Assembly: GCA_963674745.2 (NCBI GenBank)
Contig: CAXXDV010000001.1
Location: forward strand, 2,016,001-2,080,000
DNA length: 64,000 nucleotides
Origin: Desulfosudaceae bacterium
Lineage (GTDB): Bacteria; Desulfobacterota; Desulfobacteria; Desulfobacterales; Desulfosudaceae
Direction: 5' to 3'
In this document: piece by piece, positions 1 through 64,000 of the stretch
Position numbering within the stretch: the first letter of the stretch is position 1
How the letters are laid out: each line of letters opens with the position of its first letter
The notes under the pieces: model-generated
What the model saw: the letters and a program-made list of their open reading frames with translations, nothing else
Database searches by the model: none
What the model was told of the DNA's origin: nothing
Program-made: the position numbers and the translations under genes

Positions 1-69
1 CTTCAAGGCAGGCCCTGATCATGGCCTGCCCGCAGGAGTTGTGTCCAAGGTGATTCGCACATTGAATTT

Positions 70-414
70 TTAGTGGTAGGCGTGGGTGCCGGCCACCACT
101 TTGATACCGAATTTGTCTTCGATCATTTTGGCCAGGTCTTCCGGTTTCATATAGGGACAGCCCGGCTTGGCGTTAACCATGCAGGAACTCAGATGAATCG
201 CGTCGGGTTTCATCTCTAAGGCTTTGAGCGTCATTCCTATATTGGACATAATGGGGCGGCCCGGGCAGTTGCATTTTAAAAAGGCAATTACCTGAGATTC
301 TTCATCAAAAGAACCGTCTCCCATTGTCGCCGCTTTCAGGCATCGCCATTCTCCGGGGCAGCCGTAACCGTCATCCATGTAAGCGCCGCAGGAAACAACC
401 ATCACTTTTTTCAT
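70..414 (-). CDS. CGGC-domain protein (small Cys-rich, putative metal-binding)
   Basis: CPGEWRC, CNCPGR, AIHLSSC, CP and C-terminal GTH motifs; AGGAG RBS upstream. Confidence 0.8.
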   Translation of the reverse strand: MKKVMVVSCGAYMDDGYGCPGEWRCLKAATMGDGSFDEESQVIAFLKCNCPGRPIMSNIGMTLKALEMKPDAIHLSSCMVNAKPGCPYMKPEDLAKMIEDKFGIKVVAGTHAYH

Positions 415-649
415 TTTCCGCTCCTTTCGTTCAATCTGTTTTGATTTTAAATATGAAAAGCTGATCTGTTAAATTTATACAGGAAAAGGTCAGCTTCATG
501 GTTATGAGCATATTCTCAAAAAAATATCAAACACCATTCGCTCCTGTTTGTCAACCGCTTTGCCGGGGAAGCTGCGGATGATTGTATTGAAGTTTAAATT
601 TTCGGGCCGAAGCGATTATGGTGTCAGCCGAGGTCGTTTTTAGATGTCA

Positions 650-1540
650 CTACTTCCATTCATAATCCACCCAGGGGATGGAGCTGTATAACTTGTCATC
701 AATGGAAAGATCCAGCGAGCAGGAACCATGTTCTCCGGCGCCTTTAAATGTAATGGCGATTTTCATATCATCAAAGGTAAGGAAAAGGACTTTAAATTCT
801 TTGACCAGCATATGCATGATGTTGTTTACCGGGTCAACGACTTCGGTTTTTATGTCCAGGTTTTCCCTTTCCGCGATGCTGTGCATAAATCCTTCCACAC
901 ACTGGCTGTAAGGTTCGGTATATTCGATTAAAACGCTTGCGCCGGGGGGCAGTCCGGCCGGGGTCAAGGGCTTGGACGGATAAATACCGACCACCGATAT
1001 GGGGTCACCGGTGGATGCATCGCGCATTTCAACGGTGTCGCGTTTAATGGTAAAGTCCATGCTTCTGGTACACAGGCTCAGCATATCGCCGGCAAATGGT
1101 TTCCACAAAAAAGACGGTATGGCTGGAGAGATCAGATCAAGGTGGATGGCTTTTGACTTCTTCATAGGGCAGGAAAAGGTCACCTGGAAGTGACCGATAA
1201 AAGCGGTGCCCGTATTTTTAATAGTCACAAAACCGGTCCAGTCTTCGAGAAACGGACGAACCGACAGTCCGCTTCTCCGCCGTTCACCGTTCATGACCGC
1301 ACCGCAGTCGGTAAGGACGGCGCTGACCAAAGGCTCCCGGCTTTGGATTTGATCCGGAGTTTCACTGGCAGCCCTTAGATCCTTGGTGGATACCCGGTCG
1401 GCATTGCCGAGAACCATAAGGCATATCAGCGGTAAAATAATTCGTACCGGCTTGAAATAAAGCCTGTTGCTTAAAACATGAAACCGTTTTATCCGGTCCC
1501 TGCTCATTCTGCTGTTTACTAGAATACGTCTCATTGTCAT
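650..1540 (-). CDS. hypothetical protein, possibly exported or membrane-anchored
   Basis: 296-aa ORF with GGAGGAG RBS and an N-terminal hydrophobic stretch; no family recognised. Confidence 0.6.
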   Translation of the reverse strand: MTMRRILVNSRMSRDRIKRFHVLSNRLYFKPVRIILPLICLMVLGNADRVSTKDLRAASETPDQIQSREPLVSAVLTDCGAVMNGERRRSGLSVRPFLEDWTGFVTIKNTGTAFIGHFQVTFSCPMKKSKAIHLDLISPAIPSFLWKPFAGDMLSLCTRSMDFTIKRDTVEMRDASTGDPISVVGIYPSKPLTPAGLPPGASVLIEYTEPYSQCVEGFMHSIAERENLDIKTEVVDPVNNIMHMLVKEFKVLFLTFDDMKIAITFKGAGEHGSCSLDLSIDDKLYSSIPWVDYEWK

Positions 1541-1769
1541 GCTCCTCCTGTACCCCGCTTGACAATATAAATAATCAGCCCCTCAACTGATTCGTACCAT
1601 GATCTTTGTCTGAGCCGAACGGTTCAACCGCCGCAAAAAAGAACATTGTTTATTCAGCCCCCAAACGGAATAAACAAAAAAGTCGCATAGTTTGTCAATT
1701 AAAAATATCAATAGCATCAAATTTATAGACATGAAAACGTATGCCTGAAGGCGGTTTGTCGGACACCTT

Positions 1770-2390
1770 TTAATCCAGCTTCGGCAAAATGGATGCATTA
1801 TAGAAATCAAATAGTTTCTGCCGGAATATTTTGATATTATAAACAATATCAGTCCCAGCCGTATGGCCGGGGTCATCACTGATAATTTTGAAAACATGGC
1901 ACGGGACATTCAATGTCCGGCAGGTCTGTACTACCGATGCCGCTTCCATGTCTACCAGTTCGGCCAGGGCGGATAATCGCTTTCTGTCCTCGGGGGCGAT
2001 CACAGGCCTGTCCCCGGTGGCCAGCACGGCGGTGTCAATCCCATCCATCTGGTCCGGTGAGTGGAAAACCGGCTTGCCGCTAAAGATGTCCGGCCGGTCG
2101 TGTTCGATGATTTTGTCGGCCTGATAGATGGCGCCGGCCGGATGCTTGGTGTCCAGGGCCCCGGCCGCGCCTATATTTATTACAGTTTTCGGCGAAAAAC
2201 CCAGAAAGCCGTAGCAGGCCGCCCCCGCTGCGTGGGTTTTTCCGATACCGGAAATGATCAGTACCTGATGTGCGTTTTTAAATACTAAAAACGGTTTTTC
2301 GCACAACTGTTCCAGGCCAAGACCGGATACAAACGGCTTTGCTTCCAGCATGGTGGCCATGACTAAAAGTTTTACAGAACGTTCGCCCAT
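1770..2390 (-). CDS. MTA/SAH nucleosidase-family protein, probable (amino)futalosine hydrolase (MqnB step)
   Basis: SGIGK, NIGAAGAL, DMEAAS and KIISD motifs; last gene of the mqn cluster; start uncertain. Confidence 0.75.
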   Translation of the reverse strand: MGERSVKLLVMATMLEAKPFVSGLGLEQLCEKPFLVFKNAHQVLIISGIGKTHAAGAACYGFLGFSPKTVINIGAAGALDTKHPAGAIYQADKIIEHDRPDIFSGKPVFHSPDQMDGIDTAVLATGDRPVIAPEDRKRLSALAELVDMEAASVVQTCRTLNVPCHVFKIISDDPGHTAGTDIVYNIKIFRQKLFDFYNASILPKLD

Positions 2391-3172
2391 CGGGCCATTT
2401 CCTCCAATTTGGCAATCGCACGCCGTCCCATTTCTCCCAACCCCAGAGAGAACTCATTTACATACAGTTTGATATGTTCGGCAATAACATTGTCATCGAT
2501 TTCCTGGGCGTGTTTTTTTATATAATTACGGGATTCTTCCGGATGATTGAAGGCATAGTGGATAGAGTCTTTCAGCGCTGTCTGGACGGCCGGTTTATGC
2601 TCGATGGTCGGGCTGGAATTTTTTATGGCAATGCATCCCAGCGGAATCGGCAGGCCGGTCCGTTCTTCCCACCATTGGCCGAGATCCACGATTTCCCGGC
2701 AACCATATTCCTGGTAAACAAACCGGCCCTCGTGAATGATCAGTCCGGCGTCATAGGCGCCCTCGGCCACGCCCTTTAAAATGTTGTCAAAGCGGGTGAC
2801 AACAGTGTTATGGGCGTTCAGGTTCCATAATTTCAAAAGCAGGTTGGCCGTAGTCAGCGCGCCGGGAATGGCGATGGTCGCCTCAGGTGTGAAGGCTTCC
2901 GGGTTTTTGGCCACCAGCAACGGACCGCAGCCGAAGCCCAGGGCCGCGCCGGAATCCAGCAGGGTATATTGATCTTTTAATTTCAGGTACGCGAAAAAAG
3001 AGAGTTTGGTGATGTCAAAACGCTCGGAAAAAGCGAAAATATTTAGCGCGCCGATGTCGTGCAGGTGGGGCGTGAAGGTCAATCCGCCGTTATCCGTTAA
3101 TCCCTGAACCATGGCGTGAAACATGAATGTATCGTTGGGGCAGGGCGAGAAGGCCAGATCGAGTTGCGTCAT
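2372..3172 (-). CDS. mqnD: 1,4-dihydroxy-6-naphthoate synthase
   Basis: FSPCPNDTF, GAALGFGCGPLLV, GLIIHEGRF, LPIPLG and HIKLYVNEFS motifs. Confidence 0.93.
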   Translation of the reverse strand: MTQLDLAFSPCPNDTFMFHAMVQGLTDNGGLTFTPHLHDIGALNIFAFSERFDITKLSFFAYLKLKDQYTLLDSGAALGFGCGPLLVAKNPEAFTPEATIAIPGALTTANLLLKLWNLNAHNTVVTRFDNILKGVAEGAYDAGLIIHEGRFVYQEYGCREIVDLGQWWEERTGLPIPLGCIAIKNSSPTIEHKPAVQTALKDSIHYAFNHPEESRNYIKKHAQEIDDNVIAEHIKLYVNEFSLGLGEMGRRAIAKLEEMARWANVL

Positions 3173-3891
3173 GACACGTCCTTTTTAGCGGTAATGATTG
3201 CCGCCACGCCGAAGCATTGGGGAATCACCCTGGTGGCTTTAAATCCGTGTCCGGATAACATTTCTTTGATTTCCTCCGGCCGGATAAAAGTGGAAATGGT
3301 CCCGGCCAGATACTGATAGGCTTCAGGGTGGCCCGACACCAGGCCGCCGATTATCGGCAGCAGCCGGGTCAGGTAAAAGGTATAGCCGAAATTTATCAAA
3401 GCGTTCCGGGGTCGTGTCAGTTCCAGGATAACCAGCTCACCTCCGGGTGCCAGTACGCGGAAGACTTCGTCCATGAACACATTAATATCGGGAATGTTGC
3501 GAATGCCGAAAGCGATTGTGGCCACGGCAAAAGTATTGTCAACAAACGGCAGGCAGGTCGCGTCCCCGGCCACGGGAAAGCGGGTGATGGCTTGTTTGGC
3601 AACACCCCTTTCCAGCATGGGCAGGGAAAAATCCAGCGAAACCACAGACGCGCCCCGGCCGGTCATCAGGCGGGACAGGTCGCCGGTGCCGCAGGCCATG
3701 TCTATTACGGTTTTATCGTTTATGCTTTGAATATGCTTAAAAATGTTTTTTCGCCAGAGGATATCCGTGCCGAACGACAACATGTGGTTGAGCAGGTCAT
3801 AGGTGGGCACGATCCTGTCGAACAGGGAACGGATAAACCGTTTTCTTTCCTGCGGTGACTGGTTGTTGATCTGGTAGGTATAGTCAGGCAT
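3169..3891 (-). CDS. ubiE: demethylmenaquinone methyltransferase (UbiE/MenG family)
   Basis: YDLLNHMLSFG, DMACGTGD and FGIRN motifs. Confidence 0.9.
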   Translation of the reverse strand: MPDYTYQINNQSPQERKRFIRSLFDRIVPTYDLLNHMLSFGTDILWRKNIFKHIQSINDKTVIDMACGTGDLSRLMTGRGASVVSLDFSLPMLERGVAKQAITRFPVAGDATCLPFVDNTFAVATIAFGIRNIPDINVFMDEVFRVLAPGGELVILELTRPRNALINFGYTFYLTRLLPIIGGLVSGHPEAYQYLAGTISTFIRPEEIKEMLSGHGFKATRVIPQCFGVAAIITAKKDVS

Positions 3892-3899
3892 ATTTTAAA

Positions 3900-4122
3900 A
3901 AGGGTTCAAGGGGTCGAGGATTCAAGTGGTTTAAGGATAACCAGACCATCAATTTACAACTCCGTTTGCTGATTTTTTGAGATTGTAACAGTGGTTACGA
4001 AAAAATTTCAATCACTTTCAGTTATTTTTGCTCGGGCTTATTGGTCCAACAATGACCTTTTAATAAAATCTTTCAGTGGTTCCACCCCTCGACCCCTTGA
4101 ATCCTTGGCCCCTTGAACCCTT
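3900..4122. mobile_element. MITE-like element with ~30-bp terminal inverted repeats built from 8-nt units
   Basis: Left arm AAGGGTTCAAGGGGTCGAGGATTCAAGTGG (3900-3929) matches the reverse complement of 4093-4122 with 3 mismatches; AT-rich interior with no long ORF. Confidence 0.6.
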
Positions 4123-4170
4123 AGGGGTTACGGGTGTCATGCCTTACGTTAACCTGATCCAGAACTTTTG

Positions 4171-5229
4171 CTAAAACTTTTGCACAGTCCGGTACAGCGA
4201 ATCCCTTTGCACCGGTTTTTTCCCCGTGCTACGGATCAGCGAAATCATTTCATCACGGGTGGTCTGCGTTTCAATGCCGGTTGCTTTGACGACCACCTCT
4301 TCGGTCAGCACGCCGCCCATGTCATTGGCACCGAAAGAAAGCGCGATCTGGCCCAGGCGCAGGCCTTCGGTCAGCCAGCCGGCCTGGATATAGCGGATAT
4401 TGTCCAGAAAGATGCGGGCAATGGCCACAATTTTCAGATAATCCACGCCTGTTGCCGGTATAATGTGGCTCAACCGGGTGCGGGCCGGTGAAAAAGACCA
4501 GGGGATGAAGGCCTGGAGGTTGCCGGTCCGGTCGGCCACCTTGCGGACCACCGCCAGGTGGGTGATTTTTTCTTTGTCGGTTTCGCCCATACCGTAGGTC
4601 ATGGTGGCCGAAGAGGGGAGCCCCTCTTCGGCCAGGCAGAATTGCACCTCGCACCATTGGGCCACGGTCAGCTTGTTGGGGCTGACTGCCTGACGGATGC
4701 GGTCCACCAGCAGGTCTGAAGCGCCGGGCATGGAGTCCAGACCGGCGGCTTTCAGGGCGCTGATCACCTCCCGCAGGTGTATCCGCTCTTTTTGGGCGAT
4801 GTGAACCACTTCGGCCGGTGAAAATGAATGCAGCCAGATGTGGGGAAACCGGGCTTTGACGGTTTCAACCAACTCTATATATCGTTTCAAATCATAATCC
4901 GGGTGTAGTCCGCCCTGGAGCATTACCTGGGTGCCGCCCGCTTCGACCAGTTCCTCGATTTTGTCGAGAATTTCTTCCAGCCCCATCTCATAAGGCGCGA
5001 TCAATTCGGCCCGGGCATGAAAGGCGCAAAAGGCGCAACAGGCCCGGCATATGTTGGTGAAATTGATTATCCGGTCCACGATAAAGCCGATGGTGTCTTC
5101 GGGATGGGCCAGGTGCGTCCGGAAATCCGCGGCCCGACCCAAATCAAGCAGGTCCCAGGAAAACAGCTTCAGCGCCTCTTCATCGTTCAATCGCTGCCCG
5201 TCATATATTTTTTTTAATAACCTGTCCAT
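4171..5229 (-). CDS. mqnC: cyclic dehypoxanthinyl futalosine synthase (radical SAM)
   Basis: INFTNICRACCAFCAF, QVMLQGGLHP, AFIPWSF and GANDMGG motifs; operon context. Confidence 0.88.
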   Translation of the reverse strand: MDRLLKKIYDGQRLNDEEALKLFSWDLLDLGRAADFRTHLAHPEDTIGFIVDRIINFTNICRACCAFCAFHARAELIAPYEMGLEEILDKIEELVEAGGTQVMLQGGLHPDYDLKRYIELVETVKARFPHIWLHSFSPAEVVHIAQKERIHLREVISALKAAGLDSMPGASDLLVDRIRQAVSPNKLTVAQWCEVQFCLAEEGLPSSATMTYGMGETDKEKITHLAVVRKVADRTGNLQAFIPWSFSPARTRLSHIIPATGVDYLKIVAIARIFLDNIRYIQAGWLTEGLRLGQIALSFGANDMGGVLTEEVVVKATGIETQTTRDEMISLIRSTGKKPVQRDSLYRTVQKF

Positions 5230-5236
5230 TCGACCT

Positions 5237-5302
5237 TAAAACCTTAATATGTAAAACCTGAAACCTTTAACCCTCAGCCCGTCAATCCTTAACCACATAA
5301 TT
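5237..5302. repeat. degenerate 7-8-nt repeat array (TAAAACCT/TAACCACA type)
   Basis: taaaacct ... taaaacct ... tcaatcct taaccaca taat. Confidence 0.55.
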
Positions 5303-5321
5303 AAACGCCGAACCTGTAGAA

Positions 5322-5585
5322 TCAACCCGCTCCAATTATATGCTTTTTGTATTGCAGGTAAATCCAGTGAAATGTCAGGATCGTCACAACCAAAGCGGTT
5401 ACAATGGATAAACCGGTAATTATTCCAGCAGCCGTTGACCCTAACAGCAGGTAAAACAGGCCCCCGTAAAAAAACCCAATGACCACCCAAAACAATCTGA
5501 AAAAGGTGATAAAGAGAATGGGAGACAAACACCAGAACAATATTTTCAGTGTTTTTTTTTCGTCCATCAATGACATCGATATCAA
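5322..5585 (-). CDS. small hypothetical membrane protein
   Basis: 87-aa strongly hydrophobic, AT-rich ORF between mqnA and mqnC; start uncertain. Confidence 0.5.
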   Translation of the reverse strand: MISMSLMDEKKTLKILFWCLSPILFITFFRLFWVVIGFFYGGLFYLLLGSTAAGIITGLSIVTALVVTILTFHWIYLQYKKHIIGAG

Positions 5586-5630
5586 GCCGCATTAAAATTT
5601 TTTTTGATTTTAGCGGTGCCCGTTATTCTC

Positions 5631-5732
5631 TAAACACATAACCAACTAACCACCTAAAACCTAAAACTTTAAAACCCGGCCTATCAACCCCTCAATCCTT
5701 AACCACATAATCACTTAATCACATAACCACAT
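5631..5732. repeat. octamer tandem repeat array TAA(C/T)CAC(A/T/C)
   Basis: taaacaca taaccaac taaccacc ... taaccaca taatcact taatcaca taaccaca. Confidence 0.75.
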
Positions 5733-5735
5733 CTG

Positions 5736-6548
5736 TTATTCAAAAAATCGCAACTCCCGCACCGGCTTGATCAGTCCCAATCCTGAGGCCTGTTCAAAAT
5801 AAAACATCAGCGCCGCCTTGAGCCGGTCGGTAAATTCAAATTTAAGGGTTTTATAGTATTCATCCAGGTCGTATAACACATCGTCATATTTTTGCGCAGC
5901 CTTGCGAATAATCAGATCTCTCTGGTTTCTCAAGCAACCCAGGGATAAATGATAGGAGTCGATAACCGTTTTGACCTGTGGCAGATAACGGTCTGTTGCC
6001 TGTCTGCGTACGGCAAATACCGCGAACACAACGGGATAGCCCGTTTTTCTCAGCCACAGGTCCCCCAGGTCATAACGGTAGGGCACCGGCCGGGTGGCGC
6101 AGACCATGGCATCGTTGCCGATCAGCAGGGCCGCATCCAGCCCTTCCAGGCTCGGTCGGGGGGTGGTGGTGACATAGGTCGGGTCGGCCTGGTAATAGGC
6201 TTTCAGCAATGTTTTTAACAGCACTGCCGATGTGTGGGAGGCGCTGGTCACCCCCACGGTTTTTCCGTCCAGTTCTTCAATGGGGCACCGGGCGGCCAGG
6301 GTAACCGACCCCACGTAACCGATAGAACTGAGGCAGAAGTCGGGCAGCACCATGATATCATTGCAGATATCGGCGCAGGTCGCCGAAGAGACGGGGCTCA
6401 TGTCCAGGTCACCGGCGGCCATCAGGGTATTTAGTTTGCCCGGATAGCCCGGGACCACCGTTACATTGTCAAGCGGCACCTGTTCAAACATGTGGTAGTA
6501 GAACGGGTAGCAGTTTAAAAAATCGATATAGCCGAGTTTCATTGTCAA
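5736..6548 (-). CDS. mqnA: chorismate dehydratase
   Basis: GYIDFLNCYP, SHTSAVLLK, LLIGNDA, DLGDLW and PVVFAVF motifs. Confidence 0.9.
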   Translation of the reverse strand: MTMKLGYIDFLNCYPFYYHMFEQVPLDNVTVVPGYPGKLNTLMAAGDLDMSPVSSATCADICNDIMVLPDFCLSSIGYVGSVTLAARCPIEELDGKTVGVTSASHTSAVLLKTLLKAYYQADPTYVTTTPRPSLEGLDAALLIGNDAMVCATRPVPYRYDLGDLWLRKTGYPVVFAVFAVRRQATDRYLPQVKTVIDSYHLSLGCLRNQRDLIIRKAAQKYDDVLYDLDEYYKTLKFEFTDRLKAALMFYFEQASGLGLIKPVRELRFFE

Positions 6549-7627
6549 TATCCTGCGGTTACTCTTTCTGGTATAAACCCCGCGTTTTCAATCAGTCGTC
6601 TTAAAAACGCCTCGGACCCGTAATCCGGCGTGGTGGCACCGGCGGCATGAACCACTTTTTCCTGGTGATAGGTGCCCCCGATATCGTCTACCCCGAAGTT
6701 CTGCATCACCTGGCCGACCTTGTCACCTAAATACATCCAAAGTCCCTTAATATGGGGGACATTATGCAGAACAATCCGGGACGCGGCATAAATTCGGATA
6801 TCATTATACCCGCTTGAATCGGTTTTCTCCTTGATCTGCGTATTCTCTCCATGAAAGCGTAACGGCACAAAAGTTTTAAACCCGCCGGTCTGGTCTTGAA
6901 GCCGGCGTATCCGCAGCAGGTGATCAGCGATGTTGCCCGAGCTTTCCAGATGATTATAAAGCATGGTGGCATTGGTTTTCAGGCCCAGCCTGTGGGCGAT
7001 GCCCATGACTTCCAGCCAGCGGTCTCCGGAAATTTTTTTAGGTGCGATTCTTCTTCTGACATCAGGCGAAAAAATTTCCGCGCCGCCGCCGGGGATAGCG
7101 TTGACCCCGGCGTCAATCAGCCGTTTGAGCACCTGCTCCACGGACAAATCGCTTTTATGCGCGAAATAATCATATTCCACGGCCGTAAAAGCCACGATGT
7201 ACAGGTCAGGACCGGTTTGCCGCACGGTTTTAATCATCTTCTCCGCGTAATCAAGGTCAAGGTCCGGATGAAGCCCGCCCACGATGTGGATTTCATCAAG
7301 GCCGTCTGTCACTGCTGCGGAGACGGCCTGTTCGATCTCTTCCAGACTGAGCAGATAAGCGCCTTCCTCTCCCGGGTCTTTGGAAAAAGCGCATAACGGG
7401 CAGCGCAGAACACAGATGTTGGTGTAGTTCAGGTTCCGGTTGATCCCATAGAAGGTGGTCCGGCCGTGCAGTCGCGTGCGGATATGATGGGCCATGGCGC
7501 CCAGGTCAAGAATGTCGTTGCAGGTCAGCATGGTCAGGGCGTCGGCCGAAGACACCGGCCGCTGCTCCACGATTTTTCGGGCAATGCTTCTCAAATCGCG
7601 GTTTTTGATGATATCAGGCAAAGACAT
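6545..7627 (-). CDS. mqnE: aminofutalosine synthase (radical SAM)
   Basis: NYTNICVLRCPLCAF, EIHIVGGLHP, PGGGAEIF, NATMLY and LQDQTGGF motifs. Confidence 0.88.
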   Translation of the reverse strand: MSLPDIIKNRDLRSIARKIVEQRPVSSADALTMLTCNDILDLGAMAHHIRTRLHGRTTFYGINRNLNYTNICVLRCPLCAFSKDPGEEGAYLLSLEEIEQAVSAAVTDGLDEIHIVGGLHPDLDLDYAEKMIKTVRQTGPDLYIVAFTAVEYDYFAHKSDLSVEQVLKRLIDAGVNAIPGGGAEIFSPDVRRRIAPKKISGDRWLEVMGIAHRLGLKTNATMLYNHLESSGNIADHLLRIRRLQDQTGGFKTFVPLRFHGENTQIKEKTDSSGYNDIRIYAASRIVLHNVPHIKGLWMYLGDKVGQVMQNFGVDDIGGTYHQEKVVHAAGATTPDYGSEAFLRRLIENAGFIPERVTAGY

Positions 7628-7681
7628 TGTTTTCTTTCGTCATTGCCCGAATCGATCGGGCAATCCAGAATAAAATCGGTT

Positions 7682-8287
7682 TTATTGTACTTCTTCGGTT
7701 CCCCATTCAGGGAAGAGCGCGTGCGGCTTGCCTAAAAGGTTCAAAACCTTTCCCACCACGAAATTCACCACGTCTTCCACGGTCTTTGGCCGGGTGTAAA
7801 ATCCGGGCACCGGCGGCAGCACTTCCACCCCTGCTTTTGCCACCTGGTACATGTTTTTAATATGAATCAGGTTTAACGGTGTTTCCCGGGGGACGATGAT
7901 ACAGCGCCGTTTTTCCTTCAGGGCCACGTCACAGATCCTGTTGATCAGGGTGTCGGCATACCCGCCGGCCATGGCGGCCATTGTTTTCATGGAACAGGGC
8001 ATCACCACCACGGCCTCAAAATTCGCGGTGCCACTGGCCACCGGCGCGAAAAAGTCGTTGTTATCAAATTCCTTCAGCCCCGACCGGTCCGGCACCCGGT
8101 TCCGTTGCTTGATGATATTCCTGATGCCGGTGAAAGGCGTGTTTGATCTGAGCACTTCATGCATAATGATCTGCCGGGCGGCCGGCGAGACCACAGCCAT
8201 GACCTCTTCGTTTAAGAGCAGTAACTCCTCGATCAGGCGAATGCCCATGATCGGCCCACTGGCCCCTGAAATCCCCACAACAATCAT
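7682..8287 (-). CDS. ubiX: flavin prenyltransferase
   Basis: GISGASG, APVASG, PCSMKT, PRETP and PGFY motifs. Confidence 0.93.
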   Translation of the reverse strand: MIVVGISGASGPIMGIRLIEELLLLNEEVMAVVSPAARQIIMHEVLRSNTPFTGIRNIIKQRNRVPDRSGLKEFDNNDFFAPVASGTANFEAVVVMPCSMKTMAAMAGGYADTLINRICDVALKEKRRCIIVPRETPLNLIHIKNMYQVAKAGVEVLPPVPGFYTRPKTVEDVVNFVVGKVLNLLGKPHALFPEWGTEEVQ

Positions 8288-8398
8288 TCCTTACTCCTTC
8301 CTTCTTCACCAAACATGTAAAAACTGAATTCAGAAAAATAACCTTTCCCCAATTCCGGACAATATTTGCCCCGATAGGACAGGCACCATCAACTGATT

Positions 8399-8430
8399 TA
8401 ATCACCTAACCACTTAACCACATAATCACC
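8399..8430. repeat. octamer tandem repeat, 4 units
   Basis: taatcacc taaccact taaccaca taatcacc, just downstream of the ubiA-family stop codon. Confidence 0.75.
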
Positions 8431-8438
8431 TGTCGCGT

Positions 8439-9278
8439 TCAAACCCAAAGATCCATCAATGCACCGACAAATAATATCGGCGCGATATACCCATTGATTT
8501 TGAATATTTTTCCCACCGCCGGACCGGCCTCGGCCTGCCTGGCCAGTGACTGTTGATAAAAGAAAATCCCAGCGATCACCACCAGGGCGACCCAGTACGG
8601 TCCGCTCTGTCCGGACATCATTCCGGCCAGAATCATGGCTGCCATGGACACGGCATAACACACGGCCGATACCCTCAACGACCGGTCCCGGCCAAGGCTC
8701 ACCGGCAGGGAATACAGATTCTGCTCGCGGTCAAAATCCATGTCCTGCAGGGCGTACACAATATCAAGCCCGGCAATCCAGGCCAGGATAATCAGGCCCA
8801 GTATGACCGCCAGAAAGGTGACTTCGCCGGTTACGGCCAGATACCCGCCGATGGGCGCGGCCGCTTCGATCAGGCCCAGGTAAAAATGAGAGGTCGATGA
8901 AAAGCGTTTGAAAAAAGAGTACGTCAATAAAAGGAATACGCCCAGAAACGACAGGTAAAAACACAGGGGGTTGAGCATCCAGGCCGAAAAAACAAATATC
9001 AGGCAGGCCGCCACAGCCGCCAGCCAGACCGCCTTCGGGCTGACTTCTCCCTTTGGTAGCGCCCGGTCGGCCGTACGCGGATTTTTAGCGTCAATGCCGG
9101 CGTCAATCACCCGGTTAAAAGACATGCCTGCTGTCCGGGCCGCGGCCAGGGCAACCGTCACCCAGAGCCAGGTTCCGACCGTTCCCCCGCCGGCAAACAG
9201 CACCCCCAGCAGGGCAAAGGGCAGGGCGAACAGGGTCTGTTCGATCATGATAACCTTGGAAAATGTTTTAAAATCCAT
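8439..9278 (-). CDS. ubiA: UbiA-family polyprenyltransferase (MqnP-like)
   Basis: ARTAGMSFNRVIDAGIDAKNPRTADR and DIVYALQD motifs; probable start MDFKTF at 9278 overlapping the ubiD end. Confidence 0.9.
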   Translation of the reverse strand: MDFKTFSKVIMIEQTLFALPFALLGVLFAGGGTVGTWLWVTVALAAARTAGMSFNRVIDAGIDAKNPRTADRALPKGEVSPKAVWLAAVAACLIFVFSAWMLNPLCFYLSFLGVFLLLTYSFFKRFSSTSHFYLGLIEAAAPIGGYLAVTGEVTFLAVILGLIILAWIAGLDIVYALQDMDFDREQNLYSLPVSLGRDRSLRVSAVCYAVSMAAMILAGMMSGQSGPYWVALVVIAGIFFYQQSLARQAEAGPAVGKIFKINGYIAPILFVGALMDLWV

Positions 9279-10710
9279 ATGCCTTCCACCGCCGGGCGAC
9301 CATGTCTTTAATGTCGGTCGACATGGTGATTTCTTCCGGCCAGATCCGGCCCATGCCTTCTTCGGTTGTCTTGCGGGTGGCGTCCAGCCCCATCTTTCCC
9401 CCGAAGTTGGGGTACGGCGCGGAATGGTCCAGGGCGTCCAGGGGGCCTTCGGAAAAAAGGATGTCACGCCGGGGATCGACGTTGTTGAGCAGTTTCCAGA
9501 CTACCGTGGATGAATCCCGCAGATCGATGTCTCTGTCAAATACGATGATAAATTTGGTCGAGGCCATCTGGCCCAGGCCCCACAGGGCGTTGATCACCTT
9601 TTTTGCCTGGCCGGGATGTTTTTTATCAATGGAGACCAGAGCACAGTTGTGAAAAACGCCTTCAAAGGGCAGTTCCATGTCGACGATTTCCGGTACCACC
9701 ATTTTGAGCATGGGCAAAAACAGCCGTTCGGTGGCCTTGGCCATGTAGCAGTCCTCCATGGGCGGTTTGCCTACCACTGTGGCCGGATACACGGCGTCTT
9801 TGCGACAGGTGATGCAGGTCACATGAAAAACCGGGTACATGTCCGCCGGTGAATAAAAACCCGTGTGGTCGCCAAAGGGGCCTTCGATCCGTTCTTCTTC
9901 CGGATCCACGTAACCCTCGATCACAAAATCGGATTCCGCCGGTACATACAGGTCAACGGTTTTGCCTTTAACGATTTCAATGGCCCTGTTATTGACAAAC
10001 CCGGCCAGGATCATTTCGTCAATGTCCGGTGGCAGAGGCGCGGTGGCGGCATAGGTCACGGCCGGCGACCCGCCCAAAGCCACGGCCACGTCCATGCGTT
10101 TTTTCGCATTGCGGTAACGGTCATAATGCCGGGCGCCGTCTTTGTTATACTGCCAGTGCATGCCGGTGGTGGCCTGGTCATACTTGTGCATGCGGTACAT
10201 ACCCAGGTTCTGGCCGTTGCCGTCAGGGTCTTTGGTAATGACGATGGGCAGGGTGACAAACGGACCGCCGTCTTTGGGCCAGCAGGTCAGAATCGGCAGC
10301 AGGTCGAGCAGACCGCTGTCCGGCCCGTGAACCACTTCCTGGCAGGGTGCTGATTTGACTTTTTTAGGAAAGATATCGGCCAGTTCTTTTAACGTAAACA
10401 ACGTCTTGATCTTTCCGGCAATTCCTTCCGGCGGTTTTGTCTTCAAATACGTTTCAATCCTGGCCGCCACTTCATCCACCGGCCGGTTGTCAAACACCAT
10501 CTCCATTCGGCCCATGCTGCCAAAGGCATTGACCAGCACCGGGTAGTCCGATCCCTTCACCTTTTCAAATAACACCGCCGGCCCGTGTTCCTTGGATACC
10601 CGGTCGGCAATCTCGGTGATTTCAAGCATCGGGTCCACCTCAACACCCACTCGTATCAGTTCGCCCCTTGCCTCCAGGGCCGCGATAAACTGTTTTAAGT
10701 TCTGCATCAT
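9268..10710 (-). CDS. ubiD: UbiD-family menaquinone biosynthesis decarboxylase (MqnL-like)
   Basis: WPKDGGPF, NLGMYR, EGPFGDHTGFY, GKPPMED and LDHS motifs; probable start MMQNL at 10710. Confidence 0.92.
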   Translation of the reverse strand: MMQNLKQFIAALEARGELIRVGVEVDPMLEITEIADRVSKEHGPAVLFEKVKGSDYPVLVNAFGSMGRMEMVFDNRPVDEVAARIETYLKTKPPEGIAGKIKTLFTLKELADIFPKKVKSAPCQEVVHGPDSGLLDLLPILTCWPKDGGPFVTLPIVITKDPDGNGQNLGMYRMHKYDQATTGMHWQYNKDGARHYDRYRNAKKRMDVAVALGGSPAVTYAATAPLPPDIDEMILAGFVNNRAIEIVKGKTVDLYVPAESDFVIEGYVDPEEERIEGPFGDHTGFYSPADMYPVFHVTCITCRKDAVYPATVVGKPPMEDCYMAKATERLFLPMLKMVVPEIVDMELPFEGVFHNCALVSIDKKHPGQAKKVINALWGLGQMASTKFIIVFDRDIDLRDSSTVVWKLLNNVDPRRDILFSEGPLDALDHSAPYPNFGGKMGLDATRKTTEEGMGRIWPEEITMSTDIKDMVARRWKAYGF

Positions 10711-10776
10711 GGCCGGTTCCTTACGGTGTGTATCCCTTTGAGATTGTTCTGTATTCTTGATAAAATTAAAAAATTT

Positions 10777-10805
10777 ATTGTACGTGGACGGGCGCCCGAT
10801 GTCAA
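10777..10805 (-). promoter_or_regulatory. sigma70-type promoter of the mqn operon
   Basis: TTGACA-N17-TACAAT on the minus strand upstream of ubiD. Confidence 0.7.
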
Positions 10806-10961
10806 GGTAATAACAGGCCCTCAAGGCGGGCCGGGACCCGGTAAAAATCAATATTGGGTCGACAAGCGATACTTTCTTAATATAATCTGTAATTTCAGTA
10901 TCTGAACTGCCCGGGTAAAGAAAATCTGAGGGGCGGGGATAACTTCAAAGGGGGCGATCCA

Positions 10962-12155
10962 ATGAACGAACGATCCTATATCAATGCCTTTGATCCGGAA
11001 GAAAAAAGCGGGACGTTGTGTGCAAAATGCGGGTTGTGTCTGCAGAAATGTCCGGTCATGGGTATGGACCAGCAAGAGGCCAGGGCCGAACATGCCCGGC
11101 TGCGAAACGGAGAAGCACCCTTGCGGGTGCTGCAGGAGTGCACCTTTTGTTACAACTGCAACCGGATTTGTCCTCATGATATGAATCCCCTGGCCCTGAT
11201 CATGGAACGGGTGGCCGAAAGCATCGAGGAAACCGGCACCGGAGTGCCGGAATATCTGCGCTACCTGTTTACCGGCCATGGGGATACCTCGGTATTTGAG
11301 GATGTATACCGGACGCTGCCGGAAGCCGAACAGGCCCTTCTTGACCAGTGGGCCGTTGCCCCGGAAGAATGCGAAGAGGTGCTTTTTGTCGGGTGCATCG
11401 GCCGGGAACTTCCCGGCACCATCGCACAGAGCGCGGCCCTGGGATCACTGCCCAAGTATGCCCCGCGTCAGGCCTGCTGCGGCGAGCTGCCCTTCCGGCT
11501 GGGGGATTTCGCGGCCTTTACGCAGACGGTGGAACGCACCACCGCCCTGCTGGATAACCTGCGGACCCGGCGCCTGGTCTGCTATTGCGGTTCCTGTTCC
11601 CATTCTTTTAACAATATCTGGCGGGAGTACCTGGATGCCAAACCCCCCTTTGAAATCATCACGGTCTGGGAGTGGCTCTGGGAAAAGGTGCAGGCCGGCG
11701 AACTGCCCGTGCAGCGGCGGATCGACAAAACCGTCACGCTGACCGATTCCTGCTACGGCAGTGAGCTGGGCGACGGGTTTTTCGAGGCGGTCCGGGGCCT
11801 GCACCGGGCGGTGGGCATGGAGATCGTGGAATTGGCCGGCAACCGTAATGACAACCTCTGCTGCGGCATGCCCAGCATCATTCATAACAATTTTGATGTC
11901 TTTGAGCCGGCCCGGGTGGCGGAAAAGAAGCTGGCCCAAATAGTTGCCACCGGCGCGGACCGTTTGTACTGCTATTGTCCGGGATGCTTCATGCAACTGG
12001 GGGGGGCGGCCAAAAGGTCCGGGGTAACCACCCATTACGGCTTGGAAGAGATCCTCTGGGCCCTGGGCGACGAGATCCCCATACCGCTCAAAGAAAGGAC
12101 CCGGGTGCAGGGCAGGTTGTTCATCAACAAGCTCCAGGCGTGTTTGTCGGTCTGA
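10962..12155 (+). CDS. Fe-S oxidoreductase with two CCG domains (HdrD/GlpC-like)
   Basis: Two CxxCxxCxxxCP motifs plus ACCG and LCCG motifs. Confidence 0.85.
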   Translation: MNERSYINAFDPEEKSGTLCAKCGLCLQKCPVMGMDQQEARAEHARLRNGEAPLRVLQECTFCYNCNRICPHDMNPLALIMERVAESIEETGTGVPEYLRYLFTGHGDTSVFEDVYRTLPEAEQALLDQWAVAPEECEEVLFVGCIGRELPGTIAQSAALGSLPKYAPRQACCGELPFRLGDFAAFTQTVERTTALLDNLRTRRLVCYCGSCSHSFNNIWREYLDAKPPFEIITVWEWLWEKVQAGELPVQRRIDKTVTLTDSCYGSELGDGFFEAVRGLHRAVGMEIVELAGNRNDNLCCGMPSIIHNNFDVFEPARVAEKKLAQIVATGADRLYCYCPGCFMQLGGAAKRSGVTTHYGLEEILWALGDEIPIPLKERTRVQGRLFINKLQACLSV

Positions 12156-12424
12156 TTTTTCGGCATCCATAAAAAACGGACCGTTTCCCTGGATCATCCG
12201 GTCAAACCTGGTCAATCGGGTGGCGAGCGCTTTGCGGCCGGCAACGGATACCCGCGCCATGCGCATGTTCGGTACCTTTCTGAACGACAACAGCCCGGGC
12301 AATGCCGGTATCAGGCGGCCCTGCAACTGTCGGGTCCCCTCTTGAGACTTTCACCCGGCAAGCCGGTTTATGAAGATGTTCATGCCGCCACCGGTGAAGC
12401 TGCCCCATGCCGGGGGCGAAAGAT

Positions 12425-13180
12425 TTATTCGTCGTCGTTCTGTTTAATCGTGATCAGCGTTGTATTGTCCAGATACTTGTACTTTTGAGACCTTAATTTG
12501 ACAATACGAATCATTTCCTGGCTCATTTCTTCGGCGGAAAGATCAAGGCTGGCGATTTTGCTGACATGATCGTTTTTCATGTAACACCAGAGCCCGTCTG
12601 TGGCGGCGACCAGCGTGTATTGCCTGGGGAGCTTATAAATGCCGACATCCGGCTGTTCCGTAACACCGACCTTTTTCAGTGCCAGGTCGCCCAGGGCCCG
12701 GGATATGTTCATACCGAATTCACCGGAAAAGACACGGTTGCCTTTTATGGTCGCTCCGGAAGCCATCAATCGATCAAGTTCATCTTTGTTGGTAACGCGG
12801 TGGTCGGTTGTCAGCTGAATCTCTTTGTTTTCACTGATCAGCAACAAACGGCAGTCACCGGCATTGGCCACGATCAGGGTTCTTTCCTTGATTAAAAACG
12901 CCAGCGCCGTACTGCCGACATATAAATGCCGGCCTTCATAGGAGGCTGATTTAAACGCTTTTCTGAAGGCGTCTTTGATGTGGACGCCGTTACGGATGAG
13001 TTTTATCACCTCTTGGGGGATGATTTTTGATGCGTTTTCAGCCACTTCCGATCCATTGTGGCCATCATAAACCCCGCCGATAATAAGACCGTTGTTTTTG
13101 TTCTGACGTAAACTGTACCGGTCTTCCATATCGTTTCGGGTGCCGGAATCGGTTAATACATATGAATCAATCAGAGACAT
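12425..13180 (-). CDS. PP2C-family Ser/Thr protein phosphatase
   Basis: RNDMED, VYDGHNG, ANAGDCR, DH, SRALGD, ATDGLW and DNTT motifs. Confidence 0.9.
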   Translation of the reverse strand: MSLIDSYVLTDSGTRNDMEDRYSLRQNKNNGLIIGGVYDGHNGSEVAENASKIIPQEVIKLIRNGVHIKDAFRKAFKSASYEGRHLYVGSTALAFLIKERTLIVANAGDCRLLLISENKEIQLTTDHRVTNKDELDRLMASGATIKGNRVFSGEFGMNISRALGDLALKKVGVTEQPDVGIYKLPRQYTLVAATDGLWCYMKNDHVSKIASLDLSAEEMSQEMIRIVKLRSQKYKYLDNTTLITIKQNDDE

Positions 13181-13571
13181 ATTAACTATCAACTGCTTTA
13201 AAAATCAGTAGTGAAAAACGGGGTTTGACGTTTTAACCGTCAAGCCGGCCAGAACTACAGAAAAAACAGGCTCCTAATCTGGTTTGTGTTAGAGATTTCT
13301 ACTTATCTCTTATTAAAGAAAGCATACACCAATTTTGATCTTTTGGCCAGTCTTATATTAAACTGGTATCTCAATCGGTTACCAAAAATCGAAGTTTTAT
13401 GCCAGATAGTGCTCAGTAGATTGGCCTTTTTTCGCATTTTGTTTTTCTCGATCGATTCTGGATGGTATTCATTTGCCTCGTAATTCAGAAAACGGATTTT
13501 TTTTAAAAGGACAAATCAAAAAAGCGTTGTGCAGGGTTGCCTGCACATGGTCAAGTAGCGTACTGTATATC

Positions 13572-13721
13572 ATATGGGCACCTCTAAAAATTGCCTTTTG
13601 GCCCGAGGTCGGCGTTGTGCTCAAATTTTAATCATCGAAATACAACTCAGTATTCCTGCGGTTAAAATTTTCTCACGCCTTGACCTCGAACCAAAATTCT
13701 AATTTTTAGAGATACCCATAT
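13572..13721. repeat. 150-bp imperfect palindromic element (MITE/REP-like)
   Basis: ATATGGGCACCTCTAAAAATT ... AATTTTTAGAGATACCCATAT, with inner pairings CGAGGTC/GACCTCG and AAATTTTAA/TTAAAATTT. Confidence 0.8.
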
Positions 13722-13773
13722 ATCAGTTCGGATTCTAATTTATTTAAACAGATCATATTTTGGGGGGCGTAAG

Positions 13774-14364
13774 ATGAAAAAAATATTTTTCGCAGCAATG
13801 CTTTTCTTTTTTGCCCTGGTCGTATCCGGATCGGCATCGCAGATCAGCCGGATTACCTTGACGGAATTATATGAAAAAGCGGATCTGGTTGTCATGGCCG
13901 GCGTCACCGGGGTCAACAGAATCGCTGAACGGGACGAGGTGACCATAACGGTGGAAATGTTTCTCAAAGGCAACACACCGGAACGACAATATACCTTTAC
14001 GCTGGTTTCCCGGGGCAGGTTAAAGGATTTTGATCCGGCCCTGAAAAAAGGTGATACGGGTGTCTTCTTTTTGAAACAAAAGCGGAAAGGCGTTGAGAAA
14101 GCGTATTGGGGTAGTGTGGCGGTTTTTTCGAAAAATCATTTTGATCTCTCAAAAGGTGAGCCCATAGAGAAAGCTTCCGGTCCCCTGGCGGCCTGGCGGG
14201 ATTACCGTGTCAAGGTCGGGCAGGCGGGGAATATCTCCGAATATGAGCGGGGGTTTATGAAAGGATATAACGCACCGGAATTGATAGAAAAAGGAACACC
14301 TGATTTCAGGCTTGGGGTGTCGGACGGCAAGCTGGCCAGGAAGGGCCTCGTACCGTCCTGGTAG
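13774..14364 (+). CDS. hypothetical secreted protein
   Basis: Signal peptide MKKIFFAAMLFFFALVVSGSA; no family recognised with confidence. Confidence 0.7.
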   Translation: MKKIFFAAMLFFFALVVSGSASQISRITLTELYEKADLVVMAGVTGVNRIAERDEVTITVEMFLKGNTPERQYTFTLVSRGRLKDFDPALKKGDTGVFFLKQKRKGVEKAYWGSVAVFSKNHFDLSKGEPIEKASGPLAAWRDYRVKVGQAGNISEYERGFMKGYNAPELIEKGTPDFRLGVSDGKLARKGLVPSW

Positions 14365-14610
14365 AAGACGCTTTACGCCATGTTGGCGGCAGATGCCATC
14401 GGCCGAAAAAGGAAAACGGGGACAGGCGTTTAATTTCTAACCGGAGGCAATAAACGCGCGACGTTGCCTGTGAAATTATCGGCATATCCCCGTTGGAAAG
14501 GCTGACTGGATAACAGGATGATGGTTTGATAAAATTTTGGTTTTACCGTCTTGTTGAAGTTGTTGTTCGCTGTGACGCGAGGTCTTGCTGTTGATTGTTG
14601 TCAGGTCATC

Positions 14611-14811
14611 CTACCAATTACCGATACAGCCGTTCCTTTTTCCTGGTTTCCGCTTTCTGTAACTGTCGTGTGTGATTTTTGCCGCAGGGCAACCTTCCTT
14701 GCATTTATATTGAAATCTGGTTGTTAAGCAGGTTTCTGCCGGTTTGGCGAGTAGACCGCAAACGGGTTCAAAAGATATCGCTTCAGAAAACTGATCTGTT
14801 GTGTTCATCAT
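14611..14811 (-). CDS. small Cys-containing protein, YHS/TRASH-like
   Basis: GGAGG RBS; EPVCG...C...CKEGC resembles the DPVCG...CxxxC pattern; 66 aa. Confidence 0.5.
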   Translation of the reverse strand: MMNTTDQFSEAISFEPVCGLLAKPAETCLTTRFQYKCKEGCPAAKITHDSYRKRKPGKRNGCIGNW

Positions 14812-14821
14812 AACACCTCCC

Positions 14822-14950
14822 CTCAAAGGGAGGGAGCTGGGGAACCCTCCCTTTGAGTTTCCTGGTTAAGGTTGCGGCGTGTCAGTAATGTGTGCCCAAC
14901 CGGAGCAAAAAGACTTCATATTTTACTGAGGCACAGCATACTGACGCGCT
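14822..14950 (-). promoter_or_regulatory. structured 5' leader or sRNA with two hairpins
   Basis: On the plus strand CTCAAAGGGAGGG/CCCTCCCTTTGAG is a perfect 13-bp stem next to the RBS; GCGTGTCAGTAATGTGTGCC/GGCACAGCATACTGACGCGC is a long imperfect stem. Confidence 0.55.
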
Positions 14951-14963
14951 ATTTTTAAAATAA

Positions 14964-14979
14964 AGCATTTCGTATGCCA
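14964..14979 (-). promoter_or_regulatory. sigma54 (-24/-12) promoter
   Basis: Minus strand TGGCATACGAAATGCT has GG and GC at the canonical spacing, in an intergenic region. Confidence 0.65.
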
Positions 14980-15297
14980 AGATGCCGAATAATTTTTATA
15001 ACAATCTGATATATCCAGTTAATATTGTTTTAGTCGTCGGGCTCATCACTGAATTGTGATTGAGGGATCAGATCGATGGTGTGTAAAAAATATCCGCTTT
15101 TTGAGTATTTCGGTATGCCAGGCGGGTAAAAAGGTTACACCTTTTTGCGGGCATAACGGATATTTTAATCCTTGGCCGGGTTAAATTCAGCCCGTCAAAG
15201 GCCCTAATCATATTAAAAGGACATGGTGGACCAAATTATTGCAAATTGCCGGTATTTGTGGTCTTTATTTAACATAAAATCTAATTCAGAAAAGCCG

Positions 15298-15654
15298 ATG
15301 AATACAAAAACGAAAATCGCATTCGGTTGTTATTTTACGGCTATTTTCGCACAAGCCGCAGCCGGAGTTGTGTATTTATCACGCGACGCCTTCATGCCAT
15401 ACCACGCGGTCGCAGTGGGTATGTCATGGCAGGAAGTGCCGGCTTCGCTGCAGTTGCTTATCCTGACGGTGCCTTTTGTGCTGCTCACCAATTATGCCGC
15501 CATGTCTTATGCCATGGCGCTTGTTGACATGAATACACCGGCCGAACCGCCCTGGGCATTTGTCATTTGCGGTGTGTTCCTTACGGTTACCGCCTGTGTG
15601 TTGAGTTTTAAAAAGCGCAAGGCCTGGTTCCGTTCCAGTCTGAGATCAGAATGA
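15298..15654 (+). CDS. hypothetical membrane protein
   Basis: Hydrophobic ORF containing FMPYHAVAVG; start uncertain (15223 or 15298). Confidence 0.55.
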   Translation: MNTKTKIAFGCYFTAIFAQAAAGVVYLSRDAFMPYHAVAVGMSWQEVPASLQLLILTVPFVLLTNYAAMSYAMALVDMNTPAEPPWAFVICGVFLTVTACVLSFKKRKAWFRSSLRSE

Positions 15655-15701
15655 AAACGATGGCCTGATTGGAAATCGTTTCTTAAACAGAAAAGAGGCG
15701 G

Positions 15702-16178
15702 ATGATGTTTTTTCGAGCGTTGTTGGCGTTTGTGGCCCTGCCCGGACTGGCAGCTTTCGCGGCACCGCCGGTCATTGTGTTGTTTGACCCCTGGCGGGGG
15801 CGATTGTTTTCCCCCGGCCTGGTGATCATGGGGGCCGGCGTTATGGTTCTGTTCTGGTGTGTTCGTGATTTTTATGTTTCCGGAAGAGGTACCCTGGCGC
15901 CCTGGGACCCGCCCAAAAACATGGTTATCGTCGGGCTATACCGATATGTAAGAAATCCCATGTATGTCGGCGTTCTGTTGCTTGTTTCGGGTTGGGCGGT
16001 CTGGTTATCGTCATTTTTTCTGGCCGTTTATGCTATTATACTGGCAATCGGTTTTCATGTGCGGGTCGTAACACATGAAGAGCCCTGGCTGGCGTCACAG
16101 TTTGGTGAAAGCTGGGACGCTTACCAAAGGGCTGTTCCCCGCTGGATGCCGCTGATGAGACTTTTAAAACGGTCATAA
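15702..16178 (+). CDS. isoprenylcysteine carboxyl methyltransferase / PEMT-family membrane protein
   Basis: GLYRYVRNPMY, EE..L...FG and VPRW motifs. Confidence 0.85.
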   Translation: MMFFRALLAFVALPGLAAFAAPPVIVLFDPWRGRLFSPGLVIMGAGVMVLFWCVRDFYVSGRGTLAPWDPPKNMVIVGLYRYVRNPMYVGVLLLVSGWAVWLSSFFLAVYAIILAIGFHVRVVTHEEPWLASQFGESWDAYQRAVPRWMPLMRLLKRS

Positions 16179-16188
16179 GGTAATTTTA

Positions 16189-16464
16189 ATGGCGAATCGT
16201 TATAATATAAAATACGATGGAAAAACGCTGGCCCTGGCGCATGTATTACCCCATCCGCGGTACGCCGGCCAATGCATGGTTTCCGTTATTCCCCATCAGA
16301 AAAAAAACGAGTCGGGAGACGGTGCCGAAGGCATACAAATGCGTACCGCCCTTTATGGAAAATGTCCGGATACAAAACCGGACATTGAAGCGATTCTGGA
16401 ACTGATCGCCTCGGCCGGATTTGAACCGGAAAAAGTGGTATTAACGCCGATCGGACGGCGTTGA
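16189..16464 (+). CDS. hypothetical protein
   Basis: 91-aa ORF with AAGG RBS, in line with the upstream gene. Confidence 0.5.
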   Translation: MANRYNIKYDGKTLALAHVLPHPRYAGQCMVSVIPHQKKNESGDGAEGIQMRTALYGKCPDTKPDIEAILELIASAGFEPEKVVLTPIGRR

Positions 16465-16510
16465 CGTTTCGCTGACCGGGTATGTGCATTGCCCGGGCCG
16501 TGGAAGTTGA

Positions 16511-16527
16511 ACACCCCCCGGGGGTAT
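16511..16527. promoter_or_regulatory. CsoR/RcnR/CstR-family operator-like site
   Basis: ACACCCCCCGGGGGTAT, a C-tract/G-tract near-palindrome upstream of the DUF2892 gene. Confidence 0.5.
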
Positions 16528-16601
16528 CTGAAAAACAAATGGATGTTATTTTATAAACGACATGTTGGTCGCAAACAAAGAATGACAGAGGGCGCAAAAA
16601 C

Positions 16602-16799
16602 ATGAAAATGGAAGACTGGATCCGGGCCATTGCCGGCACATTCATTCTCTTGTCGCTGATTCTGGCACAAGTCCACAGTCCCTACTGGTTGCTGTTTACC
16701 GCTTTTGTCGGGCTCAACCTGTTGCAGTCCGCGTTCACCAAATGGTGCCTCATGGAGAAAATTCTGGCCAGGCTGGGTGTTCAACGAGGCGAGGGCTGA
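16602..16799 (+). CDS. DUF2892 (YgaP-like) small membrane protein
   Basis: RAIAG...FVGLNLLQSAFTKWC motif. Confidence 0.85.
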   Translation: MKMEDWIRAIAGTFILLSLILAQVHSPYWLLFTAFVGLNLLQSAFTKWCLMEKILARLGVQRGEG

Positions 16800-16800
16800 T

Positions 16801-17259
16801 TTGAACCAGCGACAGGTAATACCTGAAGCCGGCACGGGCCGGAACGGGACCGGCGCGGTGCCATACGCTGATGTGCTGCGTGGACTGGCCGCGTTGACGA
16901 TCGGAACAGGCGGCCTGATGCACGCCATTGGTTTGTATGGCGCTGTTCGTGACAATCAGCCGGTTTTCTGGTGGGTCTGGATTTTTTTCCTGTTTGCCAT
17001 TCCCGGGTATCTCTTCAGTGCCGTCGCGATGCTCAGCGATCGCCTTGCCGGTTATCTCATCGCGGCGTTGGCCCCACCCGTCGGCGGTTTGTTTATTCTC
17101 ATCGGGTTCATGTTTCCGGAAACCGAACTGCTGCGGTTGATCCCCGGCACCTATGGCCATGAAATCCGGTTGATCGGGTTTCTGACCCTGATCTGCGAAC
17201 CCATTGCGACCGTCCTGGCCGGCCAGTTACTCCTGGAAAAAATTCGCGGCCTGAAATAA
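16801..17259 (+). CDS. hypothetical membrane protein
   Basis: About four hydrophobic segments; start uncertain (TTG 16801 or GTG 16858). Confidence 0.5.
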   Translation: MNQRQVIPEAGTGRNGTGAVPYADVLRGLAALTIGTGGLMHAIGLYGAVRDNQPVFWWVWIFFLFAIPGYLFSAVAMLSDRLAGYLIAALAPPVGGLFILIGFMFPETELLRLIPGTYGHEIRLIGFLTLICEPIATVLAGQLLLEKIRGLK

Positions 17260-17389
17260 TACCGCTTCATTCCTTCGACAAACCCACCCCCGCAACAGTT
17301 TTGTTTTGCCATGCTGTCAGGCTGTTTATGGGTGACAAAAAGCCGAAAAAAAGCTATAATTTTTACTATCGTCTATGGGGGGTGTAGGG

Positions 17390-18406
17390 ATGGACAAGGC
17401 GTTTTTTTTCCAGCAGGGCAACGATCAGCAGGTTTTCTGCCATTTGTGCGCCCATGGCTGCCGGATCAAAGAAGGGAAAACCGGGATTTGCGGTGTCCGG
17501 AAAAATGTCGGCGGAATCCTTTATCCCCTTACCTATGGAAGAATTATTTCCGGCCACGTTGATCCCATAGAGAAAAAACCCTTTTTCCATATCTGCCCCG
17601 GTTCCCTGGCTTATTCAATCGCAACGGTCGGTTGCAACTTTCAATGTCTGAACTGCCAGAACTATCAGATATCCCAGTTCCCGGGGACAGGTCAACCCGT
17701 CCCAGGAAAGGATACAACACCCGAAGAAGTTGTCGAAAACACCATTCGCAGCGGATGTGCCTCTATTGCTTATACCTATACCGAACCCACGGTTTTTTTT
17801 GAGTTCAGTTATGATACAGCCCGGCTGGCCAAAGACAGGGGGCTTTACAATCTTTACGTGACCAACGGCTTTATGACGTCCGAGGCGGCCGTCCATCTCT
17901 CAGCCGTTCTGGACGGCGCCAACATTGATCTGAAAAGTTTTTCAGACGGTTTTTATCGTAAAGTGTGCAAAGCCAGGTTGGCGCCGGTTCTCAACACCAT
18001 CCGGTTGTTGAAGAAACATGGTGTGTGGGTTGAGGTCACGACCCTGATCATACCCGGGATGAACGATTCGGAAGACGAATTAAGGCAGATCGCCGGTTTT
18101 ATCAAAGCCACCGACCCCGGTATTCCCTGGCATGTCTCCGCTTTTTACCCGACTTACAAAATGATGGATGCTCCGCCGACACCACCGGAATCACTGATGC
18201 GGGCAAGGGATATCGGCCTTGATAGCGGGTTGCGGTATGTGTATACCGGTAATGTGAAAGTGGCTGATGCAGAAAACACCTTCTGCTACAAGTGCGGTCA
18301 GGCGGTTGTTAAGCGATCCCGGTACACGGTTTTGAGTAATCGTCTGAAAAACGGATGCTGCCCGGATTGCGGAACCGCGATAGACGGTATCTGGGATCGC
18401 AGCTAA
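17390..18406 (+). CDS. amrS: AmmeMemoRadiSam system radical SAM enzyme
   Basis: CHLCAHGC, DPIEKKP, GCNFQCLNCQNY, AYTYTEP and terminal CPDCG motifs. Confidence 0.9.
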   Translation: MDKAFFFQQGNDQQVFCHLCAHGCRIKEGKTGICGVRKNVGGILYPLTYGRIISGHVDPIEKKPFFHICPGSLAYSIATVGCNFQCLNCQNYQISQFPGTGQPVPGKDTTPEEVVENTIRSGCASIAYTYTEPTVFFEFSYDTARLAKDRGLYNLYVTNGFMTSEAAVHLSAVLDGANIDLKSFSDGFYRKVCKARLAPVLNTIRLLKKHGVWVEVTTLIIPGMNDSEDELRQIAGFIKATDPGIPWHVSAFYPTYKMMDAPPTPPESLMRARDIGLDSGLRYVYTGNVKVADAENTFCYKCGQAVVKRSRYTVLSNRLKNGCCPDCGTAIDGIWDRS

Positions 18407-18436
18407 AGCGGTTCTGCCTGAATCGGGCCCGATCGG

Positions 18437-19189
18437 CTACTGTGCTTCTTTTTCCCGATGATCGGCCACATAGGGAATAATCCGTTGCCGGACCATTTCG
18501 GCCGTTTCTTCGTCAGTCAGGTCGGCAAATTCTTCGTAAGGTATCTCATCGAGAATCGTTACCTGTATTTTGTGAAAACCGTGAAAGTTCATGCTTTTTT
18601 TGGGTAGCGCATTGGTCGTGCCGCTGACGGCAATGGGGAGAATCGATTTTTTTGTTTTTTTGGCCAAATGAAAAGCGCCGGGCTTAAAGGGTTTGACATT
18701 GCCGTCCGGGGAACGGGTACCTTCCGGAAACATGAATACCGAACTGCCCTGGTCGAGGGTTTTTTCAGCATCGGCCAGCATCTGTTGAATGCTTTCCTTG
18801 TCGCCCCGCTGCAGCCGGATGTAACGGTTTAACGTCATATTCCAGCCGATAAAGGGGACTTTGAACATTTCTATTTTGGATATCCACTTGTAGTGGAAAA
18901 ACAGGGTGAAGCAGACCAGAATGTCGAGCTGGGACTGATGGTTGGAGACAACCACCCGGCTGCCTTTTCTGGGGATTTTGTCTCGACCGGCAACCGTGAC
19001 CGACCAGGCCGGCATGATCCAGACATACATGGAACCCCAGAGACAGGTAAACCAGTGTAAGATCACCAGCCGTTTGTCGAACAGCACGGTCAGCAGCCAG
19101 ATGGTCAGCGCCACAAAATAGAGAATCGCGCAGGAGATGGCGATATAGGTGATAAACAGCACGGATACGATTCGTCTCAGCATAAACAT
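18437..19189 (-). CDS. plsC: 1-acyl-sn-glycerol-3-phosphate acyltransferase family
   Basis: NHQSQLD, FPEGTRS and PFKPGAF motifs. Confidence 0.85.
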   Translation of the reverse strand: MFMLRRIVSVLFITYIAISCAILYFVALTIWLLTVLFDKRLVILHWFTCLWGSMYVWIMPAWSVTVAGRDKIPRKGSRVVVSNHQSQLDILVCFTLFFHYKWISKIEMFKVPFIGWNMTLNRYIRLQRGDKESIQQMLADAEKTLDQGSSVFMFPEGTRSPDGNVKPFKPGAFHLAKKTKKSILPIAVSGTTNALPKKSMNFHGFHKIQVTILDEIPYEEFADLTDEETAEMVRQRIIPYVADHREKEAQ

Positions 19190-19241
19190 TGTCTCCCGGT
19201 CGTTTTAAGGACGCAGTGGTGTAATAAATGCTCCCATTAAT

Positions 19242-19712
19242 TTATTCAGGGTTAGATTGATAAAAATAAGTGTGGTCGCAGAACCGGTCCCCGGCGGCAA
19301 TGTTGTGAAGCCGTTGAAACCGGACCAGCGGCTGATATTTTTTACAGAAAGCCACATCACCTTCGCACAAGGCCGGTGTCAGTTCCGGCATGCCCAGTAG
19401 TTGAAAAACCTCGACAAACTGGCACCGGGTGACATTAATCTGAAAGGTGTCCGCCGTGTTAATCGTTACCTGAATTTCTTCAAAAGGCATTTTGGCCATG
19501 GCTTTGATAAAATTATTGCCGAAAACAGGAAACGACTGATCTTTTTCTAGCCTGGGAATGTTCCAGGCCAGCACTTTGGCGGAAATCGCCACGATAGCGT
19601 TAAAAAATAAACTTTGTGCCCGATTTTTGCCCAGAAAAATTTTCGCCGGCCTGTAAATTATGGCCAGGGGTAAAAAAAGAACGGTCAGAATGATTTTCCA
19701 TAATTGCATCAT
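19242..19712 (-). CDS. L-2-amino-thiazoline-4-carboxylate hydrolase-like family protein
   Basis: VTRC, LGMPEL, CEGD and R...IAAGDRFCDH motifs; AAGGAG RBS. Confidence 0.7.
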   Translation of the reverse strand: MMQLWKIILTVLFLPLAIIYRPAKIFLGKNRAQSLFFNAIVAISAKVLAWNIPRLEKDQSFPVFGNNFIKAMAKMPFEEIQVTINTADTFQINVTRCQFVEVFQLLGMPELTPALCEGDVAFCKKYQPLVRFQRLHNIAAGDRFCDHTYFYQSNPE

Positions 19713-19783
19713 AACCGGCTCCTTTGATAATATATGCCAAAATATCATGAATAAATGTAAATTTCCACCAACCGGCCGACAGA

Positions 19784-19813
19784 TTGACTTTTTCGGGCCG
19801 GTTTAATTATAAT
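19784..19813 (+). promoter_or_regulatory. sigma70-type promoter
   Basis: TTGACT-N18-TATAAT upstream of the AsmA-like gene. Confidence 0.55.
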
Positions 19814-19887
19814 ACAGTCATTTTCCTGCCCTGAGGACCGCCCGGCATTATCCACAACGAGGCAGAGGGTTGGTATAGTCGACGTTT

Positions 19888-22800
19888 ATGAAAAAAATTG
19901 CCCGGATATTTTTTTACAGCCTCTTATCTTTGGCTGTTCTTTGTTTCTTTTTGCCTTATGCCGTCAAGTTGAAACCGGTTCAGGCCAGGCTGACGGATAT
20001 TCTGCATCTTCAGTTGGGTATTCAGGCTGATGTTGATGACATGGGCTGGAAGTGGCTGCCTTTCCCGCAAATTGTGTTGTATAACGTCAGCCTGGTTGAT
20101 GATCTTGTGAAAATCGCTTATCCCCATGGCGCTGTCGGTTTGGGCCTTGCCAGGTCGATACGTTTTCAGCCGACCGTAAAACTGATAGCGGACAGGCCCC
20201 AAATCGTCTTCAAATCCCTGTCTCAAACCGGAAAAAGAGATGAAAAGCAGATCATCGACCAGAGATTACGCCCGCCGTTTGTTTTTCTGCAAATCAAAAA
20301 AGGCCACCTGCTTTTGCCGCCTGACGGCGTTTTAGAAAAATTTGCCACGGAAAAGGCTCAGGCCGAAATCTTTGACATTAATGCCGATATTGCCCTGTCC
20401 CCTGAGGGAGTTGAGGTGAAAAGCACCGGCCGTTTTTCTTTTGCCGATAAAATTCTGGCGCATATCCGTCTTGAAAAGAATCGTTCTGCGTCCCCGGCGA
20501 TGCAGAAAGATTTGTGGCAACTTGATATACGTGGAGAAAACATTGACCTGACCGGGGCGAGAAAGAAAATGCTGATGCTTTTCGGCAAACACAAAACCGC
20601 TCAAAAAATTTTCGATGTCGTCCGGGGCGGTCGCATCAAAACCGGGAATTATCTCTTTAATGGCCCTGCTGAAGATTTTAAAGATCTGACGGCCATGAAA
20701 ATTCTGCTGCAAGCCGACGATGTCGATATCCTCGTTCCGAAAGTCCGGCTTCCGCTTAAACATGGGACCGGTCCTGTCGTTATTGAAGATGGGATTCTCA
20801 CGGGGCATTCTCTATCGGTCCGTTTGGGAACGTCTTCCGGCCAAAACGGCCAAGTCCGGATTGATTTGCTCAAGCGGAATCGTGCCTTTGAAGTTGATGC
20901 TGATGTTGATGCCGATGTTAAAGAGCTGCGCGGCTGGTTGATCAACAATTTATTGGTCCGTCATGAGCGGGTTGCCAACGAACTTGAAAAAATTTCCGCT
21001 GTCCGGGGTCGGGCCCGGGGGCATCTGCATATCGGCGGCAGTTCCCGTCATCCGGTGATCAAGGCCGATGTGGCGGAATCGGACAGCCGGATCGAATATG
21101 AACGGTTTAATTATCCGGTTGAAATTAAAAGCGGTCTGATAACGATTTATCAAGACAGGCTGACCTGGGACGATGCCAGCGGCGGCATCGGATCCCAGCG
21201 CATTGACTCATCCCGGGGAGCTGTTAAATGGAGTGACGGCGTTCAGATTGACGTCGATGAACTTATTGCCCACCTGGATGCCCGATCCCTTCTCGAGGAA
21301 AAACTGGTTCGACAGGCGCTTGAAAAGACCATGACGTCGCTGATTGATGCAGCCGACGGTGGCTTGGATATTAAGCACGCTGAAATACACGGCCCGGTAA
21401 ATGATTTTAGAAAGCTGTCCTATAATTTTAACATCGATACCGACGATTTGATGGTCGACAGCCCGCTTCTACCCGATATCGTCCGGGTTACCGCATCCGG
21501 CGTCAGGGTTACCGAGAACAGGTTTGTCATGCCGACCGGACGGATTGACACATCCGATCGCCAGTTAACGCTGCAAACAGACATTGCCCATGACCTGTGG
21601 CATGATTTTTCAGGCCGCCTGACCATAAAAGGCATCATCGGTCCACAAATAGCCCGGTGGGTAAAAACCAAACACTGGGTACCCGATCGGTTTTTTCCGA
21701 AAATCCCTTGTGTTCTGGGCCCTTTGACCGTGTCGTGGAATAAAAAAGAAAAAAACGTGACCGGAACAATCATTCCCGGCAGCAATGAAAAAAACGTCGT
21801 CAGCAGTCGACTGGATCTGAGCCTGTCTGAAGGCCGGCTGGCGCTTAAGGAGCTGTCCATCACCTCGATGGATGAATCCGCCGATATGTGGTTTTTTCTT
21901 GAGCGTGGCCTGCAACCAAGTTTCAAAGGCGGTTTTAAGGGCAGTTTAAAAAAAGAAACCCTGGATGTCTTGCTCGAGGACAATCAATTTCTGACAGGCA
22001 GCGTTTCCGGGGATTGTGAAATGGTGTTGAACCTGAACCATGTCGCGGCCCATCGGTTGACAGGCGATATTAACGTGTCCTGGGCGTCTTTATTTTTTAA
22101 AGGCAGTCGCGTTCTTATCAACAGTGCCGTTATCTCCGGGGATGAATCCAGTGTGAAGATCAAGCGTGCTGATCTGAGAATAAACGATGAGTCCGTCATG
22201 ATAGACGGGCGCGTTTATTTTCCCGATGAGGCGGATATTAAGACCGAGTTGAACGTTACCTCGCGCAAGCTTTCAGCCGGAAACCTGAACCATTTTTTCG
22301 GCGATCTGAAAGACCTTTTGTTCGGACCTGTCAGCCCGACGAAACCCGCACTTGAAAGAGAGGGGTTGCCTTCAAAGGATAGGCCGAAAACGTTTTCCGC
22401 CACGGGAATTATAAACGTTGATATAAAAGAGTTGTTATTTAATCCGGAACGGCACGATTCGCCCGTACCGGTGAAACAGTTTATCGGCCATGACTTATCC
22501 GGCACGATAAGTCTCGGGCCGGACAACCGGATTGTCGCCACCCTTACTTCCGGAGAAGTCTGCAACGTTAAAGTGTCCGGTACAGTCGGCCTGCCGCCGG
22601 AAAAGACCGTCTTAACCCTTGAAACCGACCCGGAACACAAACCGGAGGTTCAGGACCTGCTGGACTGTTTGGGCGTGACAGACAGAGAGATGTCGGGAAA
22701 ATATGTGCTACAGGCGGTAATAAGCGGCACCTCCGGGAATTGGACTGACGGGCATATCAAGTTCAAAGCCAGGAAAGGCAGGATGAAAGGGCTGGCCGTG

Positions 22801-23199
22801 ATTTCAAAAATTCTTACCCTGGTCAATGTGACGGAACTGTTTTCCATTAATGTGTTTAAGAATTTTTTCACCATGGGCTATCCCTACAAGGATATGAAGC
22901 TGTCCGGTACAATTACGGATAATATTCTGACCCTTGAAGAGACTCAGATCATCGGTGAGGGACTTGATATCTTTTTCGAGGGCACCGTTGATTTGAGTAC
23001 GACCGCCCTGGATATGGTGGCTTATGTCAAACCCTTCAAAATGGTTGACTCTATCGTAACGCTGATCCCCTATGTCGGTAAAGACCTGGGAGATGGTGAA
23101 AAAAGCATCGCCTATATCCCTTTTAAGATTAAGGGAGATATTGATAATCCGGACGTTTTTCTTGTTTTTGAAGACAAGCGCAAGGGGAACAAACCATAA
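19888..23199 (+). CDS. AsmA-like / YhdP-like envelope protein
   Basis: 1103 aa, single N-terminal TM segment, beta-rich body, AsmA_2-like C-terminus (GTVDL...FKIKGDIDNPDV). Confidence 0.75.
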   Translation: MKKIARIFFYSLLSLAVLCFFLPYAVKLKPVQARLTDILHLQLGIQADVDDMGWKWLPFPQIVLYNVSLVDDLVKIAYPHGAVGLGLARSIRFQPTVKLIADRPQIVFKSLSQTGKRDEKQIIDQRLRPPFVFLQIKKGHLLLPPDGVLEKFATEKAQAEIFDINADIALSPEGVEVKSTGRFSFADKILAHIRLEKNRSASPAMQKDLWQLDIRGENIDLTGARKKMLMLFGKHKTAQKIFDVVRGGRIKTGNYLFNGPAEDFKDLTAMKILLQADDVDILVPKVRLPLKHGTGPVVIEDGILTGHSLSVRLGTSSGQNGQVRIDLLKRNRAFEVDADVDADVKELRGWLINNLLVRHERVANELEKISAVRGRARGHLHIGGSSRHPVIKADVAESDSRIEYERFNYPVEIKSGLITIYQDRLTWDDASGGIGSQRIDSSRGAVKWSDGVQIDVDELIAHLDARSLLEEKLVRQALEKTMTSLIDAADGGLDIKHAEIHGPVNDFRKLSYNFNIDTDDLMVDSPLLPDIVRVTASGVRVTENRFVMPTGRIDTSDRQLTLQTDIAHDLWHDFSGRLTIKGIIGPQIARWVKTKHWVPDRFFPKIPCVLGPLTVSWNKKEKNVTGTIIPGSNEKNVVSSRLDLSLSEGRLALKELSITSMDESADMWFFLERGLQPSFKGGFKGSLKKETLDVLLEDNQFLTGSVSGDCEMVLNLNHVAAHRLTGDINVSWASLFFKGSRVLINSAVISGDESSVKIKRADLRINDESVMIDGRVYFPDEADIKTELNVTSRKLSAGNLNHFFGDLKDLLFGPVSPTKPALEREGLPSKDRPKTFSATGIINVDIKELLFNPERHDSPVPVKQFIGHDLSGTISLGPDNRIVATLTSGEVCNVKVSGTVGLPPEKTVLTLETDPEHKPEVQDLLDCLGVTDREMSGKYVLQAVISGTSGNWTDGHIKFKARKGRMKGLAVISKILTLVNVTELFSINVFKNFFTMGYPYKDMKLSGTITDNILTLEETQIIGEGLDIFFEGTVDLSTTALDMVAYVKPFKMVDSIVTLIPYVGKDLGDGEKSIAYIPFKIKGDIDNPDVFLVFEDKRKGNKP

Positions 23200-23223
23200 G
23201 CAGTTTAAACGGGTAAAGGCCTC

Positions 23224-24273
23224 TTACCGGCCGGTTTCGAGATAGGTCATGATGATCTGCCGGGACGTCTTTTCCCCGGCGCCGGGGCCGTGCAAAATGG
23301 TGTTGACCAGGTTGTCATCATCAAGGACGGCCCGGGTCAGTTCTTGATCCCGGGTTAAACCGCCCAGATAAAGCTCCAAAACGACCCGGATGGCTTTTTT
23401 CTTGCTTTCAACCGACCCCCAGCCATAGAGCAGGGTTTCGCTGATTCGCCCGTTGTCGGCATCAAGCACGGCATCCACGTTCCGGCTTTCCTTCATCATC
23501 ATGTCCACAAAATCACCATCACGGATGAATTCCCGCAGCCTGGCTTCCAGCACATTCTTTACCCGTTGTTTGTCAGCCAGCAGTCTTTCCGTCAGATCCC
23601 TGTCCGGGGATGTTTTGGCCATCTCGATGTATTTTTCTTTTTTAAACATGTCCTTCAAGTTCATGAAGGTGTTGTAGATGTTGTTCCTGGTGGCGTAATT
23701 GGCCATCCATTCCGGGATGCTGCCGCGGATATCGGCCCGATAGGTATGAATAATACCGGTCCGCTGGCGGGTTACAAACTCGAAAACATACTGGCCGGTC
23801 ATGTCGATCATCCGGATATGATCGTCATTCTCCGGGCAGGTGTTTATTTCTGTACTGAACAGGTTGCTGATGGCCCTGCCATGTTCAAGGTCATATTCCG
23901 TAACCGATTCCATGACCAGGTCCCTGTCGTTCACCGGCCAGGGAAGATCAAAGGACAAGTAAAGAGTGAAATTATTCCGGTCTTTTTTCATCAGCATGCG
24001 GGCTTCATCGCAGTATGGCAGCCATAGGGTGTCGGCCGGCACGTCACGCAATACTTCACCGATCACTTCAACCGGAGAGTCGACCACCATCACGGCCCGA
24101 AACTCAAAAATGCCCGAACCGGAAATTTTTCTGGAGTAGGCCTTGATGCCGTTTTTATTCATGACCAGTTCCCAGTCGCCTTCGGCCTCGCCTGAAGCGG
24201 CTTCGGCGGTGGTATGAACAAGCCCGCAAACACAGAAAATCACCAGCAGGAACAGGAAAGTAATTCGTTCCAT
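23224..24273 (-). CDS. secreted START-domain lipid-binding protein with C-terminal extension
   Basis: Signal peptide; WELVMNKNGIKAY, LPWPVNDRD and GSIPEW motifs. Confidence 0.8.
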   Translation of the reverse strand: MERITFLFLLVIFCVCGLVHTTAEAASGEAEGDWELVMNKNGIKAYSRKISGSGIFEFRAVMVVDSPVEVIGEVLRDVPADTLWLPYCDEARMLMKKDRNNFTLYLSFDLPWPVNDRDLVMESVTEYDLEHGRAISNLFSTEINTCPENDDHIRMIDMTGQYVFEFVTRQRTGIIHTYRADIRGSIPEWMANYATRNNIYNTFMNLKDMFKKEKYIEMAKTSPDRDLTERLLADKQRVKNVLEARLREFIRDGDFVDMMMKESRNVDAVLDADNGRISETLLYGWGSVESKKKAIRVVLELYLGGLTRDQELTRAVLDDDNLVNTILHGPGAGEKTSRQIIMTYLETGR

Positions 24274-24353
24274 AAACAATTTATCCTTTTTGTTTTCGAG
24301 AAAACAGACGCTCATAAGGTCGATTTTATGTTGACAGTTGCTTGATGTGAAAA

Positions 24354-24698
24354 TCAGGCACTGGAGGCCGGCACGATGCAGAGAAATTCCAGGTCGGTCT
24401 GCCCGGTGTTTTTAAACTGGTGCCGTTCTTTCGAAGGAATAAAAACAACACTGCCGGTTGTAATTGATCGAGGTCCCTGGTCGGAAAACACTTCTCCCTG
24501 TCCGGAAAGAACAAACACTTCATGCTCCCAGTCATGTTGATGAAGGGGTGTATAACCGCCGGGTTCGACCCGGAACTGTCTTAGGAAAAAATTTTCAGCC
24601 CGGTCTTCAGGACCGACCAGCATGCGCATGAAGACATTTTTGGCTTCGGGATCCGTTACCGGGTTTTCAGTAATACCGACATTGTTTTCTACCTTCAT
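24354..24698 (-). CDS. cupin-domain protein
   Basis: PGGYTPLHQHDWEHEVFVLSG and HQFKN motifs; GGGAGG RBS before 24698. Confidence 0.88.
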   Translation of the reverse strand: MKVENNVGITENPVTDPEAKNVFMRMLVGPEDRAENFFLRQFRVEPGGYTPLHQHDWEHEVFVLSGQGEVFSDQGPRSITTGSVVFIPSKERHQFKNTGQTDLEFLCIVPASSA

Positions 24699-24783
24699 AT
24701 ATTCCCTCCCGTCATTCCCTTGAACCATGGTAACCTTTATGCCCCGCCCTTGCATCTTATTCAATAAAAAACATGGTGCCCTT

Positions 24784-25902
24784 TTAAATCATACGTTTTA
24801 TGTAATCGATCTTCTTCATCGGCACCATTCCCAGTAGAGACTGAATGTGCCGGGCGTCACGGAAGCGTTTTTCCTGGCCGAAGTCTTTCATGTAGCCCAC
24901 CCCGCCCATCACCTGGATGCCGTCGGTGGTCAGTTCTCCGGCCATGGCCTGAACGTGAACGGCCGCGGCCCGGCTGCATTCCGGCCAGCCTTTTTCTTTT
25001 TGATCAACCGCCTGACAGGCGCGGGCCACAATCATTTCCGCATTTTTGGTCATGATGGCCATATTGGCCAGAATCATCTGCACTTCCGACCAGTTGATGA
25101 TTTCATGACCGCCCTGGAAACGGGCCTTGCTGTATTCAAAGGCTTCTTTGAACGAACCTTTCATGATACCGGTCGACATGGCCGCAGCCGCTACAGACAG
25201 CCTGTCGGCCATGGCCTTAAAATAGACGCCTCCCTCTTCTTCCTTGCCGATCAGGTCCCCCTTGGATGCCTGCAGGGAGATATCAATCGCGGGACAGGCG
25301 TGCAGGCCCAGGCTGTGAACCGGCTGGCTTTTGGACAGGCTGCGCTGGTTGAGGGCGACCAGGAAAAACGAGTATTGTTTCTGCCCTGCCACGACAGCCG
25401 GAATAACAGCGTGCCCGGCCAGTCCGCCCAGAACGACATACTCTATGTCTCCGGTAAGCCGGTACTGGCCGTTTTGTTTTTCCGCCTTCACAACGTGATC
25501 GTCCTGTCCGGGGTTGTTGAACACCGGACAGGCCAGCAGGAATTTATTGACGGTTTCCGCTTTGCCGATCTTTTTTTTCAGCAGATCTCCGGCGTCGGCC
25601 GCCAGCATGATTTCCTGGGCAGCGGCGTTGGTGAAAATGATACCGGCCAGGCTGGTGTCCTCCTGGCAGAGGCCATCAAGCAGAATGCTCAGGGCGCTCA
25701 TTCCCTGTTCAATGCCGCCCACTGATTCCGGCAGGGTGGTATGAAAAAAATCCGCTTCAAAGGCTTTTTCCAGGACGCTGTCAAAAAACGGCCCAAAAGG
25801 GAATTTGTCGTTTTCTTCCCGGTTTGGCGCCAGTTCTTTTTTGGCGAATTCAGCGGCACTTTTGTTCAGGAGCTTCAGTCCCTTGTCGTTGGCGGCAATC
25901 AT
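24784..25902 (-). CDS. acyl-CoA dehydrogenase family protein, catalytic Glu apparently absent
   Basis: R.QGG and GIQVMGGVGYMKDF.QEKRFRDA motifs; IYEG replaced by IQSLLG. Confidence 0.88.
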   Translation of the reverse strand: MIAANDKGLKLLNKSAAEFAKKELAPNREENDKFPFGPFFDSVLEKAFEADFFHTTLPESVGGIEQGMSALSILLDGLCQEDTSLAGIIFTNAAAQEIMLAADAGDLLKKKIGKAETVNKFLLACPVFNNPGQDDHVVKAEKQNGQYRLTGDIEYVVLGGLAGHAVIPAVVAGQKQYSFFLVALNQRSLSKSQPVHSLGLHACPAIDISLQASKGDLIGKEEEGGVYFKAMADRLSVAAAAMSTGIMKGSFKEAFEYSKARFQGGHEIINWSEVQMILANMAIMTKNAEMIVARACQAVDQKEKGWPECSRAAAVHVQAMAGELTTDGIQVMGGVGYMKDFGQEKRFRDARHIQSLLGMVPMKKIDYIKRMI

Positions 25903-25918
25903 ATCGTTCTCCTTTTAT

Positions 25919-27425
25919 CTATTCTTCAAAGACCGTAACCTGCGGATAGCTTCGGCCGATCAGACATTTAAAGACATTGAGCCGGTTGAGCTGGTTGGTG
26001 CCTTCGTATATCTGTAAGAGTTTGGCGTCGCGCAGAAATTTTTCCGCCCGCCGGTCGTGACGCAATCCGGCCTGTCCCATCAGGTCCAGCGCCAGATGGC
26101 AGTTTTTGACGCCCATGTCGGTACAATAAAATTTGGCCAGGGATCCCAGGCCGGCAACCCGCTGGGAATTTTCTTCACTGTTTTTCGCAAAACGCATACG
26201 CCGCATGATGCGGGTGGCCGACGGTTTGTCCAGCCAGCGGGAGACGACCCGGTCAAACCAGAAGCGGGGCGTGAACTTCATATTATAATATGCCGGCCGG
26301 GTCTGGAGGGCCGAGGTAGAGCCGTAAAGACCGTTGGCATAGGCCGATTCCATATATGTCAGCCGGGCGGAAACGACATTCTTATACATTTCGGCCAGCA
26401 GGCACTGGGCCCATTCATGGTTGATCAGCAGACGCCCGTTAATCGTTTCTTTTGCGGCCATACCCAGGGCGGTTTCAAAAGCGCCCCGGGCCGCGCCGGC
26501 GCCAAACGCGCCCACCCCCGCCCGGGAGGCGGAAAGAACGTCGTCCAGCAGTAACTGGATAACGTCCTTTTTGTTCATCCCCTGATATTCAATGTCATCC
26601 GGCGAGCCGCAGACATATTCGTCGGGAACAAAGCAATCATCAAAAATCAGTTCACTGGCCGGGCAACCCTTCTGGCCCATCTTTTTTTCCATTTTACCGA
26701 AGGAGAACCCTTTCATGCCGTTACGAACAGCTAAAACAACGGTGTTCTGTGACGGTTTTTTCCAGGTCCCGATAGGCAATCAAAATATGCCAGGTGGACA
26801 GGTGGCCGCTGGAAATAAAGATCTTGGTACCGTTGACCAGGTAGCCGCCATCCACTTTTTGGGCATGACAGGTGATCTGACCACGATCAACAAGGTCCGT
26901 CTCCTCCACATCGGTACCCGCCCCCGGTTCGGTGATGGCGGTTGAGAGAAGGCAGGGCCGGCCGCTTTTTTCACCGGCTGCGGTCTCCCGGAACAGCTTG
27001 TTCATCAACCGTGTGTTCATGGTACAGGCCAGGGAGGCTACCCCCAGGTAATGGACCTGGATCAGGTTGGCCATACCCAGGCAGGCCGAGGCCAGTTCTT
27101 CGGTCAGCGGCGGACCGGCCAGGGTGGCCACGCCTCCGCCACCGAACATTTTGGGAATAAACATGGAGTAGAAACCCCATTGGCCGGCTTTTTTGACAAA
27201 ATCCCAGGGCAGGTAGGCCGGATCTTCATGCATTTTCAGATCGAGCTCCATGCAGCCGGGCCGGATAACCATGTCGTTGAATTTGCGGGCCAGGGCCACG
27301 GCTTTCCGGACTTCCGCAACTATCGGGCGGGGCAGGGCAGGCAGGGCCTGCAGGGAGTTGGTTATGTCGTCAAAGCGCGGTTCGCGATTGGCCAGCTTTT
27401 TTATTGCCGATTTTGAAAGCATCAT
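25919..27425 (-). CDS. acyl-CoA dehydrogenase split by a frameshift (pseudogene or sequencing indel)
   Basis: ORFs 26721-27425 and 25919-26779 join if one A is removed from the A6 run at 26756-26761, giving DLEKPSQN versus DLKKPSEN in the paralog. Confidence 0.85.
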
Positions 27426-27431
27426 CCGTTT

Positions 27432-28934
27432 TTACTCCTCAAAGACGGTTGCCTGGGGATAGTCTCGGCCGATGAGGCACTTGAAGAGATTGACCCGGTT
27501 GAGTTGATTGGTGCCCTCGTAAATTTGTAACAATTTGGCATCGCGCAGAAATTTTTCCGCGCGCCGGTCGTGACGCAAACCGGCCTGCCCCATCATGTCC
27601 AGGGCCAGATGACAATTGCGAATGCCGGCGTCAGAAGCGGTAAATTTGGACAACGACCCCAGCCCGGAGCAGATGTGGATTTCATCATCCGTCTGCTTGT
27701 CGGCCATGGCTTTGCGCAGCAGTCGGGTGGCCAGCGGCGTATTTAAAAATGGCGATATGAATTTTTCGATGATAAAGGTAGGAACATATTTCGAGTAATA
27801 AAAGAGCAATTTCTGATGCATGAGTTTGTAAAAACCATACAGGCTGTTGGCGTAATTGGTCTCCACGTAGGTCAGCCTTGAGGTGACAACGTTCTTATAC
27901 ATTTCGGCCAGCAGGCTTTGAGCCCATTCGTGATTGATCAACAGCTTGCCGTTAATTTTTGTTTCAACGGCAAAGGCCAGTGCTTCCTCATAGGCGCCGC
28001 GGGCCGCGCCGGTGGCAAAAGCGCCCACGCCGGCCCGGGACGCAGAAACCACGTAATCGATCATCTGCTGGTTCGCTTCCCTGGGGCCACGCTTTGTTTT
28101 AATGGCATCGTCCCCGGACATGCATACATTTTCATCCGGTACGAAACAGTCTTTGAAAATCAATTCGCTGGCCGGGCATCCTTTTTGCCCCATTTTATGT
28201 TCCATGCGGCCGAAAGAAAAACCTTTCGTTCCGGTCTTGACGCCCATCATAATGGTGTTCTCCGACGGCTTTTTTAAATCGGTATAAGCGATCAGCATAT
28301 GCCAGGTGGAAATGTGACCGTTGGAGATAAATATTTTGGACCCATTAACGAGGTAGCCCCCAGCCACTTTTTGGGCGTGGCAGGTGATGTTGCCTTTATC
28401 CGACAATTCAACTTCCTCCACGTCCGTGCCGGCGCCTGGTTCAGTGATGGCCAGGGAGATCAGGCAGGGCACCCCGTTTTTTTCGCCGGCCACGACCTCC
28501 CGGCAGATGCGGTTGATCACCCGCGCGTTCCAGGGCGCGCAGAGGGTGGCCACTCCCAGGTAATGAACGCCGATCAGGTTGGCCATGGCCAGGCACACGG
28601 AACCGATTTCTTCGACGAAAACCGACATGGAAGACATGTTGAACCCTTTGCCGCCGAAGATGCGGGGAATCCACAGGGTGTAAAACCCCCATTCATTGGC
28701 CTTGGACACAAAGTCATAGGGAAGGAAGGCGGGGTTTTCATGCATGGCCAGATCAAGCTCCTGTGTATAGGGCCTGACCACCTCGTCATTGAATTTTCGG
28801 GCCAGGGCCACTACCTGTCGGGTTTCCCTGACCATAGCAGCCGGCATTTTCGGAGCCGCGTTGAGGCTGACGAACATGTCATCAAACGCGGGTGCGCGGG
28901 ACAGCAGGGACTTTATTTCCGATCTTGTTACCAT
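27432..28934 (-). CDS. acyl-CoA dehydrogenase
   Basis: AITEPGAGTD, NGSKIFISNG, KMGQK and RDAKLLQIYEGTNQ motifs. Confidence 0.92.
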   Translation of the reverse strand: MVTRSEIKSLLSRAPAFDDMFVSLNAAPKMPAAMVRETRQVVALARKFNDEVVRPYTQELDLAMHENPAFLPYDFVSKANEWGFYTLWIPRIFGGKGFNMSSMSVFVEEIGSVCLAMANLIGVHYLGVATLCAPWNARVINRICREVVAGEKNGVPCLISLAITEPGAGTDVEEVELSDKGNITCHAQKVAGGYLVNGSKIFISNGHISTWHMLIAYTDLKKPSENTIMMGVKTGTKGFSFGRMEHKMGQKGCPASELIFKDCFVPDENVCMSGDDAIKTKRGPREANQQMIDYVVSASRAGVGAFATGAARGAYEEALAFAVETKINGKLLINHEWAQSLLAEMYKNVVTSRLTYVETNYANSLYGFYKLMHQKLLFYYSKYVPTFIIEKFISPFLNTPLATRLLRKAMADKQTDDEIHICSGLGSLSKFTASDAGIRNCHLALDMMGQAGLRHDRRAEKFLRDAKLLQIYEGTNQLNRVNLFKCLIGRDYPQATVFEE

Positions 28935-28957
28935 ACATTCTTTCCTTCTTAAAAAAT

Positions 28958-31084
28958 CTATTTCGCCTGTTGCACGTCAAAAGTGTCTTCGGTAACCCCT
29001 TCTCTTTCCAGAATCCGCTTGATGATCCGGTGAGAATTCGTTTTGGTGAATTCATCGACGATGCGGATATATCGAGGGATCGCGAATCTGGCCAGTTTAT
29101 CGGATAGAAAACCGATCAGGTCGGCCGGTTTCAGGGATTTGCCGTCCACCAGGCGGATGGATGCCATGATTTCGTCTTCGGCCAGTTCCGACGGAACGGC
29201 ATAAACAGCCACTTCTTCCACGGCCGGGTGTTCCATGATGACCTGTTCGACCTCATAGGCTGATACGTTTTCACCGCCTTTTCTCATGGACTCGGTATTG
29301 CGGCCGACAAAATAAAGAAAACCGTTGACGTCCTCTTTGACCAGGTCGCCGGTACGCAACCAGCCATCACCGGATTTTTTCTTTGAGGCTTCTTCGTTCT
29401 TGTAGTATTCGACACGGCTTTTTTCTTTCTTGGCTTCAAAGATAAGCTCGCCGGGAACGCCGGTGGGGACATCAAAGCCCCGTTCGTCGACCAGCCGGTA
29501 TTTAACCATCCGTGGTATTTTTCCCAGGGCGCCGACCGGCGCGTTCCCGAAATTGAAAATGCCTTTGCCGCCGCCGTCGATGGCCCCGTAGGCTTCATAA
29601 AGCTGGACCCCGAACCGCTTTTCAAACGGCGCCCACATCTCGGGCGGACAACCGGCGGAGTTGATGAACCGCACTTTGTTCTGTGAATCGGTCGGTTTTT
29701 CGGGTTGTTTCATGAGAATCGGAATGATCGAGCCGATGGTGTTGAAAACCGTCACATCGTATTTGCGAATGTCGTCCCAGAAGCCGCTGGCCGAGAATTT
29801 TCGGGCCAGGGCCAGGGTGCCCTGGATCCCCATGGTCATGGTGGTTGTCGCCAGCAGGGCGTTGCCGTGACACAGCGCGAAGGCGGTGTAATATACGTCG
29901 TCCTTTTTGAGCATCAGGTGGGATACCAGGCACATCAGGGTAACCGAGCTTTTTCTGTAGCGATAGACGACGCCTTTTGGCGGTCCGGTGGTGCCGGACG
30001 TGTACATGAGCATACAGATGTCATCGGGATTATAGCCGATGCCCGGATTTTTATCCGGAAAATCGGTATAGGCCCGGTTTAATTTGAGCATCCCCTCAGG
30101 CACAGGTATGCCGTCGGCTTCGGTTTCCACGTCATTGACGATAATGGCTTTTGTGTTTTCGAATTTTTCGACAGCCGGTTCAACCGAGTTCAGCAGTTCG
30201 GCGTCGACCACCAGAAAATCGATGTCACTGTGGTTGACCACATAGGCCAGGCCGTCGGCTTTGAGCTCGGGGTTGATGGTTACGGCATACATGCCGATTT
30301 TCTGGCAACCAAAGAAGATGTCCAAAAAGCGGGGGGAGTTTTTAAGCAGAATGCCCACGCCTCGCCCCTGTCCGCCGCCGAGATCAAGCAGAAAGTTGGC
30401 CATCCGGTTGGCGTTGTCGTCCATGGCACGATAGGTGTAGGCTTCTTCCCGGTAAAGCAGAAATGTTTTGTCCGGTACATCGGTGGCGTTCCTTTCAAGC
30501 AGGTCCGCCCAGGAAATGTCATCCGCCTTTTTACCCATGACGCGTTTCAGTGTGCCCCCCAAACGCCCTTTTTGGGCTTCTTTGGTGAAAAAGGAACTTA
30601 TGCCCACCATAGCCCGTCCGGCCATTTGGAGGCCGTTTTTGCGCATCCGCAATTTGTCGGCAAGCCCGTAGGTCGGGTGCAGCATATTCGGATCGGGTTC
30701 CGGCGTTTCGACGGCCTCTGTTTCATCTGTTTCCAGATACAGCTTCGGGTAGACCATTTCGCCGGACTGGGACAGCCGCTGATAAAAAAAGCCCGGGTTG
30801 AACCAGCGCTCGATAGTAATGGCCCCTTCGGGGCAGGCGGCCAGACAGCAGCCGCAGGAAATACAGTTGGTGACGCCGGGTGCCGCGGCACTCAACCAGG
30901 GCAGGCCGTCTTTCCATTTCATGGGGCCTTTGTCGCTTTTGATGGAACGGGCCGGACAGATGAACGTACAGATACCGCAGCGCTTGCATGTTTCGTCGTT
31001 AAAGGCCAGCATGCCGGTCGTCATTTCGTCCGGATCGATATAGTCGGGTATTTTCGTCCAGGGCTTTACATTTAAATGATTCAT
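28958..31084 (-). CDS. fusion of 2x[4Fe-4S] ferredoxin and acyl-CoA ligase (CaiC-like)
   Basis: N-terminal CKRCGICTFICP and CISCGCCLAACP; YTSGTTGPPKG, EAYG, TGD and GGENVSAYEVE motifs. Confidence 0.88.
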   Translation of the reverse strand: MNHLNVKPWTKIPDYIDPDEMTTGMLAFNDETCKRCGICTFICPARSIKSDKGPMKWKDGLPWLSAAAPGVTNCISCGCCLAACPEGAITIERWFNPGFFYQRLSQSGEMVYPKLYLETDETEAVETPEPDPNMLHPTYGLADKLRMRKNGLQMAGRAMVGISSFFTKEAQKGRLGGTLKRVMGKKADDISWADLLERNATDVPDKTFLLYREEAYTYRAMDDNANRMANFLLDLGGGQGRGVGILLKNSPRFLDIFFGCQKIGMYAVTINPELKADGLAYVVNHSDIDFLVVDAELLNSVEPAVEKFENTKAIIVNDVETEADGIPVPEGMLKLNRAYTDFPDKNPGIGYNPDDICMLMYTSGTTGPPKGVVYRYRKSSVTLMCLVSHLMLKKDDVYYTAFALCHGNALLATTTMTMGIQGTLALARKFSASGFWDDIRKYDVTVFNTIGSIIPILMKQPEKPTDSQNKVRFINSAGCPPEMWAPFEKRFGVQLYEAYGAIDGGGKGIFNFGNAPVGALGKIPRMVKYRLVDERGFDVPTGVPGELIFEAKKEKSRVEYYKNEEASKKKSGDGWLRTGDLVKEDVNGFLYFVGRNTESMRKGGENVSAYEVEQVIMEHPAVEEVAVYAVPSELAEDEIMASIRLVDGKSLKPADLIGFLSDKLARFAIPRYIRIVDEFTKTNSHRIIKRILEREGVTEDTFDVQQAK

Positions 31085-31821
31085 TATTCCCCCTGCATTT
31101 CAATTCTGGGCGGTGTTTCCAGGCCGCCTTCAAACCACTGCACCATTTGTTTTTCCCGGGGCACCTGGCCGTCGGCCTTGACTTTGGGCCAGCCCACGGC
31201 AATGCAGTCGTTTAATTTATAAGGATACTTGACGCCGAATATTTTTTTCCATTTGGGGTAATACATGAGCAGCTTGATCATGCCCAGCCAGCAGGTGCCG
31301 GCACCCATGCTGTGGGCCGCCAGGACCATGTTCTGACCGCAGATACCGATATCGGTCGGCGGGCACGACACCCCCCGCCGGTCTTCCAGAAGCAGTATCA
31401 GGGTCGGGGCATGGTGAAAAACCGGACATTCATCGTTGGCAATGCTTCGCAAAAGCCCCATGGGAACCGGATGCAGTTCATTGTAGCTGCTACGGATGAT
31501 CAGTTTGGTCAGGGGCTTTAAAAAACGCCTGCGCATGGGGCTGCGGGTGTAATCAATACACCACATCATCCGTTTGGTGATTTTAACGGCGTCTTTTTCC
31601 ATTTCCGCCAGCATTTCCGGGCTTTTAACCACAATGAATTTCCAGGGCTGGGCGTTACCGGCCGACGGCGCATATCGTCCGGCTTCCAGGATCCTTCGGA
31701 TCATGAAATCCGGCAGGGGCTCTTTTTTAAAGGCCCGGATACTGCGCCGTTTGAGAATCACTTCTTCCACCGGCGTCCATTGGGCCAGGTCCGGTTTGTC
31801 TGATTTTTTCTTTTTGGGCAT
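31084..31821 (-). CDS. nitroreductase family protein
   Basis: RRSIR, APSAGNAQPW and QNMVLAAHSMG motifs; TAATG overlap with the next gene. Confidence 0.9.
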   Translation of the reverse strand: MPKKKKSDKPDLAQWTPVEEVILKRRSIRAFKKEPLPDFMIRRILEAGRYAPSAGNAQPWKFIVVKSPEMLAEMEKDAVKITKRMMWCIDYTRSPMRRRFLKPLTKLIIRSSYNELHPVPMGLLRSIANDECPVFHHAPTLILLLEDRRGVSCPPTDIGICGQNMVLAAHSMGAGTCWLGMIKLLMYYPKWKKIFGVKYPYKLNDCIAVGWPKVKADGQVPREKQMVQWFEGGLETPPRIEMQGE

Positions 31822-31904
31822 GGTCAGGCTCCTTGGTTGAATTCGGGTATGGCTGCTGTCTGTATTGTTACCATATTTTCAAAACCGCCACACGGATAAT
31901 TTGC

Positions 31905-33314
31905 TTACTTGCCGGGTGCTTCAAGGATGTGCATGCACATGGCCGCTTCTTCGCTTCCCAGGGCACCGCCGCCGTTTTCCGCGATGGCCATCCGGCAGTC
32001 GGCCACCTGCCGTTTTCCGGCTTCACCCCGAAGCTGGCAGATCAGCTCAAAAAGCTGTGCCAACCCGGAGGCGCCGATGGGATGACCGCGGGACGTCAGG
32101 CCGCCGCTGGTATTGATGGGAATTTTACCGTCAAGGCGGGTGGCGCCGGATTCGGCCAGCCGTCCGCCTTCCCCCCGGGGACAGAAGCCGAGGTTCTCGG
32201 CCTGCACCAGCTCACCGTAAGCGGTGGCGTCGTGCACTTCGGCCATGCTCATGTCTTCCGGCCCCAGTCCGGATACCTCGTAGGCCTTTTTTGCCAGTCG
32301 TTCGCCGATATCCGGCTTATCGGAATCAATTTCTCTGTTTTGGCCGGAACCCAGAATGGAGGCCCGTATCCGGACGGCCCGGGACGACAGGCCCAGGCGT
32401 TTGACCACTTCCTCCGAGCAGACAATGGCGGAAGCCGCACCGTCACCGATGGGCGCGCACATGGAACGTGTCAGGGGAAAACTGACAATCCGGTCGGCCA
32501 GAACCTTTTCCACCGGCACCTCAAAGGTATACTGGGCGTTTGGGTTCAGGGTGCTGTTGAAATGGTTCTTGGAAGCAATTTGGGCCAGCTGTTCTATGGT
32601 GCTGCCGTACTTGCGCATGTGCTGGCGGGCGGCAAACCCGTATACATCCATAAACGGTGAATGATCCCCGGCGGAAAGCTTACTCATTTTTCTGACCGCG
32701 TTATATCCCAGCCGTTCGCCCAGTTGAATGGCGACGGTGAGCTGGTCCTTGGTCTCTTTTATCCGGTCTTTGATGGGTTTTTTCCGCTTTTTCCCCCGGC
32801 TGCCGTCGTCCACGGGCGGCTGGTATTTCTGTTTGAACGCTTCTAAGGCCTTTTTCTCTTCATCATTCAATGAATAAACGGACAGGCTTTCGGCGATCTC
32901 CACGCAGTTTTCAAAATCAATACCGCCCAGGAATCCGGCGAATATGGCCGACTTGTTGGTGCTGTATAATTTTTCCGCGCCCACCGCCATGGTGACATCG
33001 TACAGCCCGCTGGCTACGCCCAACCATGCATGATGAAAGGCCGTAGACCCGCTGGCACAGGCATTCTCAACATTGGTAATGGGAATGGTATCAATGCCGA
33101 TGGGACGCAGGGCCACCTGGCCGCGGATACAATCCTGACCGCCGCCGTAGCCCCACCCGGAGTTTGAAAACCAGAGGGCCTGTATCTCCTTTTTTTCAAG
33201 CCCGGCATCTTCCAGGCAACCATGAACCGTCATGGCGGAAAGGTCCTTTATGCTTTTGTCAAGGTACTTGGCGAACTTGATCATGTGTGAACCGACAACA
33301 TAAACATCTCTCAT
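31905..33314 (-). CDS. SCP2/SCP-x-type thiolase family protein
   Basis: NVENACASGS, DGAAS, EVHDA and GHPIGASG motifs. Confidence 0.9.
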   Translation of the reverse strand: MRDVYVVGSHMIKFAKYLDKSIKDLSAMTVHGCLEDAGLEKKEIQALWFSNSGWGYGGGQDCIRGQVALRPIGIDTIPITNVENACASGSTAFHHAWLGVASGLYDVTMAVGAEKLYSTNKSAIFAGFLGGIDFENCVEIAESLSVYSLNDEEKKALEAFKQKYQPPVDDGSRGKKRKKPIKDRIKETKDQLTVAIQLGERLGYNAVRKMSKLSAGDHSPFMDVYGFAARQHMRKYGSTIEQLAQIASKNHFNSTLNPNAQYTFEVPVEKVLADRIVSFPLTRSMCAPIGDGAASAIVCSEEVVKRLGLSSRAVRIRASILGSGQNREIDSDKPDIGERLAKKAYEVSGLGPEDMSMAEVHDATAYGELVQAENLGFCPRGEGGRLAESGATRLDGKIPINTSGGLTSRGHPIGASGLAQLFELICQLRGEAGKRQVADCRMAIAENGGGALGSEEAAMCMHILEAPGK

Positions 33315-33368
33315 ATTATCACCTCGTTGTTTGCTTTGGGTCTTGGAAATGTCATTCTAAATTTTCAT

Positions 33369-33397
33369 TTTATAGCCTGCTGCATGCTGTTTGTCAA
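33369..33397 (-). promoter_or_regulatory. sigma70-type promoter of the thiolase operon
   Basis: TTGACA-N17-TATAAA on the minus strand. Confidence 0.65.
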
Positions 33398-33559
33398 TCA
33401 AAATTCTACGATCGCAAAAGAAAAATGCAATACTTTGTTTTTTGGTAAAAACTGTTTTTTTATGGGGCAGGACAGGTCGCCGGAAACGGCACTGGCAGTA
33501 CGTGAAAATCCGAAGGGTGCCGTGCAACGCAGAGATTGGGCTTTTTAAGAAACCAGCAA

Positions 33560-34264
33560 TTATGCGGCAGTCATAAAGGGTGAAACGCCCAGGTAAATGC
33601 CGAAGCCGGCCATAAAAATCGCGCAGCAACCCAGGATACCGTAGTATACTTTCCGATTCAGTCGGCGCACCCCCCAGAAGGAAAGGACAGAAACAAGAAA
33701 ATACCAGGCCAGGTCACCGGCCTCGTGACCGATAAAAAAGGCCAGAAAACCCGACAGGTTGTTAAACGATACATTGAATTCCATCATAAAGGCAAAACCG
33801 ATGGTCGCCCACCATATCCACCAGTAAGGGTTGGACATGGACACCAGGGCGCCGCCCGCAACCGGGTTGCCCAGCAGGCGTTTGGTCCGGGCCGGGTTGC
33901 CGGTTGATTCCGGGGCCGGTACTTCATCATTAAACTCATCGGGTATTCGTTCCCGATACAAATCCCGAAGAATCGACAAGCCAAACAGGACCAGTACGAT
34001 GCCGCCGGTCACCCCGATCATTTTGGCGGTGATCTCTTTCTGCATAAAAGAGGAGAAATCGGCCAGCAGCAAAAGCAGAAGGATAATGGCCGCTTCAATC
34101 AGGGCATGCCCGGTAATGACCCATACGCCGACCAGGTAACCCCTTTTGCGTGCGCGGGCGGATTTGACAATAGTATAGGTCAATAACGGACCCGGAGCCA
34201 TGGCACCGGTCAAAGCGACCACAAAGGACAAACCCATAATAGTGAAGAAAAAAGGTGGTTCCAT
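33560..34264 (-). CDS. LysE-family translocator
   Basis: GAMAPGP, GHALIE, SNPYWWIWW and GHE motifs; multiple TM segments. Confidence 0.85.
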   Translation of the reverse strand: MEPPFFFTIMGLSFVVALTGAMAPGPLLTYTIVKSARARKRGYLVGVWVITGHALIEAAIILLLLLLADFSSFMQKEITAKMIGVTGGIVLVLFGLSILRDLYRERIPDEFNDEVPAPESTGNPARTKRLLGNPVAGGALVSMSNPYWWIWWATIGFAFMMEFNVSFNNLSGFLAFFIGHEAGDLAWYFLVSVLSFWGVRRLNRKVYYGILGCCAIFMAGFGIYLGVSPFMTAA

Positions 34265-34433
34265 CAGGATGCCAAATTGTCAAGAAATAGAATTTCTGTT
34301 TTCCAGGTAGTAAGCGGCCTGAATATTAAGCAGCGACTTTTCAGTAAAAACAGATGGTATTAGATATCATTCGGTTGAGCTGTTTAACTTCGGTGTTGAT
34401 GGTACCCGAGCGAGATCACAAAAATTATGCGCC

Positions 34434-34580
34434 TAAAACTTAACACCTAACACCTTAAAACCAGGAACTTTAATGTAACAAAAAAACTCAAATTGCCTAT
34501 AAGTTACATAATCACTTAACCACTTAATCACTTAACCACTTAATCACATAACCACCTAAAACTTTAACACTCTAAAACGC
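34434..34580. repeat. 7-8-nt tandem repeat arrays, including 9 consecutive octamer units at 34509-34580
   Basis: taatcact taaccact taatcact taaccact taatcaca taaccacc taaaactt taacactc taaaacgc. Confidence 0.8.
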
Positions 34581-34649
34581 TTTCCTGATAGCAGTTTCAG
34601 GGCTGGTGCCAAAAAACGGCCGTCCGGGACGACGCTGATCGGGGACGAG

Positions 34650-35192
34650 TCAAAACCGCTCATAATGGGTAAATTCTTCGATCTCCCGGCGTTTAGGGGC
34701 TTTGGATGGTTTGGCCGGATAACCGACGGGAATCATGGTGACCACTTCGTATCCTTCGGGCACACCGAGAACCCCGGCCACTTTGTTGTGATCAAACAGG
34801 CCCATGACAACCGCTCCCAGCCCCATGTCCTGGGCCTGGAGGCAGATATTCTGGGCGGCAACACCAATGTCGAACATGAACCAGTCGCCGAATTTGGTCG
34901 TGACGACATCCTTATAAAAACCGGAGCTTTTCAGCTTGGCGCACACGATCAGCACCACCGGTGCCGCAATCACCGATTTCTGGGCGGGATTGCCTTTGAG
35001 AACCGCTTCGGCAAGCTGTTCTTTTGTGGCCTGTTCACGAACCACGATGACTTCCCAGCACTGGGTGTTGGCCCAGGACTGGGCCCATTGGACCGATTCA
35101 AGCAGTTCTTTGACCGCTTCTTCGGAAACGGGTTTGTCCTCATATTTTCTGACGCTTCTTCTGTTTTTGATCGCTTCCATGACACAACTCAT
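34650..35192 (-). CDS. nitroreductase family protein
   Basis: RRSVRKY, SWANTQCW, QNICL and GYP motifs. Confidence 0.9.
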   Translation of the reverse strand: MSCVMEAIKNRRSVRKYEDKPVSEEAVKELLESVQWAQSWANTQCWEVIVVREQATKEQLAEAVLKGNPAQKSVIAAPVVLIVCAKLKSSGFYKDVVTTKFGDWFMFDIGVAAQNICLQAQDMGLGAVVMGLFDHNKVAGVLGVPEGYEVVTMIPVGYPAKPSKAPKRREIEEFTHYERF

Positions 35193-35234
35193 GACGCCCT
35201 CCTCTATTTTGACGGTTGCTCCAAATTACCCGGG

Positions 35235-35945
35235 TTATACCAGACGCCCCCGTTCGATATATTCCACATCTTCGACTTCAATGGCATGAACAATATGGCG
35301 GTTCATGCGGCGCTTCATTTCGCCGACGGTTTTTCTGTCTTTGTTGAATTTTTTGGCAAAGGTCATGGTTTCGTTCATCAAATCATCAAGGTGACAGGCT
35401 TTGGTGATGATATGATGCGCTTCACATTCCTCGGCGGTCAAGCGGGCGCCAAGGTATTGCATTTCGTCCATTTTATAAAGCGGAATGGCTGATTTGAGCA
35501 GTTCCAGCATGCCCGGCAGAAAGGGAATGCCCAGATCCACTTCCGGAAAGCAGAAAAAGCCCCGGTCGGACCGCATCAGCCGGAAATCAAAAGCGCACGA
35601 CAGGATAGCGCCGCCGGCAAAGGCATGGCCGGAAATGGCCGCGATGGTGATCATGGGGCTGGTCACCAGCCGTTTGAACATGTCGTTCTGTTTGTAAAGG
35701 AAGTTTTTAACCTCATCGACCTGACCGGCATTAATGAAACCGGACAGCCAGTCCAGGTCGATGCCGTTTGAGAATATTTTTTCATGAGAAGAGGTGACAA
35801 TCATGGTGAGGGCGCTGGTTTCGTTCTCAATCTTATCCATGACGGATAAAAACGCCTCCAGAAAGTCATTGTTGAATCGATTCTCGCCGTCGTTTAAAGA
35901 TACAACCGCCACCTCGTTTTCCAGCGTGTAGGTAACCTTGTCCAT
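35235..35945 (-). CDS. enoyl-CoA hydratase/isomerase family protein
   Basis: FSNGIDL, GHAFAGG, DFR and FPEVDLG motifs. Confidence 0.9.
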   Translation of the reverse strand: MDKVTYTLENEVAVVSLNDGENRFNNDFLEAFLSVMDKIENETSALTMIVTSSHEKIFSNGIDLDWLSGFINAGQVDEVKNFLYKQNDMFKRLVTSPMITIAAISGHAFAGGAILSCAFDFRLMRSDRGFFCFPEVDLGIPFLPGMLELLKSAIPLYKMDEMQYLGARLTAEECEAHHIITKACHLDDLMNETMTFAKKFNKDRKTVGEMKRRMNRHIVHAIEVEDVEYIERGRLV

Positions 35946-36038
35946 AGCTTCTCCTTGCGTATGATAGTCCGGAATTTAAGCCGTCAGATATAAAAAAATT
36001 TAACTATCATGAAAGCGTCTGAACGTCAATCTTGCAAC

Positions 36039-36080
36039 AAAAAACAAAACCCGCCCCATCACTGCGTGATGAAGCGGGTT
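36039..36080 (-). terminator. Rho-independent terminator after the HesB-like gene
   Basis: Minus strand AACCCGCTTCATCAC-GCA-GTGATGGGGCGGGTT followed by TTGTTTTTTG. Confidence 0.75.
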
Positions 36081-36102
36081 CATGAATATATATTAGATTA
36101 GA

Positions 36103-36423
36103 TCAGCTGCAGCAGGAACCTTTATCGCCGCAACTGCCGCATCCCTGACCCAGATCAATACTGGACGAGATGGCAAATCCGTAATTGGTAAAATCAACCT
36201 TGACCGGTTTTGCCTTTTCCAGGAAAACCGTGTCAACGACAAACTGGTAATTACCAATATCATGGACCGTGTCAGTATCTTTTGGCTCATCCAGAGCCAT
36301 TGCAAAAGATGGTCCGCCTCAACCGCCTTCGTTCAGAAAGATTCTTATGGGAGAAACCTCTCTGTCCTTGAAATATTCGCCGATCTGCTCTTGCGCAGGG
36401 GCTGTCACTTCAACGTCACTCAT
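36103..36423 (-). CDS. HesB/IscA-like selenoprotein (Sec at codon 35, 106 aa)
   Basis: AGGAGG RBS and ATG at 36423; MSDVEVTAPAQEQIGEYFKDREVSPIRIFLNEGG-TGA-GGPSFAMALDE continues in frame into the 36103-36300 ORF. Confidence 0.9.
36278..36309 (-). promoter_or_regulatory. putative bacterial SECIS hairpin
   Basis: UCUUUU-GCAA-UGGCUC-UGGAU-GAGCCA-AAGA starting about 10 nt after the in-frame UGA. Confidence 0.7.
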
Positions 36424-36598
36424 TATAACCTCCTGAAAACATAAAATTAACCGGGATAAGTCCCTGGCCTGTCTTGTTAAAACGCCAGTTACTGTCCGGC
36501 AGTTTCAACGCTCTTTGTGTTATAAGTTAAGAATCAACCCACAGGTTGTCAACCATAATCTGTTAAGTGTTTGAAAATATTGAAATAACCTGAAGGGT

Positions 36599-37126
36599 TT
36601 ACATAACTTCATTCATAATCTGCTGATATGTATCAAAATCGTGTTTTGAGAACACCGCCAGCACAATTTTTTCAATGTCCGGGTATTTTTTAAGGCAATC
36701 ACATATGGTTGTTACGGCAATTCGGCAGGCTTTTTTTATCGGATAACCGTAGACACCGCAACTGATGGCCGGAAAAGCAACTGACGATAACTGATGATCA
36801 GCTGCCAGCGCCAGGCTGTTTTCGTAGCAGGCGGCCAGCAGGCGGGGGACCTCCGGGTTGCTCCGGCTGTATACCGGGCCCACCGTATGAATGACATGTT
36901 TTGCCGGGAGGTTATAGCCTTTGGTAATTTTGGCTTCTCCGGTGAGACATCCGCCCAGCGTCCGGCACTCGTCCAGAAGTTCAGGGCCGGCCGCGCGATG
37001 AATGGCACCGTCCACACCGCCGCCGCCCAGAAGGCTTTTATTGGCGGCATTGACAATGGCATCAACTTCCAGGGTGGTGATGTCGCCCTGCCAGATGTTG
37101 ATTTTATTAGGTTTTTGTTGGCTCAT
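36599..37126 (-). CDS. macrodomain O-acetyl-ADP-ribose deacetylase (YmdB-like)
   Basis: GDIT, AIVNAAN..LLGGGGVDGAIH, HTVGP and FPAISCGVYGYP motifs. Confidence 0.92.
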   Translation of the reverse strand: MSQQKPNKINIWQGDITTLEVDAIVNAANKSLLGGGGVDGAIHRAAGPELLDECRTLGGCLTGEAKITKGYNLPAKHVIHTVGPVYSRSNPEVPRLLAACYENSLALAADHQLSSVAFPAISCGVYGYPIKKACRIAVTTICDCLKKYPDIEKIVLAVFSKHDFDTYQQIMNEVM

Positions 37127-37280
37127 ATGGCTTTTCCACGTATATTTTTGAATCATATCATATTTATCGGAAAAAATCAAAAAAAATGAATTACGACGGC
37201 CTGTTGTCTTCCCGGTTGACTTGGCCGGCTGATTCAGGTATCAGGCATTAAACTTGAAATGAAAATAAGGAGATGTGATT

Positions 37281-37697
37281 ATGGAACAGACACTGTCGAT
37301 TATCAAACCGGACGCGGTCGAGCGCGGACTCATCGGGGATGTTGTCAAGCGGTTGGAAAAAGAAGGCTTTATCATTGCCGCCATGAAAATGATTCATATG
37401 ACCAAGGCCCAGGTTGAAGGGTTTTACGCCGTCCATCGGGAACGTCCCTTTTTTGGCAGCCTGACCGACTTTATGTGCTCCGGGCCTTGCGTGGTGATGG
37501 TGCTCAAAGGGGATGACGTTATTAAACGCTATCGGGATGTCATGGGCGCCACCAATTACAAAGATGCCGCCGAAGGCACCCTTCGCCGGGAATTTGCCAC
37601 GGACATCGAAAAGAACGTGGTTCATGGTTCAGATGCCCCGGACACGGCTGCCTTTGAAATCGGATATTTTTTCAACGCTTTTGAAATCGTCAAATAA
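37281..37697 (+). CDS. ndk: nucleoside diphosphate kinase
   Basis: IIKPDAV, HRERPFF, GTLR and NVVHGSD motifs. Confidence 0.97.
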   Translation: MEQTLSIIKPDAVERGLIGDVVKRLEKEGFIIAAMKMIHMTKAQVEGFYAVHRERPFFGSLTDFMCSGPCVVMVLKGDDVIKRYRDVMGATNYKDAAEGTLRREFATDIEKNVVHGSDAPDTAAFEIGYFFNAFEIVK

Positions 37698-38455
37698 TGA
37701 CCCTGCCAGCCGTTTTGGAAAACACGGCCATTATCCTGGTACGGCCCCGGTTTCCGGAGAATATCGGGGCCTGTTGCCGGGCCGTCAGGAATATGGGCAT
37801 CGGCCGTCTGATTGTCGTGGCCCCTGAAAATTTCGACCGCCATCGGATTGAAAGAATGGCCACCCATGCCGCGGCCGACGTGGTAGAAGCCATTGCTGTT
37901 TGTGATACGGTGGAGGAGGCCGTTTCGCCGTTCACCTATATTGCCGGCACCACCGCCCGCCAGGGCAAGCAACGACAGATGGTGCTCTCCCCGGATCAAA
38001 TGGCCCGAAAACTCGTGTCCCTCGGTTCGGACAATAAAATGGCCATAATGTTCGGGCCCGAAGACCGGGGTCTGGAAAACAACGAACTCCGGTATTGCCA
38101 CAACCTGATCACCATTTCGACAGCGGAATTTTCTTCGCTCAACCTGGCCCAGGCGGTCATGATTGTCTGTTACGAAATTTTTCGTGCCGCCGCCACGCGG
38201 GAAGCGGAATTCCAGCCCCGCCTCGCCACCCACCACGAACTGGAAGGTATGTACGGCCATCTGAGAGACGCGCTGATCAAGATCGATTTTGTTAATCGTG
38301 ATAATCCCGATTACTGGATGAACAACTTCCGCCGGTTTTTTGCCCGTGTCGGCCTGACCGCCAAGGAGGTTCGGCTGGTTCGCGGTATCTGTCGGCAGAT
38401 CAACTGGTATGGGAATAAGCGCTATGAAGATGGCAAAAAAGAAAGCGCCCGCTGA
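37697..38455 (+). CDS. trmJ: TrmJ/LasT-family RNA methyltransferase
   Basis: PENIG, GTTAR, FGPEDRGL.N.EL and SSLNLAQAV motifs. Confidence 0.85.
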   Translation: MTLPAVLENTAIILVRPRFPENIGACCRAVRNMGIGRLIVVAPENFDRHRIERMATHAAADVVEAIAVCDTVEEAVSPFTYIAGTTARQGKQRQMVLSPDQMARKLVSLGSDNKMAIMFGPEDRGLENNELRYCHNLITISTAEFSSLNLAQAVMIVCYEIFRAAATREAEFQPRLATHHELEGMYGHLRDALIKIDFVNRDNPDYWMNNFRRFFARVGLTAKEVRLVRGICRQINWYGNKRYEDGKKESAR

Positions 38456-38501
38456 AAATTGTCTTTTGACCACCTCTGCAAGGCACAGGACGCAAATCCA
38501 T

Positions 38502-38525
38502 GTAGGGGCACGGCGTGCCGTGCCC
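38502..38525 (+). repeat. GTAG-type REP element
   Basis: GTAG followed by palindrome GGGCACGGC-GT-GCCGTGCCC, between convergent genes. Confidence 0.65.
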
Positions 38526-38554
38526 GATCATCGCCGAAGGACGAAAGATTCAGG

Positions 38555-39949
38555 TTAGTGGCTTGCCCGGTATTCTGCCAGCGACGCCTGAATGTCTTCG
38601 ATCAGCTCTTTCGGGAAGATCCTTCCGGCCAGTTTTTTCTGGACTTTTTTACTGGCTTCTTTGATGACTTTCATATCTTCGGCTGAGAATATTACGGGGG
38701 TCATCCCGCATTTTGATTCAAAGGCCTTGATACATTTGGCTTCATAACTTCTGACCTGCTGCCGCCATTCGGGCTCAAGAGAATTGAACAGGGAAACAAT
38801 AATCTCCTGAACATTGAAGGCAAAGTTATCGGACGCCCCTGTCTGGGCCTGGATTTTGTCTTTGGTCTGGGTGCTGACGACAATGGCCGCCGGGGAATAG
38901 AACAGCGGTGGTTTGATAATATAATTGACATATTGATAGGCCTGCATTCCCAAAAACCAGGCCGCCGGGCCGGTGGCGGTGTCGGCCAGTCCGGTACTGA
39001 GGGCGGAGATTGCCTCGGGTACGGCCACGGGAATGGCATTGATCTTCAGCTCATCAAATAAAGTGGTCTCTACCACGCCGAACCAGGTATACGGCTTCTG
39101 CTTTCTGAGGTCTGCCAGCCCGGTTACTTTGTATTTTGAAAAAAAGTAGAAAAACCCGGTGTCAATCAGGGCACCCAGGATGTACCCCTTTTTTTCAAAG
39201 CCTTCATCCAGCCGTTTCCTGAATTTTTTCAGAATATAGTCAACTTCGTCGTAATTGTCGAACAAAGCCGGCATCAAGAGCGCCGACGCATCCGGAGAAG
39301 CCGTCAAAACGCCTACAGCCGTACAACCGCAGCCGTCAAGCTGGCCGACATCCATTTTTCTCAATATGTCGGCATCTTCTCCCATGACACCGCCGCCGTA
39401 TATTTTTAATTTAACCTTACCGCCTGTCAGTCGATCAAGTTCTGGAATCGCTACGGTTTCCGGTATGAGCAACCAGGGTGTGCCCGGAGGCGCCAGGGTG
39501 CCGACTTTGATCAGGATGGGGTTGTCTTTTTCAACCGGTGATGACCCCACGCGCCACAAAATTTTCTTGAAATCCGGCCACTCCATGACCGGAGAAAAAA
39601 GCGCGTTGATACGTTCCGGCATTTCGTTCAGAAGATATCGGGACGTCTTATGCTGATCCATCAGGGAAAGCAGGGCCGCTTCGACCATGGATTCAAGCTT
39701 GCTTTTTTGTAATTCACCGGTGTTCAAAAGGGTTTTTAACGCCTGCTGCTGCCGTGCCGCTTCAGGTCCGTCATCCTGACCGGCCCACAAGACCGTCAGG
39801 TTGTCTTTGATAAGGCGCTGCGCTTTCTGGTCGGAAACGCTTGCCGCTGTAACGGTTAATGCCTGGCCCGTGATAAATGTTAAAAGAAGGATGAAAAGGA
39901 AGCCTTTTCGCAAGGGGGCTTTTTTGGCCGGAAAATCAAAAACAATCAT
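38555..39949 (-). CDS. TRAP/TPAT solute-binding protein (DctP family) with N-terminal extra domain, paralog 6
   Basis: Signal peptide; GTLAPPGTPW, YGGGVMGED, LDGCGC and ESKCG motifs. Confidence 0.88.
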   Translation of the reverse strand: MIVFDFPAKKAPLRKGFLFILLLTFITGQALTVTAASVSDQKAQRLIKDNLTVLWAGQDDGPEAARQQQALKTLLNTGELQKSKLESMVEAALLSLMDQHKTSRYLLNEMPERINALFSPVMEWPDFKKILWRVGSSPVEKDNPILIKVGTLAPPGTPWLLIPETVAIPELDRLTGGKVKLKIYGGGVMGEDADILRKMDVGQLDGCGCTAVGVLTASPDASALLMPALFDNYDEVDYILKKFRKRLDEGFEKKGYILGALIDTGFFYFFSKYKVTGLADLRKQKPYTWFGVVETTLFDELKINAIPVAVPEAISALSTGLADTATGPAAWFLGMQAYQYVNYIIKPPLFYSPAAIVVSTQTKDKIQAQTGASDNFAFNVQEIIVSLFNSLEPEWRQQVRSYEAKCIKAFESKCGMTPVIFSAEDMKVIKEASKKVQKKLAGRIFPKELIEDIQASLAEYRASH

Positions 39950-39975
39950 CGTTCACCTCGGTATTTATAGTGTTT

Positions 39976-41373
39976 TTATGGATTATGGGTTTTTCTGTAA
40001 TCTGTCAGCGTTTGTTGAATATCACCTATCAATTCTGCGCTGAAAACCTTTCCGGTCAGTTTCTGCTGAACGGCTCGTTCCGCTTTTTTGATAAGCGCCA
40101 TATCTTCGGATGAAAATGTCAATGCCTGCATACCGCATTTGGTTTCAAACGCCTTGAGGCTTTTTGCTTCGTAAAGGCGTATCTGTCGCTTCCACTCCGG
40201 TTCCAGGGTAATGAATTCCGAAACCAGCATTTCCTGGAAATTTTGCGCAAAGACGTCAGTGACACCCAGATGCTTCTGCAGCCGGTCTTTAATATCGGTG
40301 CTGGTAATAACGGCCGCGGGAGAATAGGAAAGGGGCGGTTTGAGATAAAATCCGACGTATTGATACGCCTGCATACCCAGCATCCAGGCCGCGGGGGACA
40401 ATGTCGCGTCGAATTTACCGGAACTGAGGGCGGATACGGTTTCAGGGGATTTCACATGGACGGCCTTGAGGCCCAGTTCGTCATAAAAGGTGGTTTCCAG
40501 AATGCCGAACCAGGTCTGAATTTTCTGGTTTTTAAGCCCCTCCAGGCCGGACACATAATTTTTTAAAAAAACATTGAAAAAGCCGGTGTCAATCAGGGCG
40601 GCCAGAAGGTATCCTCTTTTTTCAAACGCCTCGTCCAGCCGTTTTCTGAATTTTTCACAGATGAAATCCACTTCTTCATAATTGTTGAACAGGCCGGGCA
40701 GTAACAGTACCGAGGCTTCGGGACAGGCCCCCAGGACACCCAGTGCGGTACAGCCGCAACCGTCCAGTTGACCGGTTTTCATTTTTTCCAGGACATCGGG
40801 ATCTTCTCCCATAACACCGCTGCCGTATATCTGGATCAGGATTTTTTTTCCGCTTAATGCTTCAATATCGGCAATAACCGTATCTTCCGGAAGGTTCAGC
40901 CATGGCGTGCCGGGCGGGGCCAAAGTGCCGACCTTTATTTTAAACGGATTATCTGGGTCGGCTGCCGATGACAATTCCTTCCAGATGATGCCGCGCATTT
41001 CTTTCCAGTTCAGGTGGGGTGAAAAGAGCGTGTTAAACTGTTCCGGCAGGGCTTTTAACGTATATCGTGACGTTTTATGACGATTCAGAATGGAAAGAAT
41101 CGTTGCTTCCATCATGCTTTCAAGCTCTGCTTTCTTGATTGCCCCGGATGACAGCATGCTTTTTAATGCTTTTTGCCGTGATATCAATTCCGGGCCGAAT
41201 GACCGTCCGGTCCATAAGTCTTCCAGGCTGTCACGCAGAATGTTTTGAAATTTCTGTTTGGCGATGTCCGTCGCCATAGCGGTGCGCGCCTGGCAGAAAA
41301 TCACCATTATCAGCACAAAGCACAGGATGGCCGGTGATCTTTTCATTTTCGTTCGACAATTAAAAACGGTCAT
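39976..41373 (-). CDS. TRAP/TPAT solute-binding protein, paralog 5
   Basis: Same motif set as its neighbours; probable start MTVFN. Confidence 0.88.
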   Translation of the reverse strand: MTVFNCRTKMKRSPAILCFVLIMVIFCQARTAMATDIAKQKFQNILRDSLEDLWTGRSFGPELISRQKALKSMLSSGAIKKAELESMMEATILSILNRHKTSRYTLKALPEQFNTLFSPHLNWKEMRGIIWKELSSAADPDNPFKIKVGTLAPPGTPWLNLPEDTVIADIEALSGKKILIQIYGSGVMGEDPDVLEKMKTGQLDGCGCTALGVLGACPEASVLLLPGLFNNYEEVDFICEKFRKRLDEAFEKRGYLLAALIDTGFFNVFLKNYVSGLEGLKNQKIQTWFGILETTFYDELGLKAVHVKSPETVSALSSGKFDATLSPAAWMLGMQAYQYVGFYLKPPLSYSPAAVITSTDIKDRLQKHLGVTDVFAQNFQEMLVSEFITLEPEWKRQIRLYEAKSLKAFETKCGMQALTFSSEDMALIKKAERAVQQKLTGKVFSAELIGDIQQTLTDYRKTHNP

Positions 41374-41593
41374 AAGGCTTTCTCCGGTTATATAAGGCCT
41401 CAATCCAACACAGTCTTTATAAAATCAATTATAGTAAAAAAGCTGTAAGTCAAAATGTCAAGAGACATTCGGATTGATGCCTTTCCGAATACCTGCCGGT
41501 GCTTTTGACATGTCAACGAGAAGGTACTGAAAGAATATCGTATCGGGCCGATTCATTTATTTGAAAGGCCCGGGCGGCCGGAATCAGTTCCGG

Positions 41594-42985
41594 CTATTGT
41601 CCGGCTCTGAATTCGGCCAGTGCGTTCTGAATATCATCGAGCAGGTCTTTGGGGAAAATTCTATCAGCCAGCTTCTGCTGCACGGCTTGACTTGCTTTTT
41701 TTACGGCCTGCTGGTCCGCTATCGCAAAAGTGATGCTTTTCATGCCGCATTTGGTCTCAAAGGCCTTGAAGCTTCGTTGCTCGAACACCCTGATCTGCCG
41801 TTTCCATTCAGGTTCAACCGCATTCCATTCAGACGACAGGACTTCTATCATGTTCCGTGCAAATACGGCTGATATGCCGGTCTGCTGCTGAATTCGTTCA
41901 AAGGTTTGGGTACTGACAATAACAACGGCGGGTGAATAAACCAGTGGTTGATCAAGATAAAAAAATGTGTATTGATAGGCCTGCATACCCAGCATCCAGG
42001 CCGCCGGCGCCACATTGACATCGGCCTGCCCGGTATTGAGTGCCGCGATGATCTCGGGAACACCCAGCGGTATGGGCGCAATCCCCAGTTCTTCAAGCAG
42101 CGTCTTTTCTATGATGCCGAACCAGGTGATAATGTTCTGGGCTCTTAACGCGGCCAGATCAGTGGGCTTATTTCTTGAAAACAGGTAAAAAAATCCGGTA
42201 TCAATGACCGCCCACAGGACATAACCCTGTTTTTCAAAGCCTTCATCAAATCGTTTTCTGAATTTTTCTAAAATATAATCCACTTCATCATAGTTTTTGA
42301 ACAAGCCGGGCAGCAGCATCACAGAAGCTTCAGGGCAGGCCTCCAGCACACCCAGGGCGGTGCAGCCGCAGCATTCAAGCCGGCCGTTGTCCATTTTTTT
42401 CAGGATGTCGGTGTCTTCACCCATGACGCCGCCGCCGTATATTTTGATCGAAATCTTGCCATCACTCAGCCGTTCTATTTCAGGAATGGCAATGTTTTCA
42501 GGTACGCTCAGCCATGGCGTGCCGGGCGGGGCCAGTGTACCGACCTTGATCCGGACAGGCGTATCTTTGTTAATCGGTGCGGTCAGTATCCGCCACATGA
42601 TCTCTCTGGCCGTGTTCCAGTTCATATGGGGTGCGAACAGCGCCTCGAAACGGTCAGGCAGGTCTTTTAAAACATAACGGGATGTCTCCTGGCGTTTCAT
42701 TATGGTCCCGAATGCTTTTGCCGTCATATTTTCAAGCTCGCCCCCGGTCACGTCGCCGTTTGTCAACATGCGTTTTAAGGTCTGTTGCCGCTGTTTTAAT
42801 TCCGGGCTGAATTCCCGGCCGGCCCACATGGCTTCCAGGCTGTCGGTCAATATGTTCTGAAACGCATCCCGGGTGGCTTCAGCTGCCATGGCGGGGCTTG
42901 ATGGCAGGAGCAGTATCACCAGGATGGCAAGACAGGCCGGTATCCATCCCCTGGTTTTGAAAAAGCAGTCATTCTTCAGAGCCAT
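41594..42985 (-). CDS. TRAP/TPAT solute-binding protein, paralog 4
   Basis: Same motif set, with LECCGC variant. Confidence 0.88.
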   Translation of the reverse strand: MALKNDCFFKTRGWIPACLAILVILLLPSSPAMAAEATRDAFQNILTDSLEAMWAGREFSPELKQRQQTLKRMLTNGDVTGGELENMTAKAFGTIMKRQETSRYVLKDLPDRFEALFAPHMNWNTAREIMWRILTAPINKDTPVRIKVGTLAPPGTPWLSVPENIAIPEIERLSDGKISIKIYGGGVMGEDTDILKKMDNGRLECCGCTALGVLEACPEASVMLLPGLFKNYDEVDYILEKFRKRFDEGFEKQGYVLWAVIDTGFFYLFSRNKPTDLAALRAQNIITWFGIIEKTLLEELGIAPIPLGVPEIIAALNTGQADVNVAPAAWMLGMQAYQYTFFYLDQPLVYSPAVVIVSTQTFERIQQQTGISAVFARNMIEVLSSEWNAVEPEWKRQIRVFEQRSFKAFETKCGMKSITFAIADQQAVKKASQAVQQKLADRIFPKDLLDDIQNALAEFRAGQ

Positions 42986-43011
42986 GATGTCATTCCCTTT
43001 TCTTTCGAAAT

Positions 43012-44403
43012 CTAATGTGTCGCCCTGTATTGGGCCAGTGCCCGCTGCATGTCATCAATAAGGTCACGCGGGAATATTTTGCCTGCCAGTTTCTGCTGGA
43101 CGGCCTTACTCGCTTTTGCAAGAACCTGTTGGTCCTGGGGTGAAAATGTCATGGCGATCATGCCGCATTTTGTTTCAAACGCTTTTAAGCTTTTTTCTTC
43201 GTAGAGCCTGATCTGGCGTTTCCATTCGGGCTCAATTATGCCCCACTCATACGTCATTATTTCCAGGATATTATGGGCGAAGGTGGCTGATTTCCCCGTC
43301 GTTTTCTGAATTTTTTCTATTATGTGACCGCTGACAATAACGGCTGCCGGTGAGTAAACCAGCGGCGGCTTAAGATAGTAGTTCGAATACTGGTAAGCCT
43401 GCATGCCCAGCATCCAGGCGGCAGGAGCGACGTTGATCTCGGCCTGGCCGGTTGTAAGGGCGGATACTGTATCCGGTACGGCCACGGGGATGGGGTTGAT
43501 CCCCAGTTCACCATAAAACGTTTTTTCTATGGTGCCGAACCAGGTAATGACTTTCTGTTTTCTGATATCTTCAAGACCGGCTGTTTTGTTTTTTGAAAAC
43601 ATGTAAAAAAACCCGGTGTCAATCAGCGCCAGCAGAATGTCTCCCTGATCTTCAAAACCCTTGTCCAGCCGTTTTCTGAATTTTTCAAAAATATAATCCA
43701 CCTCGTCATAATTTTTAAACAGACCCGGAAGCAGCAAAGCCGAAGCCTCGGGACAGGCCTCCAGCACGCCCAGGGCGGTGCAGCCGCAACACTCAAGCTG
43801 CCCTTCGTCCATTTTTTTCAGGACATCGGTGTCTTCTCCCATGACGCCGCCGCCGTAAATTTTGGTCAGAATCCTGCTGCTGCTCAATCGTTCTATTTCG
43901 GGGAACGCAATGTTTTCCGGTACACTCAACCAGGGGGTGCCCGGCGGGGCCATGGTGCCGACCCGGATTAATATGGGATTGTTTTGATCTATTGTGCTTA
44001 CCATCGCCCCCCACATGATTTCTTTGGCCGTTTTCCAGTTCATTACGGGCGAAAGAAGGGCGTCAAAACGGTCAGGGAATGTTTTAGCAGTATATCGGGA
44101 GGTCTTCTGACGATCCATGATGGCAGGAAACACCTTTTTCATCATGTTTTCAAGATCGGCCTTGCTCACCTGGCCGCTTGTCATCATGCCTGTCAGGGCC
44201 TTCTGCCGCTGCTTGAGCGCCGGGGTGAAATCACGGCCTGCCCATATGGCCTCCAGGCTGTCCTGCAATATGCTTTCAAATTCAGCCCGGGTGGCTGCCG
44301 ATACCGGGGCGACTAGCGCCTGCCCGGCGACAATAACCAACAGGATAACGAATATCCGCACCAGAGGCCTGACTGCTTCGCCATACATTTTTGTTATCGC
44401 CAT
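43012..44403 (-). CDS. TRAP/TPAT solute-binding protein, paralog 3
   Basis: Same motif set, with LECCGC variant; GGAGG RBS before MAITK. Confidence 0.88.
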   Translation of the reverse strand: MAITKMYGEAVRPLVRIFVILLVIVAGQALVAPVSAATRAEFESILQDSLEAIWAGRDFTPALKQRQKALTGMMTSGQVSKADLENMMKKVFPAIMDRQKTSRYTAKTFPDRFDALLSPVMNWKTAKEIMWGAMVSTIDQNNPILIRVGTMAPPGTPWLSVPENIAFPEIERLSSSRILTKIYGGGVMGEDTDVLKKMDEGQLECCGCTALGVLEACPEASALLLPGLFKNYDEVDYIFEKFRKRLDKGFEDQGDILLALIDTGFFYMFSKNKTAGLEDIRKQKVITWFGTIEKTFYGELGINPIPVAVPDTVSALTTGQAEINVAPAAWMLGMQAYQYSNYYLKPPLVYSPAAVIVSGHIIEKIQKTTGKSATFAHNILEIMTYEWGIIEPEWKRQIRLYEEKSLKAFETKCGMIAMTFSPQDQQVLAKASKAVQQKLAGKIFPRDLIDDMQRALAQYRATH

Positions 44404-44508
44404 TGTCACGCCTCCTTGTATATTGGTGTGGTCCGTTATGATAAGCATATGAAATAAAACAAATACTTTTTTAGTATCAGGCAAATCCTCAAAATATTCA
44501 AGCCAATA

Positions 44509-45903
44509 TTAATTTTGCGCCCGAAAGGCTTCAAGGGCTTTTTGTATATCTTCCAGTAGGTCTGCCGGAAACGCCTGGCCGGCCATTTTTTTTTGCACGG
44601 CCTTGCTTGCCAGCTCAATTCGTTTTTGATCTTCCGGTGATAATGTTATGACCTTCATACCGCACTTGGTCTCAAAGGCCTGGAGGCTTTTTTGTTCGTA
44701 ATCTCGTATCAGGCTGTTCCACTTTGGTTCAAATGCGTTGAATTCAGAAACGATTATTTCTTGAATATTGTGAGTAAACGTCGAGGAAATCCCCAGTTGT
44801 TTTTGAAGCCTTTCGATCATGCCGGTGCTGACAAAAACAGCTGAAGGCGAGTAAAGCAGCGGCGGTTTGATATAATAGTTAACATATTGATAAGCCTGCA
44901 TGCCCAGCACCCACCCCGCCGGCGCCAGGGAAGCATCTGCCACGCCCAGGCTGAGTGACGAAACGATGTCGGGTACTGACACCGGCATGCCACGAATACC
45001 TATTTCCTGGTAGAGCGTTGTCTGAATGACACCAAACCAGGAAAGCATTCTCTGCTTCTTTAAATCTTCCAAATCGTTGATTTTGTTTTTTGAAAAAAAA
45101 TAAAAAAAGCCGGTGTCGACAAAGGCCCCCACAATGTATCCGCGTTCTTCAAACGCTTTTTCCAGGCGGTTTCTGAATGTTGAGATGATGTAATCGATTT
45201 CCCCATAGTTACGGAAAAGACCGGGCATCAACAGCGCCGATGTATCCGGTGCTGCGGCCAGAACACCCAGCGCGCTGCAGCCGCAGCCGTCAAGCCGGTC
45301 ATCTTCCATTTTCTGCATGACATCGGTATCGCTGCCCATAACCCCGCCGCCGTAAATTTTTACCCGGATTTTGCCCTGGCTCAATTTTTCTATTTCCGGC
45401 AGCAGTATCGTCTCGGGCGCGTTTAACCAGGGGGTCCCCGGAGGCGCCAGGGTACCGATTCTGACCAGTACGGGGTCATCTTCTTTGGCCACGGATGATA
45501 TCGCTCTCCACATGATTTTCCGGAAACCGTCCCAGTCCATATAAGGCGAGAAAAGCGTATTAATGTGTTCGGGAAGAGTTTTTAAAACATATCGCGTTGT
45601 TTTATGGGTGTTCATTATGGTGAGAAGGCTCTGCTCTGTCATGATCTCAAGCTCGTCTTTGCTTACACCACCTGTGGCCAGCATCTGTTTAAGTGTATCT
45701 TGCCGCCGCAACAATTCCGGGCTGGATGTCTGACCGGTCCATAAGACGGTCAGGCTGTCCTGCAATATGTTTTTAAATTCTGCCAGGGAATTGTCTGCTG
45801 CGCTTGTCAATGTCGGTTGCCCTGCCGCGAAAATCAGCATCAGGGCCAAAAAGCACACGGCCGACACCCGGTTCCGCCCGGTACGAATGTTGGAAATGGC
45901 CAT
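44509..45903 (-). CDS. TRAP/TPAT solute-binding protein, paralog 2
   Basis: Same motif set; GGAGG RBS. Confidence 0.88.
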   Translation of the reverse strand: MAISNIRTGRNRVSAVCFLALMLIFAAGQPTLTSAADNSLAEFKNILQDSLTVLWTGQTSSPELLRRQDTLKQMLATGGVSKDELEIMTEQSLLTIMNTHKTTRYVLKTLPEHINTLFSPYMDWDGFRKIMWRAISSVAKEDDPVLVRIGTLAPPGTPWLNAPETILLPEIEKLSQGKIRVKIYGGGVMGSDTDVMQKMEDDRLDGCGCSALGVLAAAPDTSALLMPGLFRNYGEIDYIISTFRNRLEKAFEERGYIVGAFVDTGFFYFFSKNKINDLEDLKKQRMLSWFGVIQTTLYQEIGIRGMPVSVPDIVSSLSLGVADASLAPAGWVLGMQAYQYVNYYIKPPLLYSPSAVFVSTGMIERLQKQLGISSTFTHNIQEIIVSEFNAFEPKWNSLIRDYEQKSLQAFETKCGMKVITLSPEDQKRIELASKAVQKKMAGQAFPADLLEDIQKALEAFRAQN

Positions 45904-45951
45904 GGTCAAGCCTCCTTATGTTGATGTATGATAAAGGAATATATAATCGGT

Positions 45952-47343
45952 TTAATGCTGAGCCCTGTAGTTTTCGAGCGCCTTGTTTATTTTTTCGATA
46001 AAATCCTTTGAAAAAGCCTTGCCGGCCAGATTCAGCTGAATGGCCTTACCGGCTTTCTCGATTCGCTGCTGGTCTTCAGGGCTAAGCGTAAACGCGCATA
46101 TGCCGCATTTGGTTTCAAAGGCTTTCAGGCTTTTTTCTTCATAGGCTCTGATCTGACGGTTCCATTCCGGTTCAATCGCCATAATTTCAGCAATGATTAA
46201 TTCTTGAATGTTTGATGCCAGGGTATTGGATATCCCCACCTGTTTTTCTATTCTTTTTACGGTTTGCCGGGTGACAAAAATAGCCGTAGGTGAATAGAGC
46301 AACGGCGGCTTGCAGTAAAAGTTCGCGTATTGATAAGCCTGCATGCCCAGCATCCAGGCAGCGGGGGACAGGACGGTATCTCCGGCATCGGTGCCGAACG
46401 CCGAAACAACGTCAGGTACTGCAACGGGTATAGAATTGATTCCAAGTTCTTGAAACAGGGCCGCCTCAATCGCCCCGAACCATGTCAGTACCTTCTGCTT
46501 TTTTAAAGCCGGCAGCCCGCTTATTTTATTTTTTGAAAACAGATAAAAATATCCGGTATCAATCAGTCCGGCAAGTACGTATCCCCTTGCCTCAAAGGCT
46601 TTATCAAGGTCTTTTCTGAATGTTTTGCAGATGTAATCAATTTCGTCATAATTCTTGAATAAACCGGGCAGCAGCATTGCAGATGCTTCCGGAGAGGCTT
46701 CCAGAACACCCAGCGCAGTGCAACCGCATCCGTCAAGCCGGCCGGCGGTCATTTTTTTCAGGATTTCCGTGTCCTCGCCCATGACACCGCCGCCGTAAAT
46801 TTTTAAGCGGACTTTTCCCTGGCTTATTTTGGAAATTTTAGGGAAGAGCATCGTTTCAGGCACTTCAATCCAGGGGGTCCCCGGTGGGCCAAGGGTGCCG
46901 ATGGTGATCCGGACAGGGTCGGCTGCATCAACCGATGACACCAGTGCCCACCACATTATTTTTTCAAACTCCTGCCAGTTCATGACAGGTGAAAACAGTG
47001 TGTTGATCTGTTCAGGGAGCGCAGCCAAGATATATCGTGACGTTTTATACTTATCTACTATGGGAACAAGGGAAGATTTCACCATATTTGAAAGATCGGC
47101 CTTTCCCATAGGGTTTGATTTCAGCAGGGTTTTAAAGGCGTTTTGCTGTTGTTTAAACGCCGGCGTGTGTGATTTTCCGGTCCATAGCGCAACCAGGCAG
47201 TCATTTATGACGGCCTGAATGACCTTCGGAGTTGAATTTTCCGCCTTCGCAGCCGGCGAACCGGCGGCGACAATCATCATAATAATAAGACAGGACAGCG
47301 TCGGCAGTCGTTGAATTTGCAGATGAACTTTAGAAATGCTCAT
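45952..47343 (-). CDS. TRAP/TPAT solute-binding protein, paralog 1
   Basis: Same motif set; ATG preceded by a G10 run. Confidence 0.88.
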   Translation of the reverse strand: MSISKVHLQIQRLPTLSCLIIMMIVAAGSPAAKAENSTPKVIQAVINDCLVALWTGKSHTPAFKQQQNAFKTLLKSNPMGKADLSNMVKSSLVPIVDKYKTSRYILAALPEQINTLFSPVMNWQEFEKIMWWALVSSVDAADPVRITIGTLGPPGTPWIEVPETMLFPKISKISQGKVRLKIYGGGVMGEDTEILKKMTAGRLDGCGCTALGVLEASPEASAMLLPGLFKNYDEIDYICKTFRKDLDKAFEARGYVLAGLIDTGYFYLFSKNKISGLPALKKQKVLTWFGAIEAALFQELGINSIPVAVPDVVSAFGTDAGDTVLSPAAWMLGMQAYQYANFYCKPPLLYSPTAIFVTRQTVKRIEKQVGISNTLASNIQELIIAEIMAIEPEWNRQIRAYEEKSLKAFETKCGICAFTLSPEDQQRIEKAGKAIQLNLAGKAFSKDFIEKINKALENYRAQH

Positions 47344-47592
47344 GAAGCCCCCCCCCCTTGAGTTCAAATGGCTGACAAACGTTTTTGTCTAATTGTTTTT
47401 TCCGCGTTTTTCTTAACAGCTTCCATATATTCGTTAAGGCGGGTTTTTGAAAGCCGCCGTTCTACCCGGGTTGGAATCGGCATGGACGCCTCGATGATCG
47501 GCGCATAAAATAATCAGTAAAAGCAAAAACGGCCTGCGTCAGCATGACGCAGGCCGAAATGATCACGATCACCCACTGTTTTTTCATGTTTC

Positions 47593-47885
47593 TTAATGGG
47601 ATGCTCTGTATTCCGCCAGCGCCTTTTGAATCTGGTCGATCAGGTCTTTGAAAAAAGCCTTGCCGGCCAGTTTCTGCAAAACGGCTGCACTGGCCTTCTT
47701 GATGCGATCCTGGTCTGCGGGCGGAAGATTCATGGGTGTTTGGATGCCACATTTGTTTTCAAAGGCCCGCAGCGTTTTTTCTCATCGCTTCTGATCTGTT
47801 GTTTCCATGTAACCATCAGTTCCATAATGAAGCAGGAAAGCATCGACGATTTTTCAGTACCAGAACACAAATCAGGAAAGGCCAT
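47593..47885 (-). pseudogene. internally deleted seventh solute-binding protein paralog
   Basis: MAFPDLCSGTEKSSMLSCFIMELMVT runs directly into WKQQIRSDEKK, then after a frameshift TLRAFENKCG...LQKLAGKAFFKDLIDQIQKALAEYRASH*, matching the paralog C-termini. Confidence 0.85.
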
Positions 47886-47950
47886 TATCACCTTATCCTT
47901 TTTGTGTTTTTTCAGAGCCTATGTCTGTATCTTCATTCTTTTCCAGAACC

Positions 47951-49261
47951 TCATAGCAGGTCCATGGGGTCAATCAGGTTTTTCTTGGTCGTAAATTTAA
48001 GCAGATACAGTGAAAAATCGGGAACGTAGGTTATTAAAATAAGCCCGATTACCAGGATAATGAAGAACGGAATAACCGATTTTAAAATTACCGGAAAAGA
48101 CTTGTTGAATTTTATCGAGGAGATAAACAGGCTCATACCGATTGGCGGGGTGACAAAGCCGAGCTCCATATTGGCCAGAAAGATGATGCCCAGATGAATC
48201 GGATCAACGCCATACTTTAAGGCAATGGGAACAATAATCGGCACCACGATGGCGCAAGCTGAAAATATGTCCATGGCCGTACCGACAAACAGGAGGAAAA
48301 TATTCAAAAGCAGGAGAAAGACATATTTATTGCTGACATGGTTGCAGATGATTTCAAACAATTGATCCGGAATGGACAGGGTCACAAACACATCCGTCAA
48401 CCCCAAAGCCATCCCCACAATGATCAGAATTGAGCCGTTCATGATCATGCTGCGACGAATAACGGTGATTAATTTGGTTACGGTCATATCCTTGGTGACA
48501 AACAGTTCGACCAGTAATACATAGACCGCGGTAACGGCGGCGGCTTCAGGGGCGGAGAAGATGCCGCCCAGGATACCGCCGACAACGAAAAAAGGCAGCG
48601 GCAATTCCCACATGATATCTCTGGTTGACGCCAGTATCTCAGAAAGGGAAATTTTTTTATGCCTGGTGTATTTAATGCCGAAGAAGAAAGAGTATATCCA
48701 CATCAATACCAGCAGGAGTAAGCCGGGAATAAGTCCGGCGATGAACATGTCTTCAACGTTCAGCGGTGTCTGCTGGCTGGCGATGACGCCATACAGAATC
48801 AGCGGCAGGCACGGCATAAACAGGGTGCCCAGGCTGCCGCCGGTGGTAATAAGCCCCAGGGTGAAGTTCTCGGGATAGTTGTCCTGGCGAAAAGCCGGGT
48901 AGAGGAGGGTGCCGATGGCCACAATGGTAATGGCACTGGCACCCGTGAAAGCCGTGAATATGGAACAGGCAATCAAGGCCACCAGGCACAACCCGCCGGG
49001 CATCCAGCCGATAAGCGAGTTGGTGAATCGCAGCATTTTTTCCGGGACCCGGCTTTCAGCCAGCAGATATCCGGAAAAAATAAAGAGTGGTACTGCCACA
49101 AACACCGGCATGGTGGTCAGCCGGTAAAAATCCGTAAACAGGGTAGCGGGTGCGATGCCAAGCACAACAAAAAAACTCGCAAAAGCCGCGCCGCCGATGA
49201 TAATAAACAGTGGTTCCCCGAAAACTGCCAGCAGGACAAGCCCTAATACAATAAAGCCCAC
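47951..49261 (-). CDS. dctM: TRAP transporter large permease
   Basis: AVPLFIFSG, GWMPGGL, FTAFTGAS, GVDPIHLGIIF and ELGFVTPPIG motifs. Confidence 0.93.
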   Translation of the reverse strand: MGFIVLGLVLLAVFGEPLFIIIGGAAFASFFVVLGIAPATLFTDFYRLTTMPVFVAVPLFIFSGYLLAESRVPEKMLRFTNSLIGWMPGGLCLVALIACSIFTAFTGASAITIVAIGTLLYPAFRQDNYPENFTLGLITTGGSLGTLFMPCLPLILYGVIASQQTPLNVEDMFIAGLIPGLLLLVLMWIYSFFFGIKYTRHKKISLSEILASTRDIMWELPLPFFVVGGILGGIFSAPEAAAVTAVYVLLVELFVTKDMTVTKLITVIRRSMIMNGSILIIVGMALGLTDVFVTLSIPDQLFEIICNHVSNKYVFLLLLNIFLLFVGTAMDIFSACAIVVPIIVPIALKYGVDPIHLGIIFLANMELGFVTPPIGMSLFISSIKFNKSFPVILKSVIPFFIILVIGLILITYVPDFSLYLLKFTTKKNLIDPMDLL

Positions 49262-49285
49262 GCCGTCTCCATTTCTGCTATCGCA

Positions 49286-49792
49286 TTATTGCTGTTTTTG
49301 TCTTTCTTTTATTTCGATTATATCCGTCAAAAAACAAACGAAAAACTTATAGGCCATGGAAAGAAAACAAACAGGGAAAATCAGTGTGATCACCCACTCC
49401 GGGGTGTGTATGGCCTGTTCTATTTTTCCCACGCTTTTGGTTACAAGTACATAGTGTGCGGCAAAGGAACAAAACATCAAGCAGGCCATGCTGGCGATAA
49501 ACGTCAACACCGCGTTCAAGTATTTATTATATGGAAATTTGAGAATCCCCTGAAAAAGGTCAATATTAATATGACTTCTTTCAAAACTCGTTGTCGCGAT
49601 ACTTGCCCCCAGCATGGCCAGTACCAGCAACGCCATATTATTGTAGACGGCCATCCAGATAATGGAAAAAGAAAAGAAATTTCGCAGGACGACCTGACTG
49701 AACGCGAAAACCGAAAGTGACAACAATAATATGACGATGGCCGTCAGTTCGATGTTGTATATAGCTTTTTCAATTTTATACAAAAGTTTCAT
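49286..49792 (-). CDS. dctQ: TRAP transporter small permease
   Basis: QVVLRN, LGASIA and HINID motifs; four TM segments. Confidence 0.9.
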   Translation of the reverse strand: MKLLYKIEKAIYNIELTAIVILLLSLSVFAFSQVVLRNFFSFSIIWMAVYNNMALLVLAMLGASIATTSFERSHINIDLFQGILKFPYNKYLNAVLTFIASMACLMFCSFAAHYVLVTKSVGKIEQAIHTPEWVITLIFPVCFLSMAYKFFVCFLTDIIEIKERQKQQ

Positions 49793-49798
49793 TTTAAG

Positions 49799-50668
49799 TT
49801 ACCGGCTCCCCATTTTTTCCAGGTAAATTTCAGCCTTGTATTTGGCAATCTGATTTAACAGTTCCACTTCCGGCATCTGTCCGTCCGGGGTGTCGATAAT
49901 GCTCTGATAAATGGCCCTGGTATCGTTGTCGTCTGTAACATAAAACCGGGCGTAAAACACCTTGGAAAGGAGAAACTTACCATCGTTCATATCGGAAATG
50001 GTCTGGAACGCTTTTTTTGCTTTTTGTTTGTCGCCGCCGAAGGTGGCCGGCAGCATGCTGTTGACCGTTCCCACAAACAGATGGGCATAGCCGTAGAAAT
50101 AATCGCCGTCAACTTCAGCTACATGGTTGGCCATATTGTTCACCGCGGCCAGGTCGATGGCGATCATGGGATCACCGGCGTTCAGCAGCACATTGGCGCC
50201 CATGCAGGAGGCCGTCCACATCAGAACCGGAATGAATTTTTTGCTTTTGATTTTTTTGCAGGCCACACTGATGCTTTCACCTTTTTTAAGTGCATTGCGG
50301 AACCCCCGGTGATGTTTCAGCGCTTTTATCCCCAGTTCGGTCCCCCGGGTGTATAAGGTGGTCGCCTGTTCAGGATCTACATCTTCAACCATCATTCCCA
50401 GGCCGGTATAAGCTTTTGTCGCCATGATCAGCAACAGCATGTCGTCAGGAGCGGTTTCCAGCATTCCTTCGAGCAGCAGGAGCTGTCCCGGAAGCCCCTT
50501 TTTTACGAGATCAAGATTTTTTTGCTGGAAAAGTGCAACCTCGATATTCTCAATGGCAGGGTGTGCGATCTTAATCCCTGAGCGCATCATGGAAGTGCAT
50601 CCGGATACCATTACCAGAAGAGCGGCTACGGCACACATACACACCAATTTCTGTTTGAATGAGGTCAT
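49799..50668 (-). CDS. TRAP transporter T component (TatT), lipoprotein
   Basis: Lipobox VSGC (Cys24); LP..LLLLEG.L...P, A..LY.RG...G..AL, P..FGGD...A...F and LLN.IAK.KA patterns; adjacent to dctQM. Confidence 0.82.
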   Translation of the reverse strand: MTSFKQKLVCMCAVAALLVMVSGCTSMMRSGIKIAHPAIENIEVALFQQKNLDLVKKGLPGQLLLLEGMLETAPDDMLLLIMATKAYTGLGMMVEDVDPEQATTLYTRGTELGIKALKHHRGFRNALKKGESISVACKKIKSKKFIPVLMWTASCMGANVLLNAGDPMIAIDLAAVNNMANHVAEVDGDYFYGYAHLFVGTVNSMLPATFGGDKQKAKKAFQTISDMNDGKFLLSKVFYARFYVTDDNDTRAIYQSIIDTPDGQMPEVELLNQIAKYKAEIYLEKMGSR

Positions 50669-50954
50669 GCTGGTCTCCCTTCCTTAACTTATGTTTTTTA
50701 TAAAAACCCGATCAAACCGGGAATGCTCCAAAATATGAGCTTGAACCCTTATGGTATCAGTTCATAAAAACGTGGTAACTATAACGGACAACAAACCGGC
50801 AGTCAAACCATTTCAGAAGATATCCCGAGAAGTTCGGTGTCTGCGTGCATTTTATAATTAATAAAAGTAAAACGTTTAATTTTTTAAATTGAATAATGTT
50901 CATTAACCGTATTTGTCAATAGTTTTTCGACTGAGCCCTGCCGGGGATAAAGGA

Positions 50955-50983
50955 TTGACATAAGCGGCTGTTTTTTCTATAAA
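50955..50983 (+). promoter_or_regulatory. sigma70-type promoter
   Basis: TTGACA-N17-TATAAA upstream of the giant membrane protein gene. Confidence 0.65.
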
Positions 50984-51033
50984 GGACCCTGTCCGTATCA
51001 ATCAACCCCTTTTATTTATTGCAGGAAACAGCA

Positions 51034-54000
51034 ATGAAAAAATTTTTGGTGTTTGCTTTGATGATATGTGCCGTTATGCCGCTAGCGGCAGCCCCCCTGG
51101 AACGAAACGATGTCCCGGCCCCTTTAAAGCCTTGGATTGACTGGGTTTTGCATGGTGAAAAAGAGGATTTGTGTACGATTTTCTATAATGATGGTGACCG
51201 GTCTGTCTGCGCCTGGCCGTCATTTTTGAATCTGGAGGTCCAGAAATCAACGGCCCGATTCTCTCAGCAATGGCGGGTGTATTCGGAGGATACATGGCTG
51301 CTCCTTCCGGGTGGCAGCAACATGTGGCCGCAGGAAGTGATGGCCAATGGTACCACGTTTCCGGTGGGCGAAAGGGCCGGCCGGCCGGCGGTGTATATTA
51401 AAACCCCCGGAGAGTATTCGATTAATGGTGTGTTCAGTTTTGATCGTCTGCCGGAATGGCTTCGCGTACCCGAACAGACCGGTCTTGTTAACCTTTCCAT
51501 CAGGGGAAAGGATGTTTCTTTTCCCCGCCTGGATAGGGAAGGGCGGCTTTGGCTCAGTCAGGAGAAAGACAACCAGCCGGAAACCGAGAGCCGGGAAAAC
51601 CGGTTTCAACTCCAGGTTCACCGCCTGATTCAGGACGATATACCGCTTCGGATGATAACGCGGCTGGAGCTTTCCGTCTCAGGCAAGCATCGGGAGGTTC
51701 GCCTGGGCAAGGCCAATACGGAAGGGTTTATCCCCATGCGGATCAACAGCGACCTGCCTGTCAAGATTGACAGTGACGGTATTCTTGTGGCCCAGGTCAG
51801 GCCGGGTAAGTGGGCCATTGAAATTACGGCCAGGCACAAGGGGCCGGTAACGGAATTGGCGCTGGCCACGGTCGGCGGTTTTGATGTGAAGGAAGAGACC
51901 TGGGCTTTTGACGCCCGTCGCCATTTGCGCCAGGTCTCAATTGAAGGACCGTCCCAGATCGATCCCATGCAGACCACCGTTCCGGATGCCTGGCGACAGT
52001 ATCCGGTTTATCTCATGACATCGCAGGACACGATGACCTTTATCGTCAAGAAGCGGGGTGATCCCCAGCCGAAGCCGGATCAATTGAATCTGCAACGGAC
52101 CCTGTGGCTGAATTTTGACGGGCGGGGATGTTCCGTCAGGGATCACATCACCGGCAACCTGACCACCGGCTGGCGGCTGGAAGTAAATCCGCAGCAGGAG
52201 CTGGGGCGCGTGACGGTTAATGACCAGGAGCAGTTTATCACCCGCGCGGCGGACACCGGTAAGGTCGGTGTGGAAGTGCGCTTCGGGGAAATCAACCTTT
52301 CGGCCGAAAGCCGGATCAGCCGTTCGGGCAGGATAGCGGTGACGGGTTGGGACAGAGATTTTCAGTCGGTAAAAGGAACGCTAAACCTGCCTCCCGGGTG
52401 GTCGTTGTTTCATGCGGCGGGTATCGACAATATACGTCAGACCTGGCTGAAGCAGTGGAACCTGCTGGACTTGTTTCTTGTTCTCGTGGTTGCGGCTGCG
52501 GTTGCCCGGCTCTGCGGCGGCCGCTGGGGGATGGTATCCCTGATAACCTTGATTCTGTTGAATCATGAAGCGGATGCGCCCCGCTGGATATGGTTGCATC
52601 TGCTGGCGGCCATGGCGCTTTTGCGGGTGTTGCCCCGGGGAAAACTTCGTTTCCTGGTGGACTATTACCGTTTCGGCACGATTGTCTGCCTGGTGGTGAT
52701 CAGCCTGCCCTTCATGGTCTCCCAGTTCAAGTACGGTTTTTATCCTCAGCTGGAAAGGCCCTGGCAGGTCATGGGGCCGGGCGGACAAGCGGCGCAAGCG
52801 GTTGATGAACCGGTTCGGCGGTCGCGGACCATGACCGGGACGGCGTCGGAAATGCGGTTTGATAAGACGACCGGGTTAACAGCCGGTTTATATGATTCAT
52901 CTCCGCGAAAAGGGCTGTCTCCCCAGATGGGCATGATGGACATCGGGGCCAAAATCCAGACCGGACCGGGTATCCCCAACTGGAGCTGGAATCAGGTGGC
53001 CTTCTCCTGGAACGGGCCGGTGGCCAGAGGCGATCAGATGAAGTTTTTGTTCATATCCCCTGCGGCCAATCTGGTGCTGGCGGTGATGCGGGTATTGCTG
53101 CTGGCTGCCATGATTTTCGGGTTGACCGGGATCGGCTACGCGGCCGGAAAAGGGTTGGAATTCTCGAAGCTAAAACCCGGGCGTGCGGCCGTCTTTGTCT
53201 TTATTCTTATGATCTGTTGTCTGATGACGCCGCTAAAAGCCGATGCCGCTGACGCGTTTCCGTCTGATTCCCTGCTGAAAGAATTAAAGAGCAAACTCAC
53301 CGATAAGGAAGCGCCGGCATGCCTTCCCAATTGTGCTTCCAGCCCACGGATGCAGATGGTAATTGACAGTAAGTCATTACGAATCAGTATGGAAATCAAT
53401 ATCTTGTATGATGATGTGGCCGTGCCGCTGCCGGGCTCGGATCAGCACTGGCTACCGGAAAAGGTGCTGGTCGATAATCGTTCCGCGACTGATCTTTATC
53501 GTTCCCCTTCCACCGGCCAACTGTGGCTGCGTGTGACCAGGGAAGCCACCAGGTGGATTTACAGGGCCGGTTGCCGCGGCGTCAGACGGTTCAGTTGCTT
53601 TTGCCTTTAAAACCGCATTTTGTTGAAGCCCGGGCAGAGGGGTGGACGATAGACGGTCTGCATGAAAATGGTGTCGCCGACAACCAGTTGCAGTTTACCC
53701 GGATCAATCTGGATGATGGAAAGAAATCCGCCGGATTTTCCGGAGAGTCTTTTGACCCCCTGTTGCTGCCGCCGTTTCTGGAGGTGCAGCGTACGATATG
53801 TCTGGGGTTGGACTGGCAGGTGGAAACCAGGATCGAGCGCCTGACACCCGACGGGCCGGCCGTGGTGGCCGCTGTCCCCCTGCTGGAAGGCGAGTCGGTC
53901 ACCTCGGATATCCCCGTAGAGAACGGCCGGGTACTGATTAATCTGGGGCCGAACCAGCGGTCTTTCAGCTGGACATCCGCTCTTGAAAAAACCGACCGAC

Positions 54001-55172
54001 TGGTTTTAAAAGCGGCTGAAACACTGGAGTGGACCGAGGTCTGGCGGGCCAATGTCGGTCCCATCTGGCATGCCGACATAGAAGGGATTCCGGTTATTCA
54101 TCACCGGGACAGGGGCGGCAACTGGCTGCCGGAATGGCGGCCCTGGCCGGGTGAAGAGGTCGTTTTACACCTGACCCGCCCGGAGGGGATCGGCGGTCAG
54201 ACGCATACCATTGAAAACAGCCGGCTGGTGGTAAAACCGGGGCAGCGCATCATTCACACCGATCTGGAGCTGAACATCAGGAGCAGTCGGGGCAGCCGGC
54301 AGGTGATCACCCTGCCGGAAAATGCGGAAATACAGAATGTTGAGATTAACGGTCAATCTCAGACGATAAACGAAAGCGGTCGCAAAGTGACGTTGCCGTT
54401 GACACCGGGGCAGCAGAAGATCCGACTGACCTGGTGGGAAGACAAAGAGCTCGGCATTAAGTGGGTCACACCCCGAATCGACCTGGGGGTTTCCAGCGTA
54501 GACGCCTTTATCACCGCTCATATGCCCCAGGATCGCTGGCTGTTGTTATGCGGCGGACCCCACGTGGGACCGGCGGTGTTGTTCTGGAGTGCCGTTCTGG
54601 TTATCGTGCTGATGTCGGCCGGCCTGGGCAGGATTGCGATAACCCCCCTGTGGTTTCGGCACTGGCTGCTGCTGGGCCTGGGCTTGACGCAAACGTCGTT
54701 GCTGGCGGCGCTGCCGGTGGTGGCCTGGTTTTTAATGCTGGGTTACCGCAAAAGAAAGGGGCCCCAGCTTTCCCGCCTGGCCTTCAACGGAACCCAGGTG
54801 CTGCTGGTTTTTCTTACCGGTGCCGCCTTACTGGCGCTTCTGGCCGGCATCAAACAGGGGCTGCTCGGATACCCGGACATGCAGGTGGCCGGTAACGGGT
54901 CCGGCAATTATGTTCTTAACTGGTATGCGGATATCGCCGATAACACCCTTCCCCGGGCGTGGGTGATTTCGGTGCCGATTGCCGTATACCGCCTGTTTAT
55001 TCTGGCCTGGGCCCTGTGGCTGGCCTTTGCCCTTATGCGATGGCTGAACTGGGCCTGGGAGTGTTTCAGCTCCGGCGGGCTGTGGCGTCCTTTCAACCTG
55101 CGGCAAAGAATCGGAAAAAAACCCGGTGGGGCGGATGGAAACGGCACGCCCATCGATCTGGCGGATGGCTGA
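51034..55172 (+). CDS. giant (~1380 aa) hypothetical membrane protein split by one frameshift
   Basis: ORFs 51019-53610 and 53523-55172 overlap; adding one base near 53535 gives LWLRV-DQGSHQV; signal peptide, TM clusters and internally repeated modules. Confidence 0.75.
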
Positions 55173-55585
55173 TCCGGATATCAGGACACATCCGCGATGA
55201 ACAACACCAACCTTACATGTTTTATTCTCGTTCGTCCAACCCTTGCCTGACCGCGGGCGGAAATGGCCGAAAAGAAAAATCCTTATTCAACGTTCTGGAA
55301 ATTGATAAATGATTTGAATCCGATGACCGGGGACCGTTCGGCAAAGGTAAAAACCGTTTGTGTTTCTTGTGAGGGTGTGTTAGTTTATTAAATACGTCAG
55401 CAACAAAAATTCTCATTTAAATTGTTCAAATTCGTCGATTTTAGCCCGGATATTTATCGCGTTGATTTGGAAGCCTCTGTCAGACGCTGGGCGCAATACC
55501 TGCAGAGGGCTAGCCTTTATTCTGTTTTTTTGTTTATCGTTTATCAGGCGATGACTGCGGCCGATGGGTTCCCATATCGCCTGCC

Positions 55586-56677
55586 ATGGTCATTTTACTG
55601 CGTTCACGGAGGGACAGGGTGACCGGAAATTCAGAAAATCAGAGTCGCTTCTGCGGTTCCATAACAGGCAGAATGGCATTTCTTTTTCTGGCTGCTGCGC
55701 TGTTAACCGTCCTGGTGGCGTTAATATTCTCCAGGCATTCGAATATGGGTAGGCTGAGCGATGGGGGCAAGGCGTCCTTCTTTCCCCTGACAGTAGGCAT
55801 TAATAACAGTTTGAAATCCGCCCCGTTGGTCATTGCCGATAAAATCGGAGGTTTTACGCAGCAGGGGCTGGCGGTGACACTGTCCCGGGCGTCAACATCA
55901 GCGCTTCTCCTGGAAAGGATGCTGGCCGGAAAACTGGACGTCGTCTGCGTGCCCGAGCAATTGATCGCCTTTCTGGCCATGGAACGCAGCGACTTTCGGG
56001 TACTGGCTGTGTTGAACCGTAATCAGAGCCAGGAGCTGATTATCAATACAGACAAAAAGGTATACTCTCCCTTTGGTCTGAAAGGCCGGCGCATCGGGCT
56101 GGATATGGATAGTGCCGCGCCATATTTTCTTTATCGCAAACTGCTTTTTTACAATATCACTCTGGGAGATGTCGAGCTGATTGACCTAAAGCCGAACATG
56201 ATTCCGGACAAAATGGCCGCCGGTGAAATCGATGCGGCTATTGTCTGGCCGCCTTATTCCAGTCGGATTCGTCGGCAGCTGGGGACACGGGCGGTGTTTT
56301 CAAACGCCCATCTTGGGCGGGATATGTACTGGCTGCTGGTTGCCCGGGATGACTGGTGCCGCGATCATGAGCAAGTGCTGGAATATTTTTTTGTGGCGCT
56401 GGAAACGGCCTTTGTCTTCATGAAGGACTTTCCCGGTAAGGCCATGTCGATGGCGGGTGAATATTTCGATTCCCCGTCCCACCGTGTTTCAGAGGAGTGG
56501 GGGCTTTATCATTTTGATCTGGAACTGCCGCAGAGTCTGCTGTTTGCCCTGGAGCAGGAAGCCAGGTGGTGGCGGGAGTGGCATCAGGCAAACGGCAGGC
56601 TGCCTGATTTTTTCCTCCTGGTTGAAAGCCGTCCGTTGAAAAACACGTTTCCGGATAAGGTGACGATTATTCAATAA
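55586..56677 (+). CDS. NMT1/SsuA-like periplasmic substrate-binding protein
   Basis: N-terminal TM segment; F.QQGLAV, LKGRRIG and GEIDAAIVWPP motifs; true start may be downstream. Confidence 0.8.
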   Translation: MVILLRSRRDRVTGNSENQSRFCGSITGRMAFLFLAAALLTVLVALIFSRHSNMGRLSDGGKASFFPLTVGINNSLKSAPLVIADKIGGFTQQGLAVTLSRASTSALLLERMLAGKLDVVCVPEQLIAFLAMERSDFRVLAVLNRNQSQELIINTDKKVYSPFGLKGRRIGLDMDSAAPYFLYRKLLFYNITLGDVELIDLKPNMIPDKMAAGEIDAAIVWPPYSSRIRRQLGTRAVFSNAHLGRDMYWLLVARDDWCRDHEQVLEYFFVALETAFVFMKDFPGKAMSMAGEYFDSPSHRVSEEWGLYHFDLELPQSLLFALEQEARWWREWHQANGRLPDFFLLVESRPLKNTFPDKVTIIQ

Positions 56678-56692
56678 GAGACAGGTGCCGGT

Positions 56693-58960
56693 ATGCGGAT
56701 TCGAAAAATTATTTCATATATTGTCGTCATTGTTTTTCTGATTGTTGCTGTGTCCGTCGGCTCGGTTTTGTTTCTGTTCTTTGAGTACGAACAGGCACAG
56801 GTCCGGGAAAACGCTATCCGGAGTGTTAGCGGCACACTGGCTGATGTCTCTTCGGTCTTGAGTGAATTCCTTTTCTCTCCCACGCCCAGAAATAAACGCC
56901 AACTGCGCCTGGCAACATGGGCATTGACCGGCGGAATCAATCAGCTTGACCAATTTGTGGAGCTGACCCCTCGTGTTCACCTGCTCCATGACCGTCAGGA
57001 GGCCCTGGTCAACAATATCACCTGGCTTTTGCAATTTGAAGAGGTGGTGCCGGATGGGGACACCCTTAATCATCATACAAAACAGGCCAGAACGGAGGTC
57101 GGTGGACAGGCGCTTTTGACCGTCCGGGAGATAGCCGGTTATCTGTCGGAGATTGATGCCGGCCTCAGGCAGGATACGGCCGTCAAACAATTGACCATGC
57201 TGGGCTCATCATTTGCCGCCATTTGCCTTATCAGCGCCGTCATGGGGCTGATAATTGTCTGGATGCGAAAACGGCTTTTGCTTCCTGTCTTCAGGCTGCG
57301 GTTTGCCGCCGGAAAGATCGCTGAAGGGGATTATTCGATTGATACGGGCATCACCCGGTCCGATGAAATCGGGGAACTGGCGGCTTCTTTTGATACCATG
57401 AAGAATGCTATTCGTCAGCATATAACCGCCCTGGCGGAAAACGAGGAGAACATCCGGGCCACGCTTCATTCCATCGGTGATGCGGTTATTGCCACGGACA
57501 CCAGGGGAAATGTCACCCGTATGAATCCGGTAGCGGAACGGCTGACCGGATGGTCGAGGGAAGAGGGCGTGGGGCGGCCGGTAACAGATGTGTTTCGGAT
57601 TATCGATGCGAAGACCCGTGAACCCGCAACCGATCCCGTTACCAAAGTGCTCCAAACCGGCGGGACCGTCGGACTGGCCAATCATACCAGCCTGATCAGT
57701 CGGAATGGCCAGGAGCATCAGATTGCTGATTCGGGCGCGCCGATCAGGGGCAGGGACGCCGTCATCACGGGCGTGGTACTTGTTTTCCGTGATGTAACCG
57801 ACAGTTATTGTATGCAGGAATCGCTTCGGGAAAGCGAACAACGATACCGGACTTTTGTGGAAAGATTCAAGGGTATTGCCTATCGCGGTCGGATGGATTT
57901 CTCTGTGGAATTTTTTCATGGCGCGGTCGATGAACTGACCGGTTATTCGGAGCAGGATTTTGTTTCCGGCGGGATCCGTTGGGATGCATTGATCCACCCT
58001 GAGGATCTTGATCAGCTGTTTTCCGAAGACGAGGCCCGCCTGCATACGATTCCCGGATTTTCATATGAACGGGAATACCGGATCCGTCGAAAAGACGGTC
58101 AGGTCCGCTGGATACATGACAACATCCAGAATATTTGTGATGAAACCGGTCAGCCGGCTTTATTACAGGGCACGATTCATGACATTACGGATCAGAAAAT
58201 GGCCGAGAAATCACTGCTGCGGGCAAGGGACGAGCTTGCCAGATACGCGGCCGAGCTTGAATCGACCAACAGGGATCTGGAAGATTTCGTGTATATCGCG
58301 TCCCACGATCTCAAAGAGCCGCTTCGCGGCATTCACAACTATTCGTCTTTTTTACTGGAAGACTATTCCGATAAGCTGGAAGAAGACGGTCAGTCAAAAC
58401 TGCGCACGTTGATGCGCCTGACCCGGCGGCTGGAATCGCTGCTGGATGATCTGCTCCACTATTCCCGGGTAGGACGCCTTGAACTGGCCATGCGGCAGAC
58501 CGATTCCGGTGAACTGGTCCGGGAGGTGCTGGAAACCATGGAGAATCTGCTGGAAGACGATAATGTCAGCGTTGCCATTGCGGCTGACATGCCGCAGATT
58601 GTATGTGACCGGGCCAGTGTGGGAGAGGTTTTCCGCAACCTGATTTCAAACGCGGTAAAATACAATGACAGCCACGATAAGCGGGTGGATATCGGCGGGG
58701 AAAAAGAGAACGATGACGGCATGGTGGTGCTTTATGTCCGTGATAACGGTATCGGCATTCCGGATAAACACCGGGAAAAAGTGTTTAAAATTTTCAAGCG
58801 GCTGCACGGGCGGGATAAATATGGCGGTGGTACCGGTTCGGGGCTGACCCTTGCCCGTCGGATCATCGAACGGCACGGCGGGTCGATCCGCGTTACGTCC
58901 GAGTTCGGGCAGGGCAGTACATTCTGGTTTACGCTGCCCGGGAGGAAGCACGATGAGTGA
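56693..58960 (+). CDS. sensor histidine kinase (TM-HAMP-PAS-PAS-HisKA-HATPase)
   Basis: DEIGEL, SIGDAVI, IHPED, ASHDLKEPLR, NLISNAVKY, DNGIGI and GSGL motifs. Confidence 0.93.
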   Translation: MRIRKIISYIVVIVFLIVAVSVGSVLFLFFEYEQAQVRENAIRSVSGTLADVSSVLSEFLFSPTPRNKRQLRLATWALTGGINQLDQFVELTPRVHLLHDRQEALVNNITWLLQFEEVVPDGDTLNHHTKQARTEVGGQALLTVREIAGYLSEIDAGLRQDTAVKQLTMLGSSFAAICLISAVMGLIIVWMRKRLLLPVFRLRFAAGKIAEGDYSIDTGITRSDEIGELAASFDTMKNAIRQHITALAENEENIRATLHSIGDAVIATDTRGNVTRMNPVAERLTGWSREEGVGRPVTDVFRIIDAKTREPATDPVTKVLQTGGTVGLANHTSLISRNGQEHQIADSGAPIRGRDAVITGVVLVFRDVTDSYCMQESLRESEQRYRTFVERFKGIAYRGRMDFSVEFFHGAVDELTGYSEQDFVSGGIRWDALIHPEDLDQLFSEDEARLHTIPGFSYEREYRIRRKDGQVRWIHDNIQNICDETGQPALLQGTIHDITDQKMAEKSLLRARDELARYAAELESTNRDLEDFVYIASHDLKEPLRGIHNYSSFLLEDYSDKLEEDGQSKLRTLMRLTRRLESLLDDLLHYSRVGRLELAMRQTDSGELVREVLETMENLLEDDNVSVAIAADMPQIVCDRASVGEVFRNLISNAVKYNDSHDKRVDIGGEKENDDGMVVLYVRDNGIGIPDKHREKVFKIFKRLHGRDKYGGGTGSGLTLARRIIERHGGSIRVTSEFGQGSTFWFTLPGRKHDE

Positions 58961-59405
58961 AGAGACATCAAATATACTGATCGTTGAAGACAGTCCCGAG
59001 GATTTTGAAGCCACCGTCAGGGTGCTGCGTCGATCCGGCTTGAAAAATCCTATTTTTCAATGCATTGACGGTGATGATGCCTTGGACTATCTGTATCGTC
59101 GCGGCAGATACGCTGATCCTGAGGTGTCCCCACGGCCGGGAATCATTCTGCTTGATCTTAACATGCCGGGAACAGACGGCCGTGAAGTGTTGGAGGAGAT
59201 TAAAATGGACCCCCGATTACGACGTATCCCGGTAGTGGTATTGACCACTTCAGGTGATGAACGCGACATTAACATGTCCTATGACCGGGGTGCCAACAGC
59301 TACCTTCAGAAGCCCGTCGACCTGGAAGGTTTTGTCAGGGCCATTACCATGCTCAAGGGGTACTGGTTTGAAATAACCGTTTTACCGAAAGGAGACCAGG
59401 CATGA
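58953..59405 (+). CDS. single-domain response regulator (Rcp1-like)
   Basis: ILIVEDS, LLDLNMPG.DGREVL, LTTS and ANSYLQKP motifs; GGAGG RBS; overlaps the kinase stop. Confidence 0.92.
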   Translation: MSEETSNILIVEDSPEDFEATVRVLRRSGLKNPIFQCIDGDDALDYLYRRGRYADPEVSPRPGIILLDLNMPGTDGREVLEEIKMDPRLRRIPVVVLTTSGDERDINMSYDRGANSYLQKPVDLEGFVRAITMLKGYWFEITVLPKGDQA

Positions 59406-60121
59406 ATAATCTCTTTTCAGCCGGCGCATCGATTCGGGTTCTGGTGGTTGATGACGCCGACGAAGATCGGGAGGTCTGCCGCCGTTTTCTGGAAAACTGC
59501 CCGGTGTATGATTATAAATTGGAAGAGTCGGAGACGATTGAGGACGGGCTGAAAATATGCCGGAAGCGACCGCCGGATTGCGTTCTGCTGGATTACCGGC
59601 TGCCGGATGGTGACGGGCTGGAGTTTCTGGAAAAGATGTCCGGTGACGCAGGCATTGTGCCCCTGCCGGTGGTAATGATGACCGGCGTCGGCAACGAGGA
59701 GGTTGCCGTTCGTGCCATGAAGCAGGGGGCCATGGATTACGTGGTCAAGGGACGGATGGAAAACGAGGCCTTTTGCCGTACGGTTCAGGTGGCCCTGGAA
59801 AAAGCGTTTCTGATGCAGACCATCCGGCAGCAGCAGGATGAAAAAGACATTCTCATCGCGCAGCTTCAGGAAGCCCTGGACCAGGTGAAAACATTAAAGG
59901 GCATTGTGCCCATCTGTGCCAGCTGCAAAAAGATCAGGGATGATAAAGGCTACTGGCAGCAGGTGGAGACCTATATCCAGAAGCATTCTGATGCCGAGTT
60001 CAGCCATGGGGTCTGTCCGGATTGTTTACGGAAGTACTATCCCGAACAGGCCGAGAAAATATTAAAGGACATCGAAGACAATCAGCAAAAGCAGCATCGT
60101 TCCACGAAAAAAGACAAGTGA
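59402..60121 (+). CDS. response regulator with C-terminal Cys/His-rich tail
   Basis: Receiver domain (VVDD, LLDYRLPD) plus PICASCKKIRD...SHGVCPDC. Confidence 0.9.
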   Translation: MNNLFSAGASIRVLVVDDADEDREVCRRFLENCPVYDYKLEESETIEDGLKICRKRPPDCVLLDYRLPDGDGLEFLEKMSGDAGIVPLPVVMMTGVGNEEVAVRAMKQGAMDYVVKGRMENEAFCRTVQVALEKAFLMQTIRQQQDEKDILIAQLQEALDQVKTLKGIVPICASCKKIRDDKGYWQQVETYIQKHSDAEFSHGVCPDCLRKYYPEQAEKILKDIEDNQQKQHRSTKKDK

Positions 60122-60125
60122 TGTG

Positions 60126-61037
60126 TCAGGGTTGATAACCATGGATGGTGACCCTGTTACGCCCCTGTTCCTTGCTGGTGTACATGGCGGTATCGGCTTT
60201 TTCAATCAGGGAATCCATTGTGTCCTCCGCAGAGGCGATGACCCCGCCCGCTGAAAGGGTTACACGTAAAATTTTGTTTTCCGGTTCGACGTGAGAATGT
60301 TCCACCAGCATACGTAACCGTTCAGCGGTATCATAAAGCGTCTGATGGTCAAGGTTTCGAAACACGCCCAGAAATTCTTCTCCTCCCCAGCGGCCGATGA
60401 TATCAGAGGAACGAATGGCGTGCCTGAAAGTGTCGGCCACGGTCTTCAGCGCGAGGTCGCCGATCTGGTGGCCAAGGGTGTCATTAAAGCGCTTGAAGTG
60501 ATCGATGTCCAGAAAAAGCAGGCCAAAGGGCATGTCAATTCTGAGCAGCAGCGATAATGATGTTTCGATGTGGGTTTCAACATACCGCCGGTTGGGCAGT
60601 TCCGTGAGGGGGTCGATCAGTGACAGTTGACGCAGCCGCGCGAGCTCTTCCTGCATGGCCTGCCAGGGGGTGTTGTCGGAAAAGATTTCAATCCCGCCAA
60701 TAATCTCTTCCCGGTCGTTTTTCAAGGGTGTCACCCGTACCATAACCGGTATCCGGTGGCCTGACTTATGATGCAGGAACACTTCCGCCTGGCGGGTTTG
60801 CCCGTCTTCCATGGTGGCGGCTAAGGGACACATGCCCTGGCACAGGCTGTTGCCCTCAGCATCGATATGGCTAAGAATGTTGTCCGAGCAACGGGATCCC
60901 ATAACTTCGTTGGCCGTAAATCCGGTCAGTTCCTCAGCCGCCTTGTTCCAGTACCGGATGCGGCGTTGCCGGTCAACGACGTACAGGCCTTCGTAAAGGT
61001 TGGCAACGATGGCCTCAAAGTTTATGTCGGTGAACAT
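60126..61037 (-). CDS. PAS-GGDEF diguanylate cyclase
   Basis: WNKAAEELTG, DPLT..PNRR, DIDHFK..ND..GH..GD and RWGGEEF motifs; start uncertain. Confidence 0.93.
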   Translation of the reverse strand: MFTDINFEAIVANLYEGLYVVDRQRRIRYWNKAAEELTGFTANEVMGSRCSDNILSHIDAEGNSLCQGMCPLAATMEDGQTRQAEVFLHHKSGHRIPVMVRVTPLKNDREEIIGGIEIFSDNTPWQAMQEELARLRQLSLIDPLTELPNRRYVETHIETSLSLLLRIDMPFGLLFLDIDHFKRFNDTLGHQIGDLALKTVADTFRHAIRSSDIIGRWGGEEFLGVFRNLDHQTLYDTAERLRMLVEHSHVEPENKILRVTLSAGGVIASAEDTMDSLIEKADTAMYTSKEQGRNRVTIHGYQP

Positions 61038-61161
61038 ACCAGCCCCCATTTGACTTATCCATATCATATCGCGGTTGACTTGCCATAAAATTTTATTGCG
61101 TGCGTCTGTTTGGCGTAAAGAGAAATACCAGGCGCAGGTGTTTTGATAAGGCTTTTAGATA

Positions 61162-61190
61162 TTGACTTTAATGAGGTATGTTAATAAAAT
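61162..61190 (+). promoter_or_regulatory. sigma70-type promoter
   Basis: TTGACT-N17-TAAAAT. Confidence 0.55.
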
Positions 61191-61324
61191 TATTAAATTT
61201 AGATGTTTGTTTGTAATGCCCTTTATTGCCGGAAAGGGGTGCGGCGACAGGCTTTGCCACGATGTTTTTTAACCCCTGTTTAGTTGTTCATCTTTAAGAG
61301 CGTCTTTTTTTAAAGCGGGTTTGC

Positions 61325-63457
61325 ATGAATGGAAAAAAAAATAATAAATTTGTTGAATTGTTTTTAGTCAGTTTTTTATTCCTGTTTCTCGAACTGGTTG
61401 TTATCCGCTGGCTTTCCGCAGAGGTTCCTATTTTTGCCTACTTTAAGAACTTTCCCCTGCTGGCCGCTTTTTTGGGGCTTGGGCTCGGTTGTGCCCTTGC
61501 GGACTATCGCCGGGACTTGGTCATTCTTGCGCCGTTTGCTTTTAGCCTGTTGTTTATAATTATTATTTTTGCGGAGCAATTAGAGCTGCACCAGATCGTA
61601 TTCCCGGAAAAATATATATTTGCCTGGGGCCGGACTTCCGAATCATGGAGTCCCGGTGAGGTCTGGCGTTCCATCCATCATCTGGCCGTAATTTTTTCTG
61701 TTTTTCTGCTGGTGATGTTCTCCTTTGCCTGTTTGGGGCAGCGGTTGGGGAAACTTATCAGAACCGGAGAGGCGCTCGTGGCATATAGTGTCGACATCGC
61801 CGGAAGCCTTACCGGAATCGTTCTCTTTTCCATCCTTTCTTTTCTGCAATTACCCCCCTTTGTGTGGTTGTCGACCGGTTATTTAATCCTCTTCATTTTG
61901 ATCAGAAAGTCTTTCCGGTTTTTGAGAATCCCTACGCTGATTTGTTTTTTGATTGTTATTCTTTTAGCGTCATTAATCGCTTCCGAGCGGCCGCTGCTGT
62001 GGTCGCCCTACTACAGAATCGAAATCAGTAATTTTATGGTCAAGAAGGCGGATCGGTATATACCGGCAGGGAAGCTTATTTCCGTTAACAGGGATATGCA
62101 CCAAACCCTTTATGACCTGTCTGATGAAATGGCAGAAGTCCTGCCCGATTTTGTTAACTCCAGAAGGCTCGAATACTATTTGCCATACATCATCAGCAGA
62201 AATTATGATTCCGTCCTGATTGTGGGGGCCGGGGCGGGTAATGATGCCGCTGCTGCCGTTAAATATAAGGCCCGGGTTATTGATGCGGTTGAGATCGATC
62301 CTGTGATCGCGGATTTAGGCAAGAGTTTGCATCCGGATAAACCGAATCTGGCGCCCAATGTTAATCTTATTATTGACGATGCCCGCTCATATTTCAAAAA
62401 GGCGAAGAAAAAATACGACTTGATTGTATTCAGTATTCTGGATTCGCATACGGCGCTTTCGTCTCTGTCTTCCCTGCGATTAGATAATTTCGTATATACC
62501 ACAGAGAGCATCAAGGAAGTATACTCATTGCTGAAGCCCAAAGGCCTCGTCGTTTTATCCTTTCACGAATGGGGGCATGAATGGATCGGGGAAAGATTGT
62601 TCAGGGTTTGTCAGGAGGCAATCGGAAAAGACATAATTGCTGCCAAGTATAGAGGGCGCATATACATAATTTTTGGCAAAAATACGAATTATGATTTGAT
62701 AAACCAGCGACTCGCATCCCTGAGGCTTGAAAGACCCACCGAAGTTTACAGTGAATCCAAAATAAAAGTAACCACGGATGACTGGCCCTTTCTGTACGCG
62801 CACCCAAACGGGCAACCGGTTGTTTATTATTTTGCGTTGCTTCTCATTGCTATTATCGCCCTTGTTCTTGTTCGTGTCGTCTCGAAGCCGGATTCCAGCG
62901 AGACACAAGTGAAATTTAAAATGGACTGGCAGATGTTTTTTCTGGGGGTCTCGTTTTTGCTGCTGGAAACAACAAGCTTGACCAGAACGGCTTTGCTGCT
63001 GGGGTCTACCTGGCTTGTCAACGCATTTGTATTTGCCGGTATCCTTATTATGATATTGTTGGCCAACCTGCTGGTCTTAAGGTTCCGGATTAATAAGTTG
63101 CTGATAAGTTATATTTTTCTGTGGGGCTCGCTGGTTTTTGTCTACTTGTTTCCGCTTGATGTGCTTAATCTCCTGTCCTTTGGTGCCAGAGGGGTCTTGG
63201 GTTCCATGATTGTCGCCTTACCGTTGCTCTTTGCCGGGATTGTATTTGCAATATCTTTTGCGCAAGTGAGAGATGCCAGCTTTGCGTTGGGATCAAATCT
63301 CCTGGGGGCGGTATTGGGCGGTATTCTGGAAGCGCTTTCACTGAGTGTTGGAATAAAAAACCTTCTTTTACTGGCGTTGGTTTCATACATTCTGTCCTAT
63401 TTGTTCATCAAGCTTAAACGCCCTCTTTTAGATAAAACAGATTTTGTTGAAAGCTGA
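61325..63457 (+). CDS. spermidine synthase-like SAM-binding domain flanked by multi-TM regions
   Basis: VLIVGAGAGND, AVEIDP, DDAR, YDLI and TDDWPFLY motifs. Confidence 0.82.
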   Translation: MNGKKNNKFVELFLVSFLFLFLELVVIRWLSAEVPIFAYFKNFPLLAAFLGLGLGCALADYRRDLVILAPFAFSLLFIIIIFAEQLELHQIVFPEKYIFAWGRTSESWSPGEVWRSIHHLAVIFSVFLLVMFSFACLGQRLGKLIRTGEALVAYSVDIAGSLTGIVLFSILSFLQLPPFVWLSTGYLILFILIRKSFRFLRIPTLICFLIVILLASLIASERPLLWSPYYRIEISNFMVKKADRYIPAGKLISVNRDMHQTLYDLSDEMAEVLPDFVNSRRLEYYLPYIISRNYDSVLIVGAGAGNDAAAAVKYKARVIDAVEIDPVIADLGKSLHPDKPNLAPNVNLIIDDARSYFKKAKKKYDLIVFSILDSHTALSSLSSLRLDNFVYTTESIKEVYSLLKPKGLVVLSFHEWGHEWIGERLFRVCQEAIGKDIIAAKYRGRIYIIFGKNTNYDLINQRLASLRLERPTEVYSESKIKVTTDDWPFLYAHPNGQPVVYYFALLLIAIIALVLVRVVSKPDSSETQVKFKMDWQMFFLGVSFLLLETTSLTRTALLLGSTWLVNAFVFAGILIMILLANLLVLRFRINKLLISYIFLWGSLVFVYLFPLDVLNLLSFGARGVLGSMIVALPLLFAGIVFAISFAQVRDASFALGSNLLGAVLGGILEALSLSVGIKNLLLLALVSYILSYLFIKLKRPLLDKTDFVES

Positions 63458-63480
63458 AAAATCCGGTCGCTCACATAGCC

Positions 63481-64000
63481 ATGCTGAATCCTGAATTAAA
63501 CAGAATCCCCGGCGATGTCCGTAAGGTTTACCTTATCGCGGCCTGCGGCACCGCCATGGCGGCCCTGGCCTGTATGTTAAAGGAGTTGGGATACCAGGTC
63601 ACGGGATCGGACCGGAATGTTTATCCGCCCATGAGCGACCTGCTGGCCGACCGGGGCATTGCCATTGCGGCCGGCTTCTCGGAAAACAATCTGGCCTATG
63701 GCCCGGATCTGGTGGTGGTGGGTAATGCCGTCACCCGGGACAATCCTGAAGCAAAAAAAAACAGCCGAATTGGAACTCCCCTATTGCTCCATGCCCCAGG
63801 CCGTCAACCATTTTGCGGCGGCGGGTAAAGAAATCCTGATGGTCTGCGGCACCCACGGAAAAACCACCACCTCGTCCATCCTGACCGGGATTCTTCATGC
63901 GGCCGGTCTTGACCCTTCATTTGTTATCGGCGGCGTGCTAAAGGATTTTGGCGGAAATTTCAGGCTGGGTAAGGGGCCGCATCTCGTCCTGGAAGGGGAT
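63481..64000 (+). CDS. mpl: murein peptide ligase (Mpl/MurC family), partial, frameshifted in an A9 run
   Basis: CGTAM..LA, GSD..VYPPMS and GNAV.R.NPE; removing one A at 63753-63761 restores ELPYCSMPQAV...CGTHGKTTT...VLEGD. Confidence 0.85.

Follow-up and report, generated by a model that had tools for sequence, protein, structure and literature searches.

TRAP transporters are usually described as carboxylate-specific with one receptor per permease, and ordinary systems usually have one P protein per QM. TPATs (TPR-protein-associated TRAP transporters) are a poorly understood exception and are thought to move lipids. The locus examined here lies in a 64,000-nucleotide stretch of DNA (the window) and places one T/Q/M set beside six tandem receptor genes. 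It raises the question of what a TPAT carries and whether one TRAP permease can accept many receptors, and makes both testable. We consider it rather likely that the locus encodes a TPAT-type importer in which long P paralogs share one T/Q/M core and bring it different, non-carboxylate or hydrophobic substrates.

The core genes lie on the minus strand, with tatT directly upstream of dctQ and dctM. The tatT gene (49799..50668) encodes the T component, a 289-aa TPR-like lipoprotein that matched Pfam TAtT (PF16811) with an E-value of 2.1e-39 and 135.9 bits against a cut-off of 26.5. The small membrane subunit DctQ (168 aa, 49286..49792) matched Pfam DctQ (PF04290, E 1.5e-12), and the large membrane subunit DctM (436 aa, 47951..49261) matched Pfam DctM (PF06808, E 1.2e-77) and TIGR00786 (333 bits, cut-off 268). 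The original prediction had placed a co-oriented tatT-dctQ-dctM set here and asked for a profile search on the 289-aa lipoprotein. All three genes were found at the claimed coordinates, and the TAtT match, together with the V-S-G-C lipobox at the end of the signal peptide, bore out that the lipoprotein is TatT-like. Orthologs of this TatT with 56-77% identity were found in eight related genomes, and a signal peptide and cysteine lipobox could be read from the sequences of the window TatT and of all seven full-length orthologs compared. The orthologs of DctQ and DctM in related genomes were 69-85% and 74-89% identical, respectively. The locus thus has the TPAT combination of a TatT-family gene with TRAP genes for DctQ and DctM.

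Downstream of dctM lie the C-terminal remnant of a seventh long-P gene (approximately 47596..47810, minus strand) and then six full-length P genes. Folding revealed a terminator-like hairpin with a 12-bp stem (nine G-C pairs) followed by a U-run at 47530..47556 on the minus strand, between the remnant and the first full P gene, so that it splits T-Q-M from the array. Its energy was -23.9 kcal/mol (z -5.71), and none of 200 shuffles was equally stable. The hairpin had been overlooked earlier, when the locus was called one operon. Gene order and strand agree with that description, but a single transcription unit for T-Q-M and the array is not assured because the predicted terminator-like hairpin lies between them. 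About 110 nt upstream of tatT, a sigma-70-like promoter site (TTGACT-17-TATAGT, 50778..50806, minus strand) was recognised purely as a consensus match, at 10 of 12 positions; no sigma-54-like site was found in the intergenic region upstream of tatT.

The six P genes, all on the minus strand, are copy 1 at 45952..47367 (ORF of 471 aa, likely start 47343; DctP E 2.8e-16, TRAP_S1 150 bits), copy 2 at 44509..45909 (466 aa; 2e-26, 167 bits), copy 3 at 43012..44484 (ORF of 490 aa, likely start 44406; 7.7e-17, 145 bits), copy 4 at 41594..42985 (463 aa; 6.4e-19, 165 bits), copy 5 at 39976..41403 (ORF of 475 aa, likely start 41373; 1.1e-15, 131 bits) and copy 6 at 38555..39949 (464 aa; 1.1e-20, 174 bits). 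The ORF starts of copies 1, 3 and 5 are probably over-extended. DctP (PF03480) matches lay above the curated cut-off of 23.4 in all six copies (58-94 bits), and the cut-off of NCBIfam TRAP_S1 is 50 bits. With ORFs of 463-490 aa and 49-54% identity to copy 1, the array agrees with the prediction of six intact P genes of ~460 aa that share motifs yet have diverged. Judged by sequence, the long P signals have Ala-rich cleavage sites and no lipobox cysteine, so the receptors do not carry a lipid anchor as in T. pallidum; a lipid-anchored receptor may be a non-defining TPAT feature outside spirochaetes.

The DctP match was limited to residues ~150-445 of each protein. In every long P the DctP fold is preceded by a five-helix domain of ~107 residues at the N terminus (residues 43-149 in copy 1, 38-144 in copy 2), which was seen solely fused to DctP and contains an invariant T-S-R-Y arginine. 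The P genes had been described correctly, but it had been missed that their extra ~110 N-terminal residues form a separate conserved domain. Compared with Pfam, the 18 N-domains searched gave no match better than E 0.0047, and Foldseek against the PDB returned no match at E <= 0.001. VIA reached at best a Z of 7.9 (cullin repeat, KaiA), in a range that the tool deems common for helical bundles, and an Atlas search gave no usable match. The N-domain appears to be a previously undescribed domain, without a Pfam family or convincing fold match, and the locus would add a receptor domain described in no library.

Long P genes are not confined to the array. The genome has six DctM-family and 23 DctP-family genes, the latter comprising 19 long P (six tandem and 13 dispersed), two short P that sit inside two other P-Q-M-T loci, and two classical P that adjoin their own QM. 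Among the three TPAT and two classical sets (setting aside the sixth DctM gene, a 688-aa open frame), the window T-Q-M is the only one without an ordinary P. The claim of six receptors per core holds for the tandem genes, but it missed the dispersed copies, with which the genome-wide ratio becomes 19 receptors to one core. The other two TPAT loci, which have ordinary P genes, had also gone unremarked. Dispersed long P genes lie mostly beside regulators (TetR, GntR, AraC) and catabolic enzymes (CoA ligases, old-yellow-enzyme reductases, hydrolases, dehydrogenases). One of them, L010, is located 1.7 kb upstream of a second TPAT operon on the same strand, so the long P may use more than one core. 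In the shared-core reading, the TatT lipoprotein, DctQ and DctM would form the importer core, and a lineage-specific subfamily of long DctP proteins, each built of a secretion signal, the N-domain and the DctP fold, would be its cognate receptors. The six tandem and 13 dispersed proteins would take turns at the same core, docking via a face that hardly varies among the paralogs, with every receptor bringing its own ligand.

The position of the ligand-binding arginine was set by alignment with the solved receptors 4p47, 7bbr, 4xfe, 4ng7 and 8t9t. The G-x-R arginine is replaced by F, L or C in all 19 long P. We take this motif to be the Arg-147 position, in keeping with the conservation of that residue. 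In the part of PMC4646407 that was available, Arg-147 binds carboxylate and occurs in 96.8% of ordinary receptors, while the 3% of DctP proteins without it, with Phe as the main replacement, are linked to hydrophobic ligands. The long P are thus receptors without the carboxylate-binding arginine, as in TPATs. For TatT homologs, binding of long-chain fatty acids is on record, and the 8G52 structure includes palmitate (accessible portion of PMC11713862); a link between TatT systems and hydrophobic ligands, put forward in the original prediction, is indeed in print in the excerpts at hand (PMC5812351, PMC11713862). The Phe, Leu or Cys in place of the arginine and the fatty-acid binding of TatT homologs make hydrophobic or amphipathic ligands probable, such as fatty acids or further catabolic substrates of aliphatic or aromatic type.

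Synteny in related genomes, which are not independent samples, connects the long P to this core. A TatT ortholog (at least 56% identity) and the N-domain occur together in 9 of 13 family genomes, and neither occurs in the other four. The order T-Q-M-longP was found in G002 (five copies), G009 (two) and G006 (at least one). G007 has one long P downstream of T-Q-M and one upstream, G001 has a long P starting after dctM before the contig ends, and G004 has the order P-T-Q-M. The more distant G258 and G259 have a TatT with 38-41% identity and a single long P, at the spacing expected for T-Q-M-P. Across related Desulfobacterales genomes, T-Q-M-longP forms a conserved module with one to five adjacent long P copies, and the expansion to 13-19 long P copies is specific to this genus. 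The proposed check of synteny and copy number therefore came out as anticipated: gene order is kept and copy number varies between genomes.

The same comparisons bear on whether the receptors differ in ligand at all. They could form a redundant or dosage array for one ligand class (e.g. fatty acids), with copies differing mainly in regulation, affinity or chain-length preference and adding nothing to the substrate range. Many motifs around the cleft show little or no variation among the 19 paralogs. The presumed pocket region is largely conserved as well, so the ligands may resemble one another closely instead of being diverse. The tree also contains a genus-specific clade of 19 sequences indicating repeated recent duplication, with copies 3 and 4 as sisters (support 100/94). 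However, the paralogs are merely 46-55% identical, and the strand with the Arg equivalent is variable among them (F/Y/M/N, then F/L/C, then Y/N/H). Several paralog lines are kept as one-to-one orthologs across genera, and copy 5 is the ortholog of the fourth array copy of G002 (100/96). The dispersed copies, moreover, lie beside different catabolic gene sets and regulators. We therefore regard simple redundancy as rather unlikely.

We modelled TatT with copy 6, whose own AF2 model had a pLDDT of 90.3. The predicted complex gave ipSAE values of 0.80, 0.79 and 0.80 in three runs, against 0.00 for the best of three controls. Of 157 solved complexes, 116 reach this ipSAE mark, as do 2 of 215 mismatched pairs; these figures hold only roughly here, as we used our own alignments. 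Contact agreement between the three runs was at least 96%, and partner pLDDT at least 89. The score may reflect memory because the Treponema pallidum T-P complex is solved (4di3/4di4). Across the 19 paralogs, the 33 P residues of the predicted interface had a mean majority fraction of 0.87, compared to 0.66 in the remaining DctP domain, and 14 of the 33 columns were invariant, compared to 32 of 288 elsewhere. None of 10000 random residue sets was as conserved. The interface motifs are different in the two short P, and window-type TatT orthologs have their own interface signature in common. Complex score and interface conservation are not independent because the predictor also sees conservation, and the conserved face at the cleft mouth could serve folding or QM docking instead of TatT. 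Physical T-P docking is predicted by the model, and the locus provides a set of 19 naturally diverged receptors with apparently one docking face and one core. Co-occurrence, synteny, copy-number variation, the conserved docking face and the loss of the arginine all favour the earlier proposal of interchangeable receptors on one core; the sharing itself, T-P docking, the ligand class and distinct specificities are what we infer.

The predicted interface leaves out the N-domain, which has no assigned role and could be a partner-binding module. The long P might then act mainly apart from the permease, carrying or chaperoning hydrophobic compounds in the periplasm or serving as co-sensors that signal ligands to membrane kinases. 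Two dispersed genes, L014 and L015, directly adjoin histidine-kinase/response-regulator pairs, and roughly one in four TatT homologs functions without PQM partners, according to the available text of PMC11713862. This is unlikely, however, given that T-Q-M-longP adjacency is kept in at least six genomes, that the window T-Q-M has no other P gene and that the DctP fold is complete, with target-normalised Foldseek TM scores of 0.82-0.88 over ~315 aligned columns among the best-ranked matches to solved receptors.

The shared-core reading has precedents in part. The T. pallidum TPAT (TatT Tp0956, TatP(T) Tp0957, TatQM), as far as the accessible accounts describe it, likewise combines a TatT-family lipoprotein with TRAP genes, has a P without the Arg-147 equivalent (Ala in Tp0957, Phe/Leu/Cys here) and has a proposed hydrophobic ligand. 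T-P docking with the cleft mouth facing TatT is solved there and only predicted here. In contrast to that system, Q and M are separate genes here, in the order T-Q-M-P, and the long P have a cleavable signal without a lipobox cysteine and the extra N-terminal domain. The T. pallidum operon has one tatP(T) (PMC5812351, in the part available), compared to six tandem and 13 dispersed long P here. The TatT of Enhygromyxa salina (8G52, palmitate-bound), of the same Pfam family, was the sole sequence match of the window TatT among solved chains (E 6.4e-5), a distant one covering residues 145-278 only; the available text on it speaks of no multi-receptor setting. Ordinary DctP-type systems such as SiaPQM have the DctP fold, DctQ and DctM in common with the window system but neither TatT nor the N-domain.

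Many receptors per membrane unit are also found in Bordetella, where 76 Bug genes (TctC receptors) stand against two tctAB sets; most are 'orphans', some beside regulators or catabolic genes (PMC5812351, available sections). The likeness is in how the system works: the transporter family is unrelated (TTT, not TRAP), and Bug receptors are carboxylate binders with no T component and no added N-domain. Tentatively, the locus may be a TRAP counterpart of the Bug network, with one TatT-DctQM core served by as many as 19 exchangeable long receptors, the gene of each regulated together with a catabolic gene set of its own, and the N-domain as an integral working part. This would amount to plug-in uptake of many hydrophobic substrates for a hydrocarbon- or lipid-degrading sulfate reducer; the source lineage is related to alkane and fatty-acid degraders and the genome is of the sulfate-reducer type. 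The T-S-R-Y arginine of the N-domain might then stand in for the missing Arg-147, or the domain might form a lid over a hydrophobic pocket, and as an integral working part it would define a new receptor class.

The array also makes the birth and death of a receptor family beside its own transporter testable. The 'deleted P gene' of the original prediction is real: the remnant retains ~70 codons with one frameshift, and over 62 residues blastx aligns it at 60% identity with copy 3 and 58% with copy 1. That it is the first casualty of a decaying array of non-functional duplicates from tandem amplification is very improbable, since all six copies are open frames with full-length family matches and 104 invariant columns in common, and some have orthologs in G002. 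The junction between dctM and the remnant is unlikely to be an assembly artefact because it also occurs in run X4, where a 629-nt contig from a related population, with 40 differences, covers the end of dctM and the remnant. Contigs of run X1, which may be the source sample, cover the entire stretch with no differences.

The minus strand from 50668 down to 38555 carries nine intact genes and one gene remnant. The first, tatT (49799-50668, -), encodes a 289-aa protein that matches Pfam TAtT (PF16811) at E 2.1e-39 and 135.9 bits against a cut-off of 26.5, and its N terminus reads as a signal peptide with a V-S-G-C lipobox at its end. Among solved structures its sole sequence match is 8g52 (E 6.4e-5), identified in passages of PMC11713862 as palmitate-bound TatT of Enhygromyxa salina. 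The core (T-Q-M) is completed by dctQ (49286-49792, -), a clear family match in Pfam, and dctM (47951-49261, -), a clear family match in both Pfam and NCBIfam. Six P genes (copies 1-6; 38555-47367, -) with ORFs of 463-490 aa form a tandem array whose far end abuts a convergent SpoU-type methylase gene; the ORFs of three of them probably start too far upstream. Identity to copy 1 is 49-54%, 104 columns are invariant in all six, and in every copy the Pfam DctP and NCBIfam TRAP_S1 matches span just residues ~150-445. The original prediction had described a co-oriented tatT-dctQ-dctM, a deleted P gene and six intact, diverged P genes, and had taken the 289-aa lipoprotein to be TatT-like; the gene coordinates, the lipobox and the matches to PF16811, DctP and TRAP_S1 bear this out.

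The 584-nt gap between dctM and copy 1 contains the P-gene remnant (~47596-47810, -), which comprises ~70 C-terminal codons with one frameshift and is at most 60% identical to the array copies. It also contains a strong, terminator-like hairpin followed by a U-run (47530-47556, -; -23.9 kcal/mol, z -5.7). The hairpin separates T-Q-M from the array, where it may either stop transcription or make the upstream message more stable. Co-transcription of T-Q-M and P is probably the older state, since in the same-genus genome G002 the first P gene directly follows dctM. A sigma-54 promoter scan of the window gave 47 matches against 76.6 expected by chance, with no site upstream of tatT and none from the hairpin to copy 1. 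The hairpin falls within a 41-codon ORF (~47468-47590, -) that begins just past the remnant stop and encodes a signal-peptide-like hydrophobic core; this ORF is without a counterpart in G002, because dctM there directly precedes the first P gene. Contigs from metagenome run X1, possibly the source sample, cover the whole stretch with 0 differences, and a 629-nt contig of a related population in run X4 (40 differences) bridges the dctM end and the remnant. Paralog-skipping and backward joints in runs X4 and X8 were rejected as structural variants and read as cross-mapping between paralogs, because their sides are short and their likeness is below 95%.

The receptors of the array are DctP-family proteins with an extra N-terminal domain (N-domain) and are here called long P, as opposed to ordinary, short P. 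An AlphaFold2 model of copy 6 (38555-39949, -), built from a 58-row alignment, had a mean pLDDT of 90.3 and a pTM of 0.84 and shows a complete DctP fold preceded by a signal peptide and five helices (residues 33-135). Foldseek against the PDB aligned ~315 columns of this model, corresponding to the DctP fold only, with target-normalised TM values of 0.82-0.88 for the best-ranked matches. Across the 44 matches listed, the alignment never exceeded 324 columns of this 464-residue protein. The N-domain modelled alone also folds confidently (pLDDT 87.8). When the N-domains of 18 copies were searched against Pfam, 0/18 had a match better than E 0.0047, and Foldseek with the N-domain alone found no PDB match at E <= 0.001. 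VIA gave a best Z of 7.9 for the N-domain, a level rated common for helical bundles, and an Atlas search with it returned nothing usable.

A profile built from the 18 N-domains was then run against 1.84 billion representative proteins at E <= 0.001. It matched 18 proteins: three full-length long P, 13 short proteins (55-244 aa) and two spurious matches. Six of the 13 short proteins were fetched, and five of these continue into the first DctP motif and are therefore fragments of long P rather than stand-alone domains; the sixth (146 aa) stops before the motif. The spurious matches were a 3376-aa plant-type LRR protein, a repeat protein by Pfam, and a 791-aa protein matched via short repeated stretches only. 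Among the profile matches examined, the N-domain was encountered solely as a fusion to DctP. One long P elsewhere in the genome of the window (G000) is a 552-aa protein with a tandem double N-domain (L011:4809-6464; G000:C1:1008309-1009964), and orthologs with the double N-domain occur in G002, G007, G009, G010 and G109. Long P also have specific cysteines, in a C-G-C motif and in A-F-E-x-K-C-G (residues 207, 209 and 414 in copy 6 numbering), that are absent from the genome's two short P. Paralog D_1628k is without both Cys-209 and Cys-414, and paralog D_564k is without Cys-414 only. The joint loss in D_1628k hints at a Cys-209/Cys-414 disulfide in long P.

Named homologs belong to MAGs of the Thermodesulfobacteriota and Desulfobacterales, to Desulfosudis oleivorans (taxonomically placed in the Desulfosudaceae) and to Desulfococcus sp. 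4484_241. By their record titles, several long-P genomes are MAGs from tar biofilm, which fits a hydrocarbon-rich habitat. Of 13 family genomes, nine have a TatT ortholog, at 56-77% identity, together with the N-domain; the other four, which are 79-96% complete, have neither. Across 251 sampled genomes of the order, the N-domain was found in six, five from the family and one other. Synteny and copy number, two of the checks named in the original prediction, came out in its favour, the first conserved and the second variable. T-Q-M is followed by five long P in G002, by two in G009 and by at least one in G006, and in G007 it has one long P downstream and one upstream. In two further genomes the contig ends at the locus, after the start of a long P behind dctM (G001) or with the order P-T-Q-M (G004). 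The more distant G258 and G259 each have a single long P that is preceded, ~1.9 kb upstream and on its own strand, by a TatT of 38-41% identity, a spacing that would fit an intervening Q and M. In G260 and G261, TatT and long P are adjacent on opposite strands. These four genomes have 1-2 long P each, compared with 19 in G000, 13 in G002, five in G009, four in G007 and 2-3 in other genomes; G001 gave eight N-domain matches at 71% completeness.

In a maximum-likelihood tree of long P (46 rows, with one truncated duplicate row left out), the six array copies, six dispersed G000 copies and seven G002 copies formed one clade exclusive to this genus (support 95/94). The sister of copy 5 is the fourth array gene of G002 (100/96) and that of copy 6 a dispersed gene of G002 (92/96), while copies 3 and 4 are sisters of each other (100/94). 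Other dispersed copies are matched by one-to-one orthologs in different genera. The array has thus formed as descendants of one receptor linked to T-Q-M were born, lost and relocated, and the long-P expansion is specific to this genus.

In an alignment with five solved receptors (4p47, 7bbr, 4xfe, 4ng7 and 8t9t), their G-x-R position is taken here as the equivalent of Arg-147. The arginine is lost in all long P, with F, L or C at this position in 19/19, and the two short P have A and D. According to passages of PMC4646407, Arg-147 clamps the carboxylate in ordinary TRAP receptors and is present in 96.8% of the family, the 3% without it mostly have Phe instead, and Tp0957 has Ala at this position and a hydrophobic pocket. 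Passages of PMC11713862 report long-chain fatty acids bound by two TatT proteins. We infer a hydrophobic or amphipathic ligand class for long P. On the strand around the arginine equivalent, neighbouring positions differ among the long-P paralogs. That the copies provide redundancy or dosage, serving one ligand class with fine differences only, is an unlikely account. We favour receptors of different specificity that share one core.

Passages of PMC5812351 describe T. pallidum TatT as a trimer with a hydrophobic pore that docks on the cleft of TatP(T). The predicted complex of the window TatT with copy 6 scored 0.80, 0.79 and 0.80, and the best of three controls scored 0.00. Of 157 solved complexes, 116 attained the mark for this score, as did 2 of 215 mismatched pairs; these counts hold only roughly because our own alignments were used. 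Contact agreement between runs was at least 96%, and partner pLDDT was at least 89. The P-T complex modelling proposed in the original prediction passes this mark, yet the pass may show likeness only, as a like complex has been solved (4di3/4di4). On the P side, the predicted interface comprises the motifs P-P-G-T-P-W, Y-G-G-G-V-M-G, L-G-M-Q-A-Y-Q-Y and A-F-E-x-K-C-G, two of which differ in short P, and the N-domain lies outside it. Across 19 paralogs, the 33 interface residues had a conservation of 0.87 compared to 0.66 for the rest of the DctP domain, and 0 of 10000 random sets were as high. The TatT orthologs linked to long P have their own common signature at the predicted contact.

The 5.55-Mb genome G000 (99.96% complete) has three TatT loci, six DctM-family genes and 23 DctP-family genes. 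The other two TatT loci run P-Q-M-T and encode ordinary P of 341 and 347 aa, two classical P genes adjoin their own QM, and the sixth DctM-family gene lies within a 688-aa open frame. All 19 other DctP genes encode long P; six of them make up the array, and 13 are dispersed. Among the three TPAT (TPR-protein-associated TRAP transporter) sets and two classical sets, only the window T-Q-M is without an ordinary P. Dispersed long P have regulators (TetR, GntR, AraC, MerR-TetR) beside them, as well as CoA ligases, old-yellow-enzyme reductases, metallo-beta-lactamase-fold proteins, dehydrogenases, and alpha/beta hydrolases with a lipase chaperone; two histidine-kinase/response-regulator pairs also adjoin them. 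One dispersed long P shares its strand with the second TPAT operon and is 1.7 kb upstream of it, which makes the use of more than one core possible. Between these two (L010; G000:C1:679001-693000) stand a universal-stress-protein gene and then a ~250-aa gene with no Pfam match, and the same gene pair separates the two long P that follow T-Q-M in G009 (L032). Two consecutive Gp49-like/HTH gene pairs, toxin-antitoxin-like, lie near another dispersed long P (L013:8193-10383; G000:C3:1004693-1006883).

A role of long P outside the permease, in which they would be carriers or co-sensors, is about as unlikely as redundancy. An array in decay, with its one remnant beside six intact genes, is very improbable. 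In the shared-core mechanism that we propose, all paralogs would have kept the face with which they dock on one TatT/DctQM core but would differ within the cleft, and each would supply the shared permease with its own hydrophobic or amphipathic substrate. Regulators adjoining the dispersed copies would set their expression locally.

The locus has the defining features of a TPAT for which it was tested, and binding between its T and P is predicted. In contrast to the T. pallidum prototype, Q and M are separate genes, the gene order is T-Q-M-P, the receptors are predicted to be soluble rather than lipid-anchored and have the added N-domain, and the receptor gene is multiplied. Numerous orphan receptors with few membrane units are also a feature of the Bordetella Bug/TTT system, as passages of PMC5812351 describe it, although that is a different transporter family. 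We found no multi-receptor TRAP/TPAT or long DctP receptors described in the full-text literature, a scope outside which lie the primary TPAT papers and the ChemBioChem 2023 TatT paper, where mention is possible; PMC5109826 concerns an ordinary TRAP system only.

Divergent from tatT, at 51019-55172 (+), are two overlapping ORFs of 863 and 549 aa with several hydrophobic stretches, neither of which matched in a Pfam search. Since they share 88 nt in different frames, the two may represent a single large membrane-protein gene that has either a frameshift or a programmed overlap. On the other side, 2.6 kb past the array, lies a beta-oxidation-like gene set (27432-35945, -) comprising an acyl-CoA dehydrogenase, a CoA ligase with an N-terminal 4Fe-4S ferredoxin domain, two nitroreductases, an SCP-x-type thiolase, an enoyl-CoA hydratase and a LysE exporter. 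This flank is partly syntenic in G002.

Follow-up and report, generated by a model that had tools for sequence, protein, structure and literature searches.

A predicted five-helix N-terminal domain on tandem DctP-type binding proteins encoded beside a TatT-DctQ-DctM module in a member of the Desulfosudaceae

The window, a stretch of 64,000 nucleotides from the genome of a Desulfosudaceae bacterium, contains six tandem open reading frames on the minus strand, which fill positions 38555-47367 and encode proteins of 463-490 aa (longest-ORF calls). All six proteins, referred to here as P paralogues, share one layout, in which a signal peptide is followed by a conserved N-terminal block of about 108 aa (the N-domain) and then by a DctP-type TRAP solute-binding core. 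The genes for TatT, DctQ and DctM lie directly upstream on the same strand, giving the order T-Q-M-P:

49799..50668, minus strand: TatT, the T component and first gene of the module; TPR-like lipoprotein, SGC lipobox (Pfam PF16811 TAtT, E 2.1e-39)
49286..49792, minus strand: DctQ, small membrane subunit (Pfam PF04290, E 1.5e-12)
47951..49261, minus strand: DctM, large membrane subunit (Pfam PF06808, E 1.2e-77)
47596..47781, minus strand: C-terminal remnant (62 aa) of a seventh P paralogue (tblastn with paralogue 5)
45952..47343, minus strand: P paralogue adjoining DctM, likely ATG at 47343 (ORF; PF03480 from residue 172)
46918..47241, minus strand: N-domain of the P paralogue adjoining DctM (alignment; profile match, E 1.6e-49)
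44509..45903, minus strand: P paralogue 5, the one modelled, likely ATG at 45903 behind AAGGAGG (ORF, PF03480)
45475..45798, minus strand: N-domain of P paralogue 5 (five helices in AF2)
43012..44403, minus strand: P paralogue, likely ATG at 44403 behind AAGGAGG, longest ORF to 44484 (ORF, PF03480)
43978..44301, minus strand: N-domain of the P paralogue at 43012..44403 (alignment, profile match)
41594..42985, minus strand: P paralogue (ORF, PF03480)
42560..42883, minus strand: N-domain of the P paralogue at 41594..42985 (alignment, profile match)
39976..41373, minus strand: P paralogue, likely ATG at 41373, longest ORF to 41403 (ORF, PF03480)
40948..41271, minus strand: N-domain of the P paralogue at 39976..41373 (alignment, profile match)
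38555..39949, minus strand: P paralogue, last of the array (ORF, PF03480)
39521..39844, minus strand: N-domain of the P paralogue at 38555..39949 (alignment, profile match)

For the P paralogue adjoining DctM the longest ORF reaches 47367, and the likely ATG at 47343, which is also the end coordinate of the initial annotation, is codon 9, behind a G-rich ribosome-binding site. The remnant next to it is 52% identical to residues 406-466 of paralogue 5 (tblastn, E 1.3e-13), and the initial annotation was therefore apt in speaking of intact paralogues. It had described a conserved block of about 110 aa on all six of them, between the signal peptide and the DctP start, and this holds: the segments align without a gap across 6/6 paralogues between the signal peptide, which is hydrophobic and ends in an AxA-like site, and the motif GT(L/M)(A/G)PPGTPW (exactly GTLAPPGTPW in four of the six). 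Seventeen columns of the alignment are invariant (D14, L16, W20, G22, P27, Q33, L50, M53, T67, R69, Y70, P76, L82, P85, W89, I95 and W97), and each segment matches the six-sequence profile with an E value of about 1e-49 to 1e-51, a conservation that lies far beyond chance. The elements of the consensus motif given earlier and their order were right, including (K/E)T(S/T)RY and P...W, but the spacing expressed by its dots was approximate, G22 and Q33 for instance being 11 residues apart.

In pairwise comparisons of the six paralogues, dN/dS of the N-domain (0.32-0.38) fell between the values of the core (0.16) and the signal peptide (0.64-0.76), with dS near saturation. Because 17 columns are invariant and dN/dS is below that of the signal peptide, the sequences argue for a real, selected domain. 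Between genomes, the N-domain is the fastest-evolving folded part: its identity is 26-51%, while the core reaches 56-71%, TatT 57-77% and DctM 74-90%; such fast divergence does not look like what would be expected of a docking surface that faces a conserved partner. In all five proteins with two N-domains (K/R)TSRY is intact in the core-adjacent copy but R-Y is gone from the distal one, and since only distal copies show this loss, the KTSRY motif appears to mark the core-facing end of the domain. The loop after core strand 1 (APPGTPW) is almost invariant among all paralogues.

Searches of Pfam-A 2025 with the six segments gave no match to a family common to more than one of them (0/6; best single E 0.0046), and neither NCBIfam 20.0 (best E 0.11) nor a profile search of PDB sequences (best E 0.27) yielded a significant match to the N-domain. 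AF2 predicted the structure of mature paralogue 5 with a pLDDT of 94.1 and a pTM of 0.90; when its N-domain was modelled alone (pLDDT 92.3, pTM 0.84), the same five helices were obtained as in the full model (segment residues 2-21, 27-42, 47-64, 69-83 and 89-101). In the full model a linker of 8 residues joins the bundle to the N-terminus of core strand 1. The models thus point to a confidently folded five-helix bundle. Foldseek found no significant match to the N-domain model (best E 1.2), and VIA fold matches were to generic helical structures only, among them cullin repeats with Z 7-8.4. The best of these, the N-terminal region of CUL3 (8gq6_C; Z 8.4, with values up to about 13 being frequent among helical bundles; rmsd 3.7 Å over 104 residues), likewise consists of five antiparallel helices of similar length, but identity is 5-8% and there is no sequence signal, and the likeness would seem to be one of shape only. 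There was no usable match in the ESM Atlas, and a word-index protein search with one N-domain, a method of low sensitivity, retrieved only the query itself and one relative. Derivation of the N-domain from helices of TatT was rejected, profile-profile comparison of the two giving a probability of 0.7%. Literature searches, one of them swamped by the nucleotide dCTP, returned no description of an N-terminal domain on DctP-type proteins.

The core of the P paralogues is of a familiar kind. PF03480 matches all six with 58-94 bits (cut-off 23.4), covering the core only, from about residue 150-196, and on paralogue 5 NF037995 (NCBIfam TRAP_S1) starts at residue 150 with 166.9 bits (cut-off 50). Sequence alignment with solved TRAP binding proteins, including TatP(T) of Treponema pallidum, begins at about query residue 139-173, and the paralogue 5 model shares the two-lobe fold with such proteins (Z 30-33, rmsd 2.1-2.8 Å over 297-310 residues). 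None of the 50 solved TRAP binding proteins among the matches listed covers the N-domain, the structural alignments running from model residue 98-111 onward, and every solved TRAP binding protein among these matches is a single two-lobe module. Their PDB chains comprise 299-352 aa, whereas the P paralogues carry an extra folded domain of about 105 aa. Compared with canonical proteins of the DctP/SiaP type, with which fold and profiles (PF03480) are common, the window proteins are set apart by this N-domain and by the replacement of an Arg in lobe II by Phe.

We took this position as that of the conserved selectivity Arg, which selects for carboxylates, from its G-x-R context and the review PMC5812351, according to which the residue is found in 96.8% of 6,142 TRAP binding-protein sequences. 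It is Arg in all four ordinary proteins compared (4x8r, 4nhb, 4pdh, 4p47) and Phe in paralogue 5; the four N-domain paralogues of the source genome that were compared have Phe or Leu (DTGFF/DTGFL), and TatP(T) has Leu where paralogue 5 has Phe.

The source genome contains 20 N-domain copies in 19 proteins, six in the array and 13 encoded by scattered orphan genes. The domain is rare: within the family, eight out of 12 further genomes have it, and it is absent from all 28 genomes of other Desulfobacterales families. A search of 1.84 billion representatives with the profile, as the initial annotation had suggested, retrieved about 12 N-domain clusters, so the domain is conserved well outside the window, and all full-length matches were DctP fusions. 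PF03480 was also carried by 24 of 25 N-domain database matches, the exception being a 276-aa protein on a contig of 2098 bases, probably a fragment; as far as sequence searches reach, the N-domain appears to occur only fused to this DctP subfamily. Weak profile matches to P0013, P0016, P0017 and P0018 were rejected as long repeat proteins (LRR, low-complexity repeats, a Reg_prop histidine kinase), and the possible half-domains P0014 and P0015, singletons whose contigs measure 589 and 640 bases, were not taken as evidence of a free-standing form. The earlier supposition of a new and probably helical domain is borne out by these results: the segment matches no library family or PDB sequence, is predicted to fold both alone and in the whole protein, and gives only generic helical matches in fold searches. 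It neither matches a known domain fused to DctP nor looks like a disordered stretch conserved at this locus only.

In a quick tree, all 45 cores that carry an N-domain fall into a single clade with SH-aLRT 99, which suggests a single origin of the domain. TatT orthologues of the window type (57-77% identity) occur in the same eight N-domain genomes and in none of the family's other four, single-copy DctM orthologues (74-90% identity) in exactly these eight, and DctQ orthologues (69-85% identity) adjoin TatT in the relatives. At every locus with enough sequence, genes for P proteins with an N-domain flank the conserved T-Q-M unit, and in the source genome 19 N-domain proteins face one T-Q-M set that has no short P. 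Core identities between the window array and the five-gene array of a congeneric genome (G002) all lie at 58-71%, a range in which one-to-one orthology is not resolvable. Alignment of window-type with other TatT proteins shows small indels only, none of which points to a docking site.

Among its known relatives the window system most resembles the TPAT of T. pallidum, TatP(T)/TatT/TatQM (PDB 3u65, 4di3, 4di4), where TatT (PF16811) is likewise found with DctQ and DctM. Judged by its genes it would itself be a TPAT, tatT being clustered with dctQ/dctM and P in an arrangement that is kept in relatives. TatP(T) can be aligned with the window P core (E about 4e-10), and both have a hydrophobic residue at the selectivity Arg position. 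However, TatP(T) has no N-domain, its sequence beginning at what corresponds to residue 145; PMC5812351 describes it as a lipoprotein, whereas the window P proteins have AxA-type signal peptides in which no lipobox Cys was seen by eye; and T. pallidum has one P in place of six in tandem and 13 orphans. The T-Q-M-P gene order of the window is a further difference. Two other TatT operons of the source genome encode short P subunits of 341 and 347 aa (G000 C1:636556-637581 and C1:683662-684705), which adjoin TatT, lack the Arg like window P, and are its closest core relatives within that genome (29-32% identity), but have no N-domain; the TatT proteins encoded with them share only 29-31% identity with window TatT, and the gene order is P-Q-M-T. 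Since TatP(T) and both short P subunits do without it, cooperation with TatT does not in general depend on the N-domain. Many paralogues with very few membrane units are also known for the Bug/TctC proteins of the tripartite tricarboxylate transporters of Bordetella, most of which are, like the 13 orphans of the source genome, encoded away from transporter genes; they belong to a different protein family, for which the account in PMC5812351 reports no extra domain.

The orphans have genes for catabolic enzymes and regulators as neighbours, including those for an acyl-CoA synthetase-type enzyme, a lipase with its chaperone, alpha/beta hydrolases, reductases of the old-yellow-enzyme (OYE) type and short-chain dehydrogenases (SDR). 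Long-chain fatty acids are bound by TatT proteins (PMC11713862), TPAT systems have been reported in hydrocarbon degraders (PMC5812351), and on the strength of the two reports a hydrophobic cargo is expected for the T. pallidum system as well as for that of the window. Together with these reports, the exchange of Arg for Phe and the orphan neighbours suggest that the cargo is probably hydrophobic, either fatty-acid-like or hydrocarbon-derived.

For the role of the bundle the likeliest reading, though a tentative one and open to doubt, is that the N-domain is a lineage-specific adaptor or address-tag arm on secreted binding proteins of the TPAT kind, used in docking on a shared T-Q-M unit. Each of the six genes would encode a soluble, secreted protein in which a rigid five-helix bundle was added before the two-lobe core, and the bundle would be a single invention of one Desulfobacterales family, probably the Desulfosudaceae, inherited with one TatT-DctQ-DctM module. 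Since the loops between helices have only 4-5 residues, the helices are presumably antiparallel, which would place the invariant W-x-G loop and the K-T-S-R-Y turn at the end of the bundle where helix 5 exits. This end may lie against lobe I of the core with the bundle projecting away as an arm, which could allow productive docking of many paralogous binding proteins on a single module and keep them apart from other TRAP/TPAT systems in the same periplasm. The initial annotation had named TatT docking, oligomerisation or membrane contact as candidate roles. The strict association of the domain with one TatT-DctQ-DctM lineage, next to which it is encoded, would be consistent with docking to that module; for linked genes among related genomes, though, one gain followed by vertical inheritance would explain the co-occurrence without functional coupling.

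A role of the bundle in ligand binding, as a lid or cleft extension that enlarges or closes a hydrophobic pocket, with Arg-Tyr as polar anchor (e.g. for a carboxylate head group), is rather unlikely in our estimation. It would account for an invariant R-Y in the N-domain of proteins whose core lacks the canonical selectivity Arg, for its retention only in the core-adjacent copy of double-domain proteins, and for a divergence among paralogues faster than that of the core, as is often seen in specificity-determining parts. However, the 8-residue linker attaches the bundle at the N-terminus of strand 1, a site that in ordinary TRAP binding proteins lies away from the cleft mouth; moreover, TatP(T) and the short P subunits lack both the Arg and the N-domain, and the near-invariant APPGTPW loop suggests that a common ligand moiety is recognised by the core itself. 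That the bundle has no external partner at all and was fixed by descent as a stability or solubility add-on, a spacer or a self-association module, we hold to be distinctly doubtful, although its confident packing on the core (pTM 0.90), its fast-evolving surface, its tandem duplication, known from spacer modules, and the stackable five-helix cullin repeats among its best fold matches (Z 7-8.4) would all fit. Against this, all 45 members sampled have kept it, together with polar residues that do not vary (Q33, T67, R69, Y70), saturated dS suggests long retention, the link to one T-Q-M lineage is strict, and the sole helix-swapped dimer of a TRAP binding protein reported, as described in PMC11668362, uses the C-terminus.

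It is highly improbable that many N-domain proteins are periplasmic co-sensors whose bundle contacts sensor kinases or chemoreceptors. Two of the 13 orphan genes do follow immediately on a gene pair for a histidine kinase and a response regulator, one of them also near the gene for a methyl-accepting chemotaxis protein, but the other 11 adjoin enzymes or one-component regulators, the six window genes form an operon-like array behind DctQM, and the linkage conserved across genera is to T-Q-M. The adaptor arm proposed above could be taken further, to a new class of docking module on TatT that connects up to 19 receptors for different hydrophobic substrates to one TRAP unit and whose invariant Arg-Tyr, located where bundle and core meet, replaces the lost Arg in trans. 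We consider this extended version quite unlikely; its candidate substrates would be fatty acids, hydrocarbon-derived acids and esters, and if true it would mean that a TRAP receptor can form its partner interface, and its ligand anchor as well, in an unprecedented way.

The N-domain is a previously undescribed extra domain on a known kind of TRAP binding protein. It offers a handle on how cargo is handed over between T, P and QM in TatT-type systems, which are thought to import hydrophobic molecules, and on how cross-talk is avoided when numerous orphan binding proteins use the same membrane unit. Among the N-domain proteins is one that its source assigns to Desulfosudis oleivorans, a species that degrades alkanes. 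Should the family that carries the domain consist of sulfate reducers that degrade alkanes and fatty acids, the expansion of these binding proteins may reflect the uptake of hydrocarbon-derived substrates in anoxic sediments.

The six genes for TRAP solute-binding proteins (P) lie head to tail on the minus strand at 38555-47367 and encode 463-490 aa under a longest-ORF rule. Four of the six probably start at an internal ATG (41373, 44403, 45903 and 47343) that is in line with the starts of the other genes and is preceded by a GGAGG-like or G-rich site. The genes of a TatT-DctQ-DctM module (T-Q-M) and a truncated P gene precede the array:

47951-49261, minus strand: DctM (PF06808), directly upstream of the P array
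49286-49792, minus strand: DctQ (PF04290), directly upstream of the P array
49799-50668, minus strand: TatT lipoprotein (PF16811), directly upstream of the P array
47596-47781, minus strand: remnant of a seventh P paralogue, last 62 aa only, 52% identical to paralogue 5 (the P gene at 44509-45903)

The remnant sits in the 583-base gap (47368-47950) that separates dctM from the first intact P gene, and is presumably the reason why the initial annotation spoke of intact paralogues; the congeneric genome G002 shows no comparable gap, only a few bases lying between dctM and the first P gene. Within the array, 190 bases (41404-41593) separate the second and third paralogue, counted from the low-coordinate end, compared with 24-42 bases for the other spacers, and this gap may contain an internal promoter or terminator.

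The six proteins show 50-55% identity to the first one over their full length, and in each the Pfam DctP match starts at about residue 150-196 (NCBIfam TRAP_S1 at residue 150). The 108-aa block between the signal peptide and GT(L/M)(A/G)PPGTPW gives an ungapped alignment of the six copies with 17 invariant columns, among them W20, G22, Q33, T67, R69, Y70, P85, W89 and W97 (block numbering). The motif drawn up in the initial annotation is right in residue content and order, but its spacing was loose. Amino-acid identity among the six copies is 42% for the block, 59% for the core and 22% for the signal peptide. The corresponding Nei-Gojobori dN/dS values, which are rough because synonymous sites are close to saturation, are 0.38, 0.16 and 0.64 for the six copies and 0.32, 0.18 and 0.76 over 18 paralogues of the same genome (G000). 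The block is thus under purifying selection, yet evolves faster than the core. In the core, the loop that follows strand 1, GT(L/M)(A/G)PPGTPW, hardly varies among the 19 paralogues and external relatives, in contrast to an overall identity of the paralogues of only about 54%; it may recognise a feature shared by all their ligands or contact the N-terminal block. In addition, three cysteines (C207, C209 and C414 of paralogue 1, in LDxCGC and KCG motifs) are invariant in the six cores and not present in the ordinary TRAP binding proteins aligned here, which in a periplasmic protein suggests a disulfide or a metal or ligand site.

The proposal that the block is probably helical is supported by AlphaFold2. 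The model of mature paralogue 5 (25-row alignment; mean pLDDT 94.1, pTM 0.90) has five predicted helices in residues 1-101 (2-21, 27-42, 47-64, 69-83 and 89-101), joined by an 8-residue linker to strand 1 of the core. Folded alone from a 30-row alignment, the block gave the same five helices with a pLDDT of 92.3 and a pTM of 0.84, and disorder, the outcome that would have spoken against a domain, is therefore not predicted.

The initial annotation had also called the domain new, and our searches agree with this. No Pfam-A family was common to more than one of the six segments (best single E 0.0046), NCBIfam gave no match to the block (best E 0.11), a profile of 30 N-domains reached only E 0.27 against PDB sequences, and the ESM Atlas yielded no usable match. 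The solved TRAP binding proteins found by sequence all begin to align at query residue 139-173, including TatP(T), the Treponema pallidum binding protein of a TatT-associated TRAP transporter (TPAT), at 145. With Foldseek the whole model aligned to TRAP binding proteins over about 315 columns with a query-normalised TM of only 0.55-0.66, and after VIA re-alignment all 50 listed chains (Z 30-33) spanned model residues 98-111 to 420-429, so that none of these covers the bundle. The bundle alone had no Foldseek match better than E 1.2. Its best VIA match among 48,161 representatives was to cullin N-terminal repeats (Z 8.4, rmsd 3.7 Å over 104 residues, 5% identity), and 25 chains reached at least Z 5, values which are ordinary for helical bundles. 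A relation to TatT was considered and rejected, as profile-profile comparison with the N-domain gave a probability of 0.7%. The N-terminal domain thus belongs to no curated family and no solved relative was found; the openly accessible literature searched contains no description of it, and an earlier mention in subscription journals is possible.

The six-segment HMM suggested in the initial annotation did find the block outside the locus. Among 1.84 billion representative proteins, 16 matched at E 0.001 or better; four long repeat proteins were rejected, and the remaining twelve are DctP fusions or short fragments, including two singletons on contigs of 589 and 640 bases. One match is a 554-aa protein with two tandem copies. 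A word-index search of longer proteins with the 30-row alignment returned 25 matches in two length classes (448-469 and 542-569 aa), of which 24 carry PF03480 and no other domain; the exception, a 276-aa protein without any recorded Pfam domain whose contig has 2098 bases, is probably a fragment. Where given, source names are generic (e.g. 'TRAP transporter substrate-binding protein'), and the matches of named origin come from Thermodesulfobacteriota MAGs and Desulfosudis oleivorans (Desulfosudaceae, Desulfobacterales). Scanning a genome collection gave two more, an uncultured Desulfonema MAG and a further Thermodesulfobacteriota MAG. G000 itself (5.55 Mb, 3 contigs) holds 20 block copies in 19 ORFs of 457-552 aa; these are 19 of its 22 DctP-type ORFs, the three without block having 341, 347 and 418 aa. 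Of the 12 relatives in the same family, 8 carry the block (genera g1, g3, g5 and g6, not g2 or g4), and it was found in none of the 28 relatives that represent 28 other families in the order; as several of these 40 genomes are incomplete, 'not found' does not equal absent. In a quick maximum-likelihood tree, all 45 N-domain-bearing cores group together (SH-aLRT 99), with a long branch separating this clade from the short P subunits; the proteins with two N-domains fall, along with one 457-aa row (P0037), in a clade of 10 rows (SH-aLRT 98). A single fusion event followed by expansion is the simplest reading.

G000 encodes three TatT proteins. Two of the genes lie in complete P-Q-M-T operons (C1:636556-640466 and C1:680904-684705) whose P is short and lacks the block; with these the genome has three TPAT systems, a type which a passage in a review places in only about 35 other species. 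The third belongs to the T-Q-M of the window; this module lacks a short P, and the six N-domain genes come next. The remaining 13 N-domain genes of G000 are orphans, with no TatT, DctQ or DctM of their own operon alongside; the distance between the one at C1:686396 and the second TatT operon is about 1.7 kb. The window's TatT has orthologues (57-77% identity, plus one contig-end fragment at 59%), and its DctM single-copy orthologues (74-90%), in exactly the eight genomes with the block (G001, G002, G004, G006, G007, G009, G010 and G012), whereas in the four family genomes without it the best TatT match has only 27-29% identity (G003 has none) and the best DctM match 31-46%. TatT is followed by DctQ and DctM in all eight, and N-domain P genes flank the module wherever enough sequence is available (T-Q-M-P×5 in G002; P-T-Q-M-P in G007; T-Q-M-P, a gap and a second P in G009; P-T in G004 and G012). 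Co-occurrence and adjacency are the strongest evidence that the N-domain receptors belong to this T-Q-M module; the link is a correlation among relatives with linked genes, and the bundle is not singled out by it as the coupling element.

The secondary structure of the model also suggests how the bundle is oriented. Because the inter-helix loops have only 4-5 residues, consecutive helices must be antiparallel, which would place the W20-x-G22 loop, the T67-S-R-Y70 turn and the C-terminal end of helix 5 at one end, probably leading into the core, and the N-terminus, G43 and P85/W89 at the far end; the high pTM of the full model suggests that this orientation on the core is fixed. A conserved orthologue group of 552-581 aa with two tandem N-domains (C1:1008309-1009967 at locus L019:4001-5659, and loci L049, L050, L051 and L052) offers a natural experiment. 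Here the second copy has a shortened helix 1, into which helix 5 of the first copy continues. In all five proteins, from five genomes and three genera, the core-adjacent copy keeps (K/R)TSRY, and in the distal copy two residues are inserted and Arg-Tyr is missing (e.g. ETSVDIF, KITVDGL), with LLTG, KQ, SPYMSW and the helix-5 Trp still present. As the loss is confined to the distal copy, Arg-Tyr would be dispensable for the fold and needed only where the bundle meets the core, a pattern that agrees with the proposed orientation.

A review notes the occurrence of TPAT systems in hydrocarbon degraders and states that hydrophobic molecules are believed to be their cargo (PMC5812351). Another publication describes the binding of long-chain fatty acids by TatT proteins and puts the share of TRAP systems with a T component at about 2% (PMC11713862). 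The neighbours of the orphans include an AMP-binding (acyl-CoA-synthetase-type) enzyme, alpha/beta hydrolases, old-yellow-enzyme-type reductases, metallo-beta-lactamase-fold proteins, short-chain dehydrogenases, Zn-dependent alcohol dehydrogenases and TetR, GntR, AraC and MerR-TetR regulators, an assortment consistent with locally regulated use of varied substrates, mostly hydrophobic compounds or esters. The orphan at C1:501423-502826 (L015) adjoins genes for a lipase-type alpha/beta-hydrolase and a proteobacterial lipase chaperone (PF03280), a hint that at least one paralogue handles products of lipid hydrolysis. Two others, C3:1337522-1338904 (L022) and C3:1783424-1784809 (L023), are each located immediately downstream of paired histidine kinase and response regulator genes, one pair of sigma-54 and one of OmpR type, and a methyl-accepting chemotaxis protein gene is found near the latter.

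By profile and fold the core belongs to the DctP family, and the window's operon has the gene content that defines a TPAT; the N-domain proteins depart from usual DctP proteins in lacking the selectivity Arg and a single-module architecture. This Arg, which is reported to confer carboxylate specificity (PMC4646407) and to occur in 96.8% of 6,142 sequences (PMC5812351), is present in 4x8r, 4nhb, 4pdh and 4p47 and replaced by Phe in paralogue 5. The main rival to a role in coupling is that the bundle acts in ligand binding, its invariant Arg-Tyr replacing the lost Arg of the core. We consider this unlikely; the same position is Leu in TatP(T), and two short P subunits of G000 are also without Arg.

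Several points count against the bundle as an adaptor: it evolves faster than any putative partner (identity between genomes is 26-51% for the bundle, compared with core 56-71%, TatT 57-77% and DctM 74-90%), TatT systems elsewhere and in G000 do without it, and vertical inheritance alone accounts for the co-occurrence. A purely structural, spacer or self-association role appears quite improbable to us, and a sensory role highly improbable. Our preferred reading, held tentatively, is that the block is a lineage-specific arm on a TPAT-type P and a putative adaptor or address tag for the dedicated T-Q-M module. The five-helix arm would be anchored, at its KTSRY/WxG end, on lobe I of the binding protein, and might thereby let many receptors share one membrane unit.
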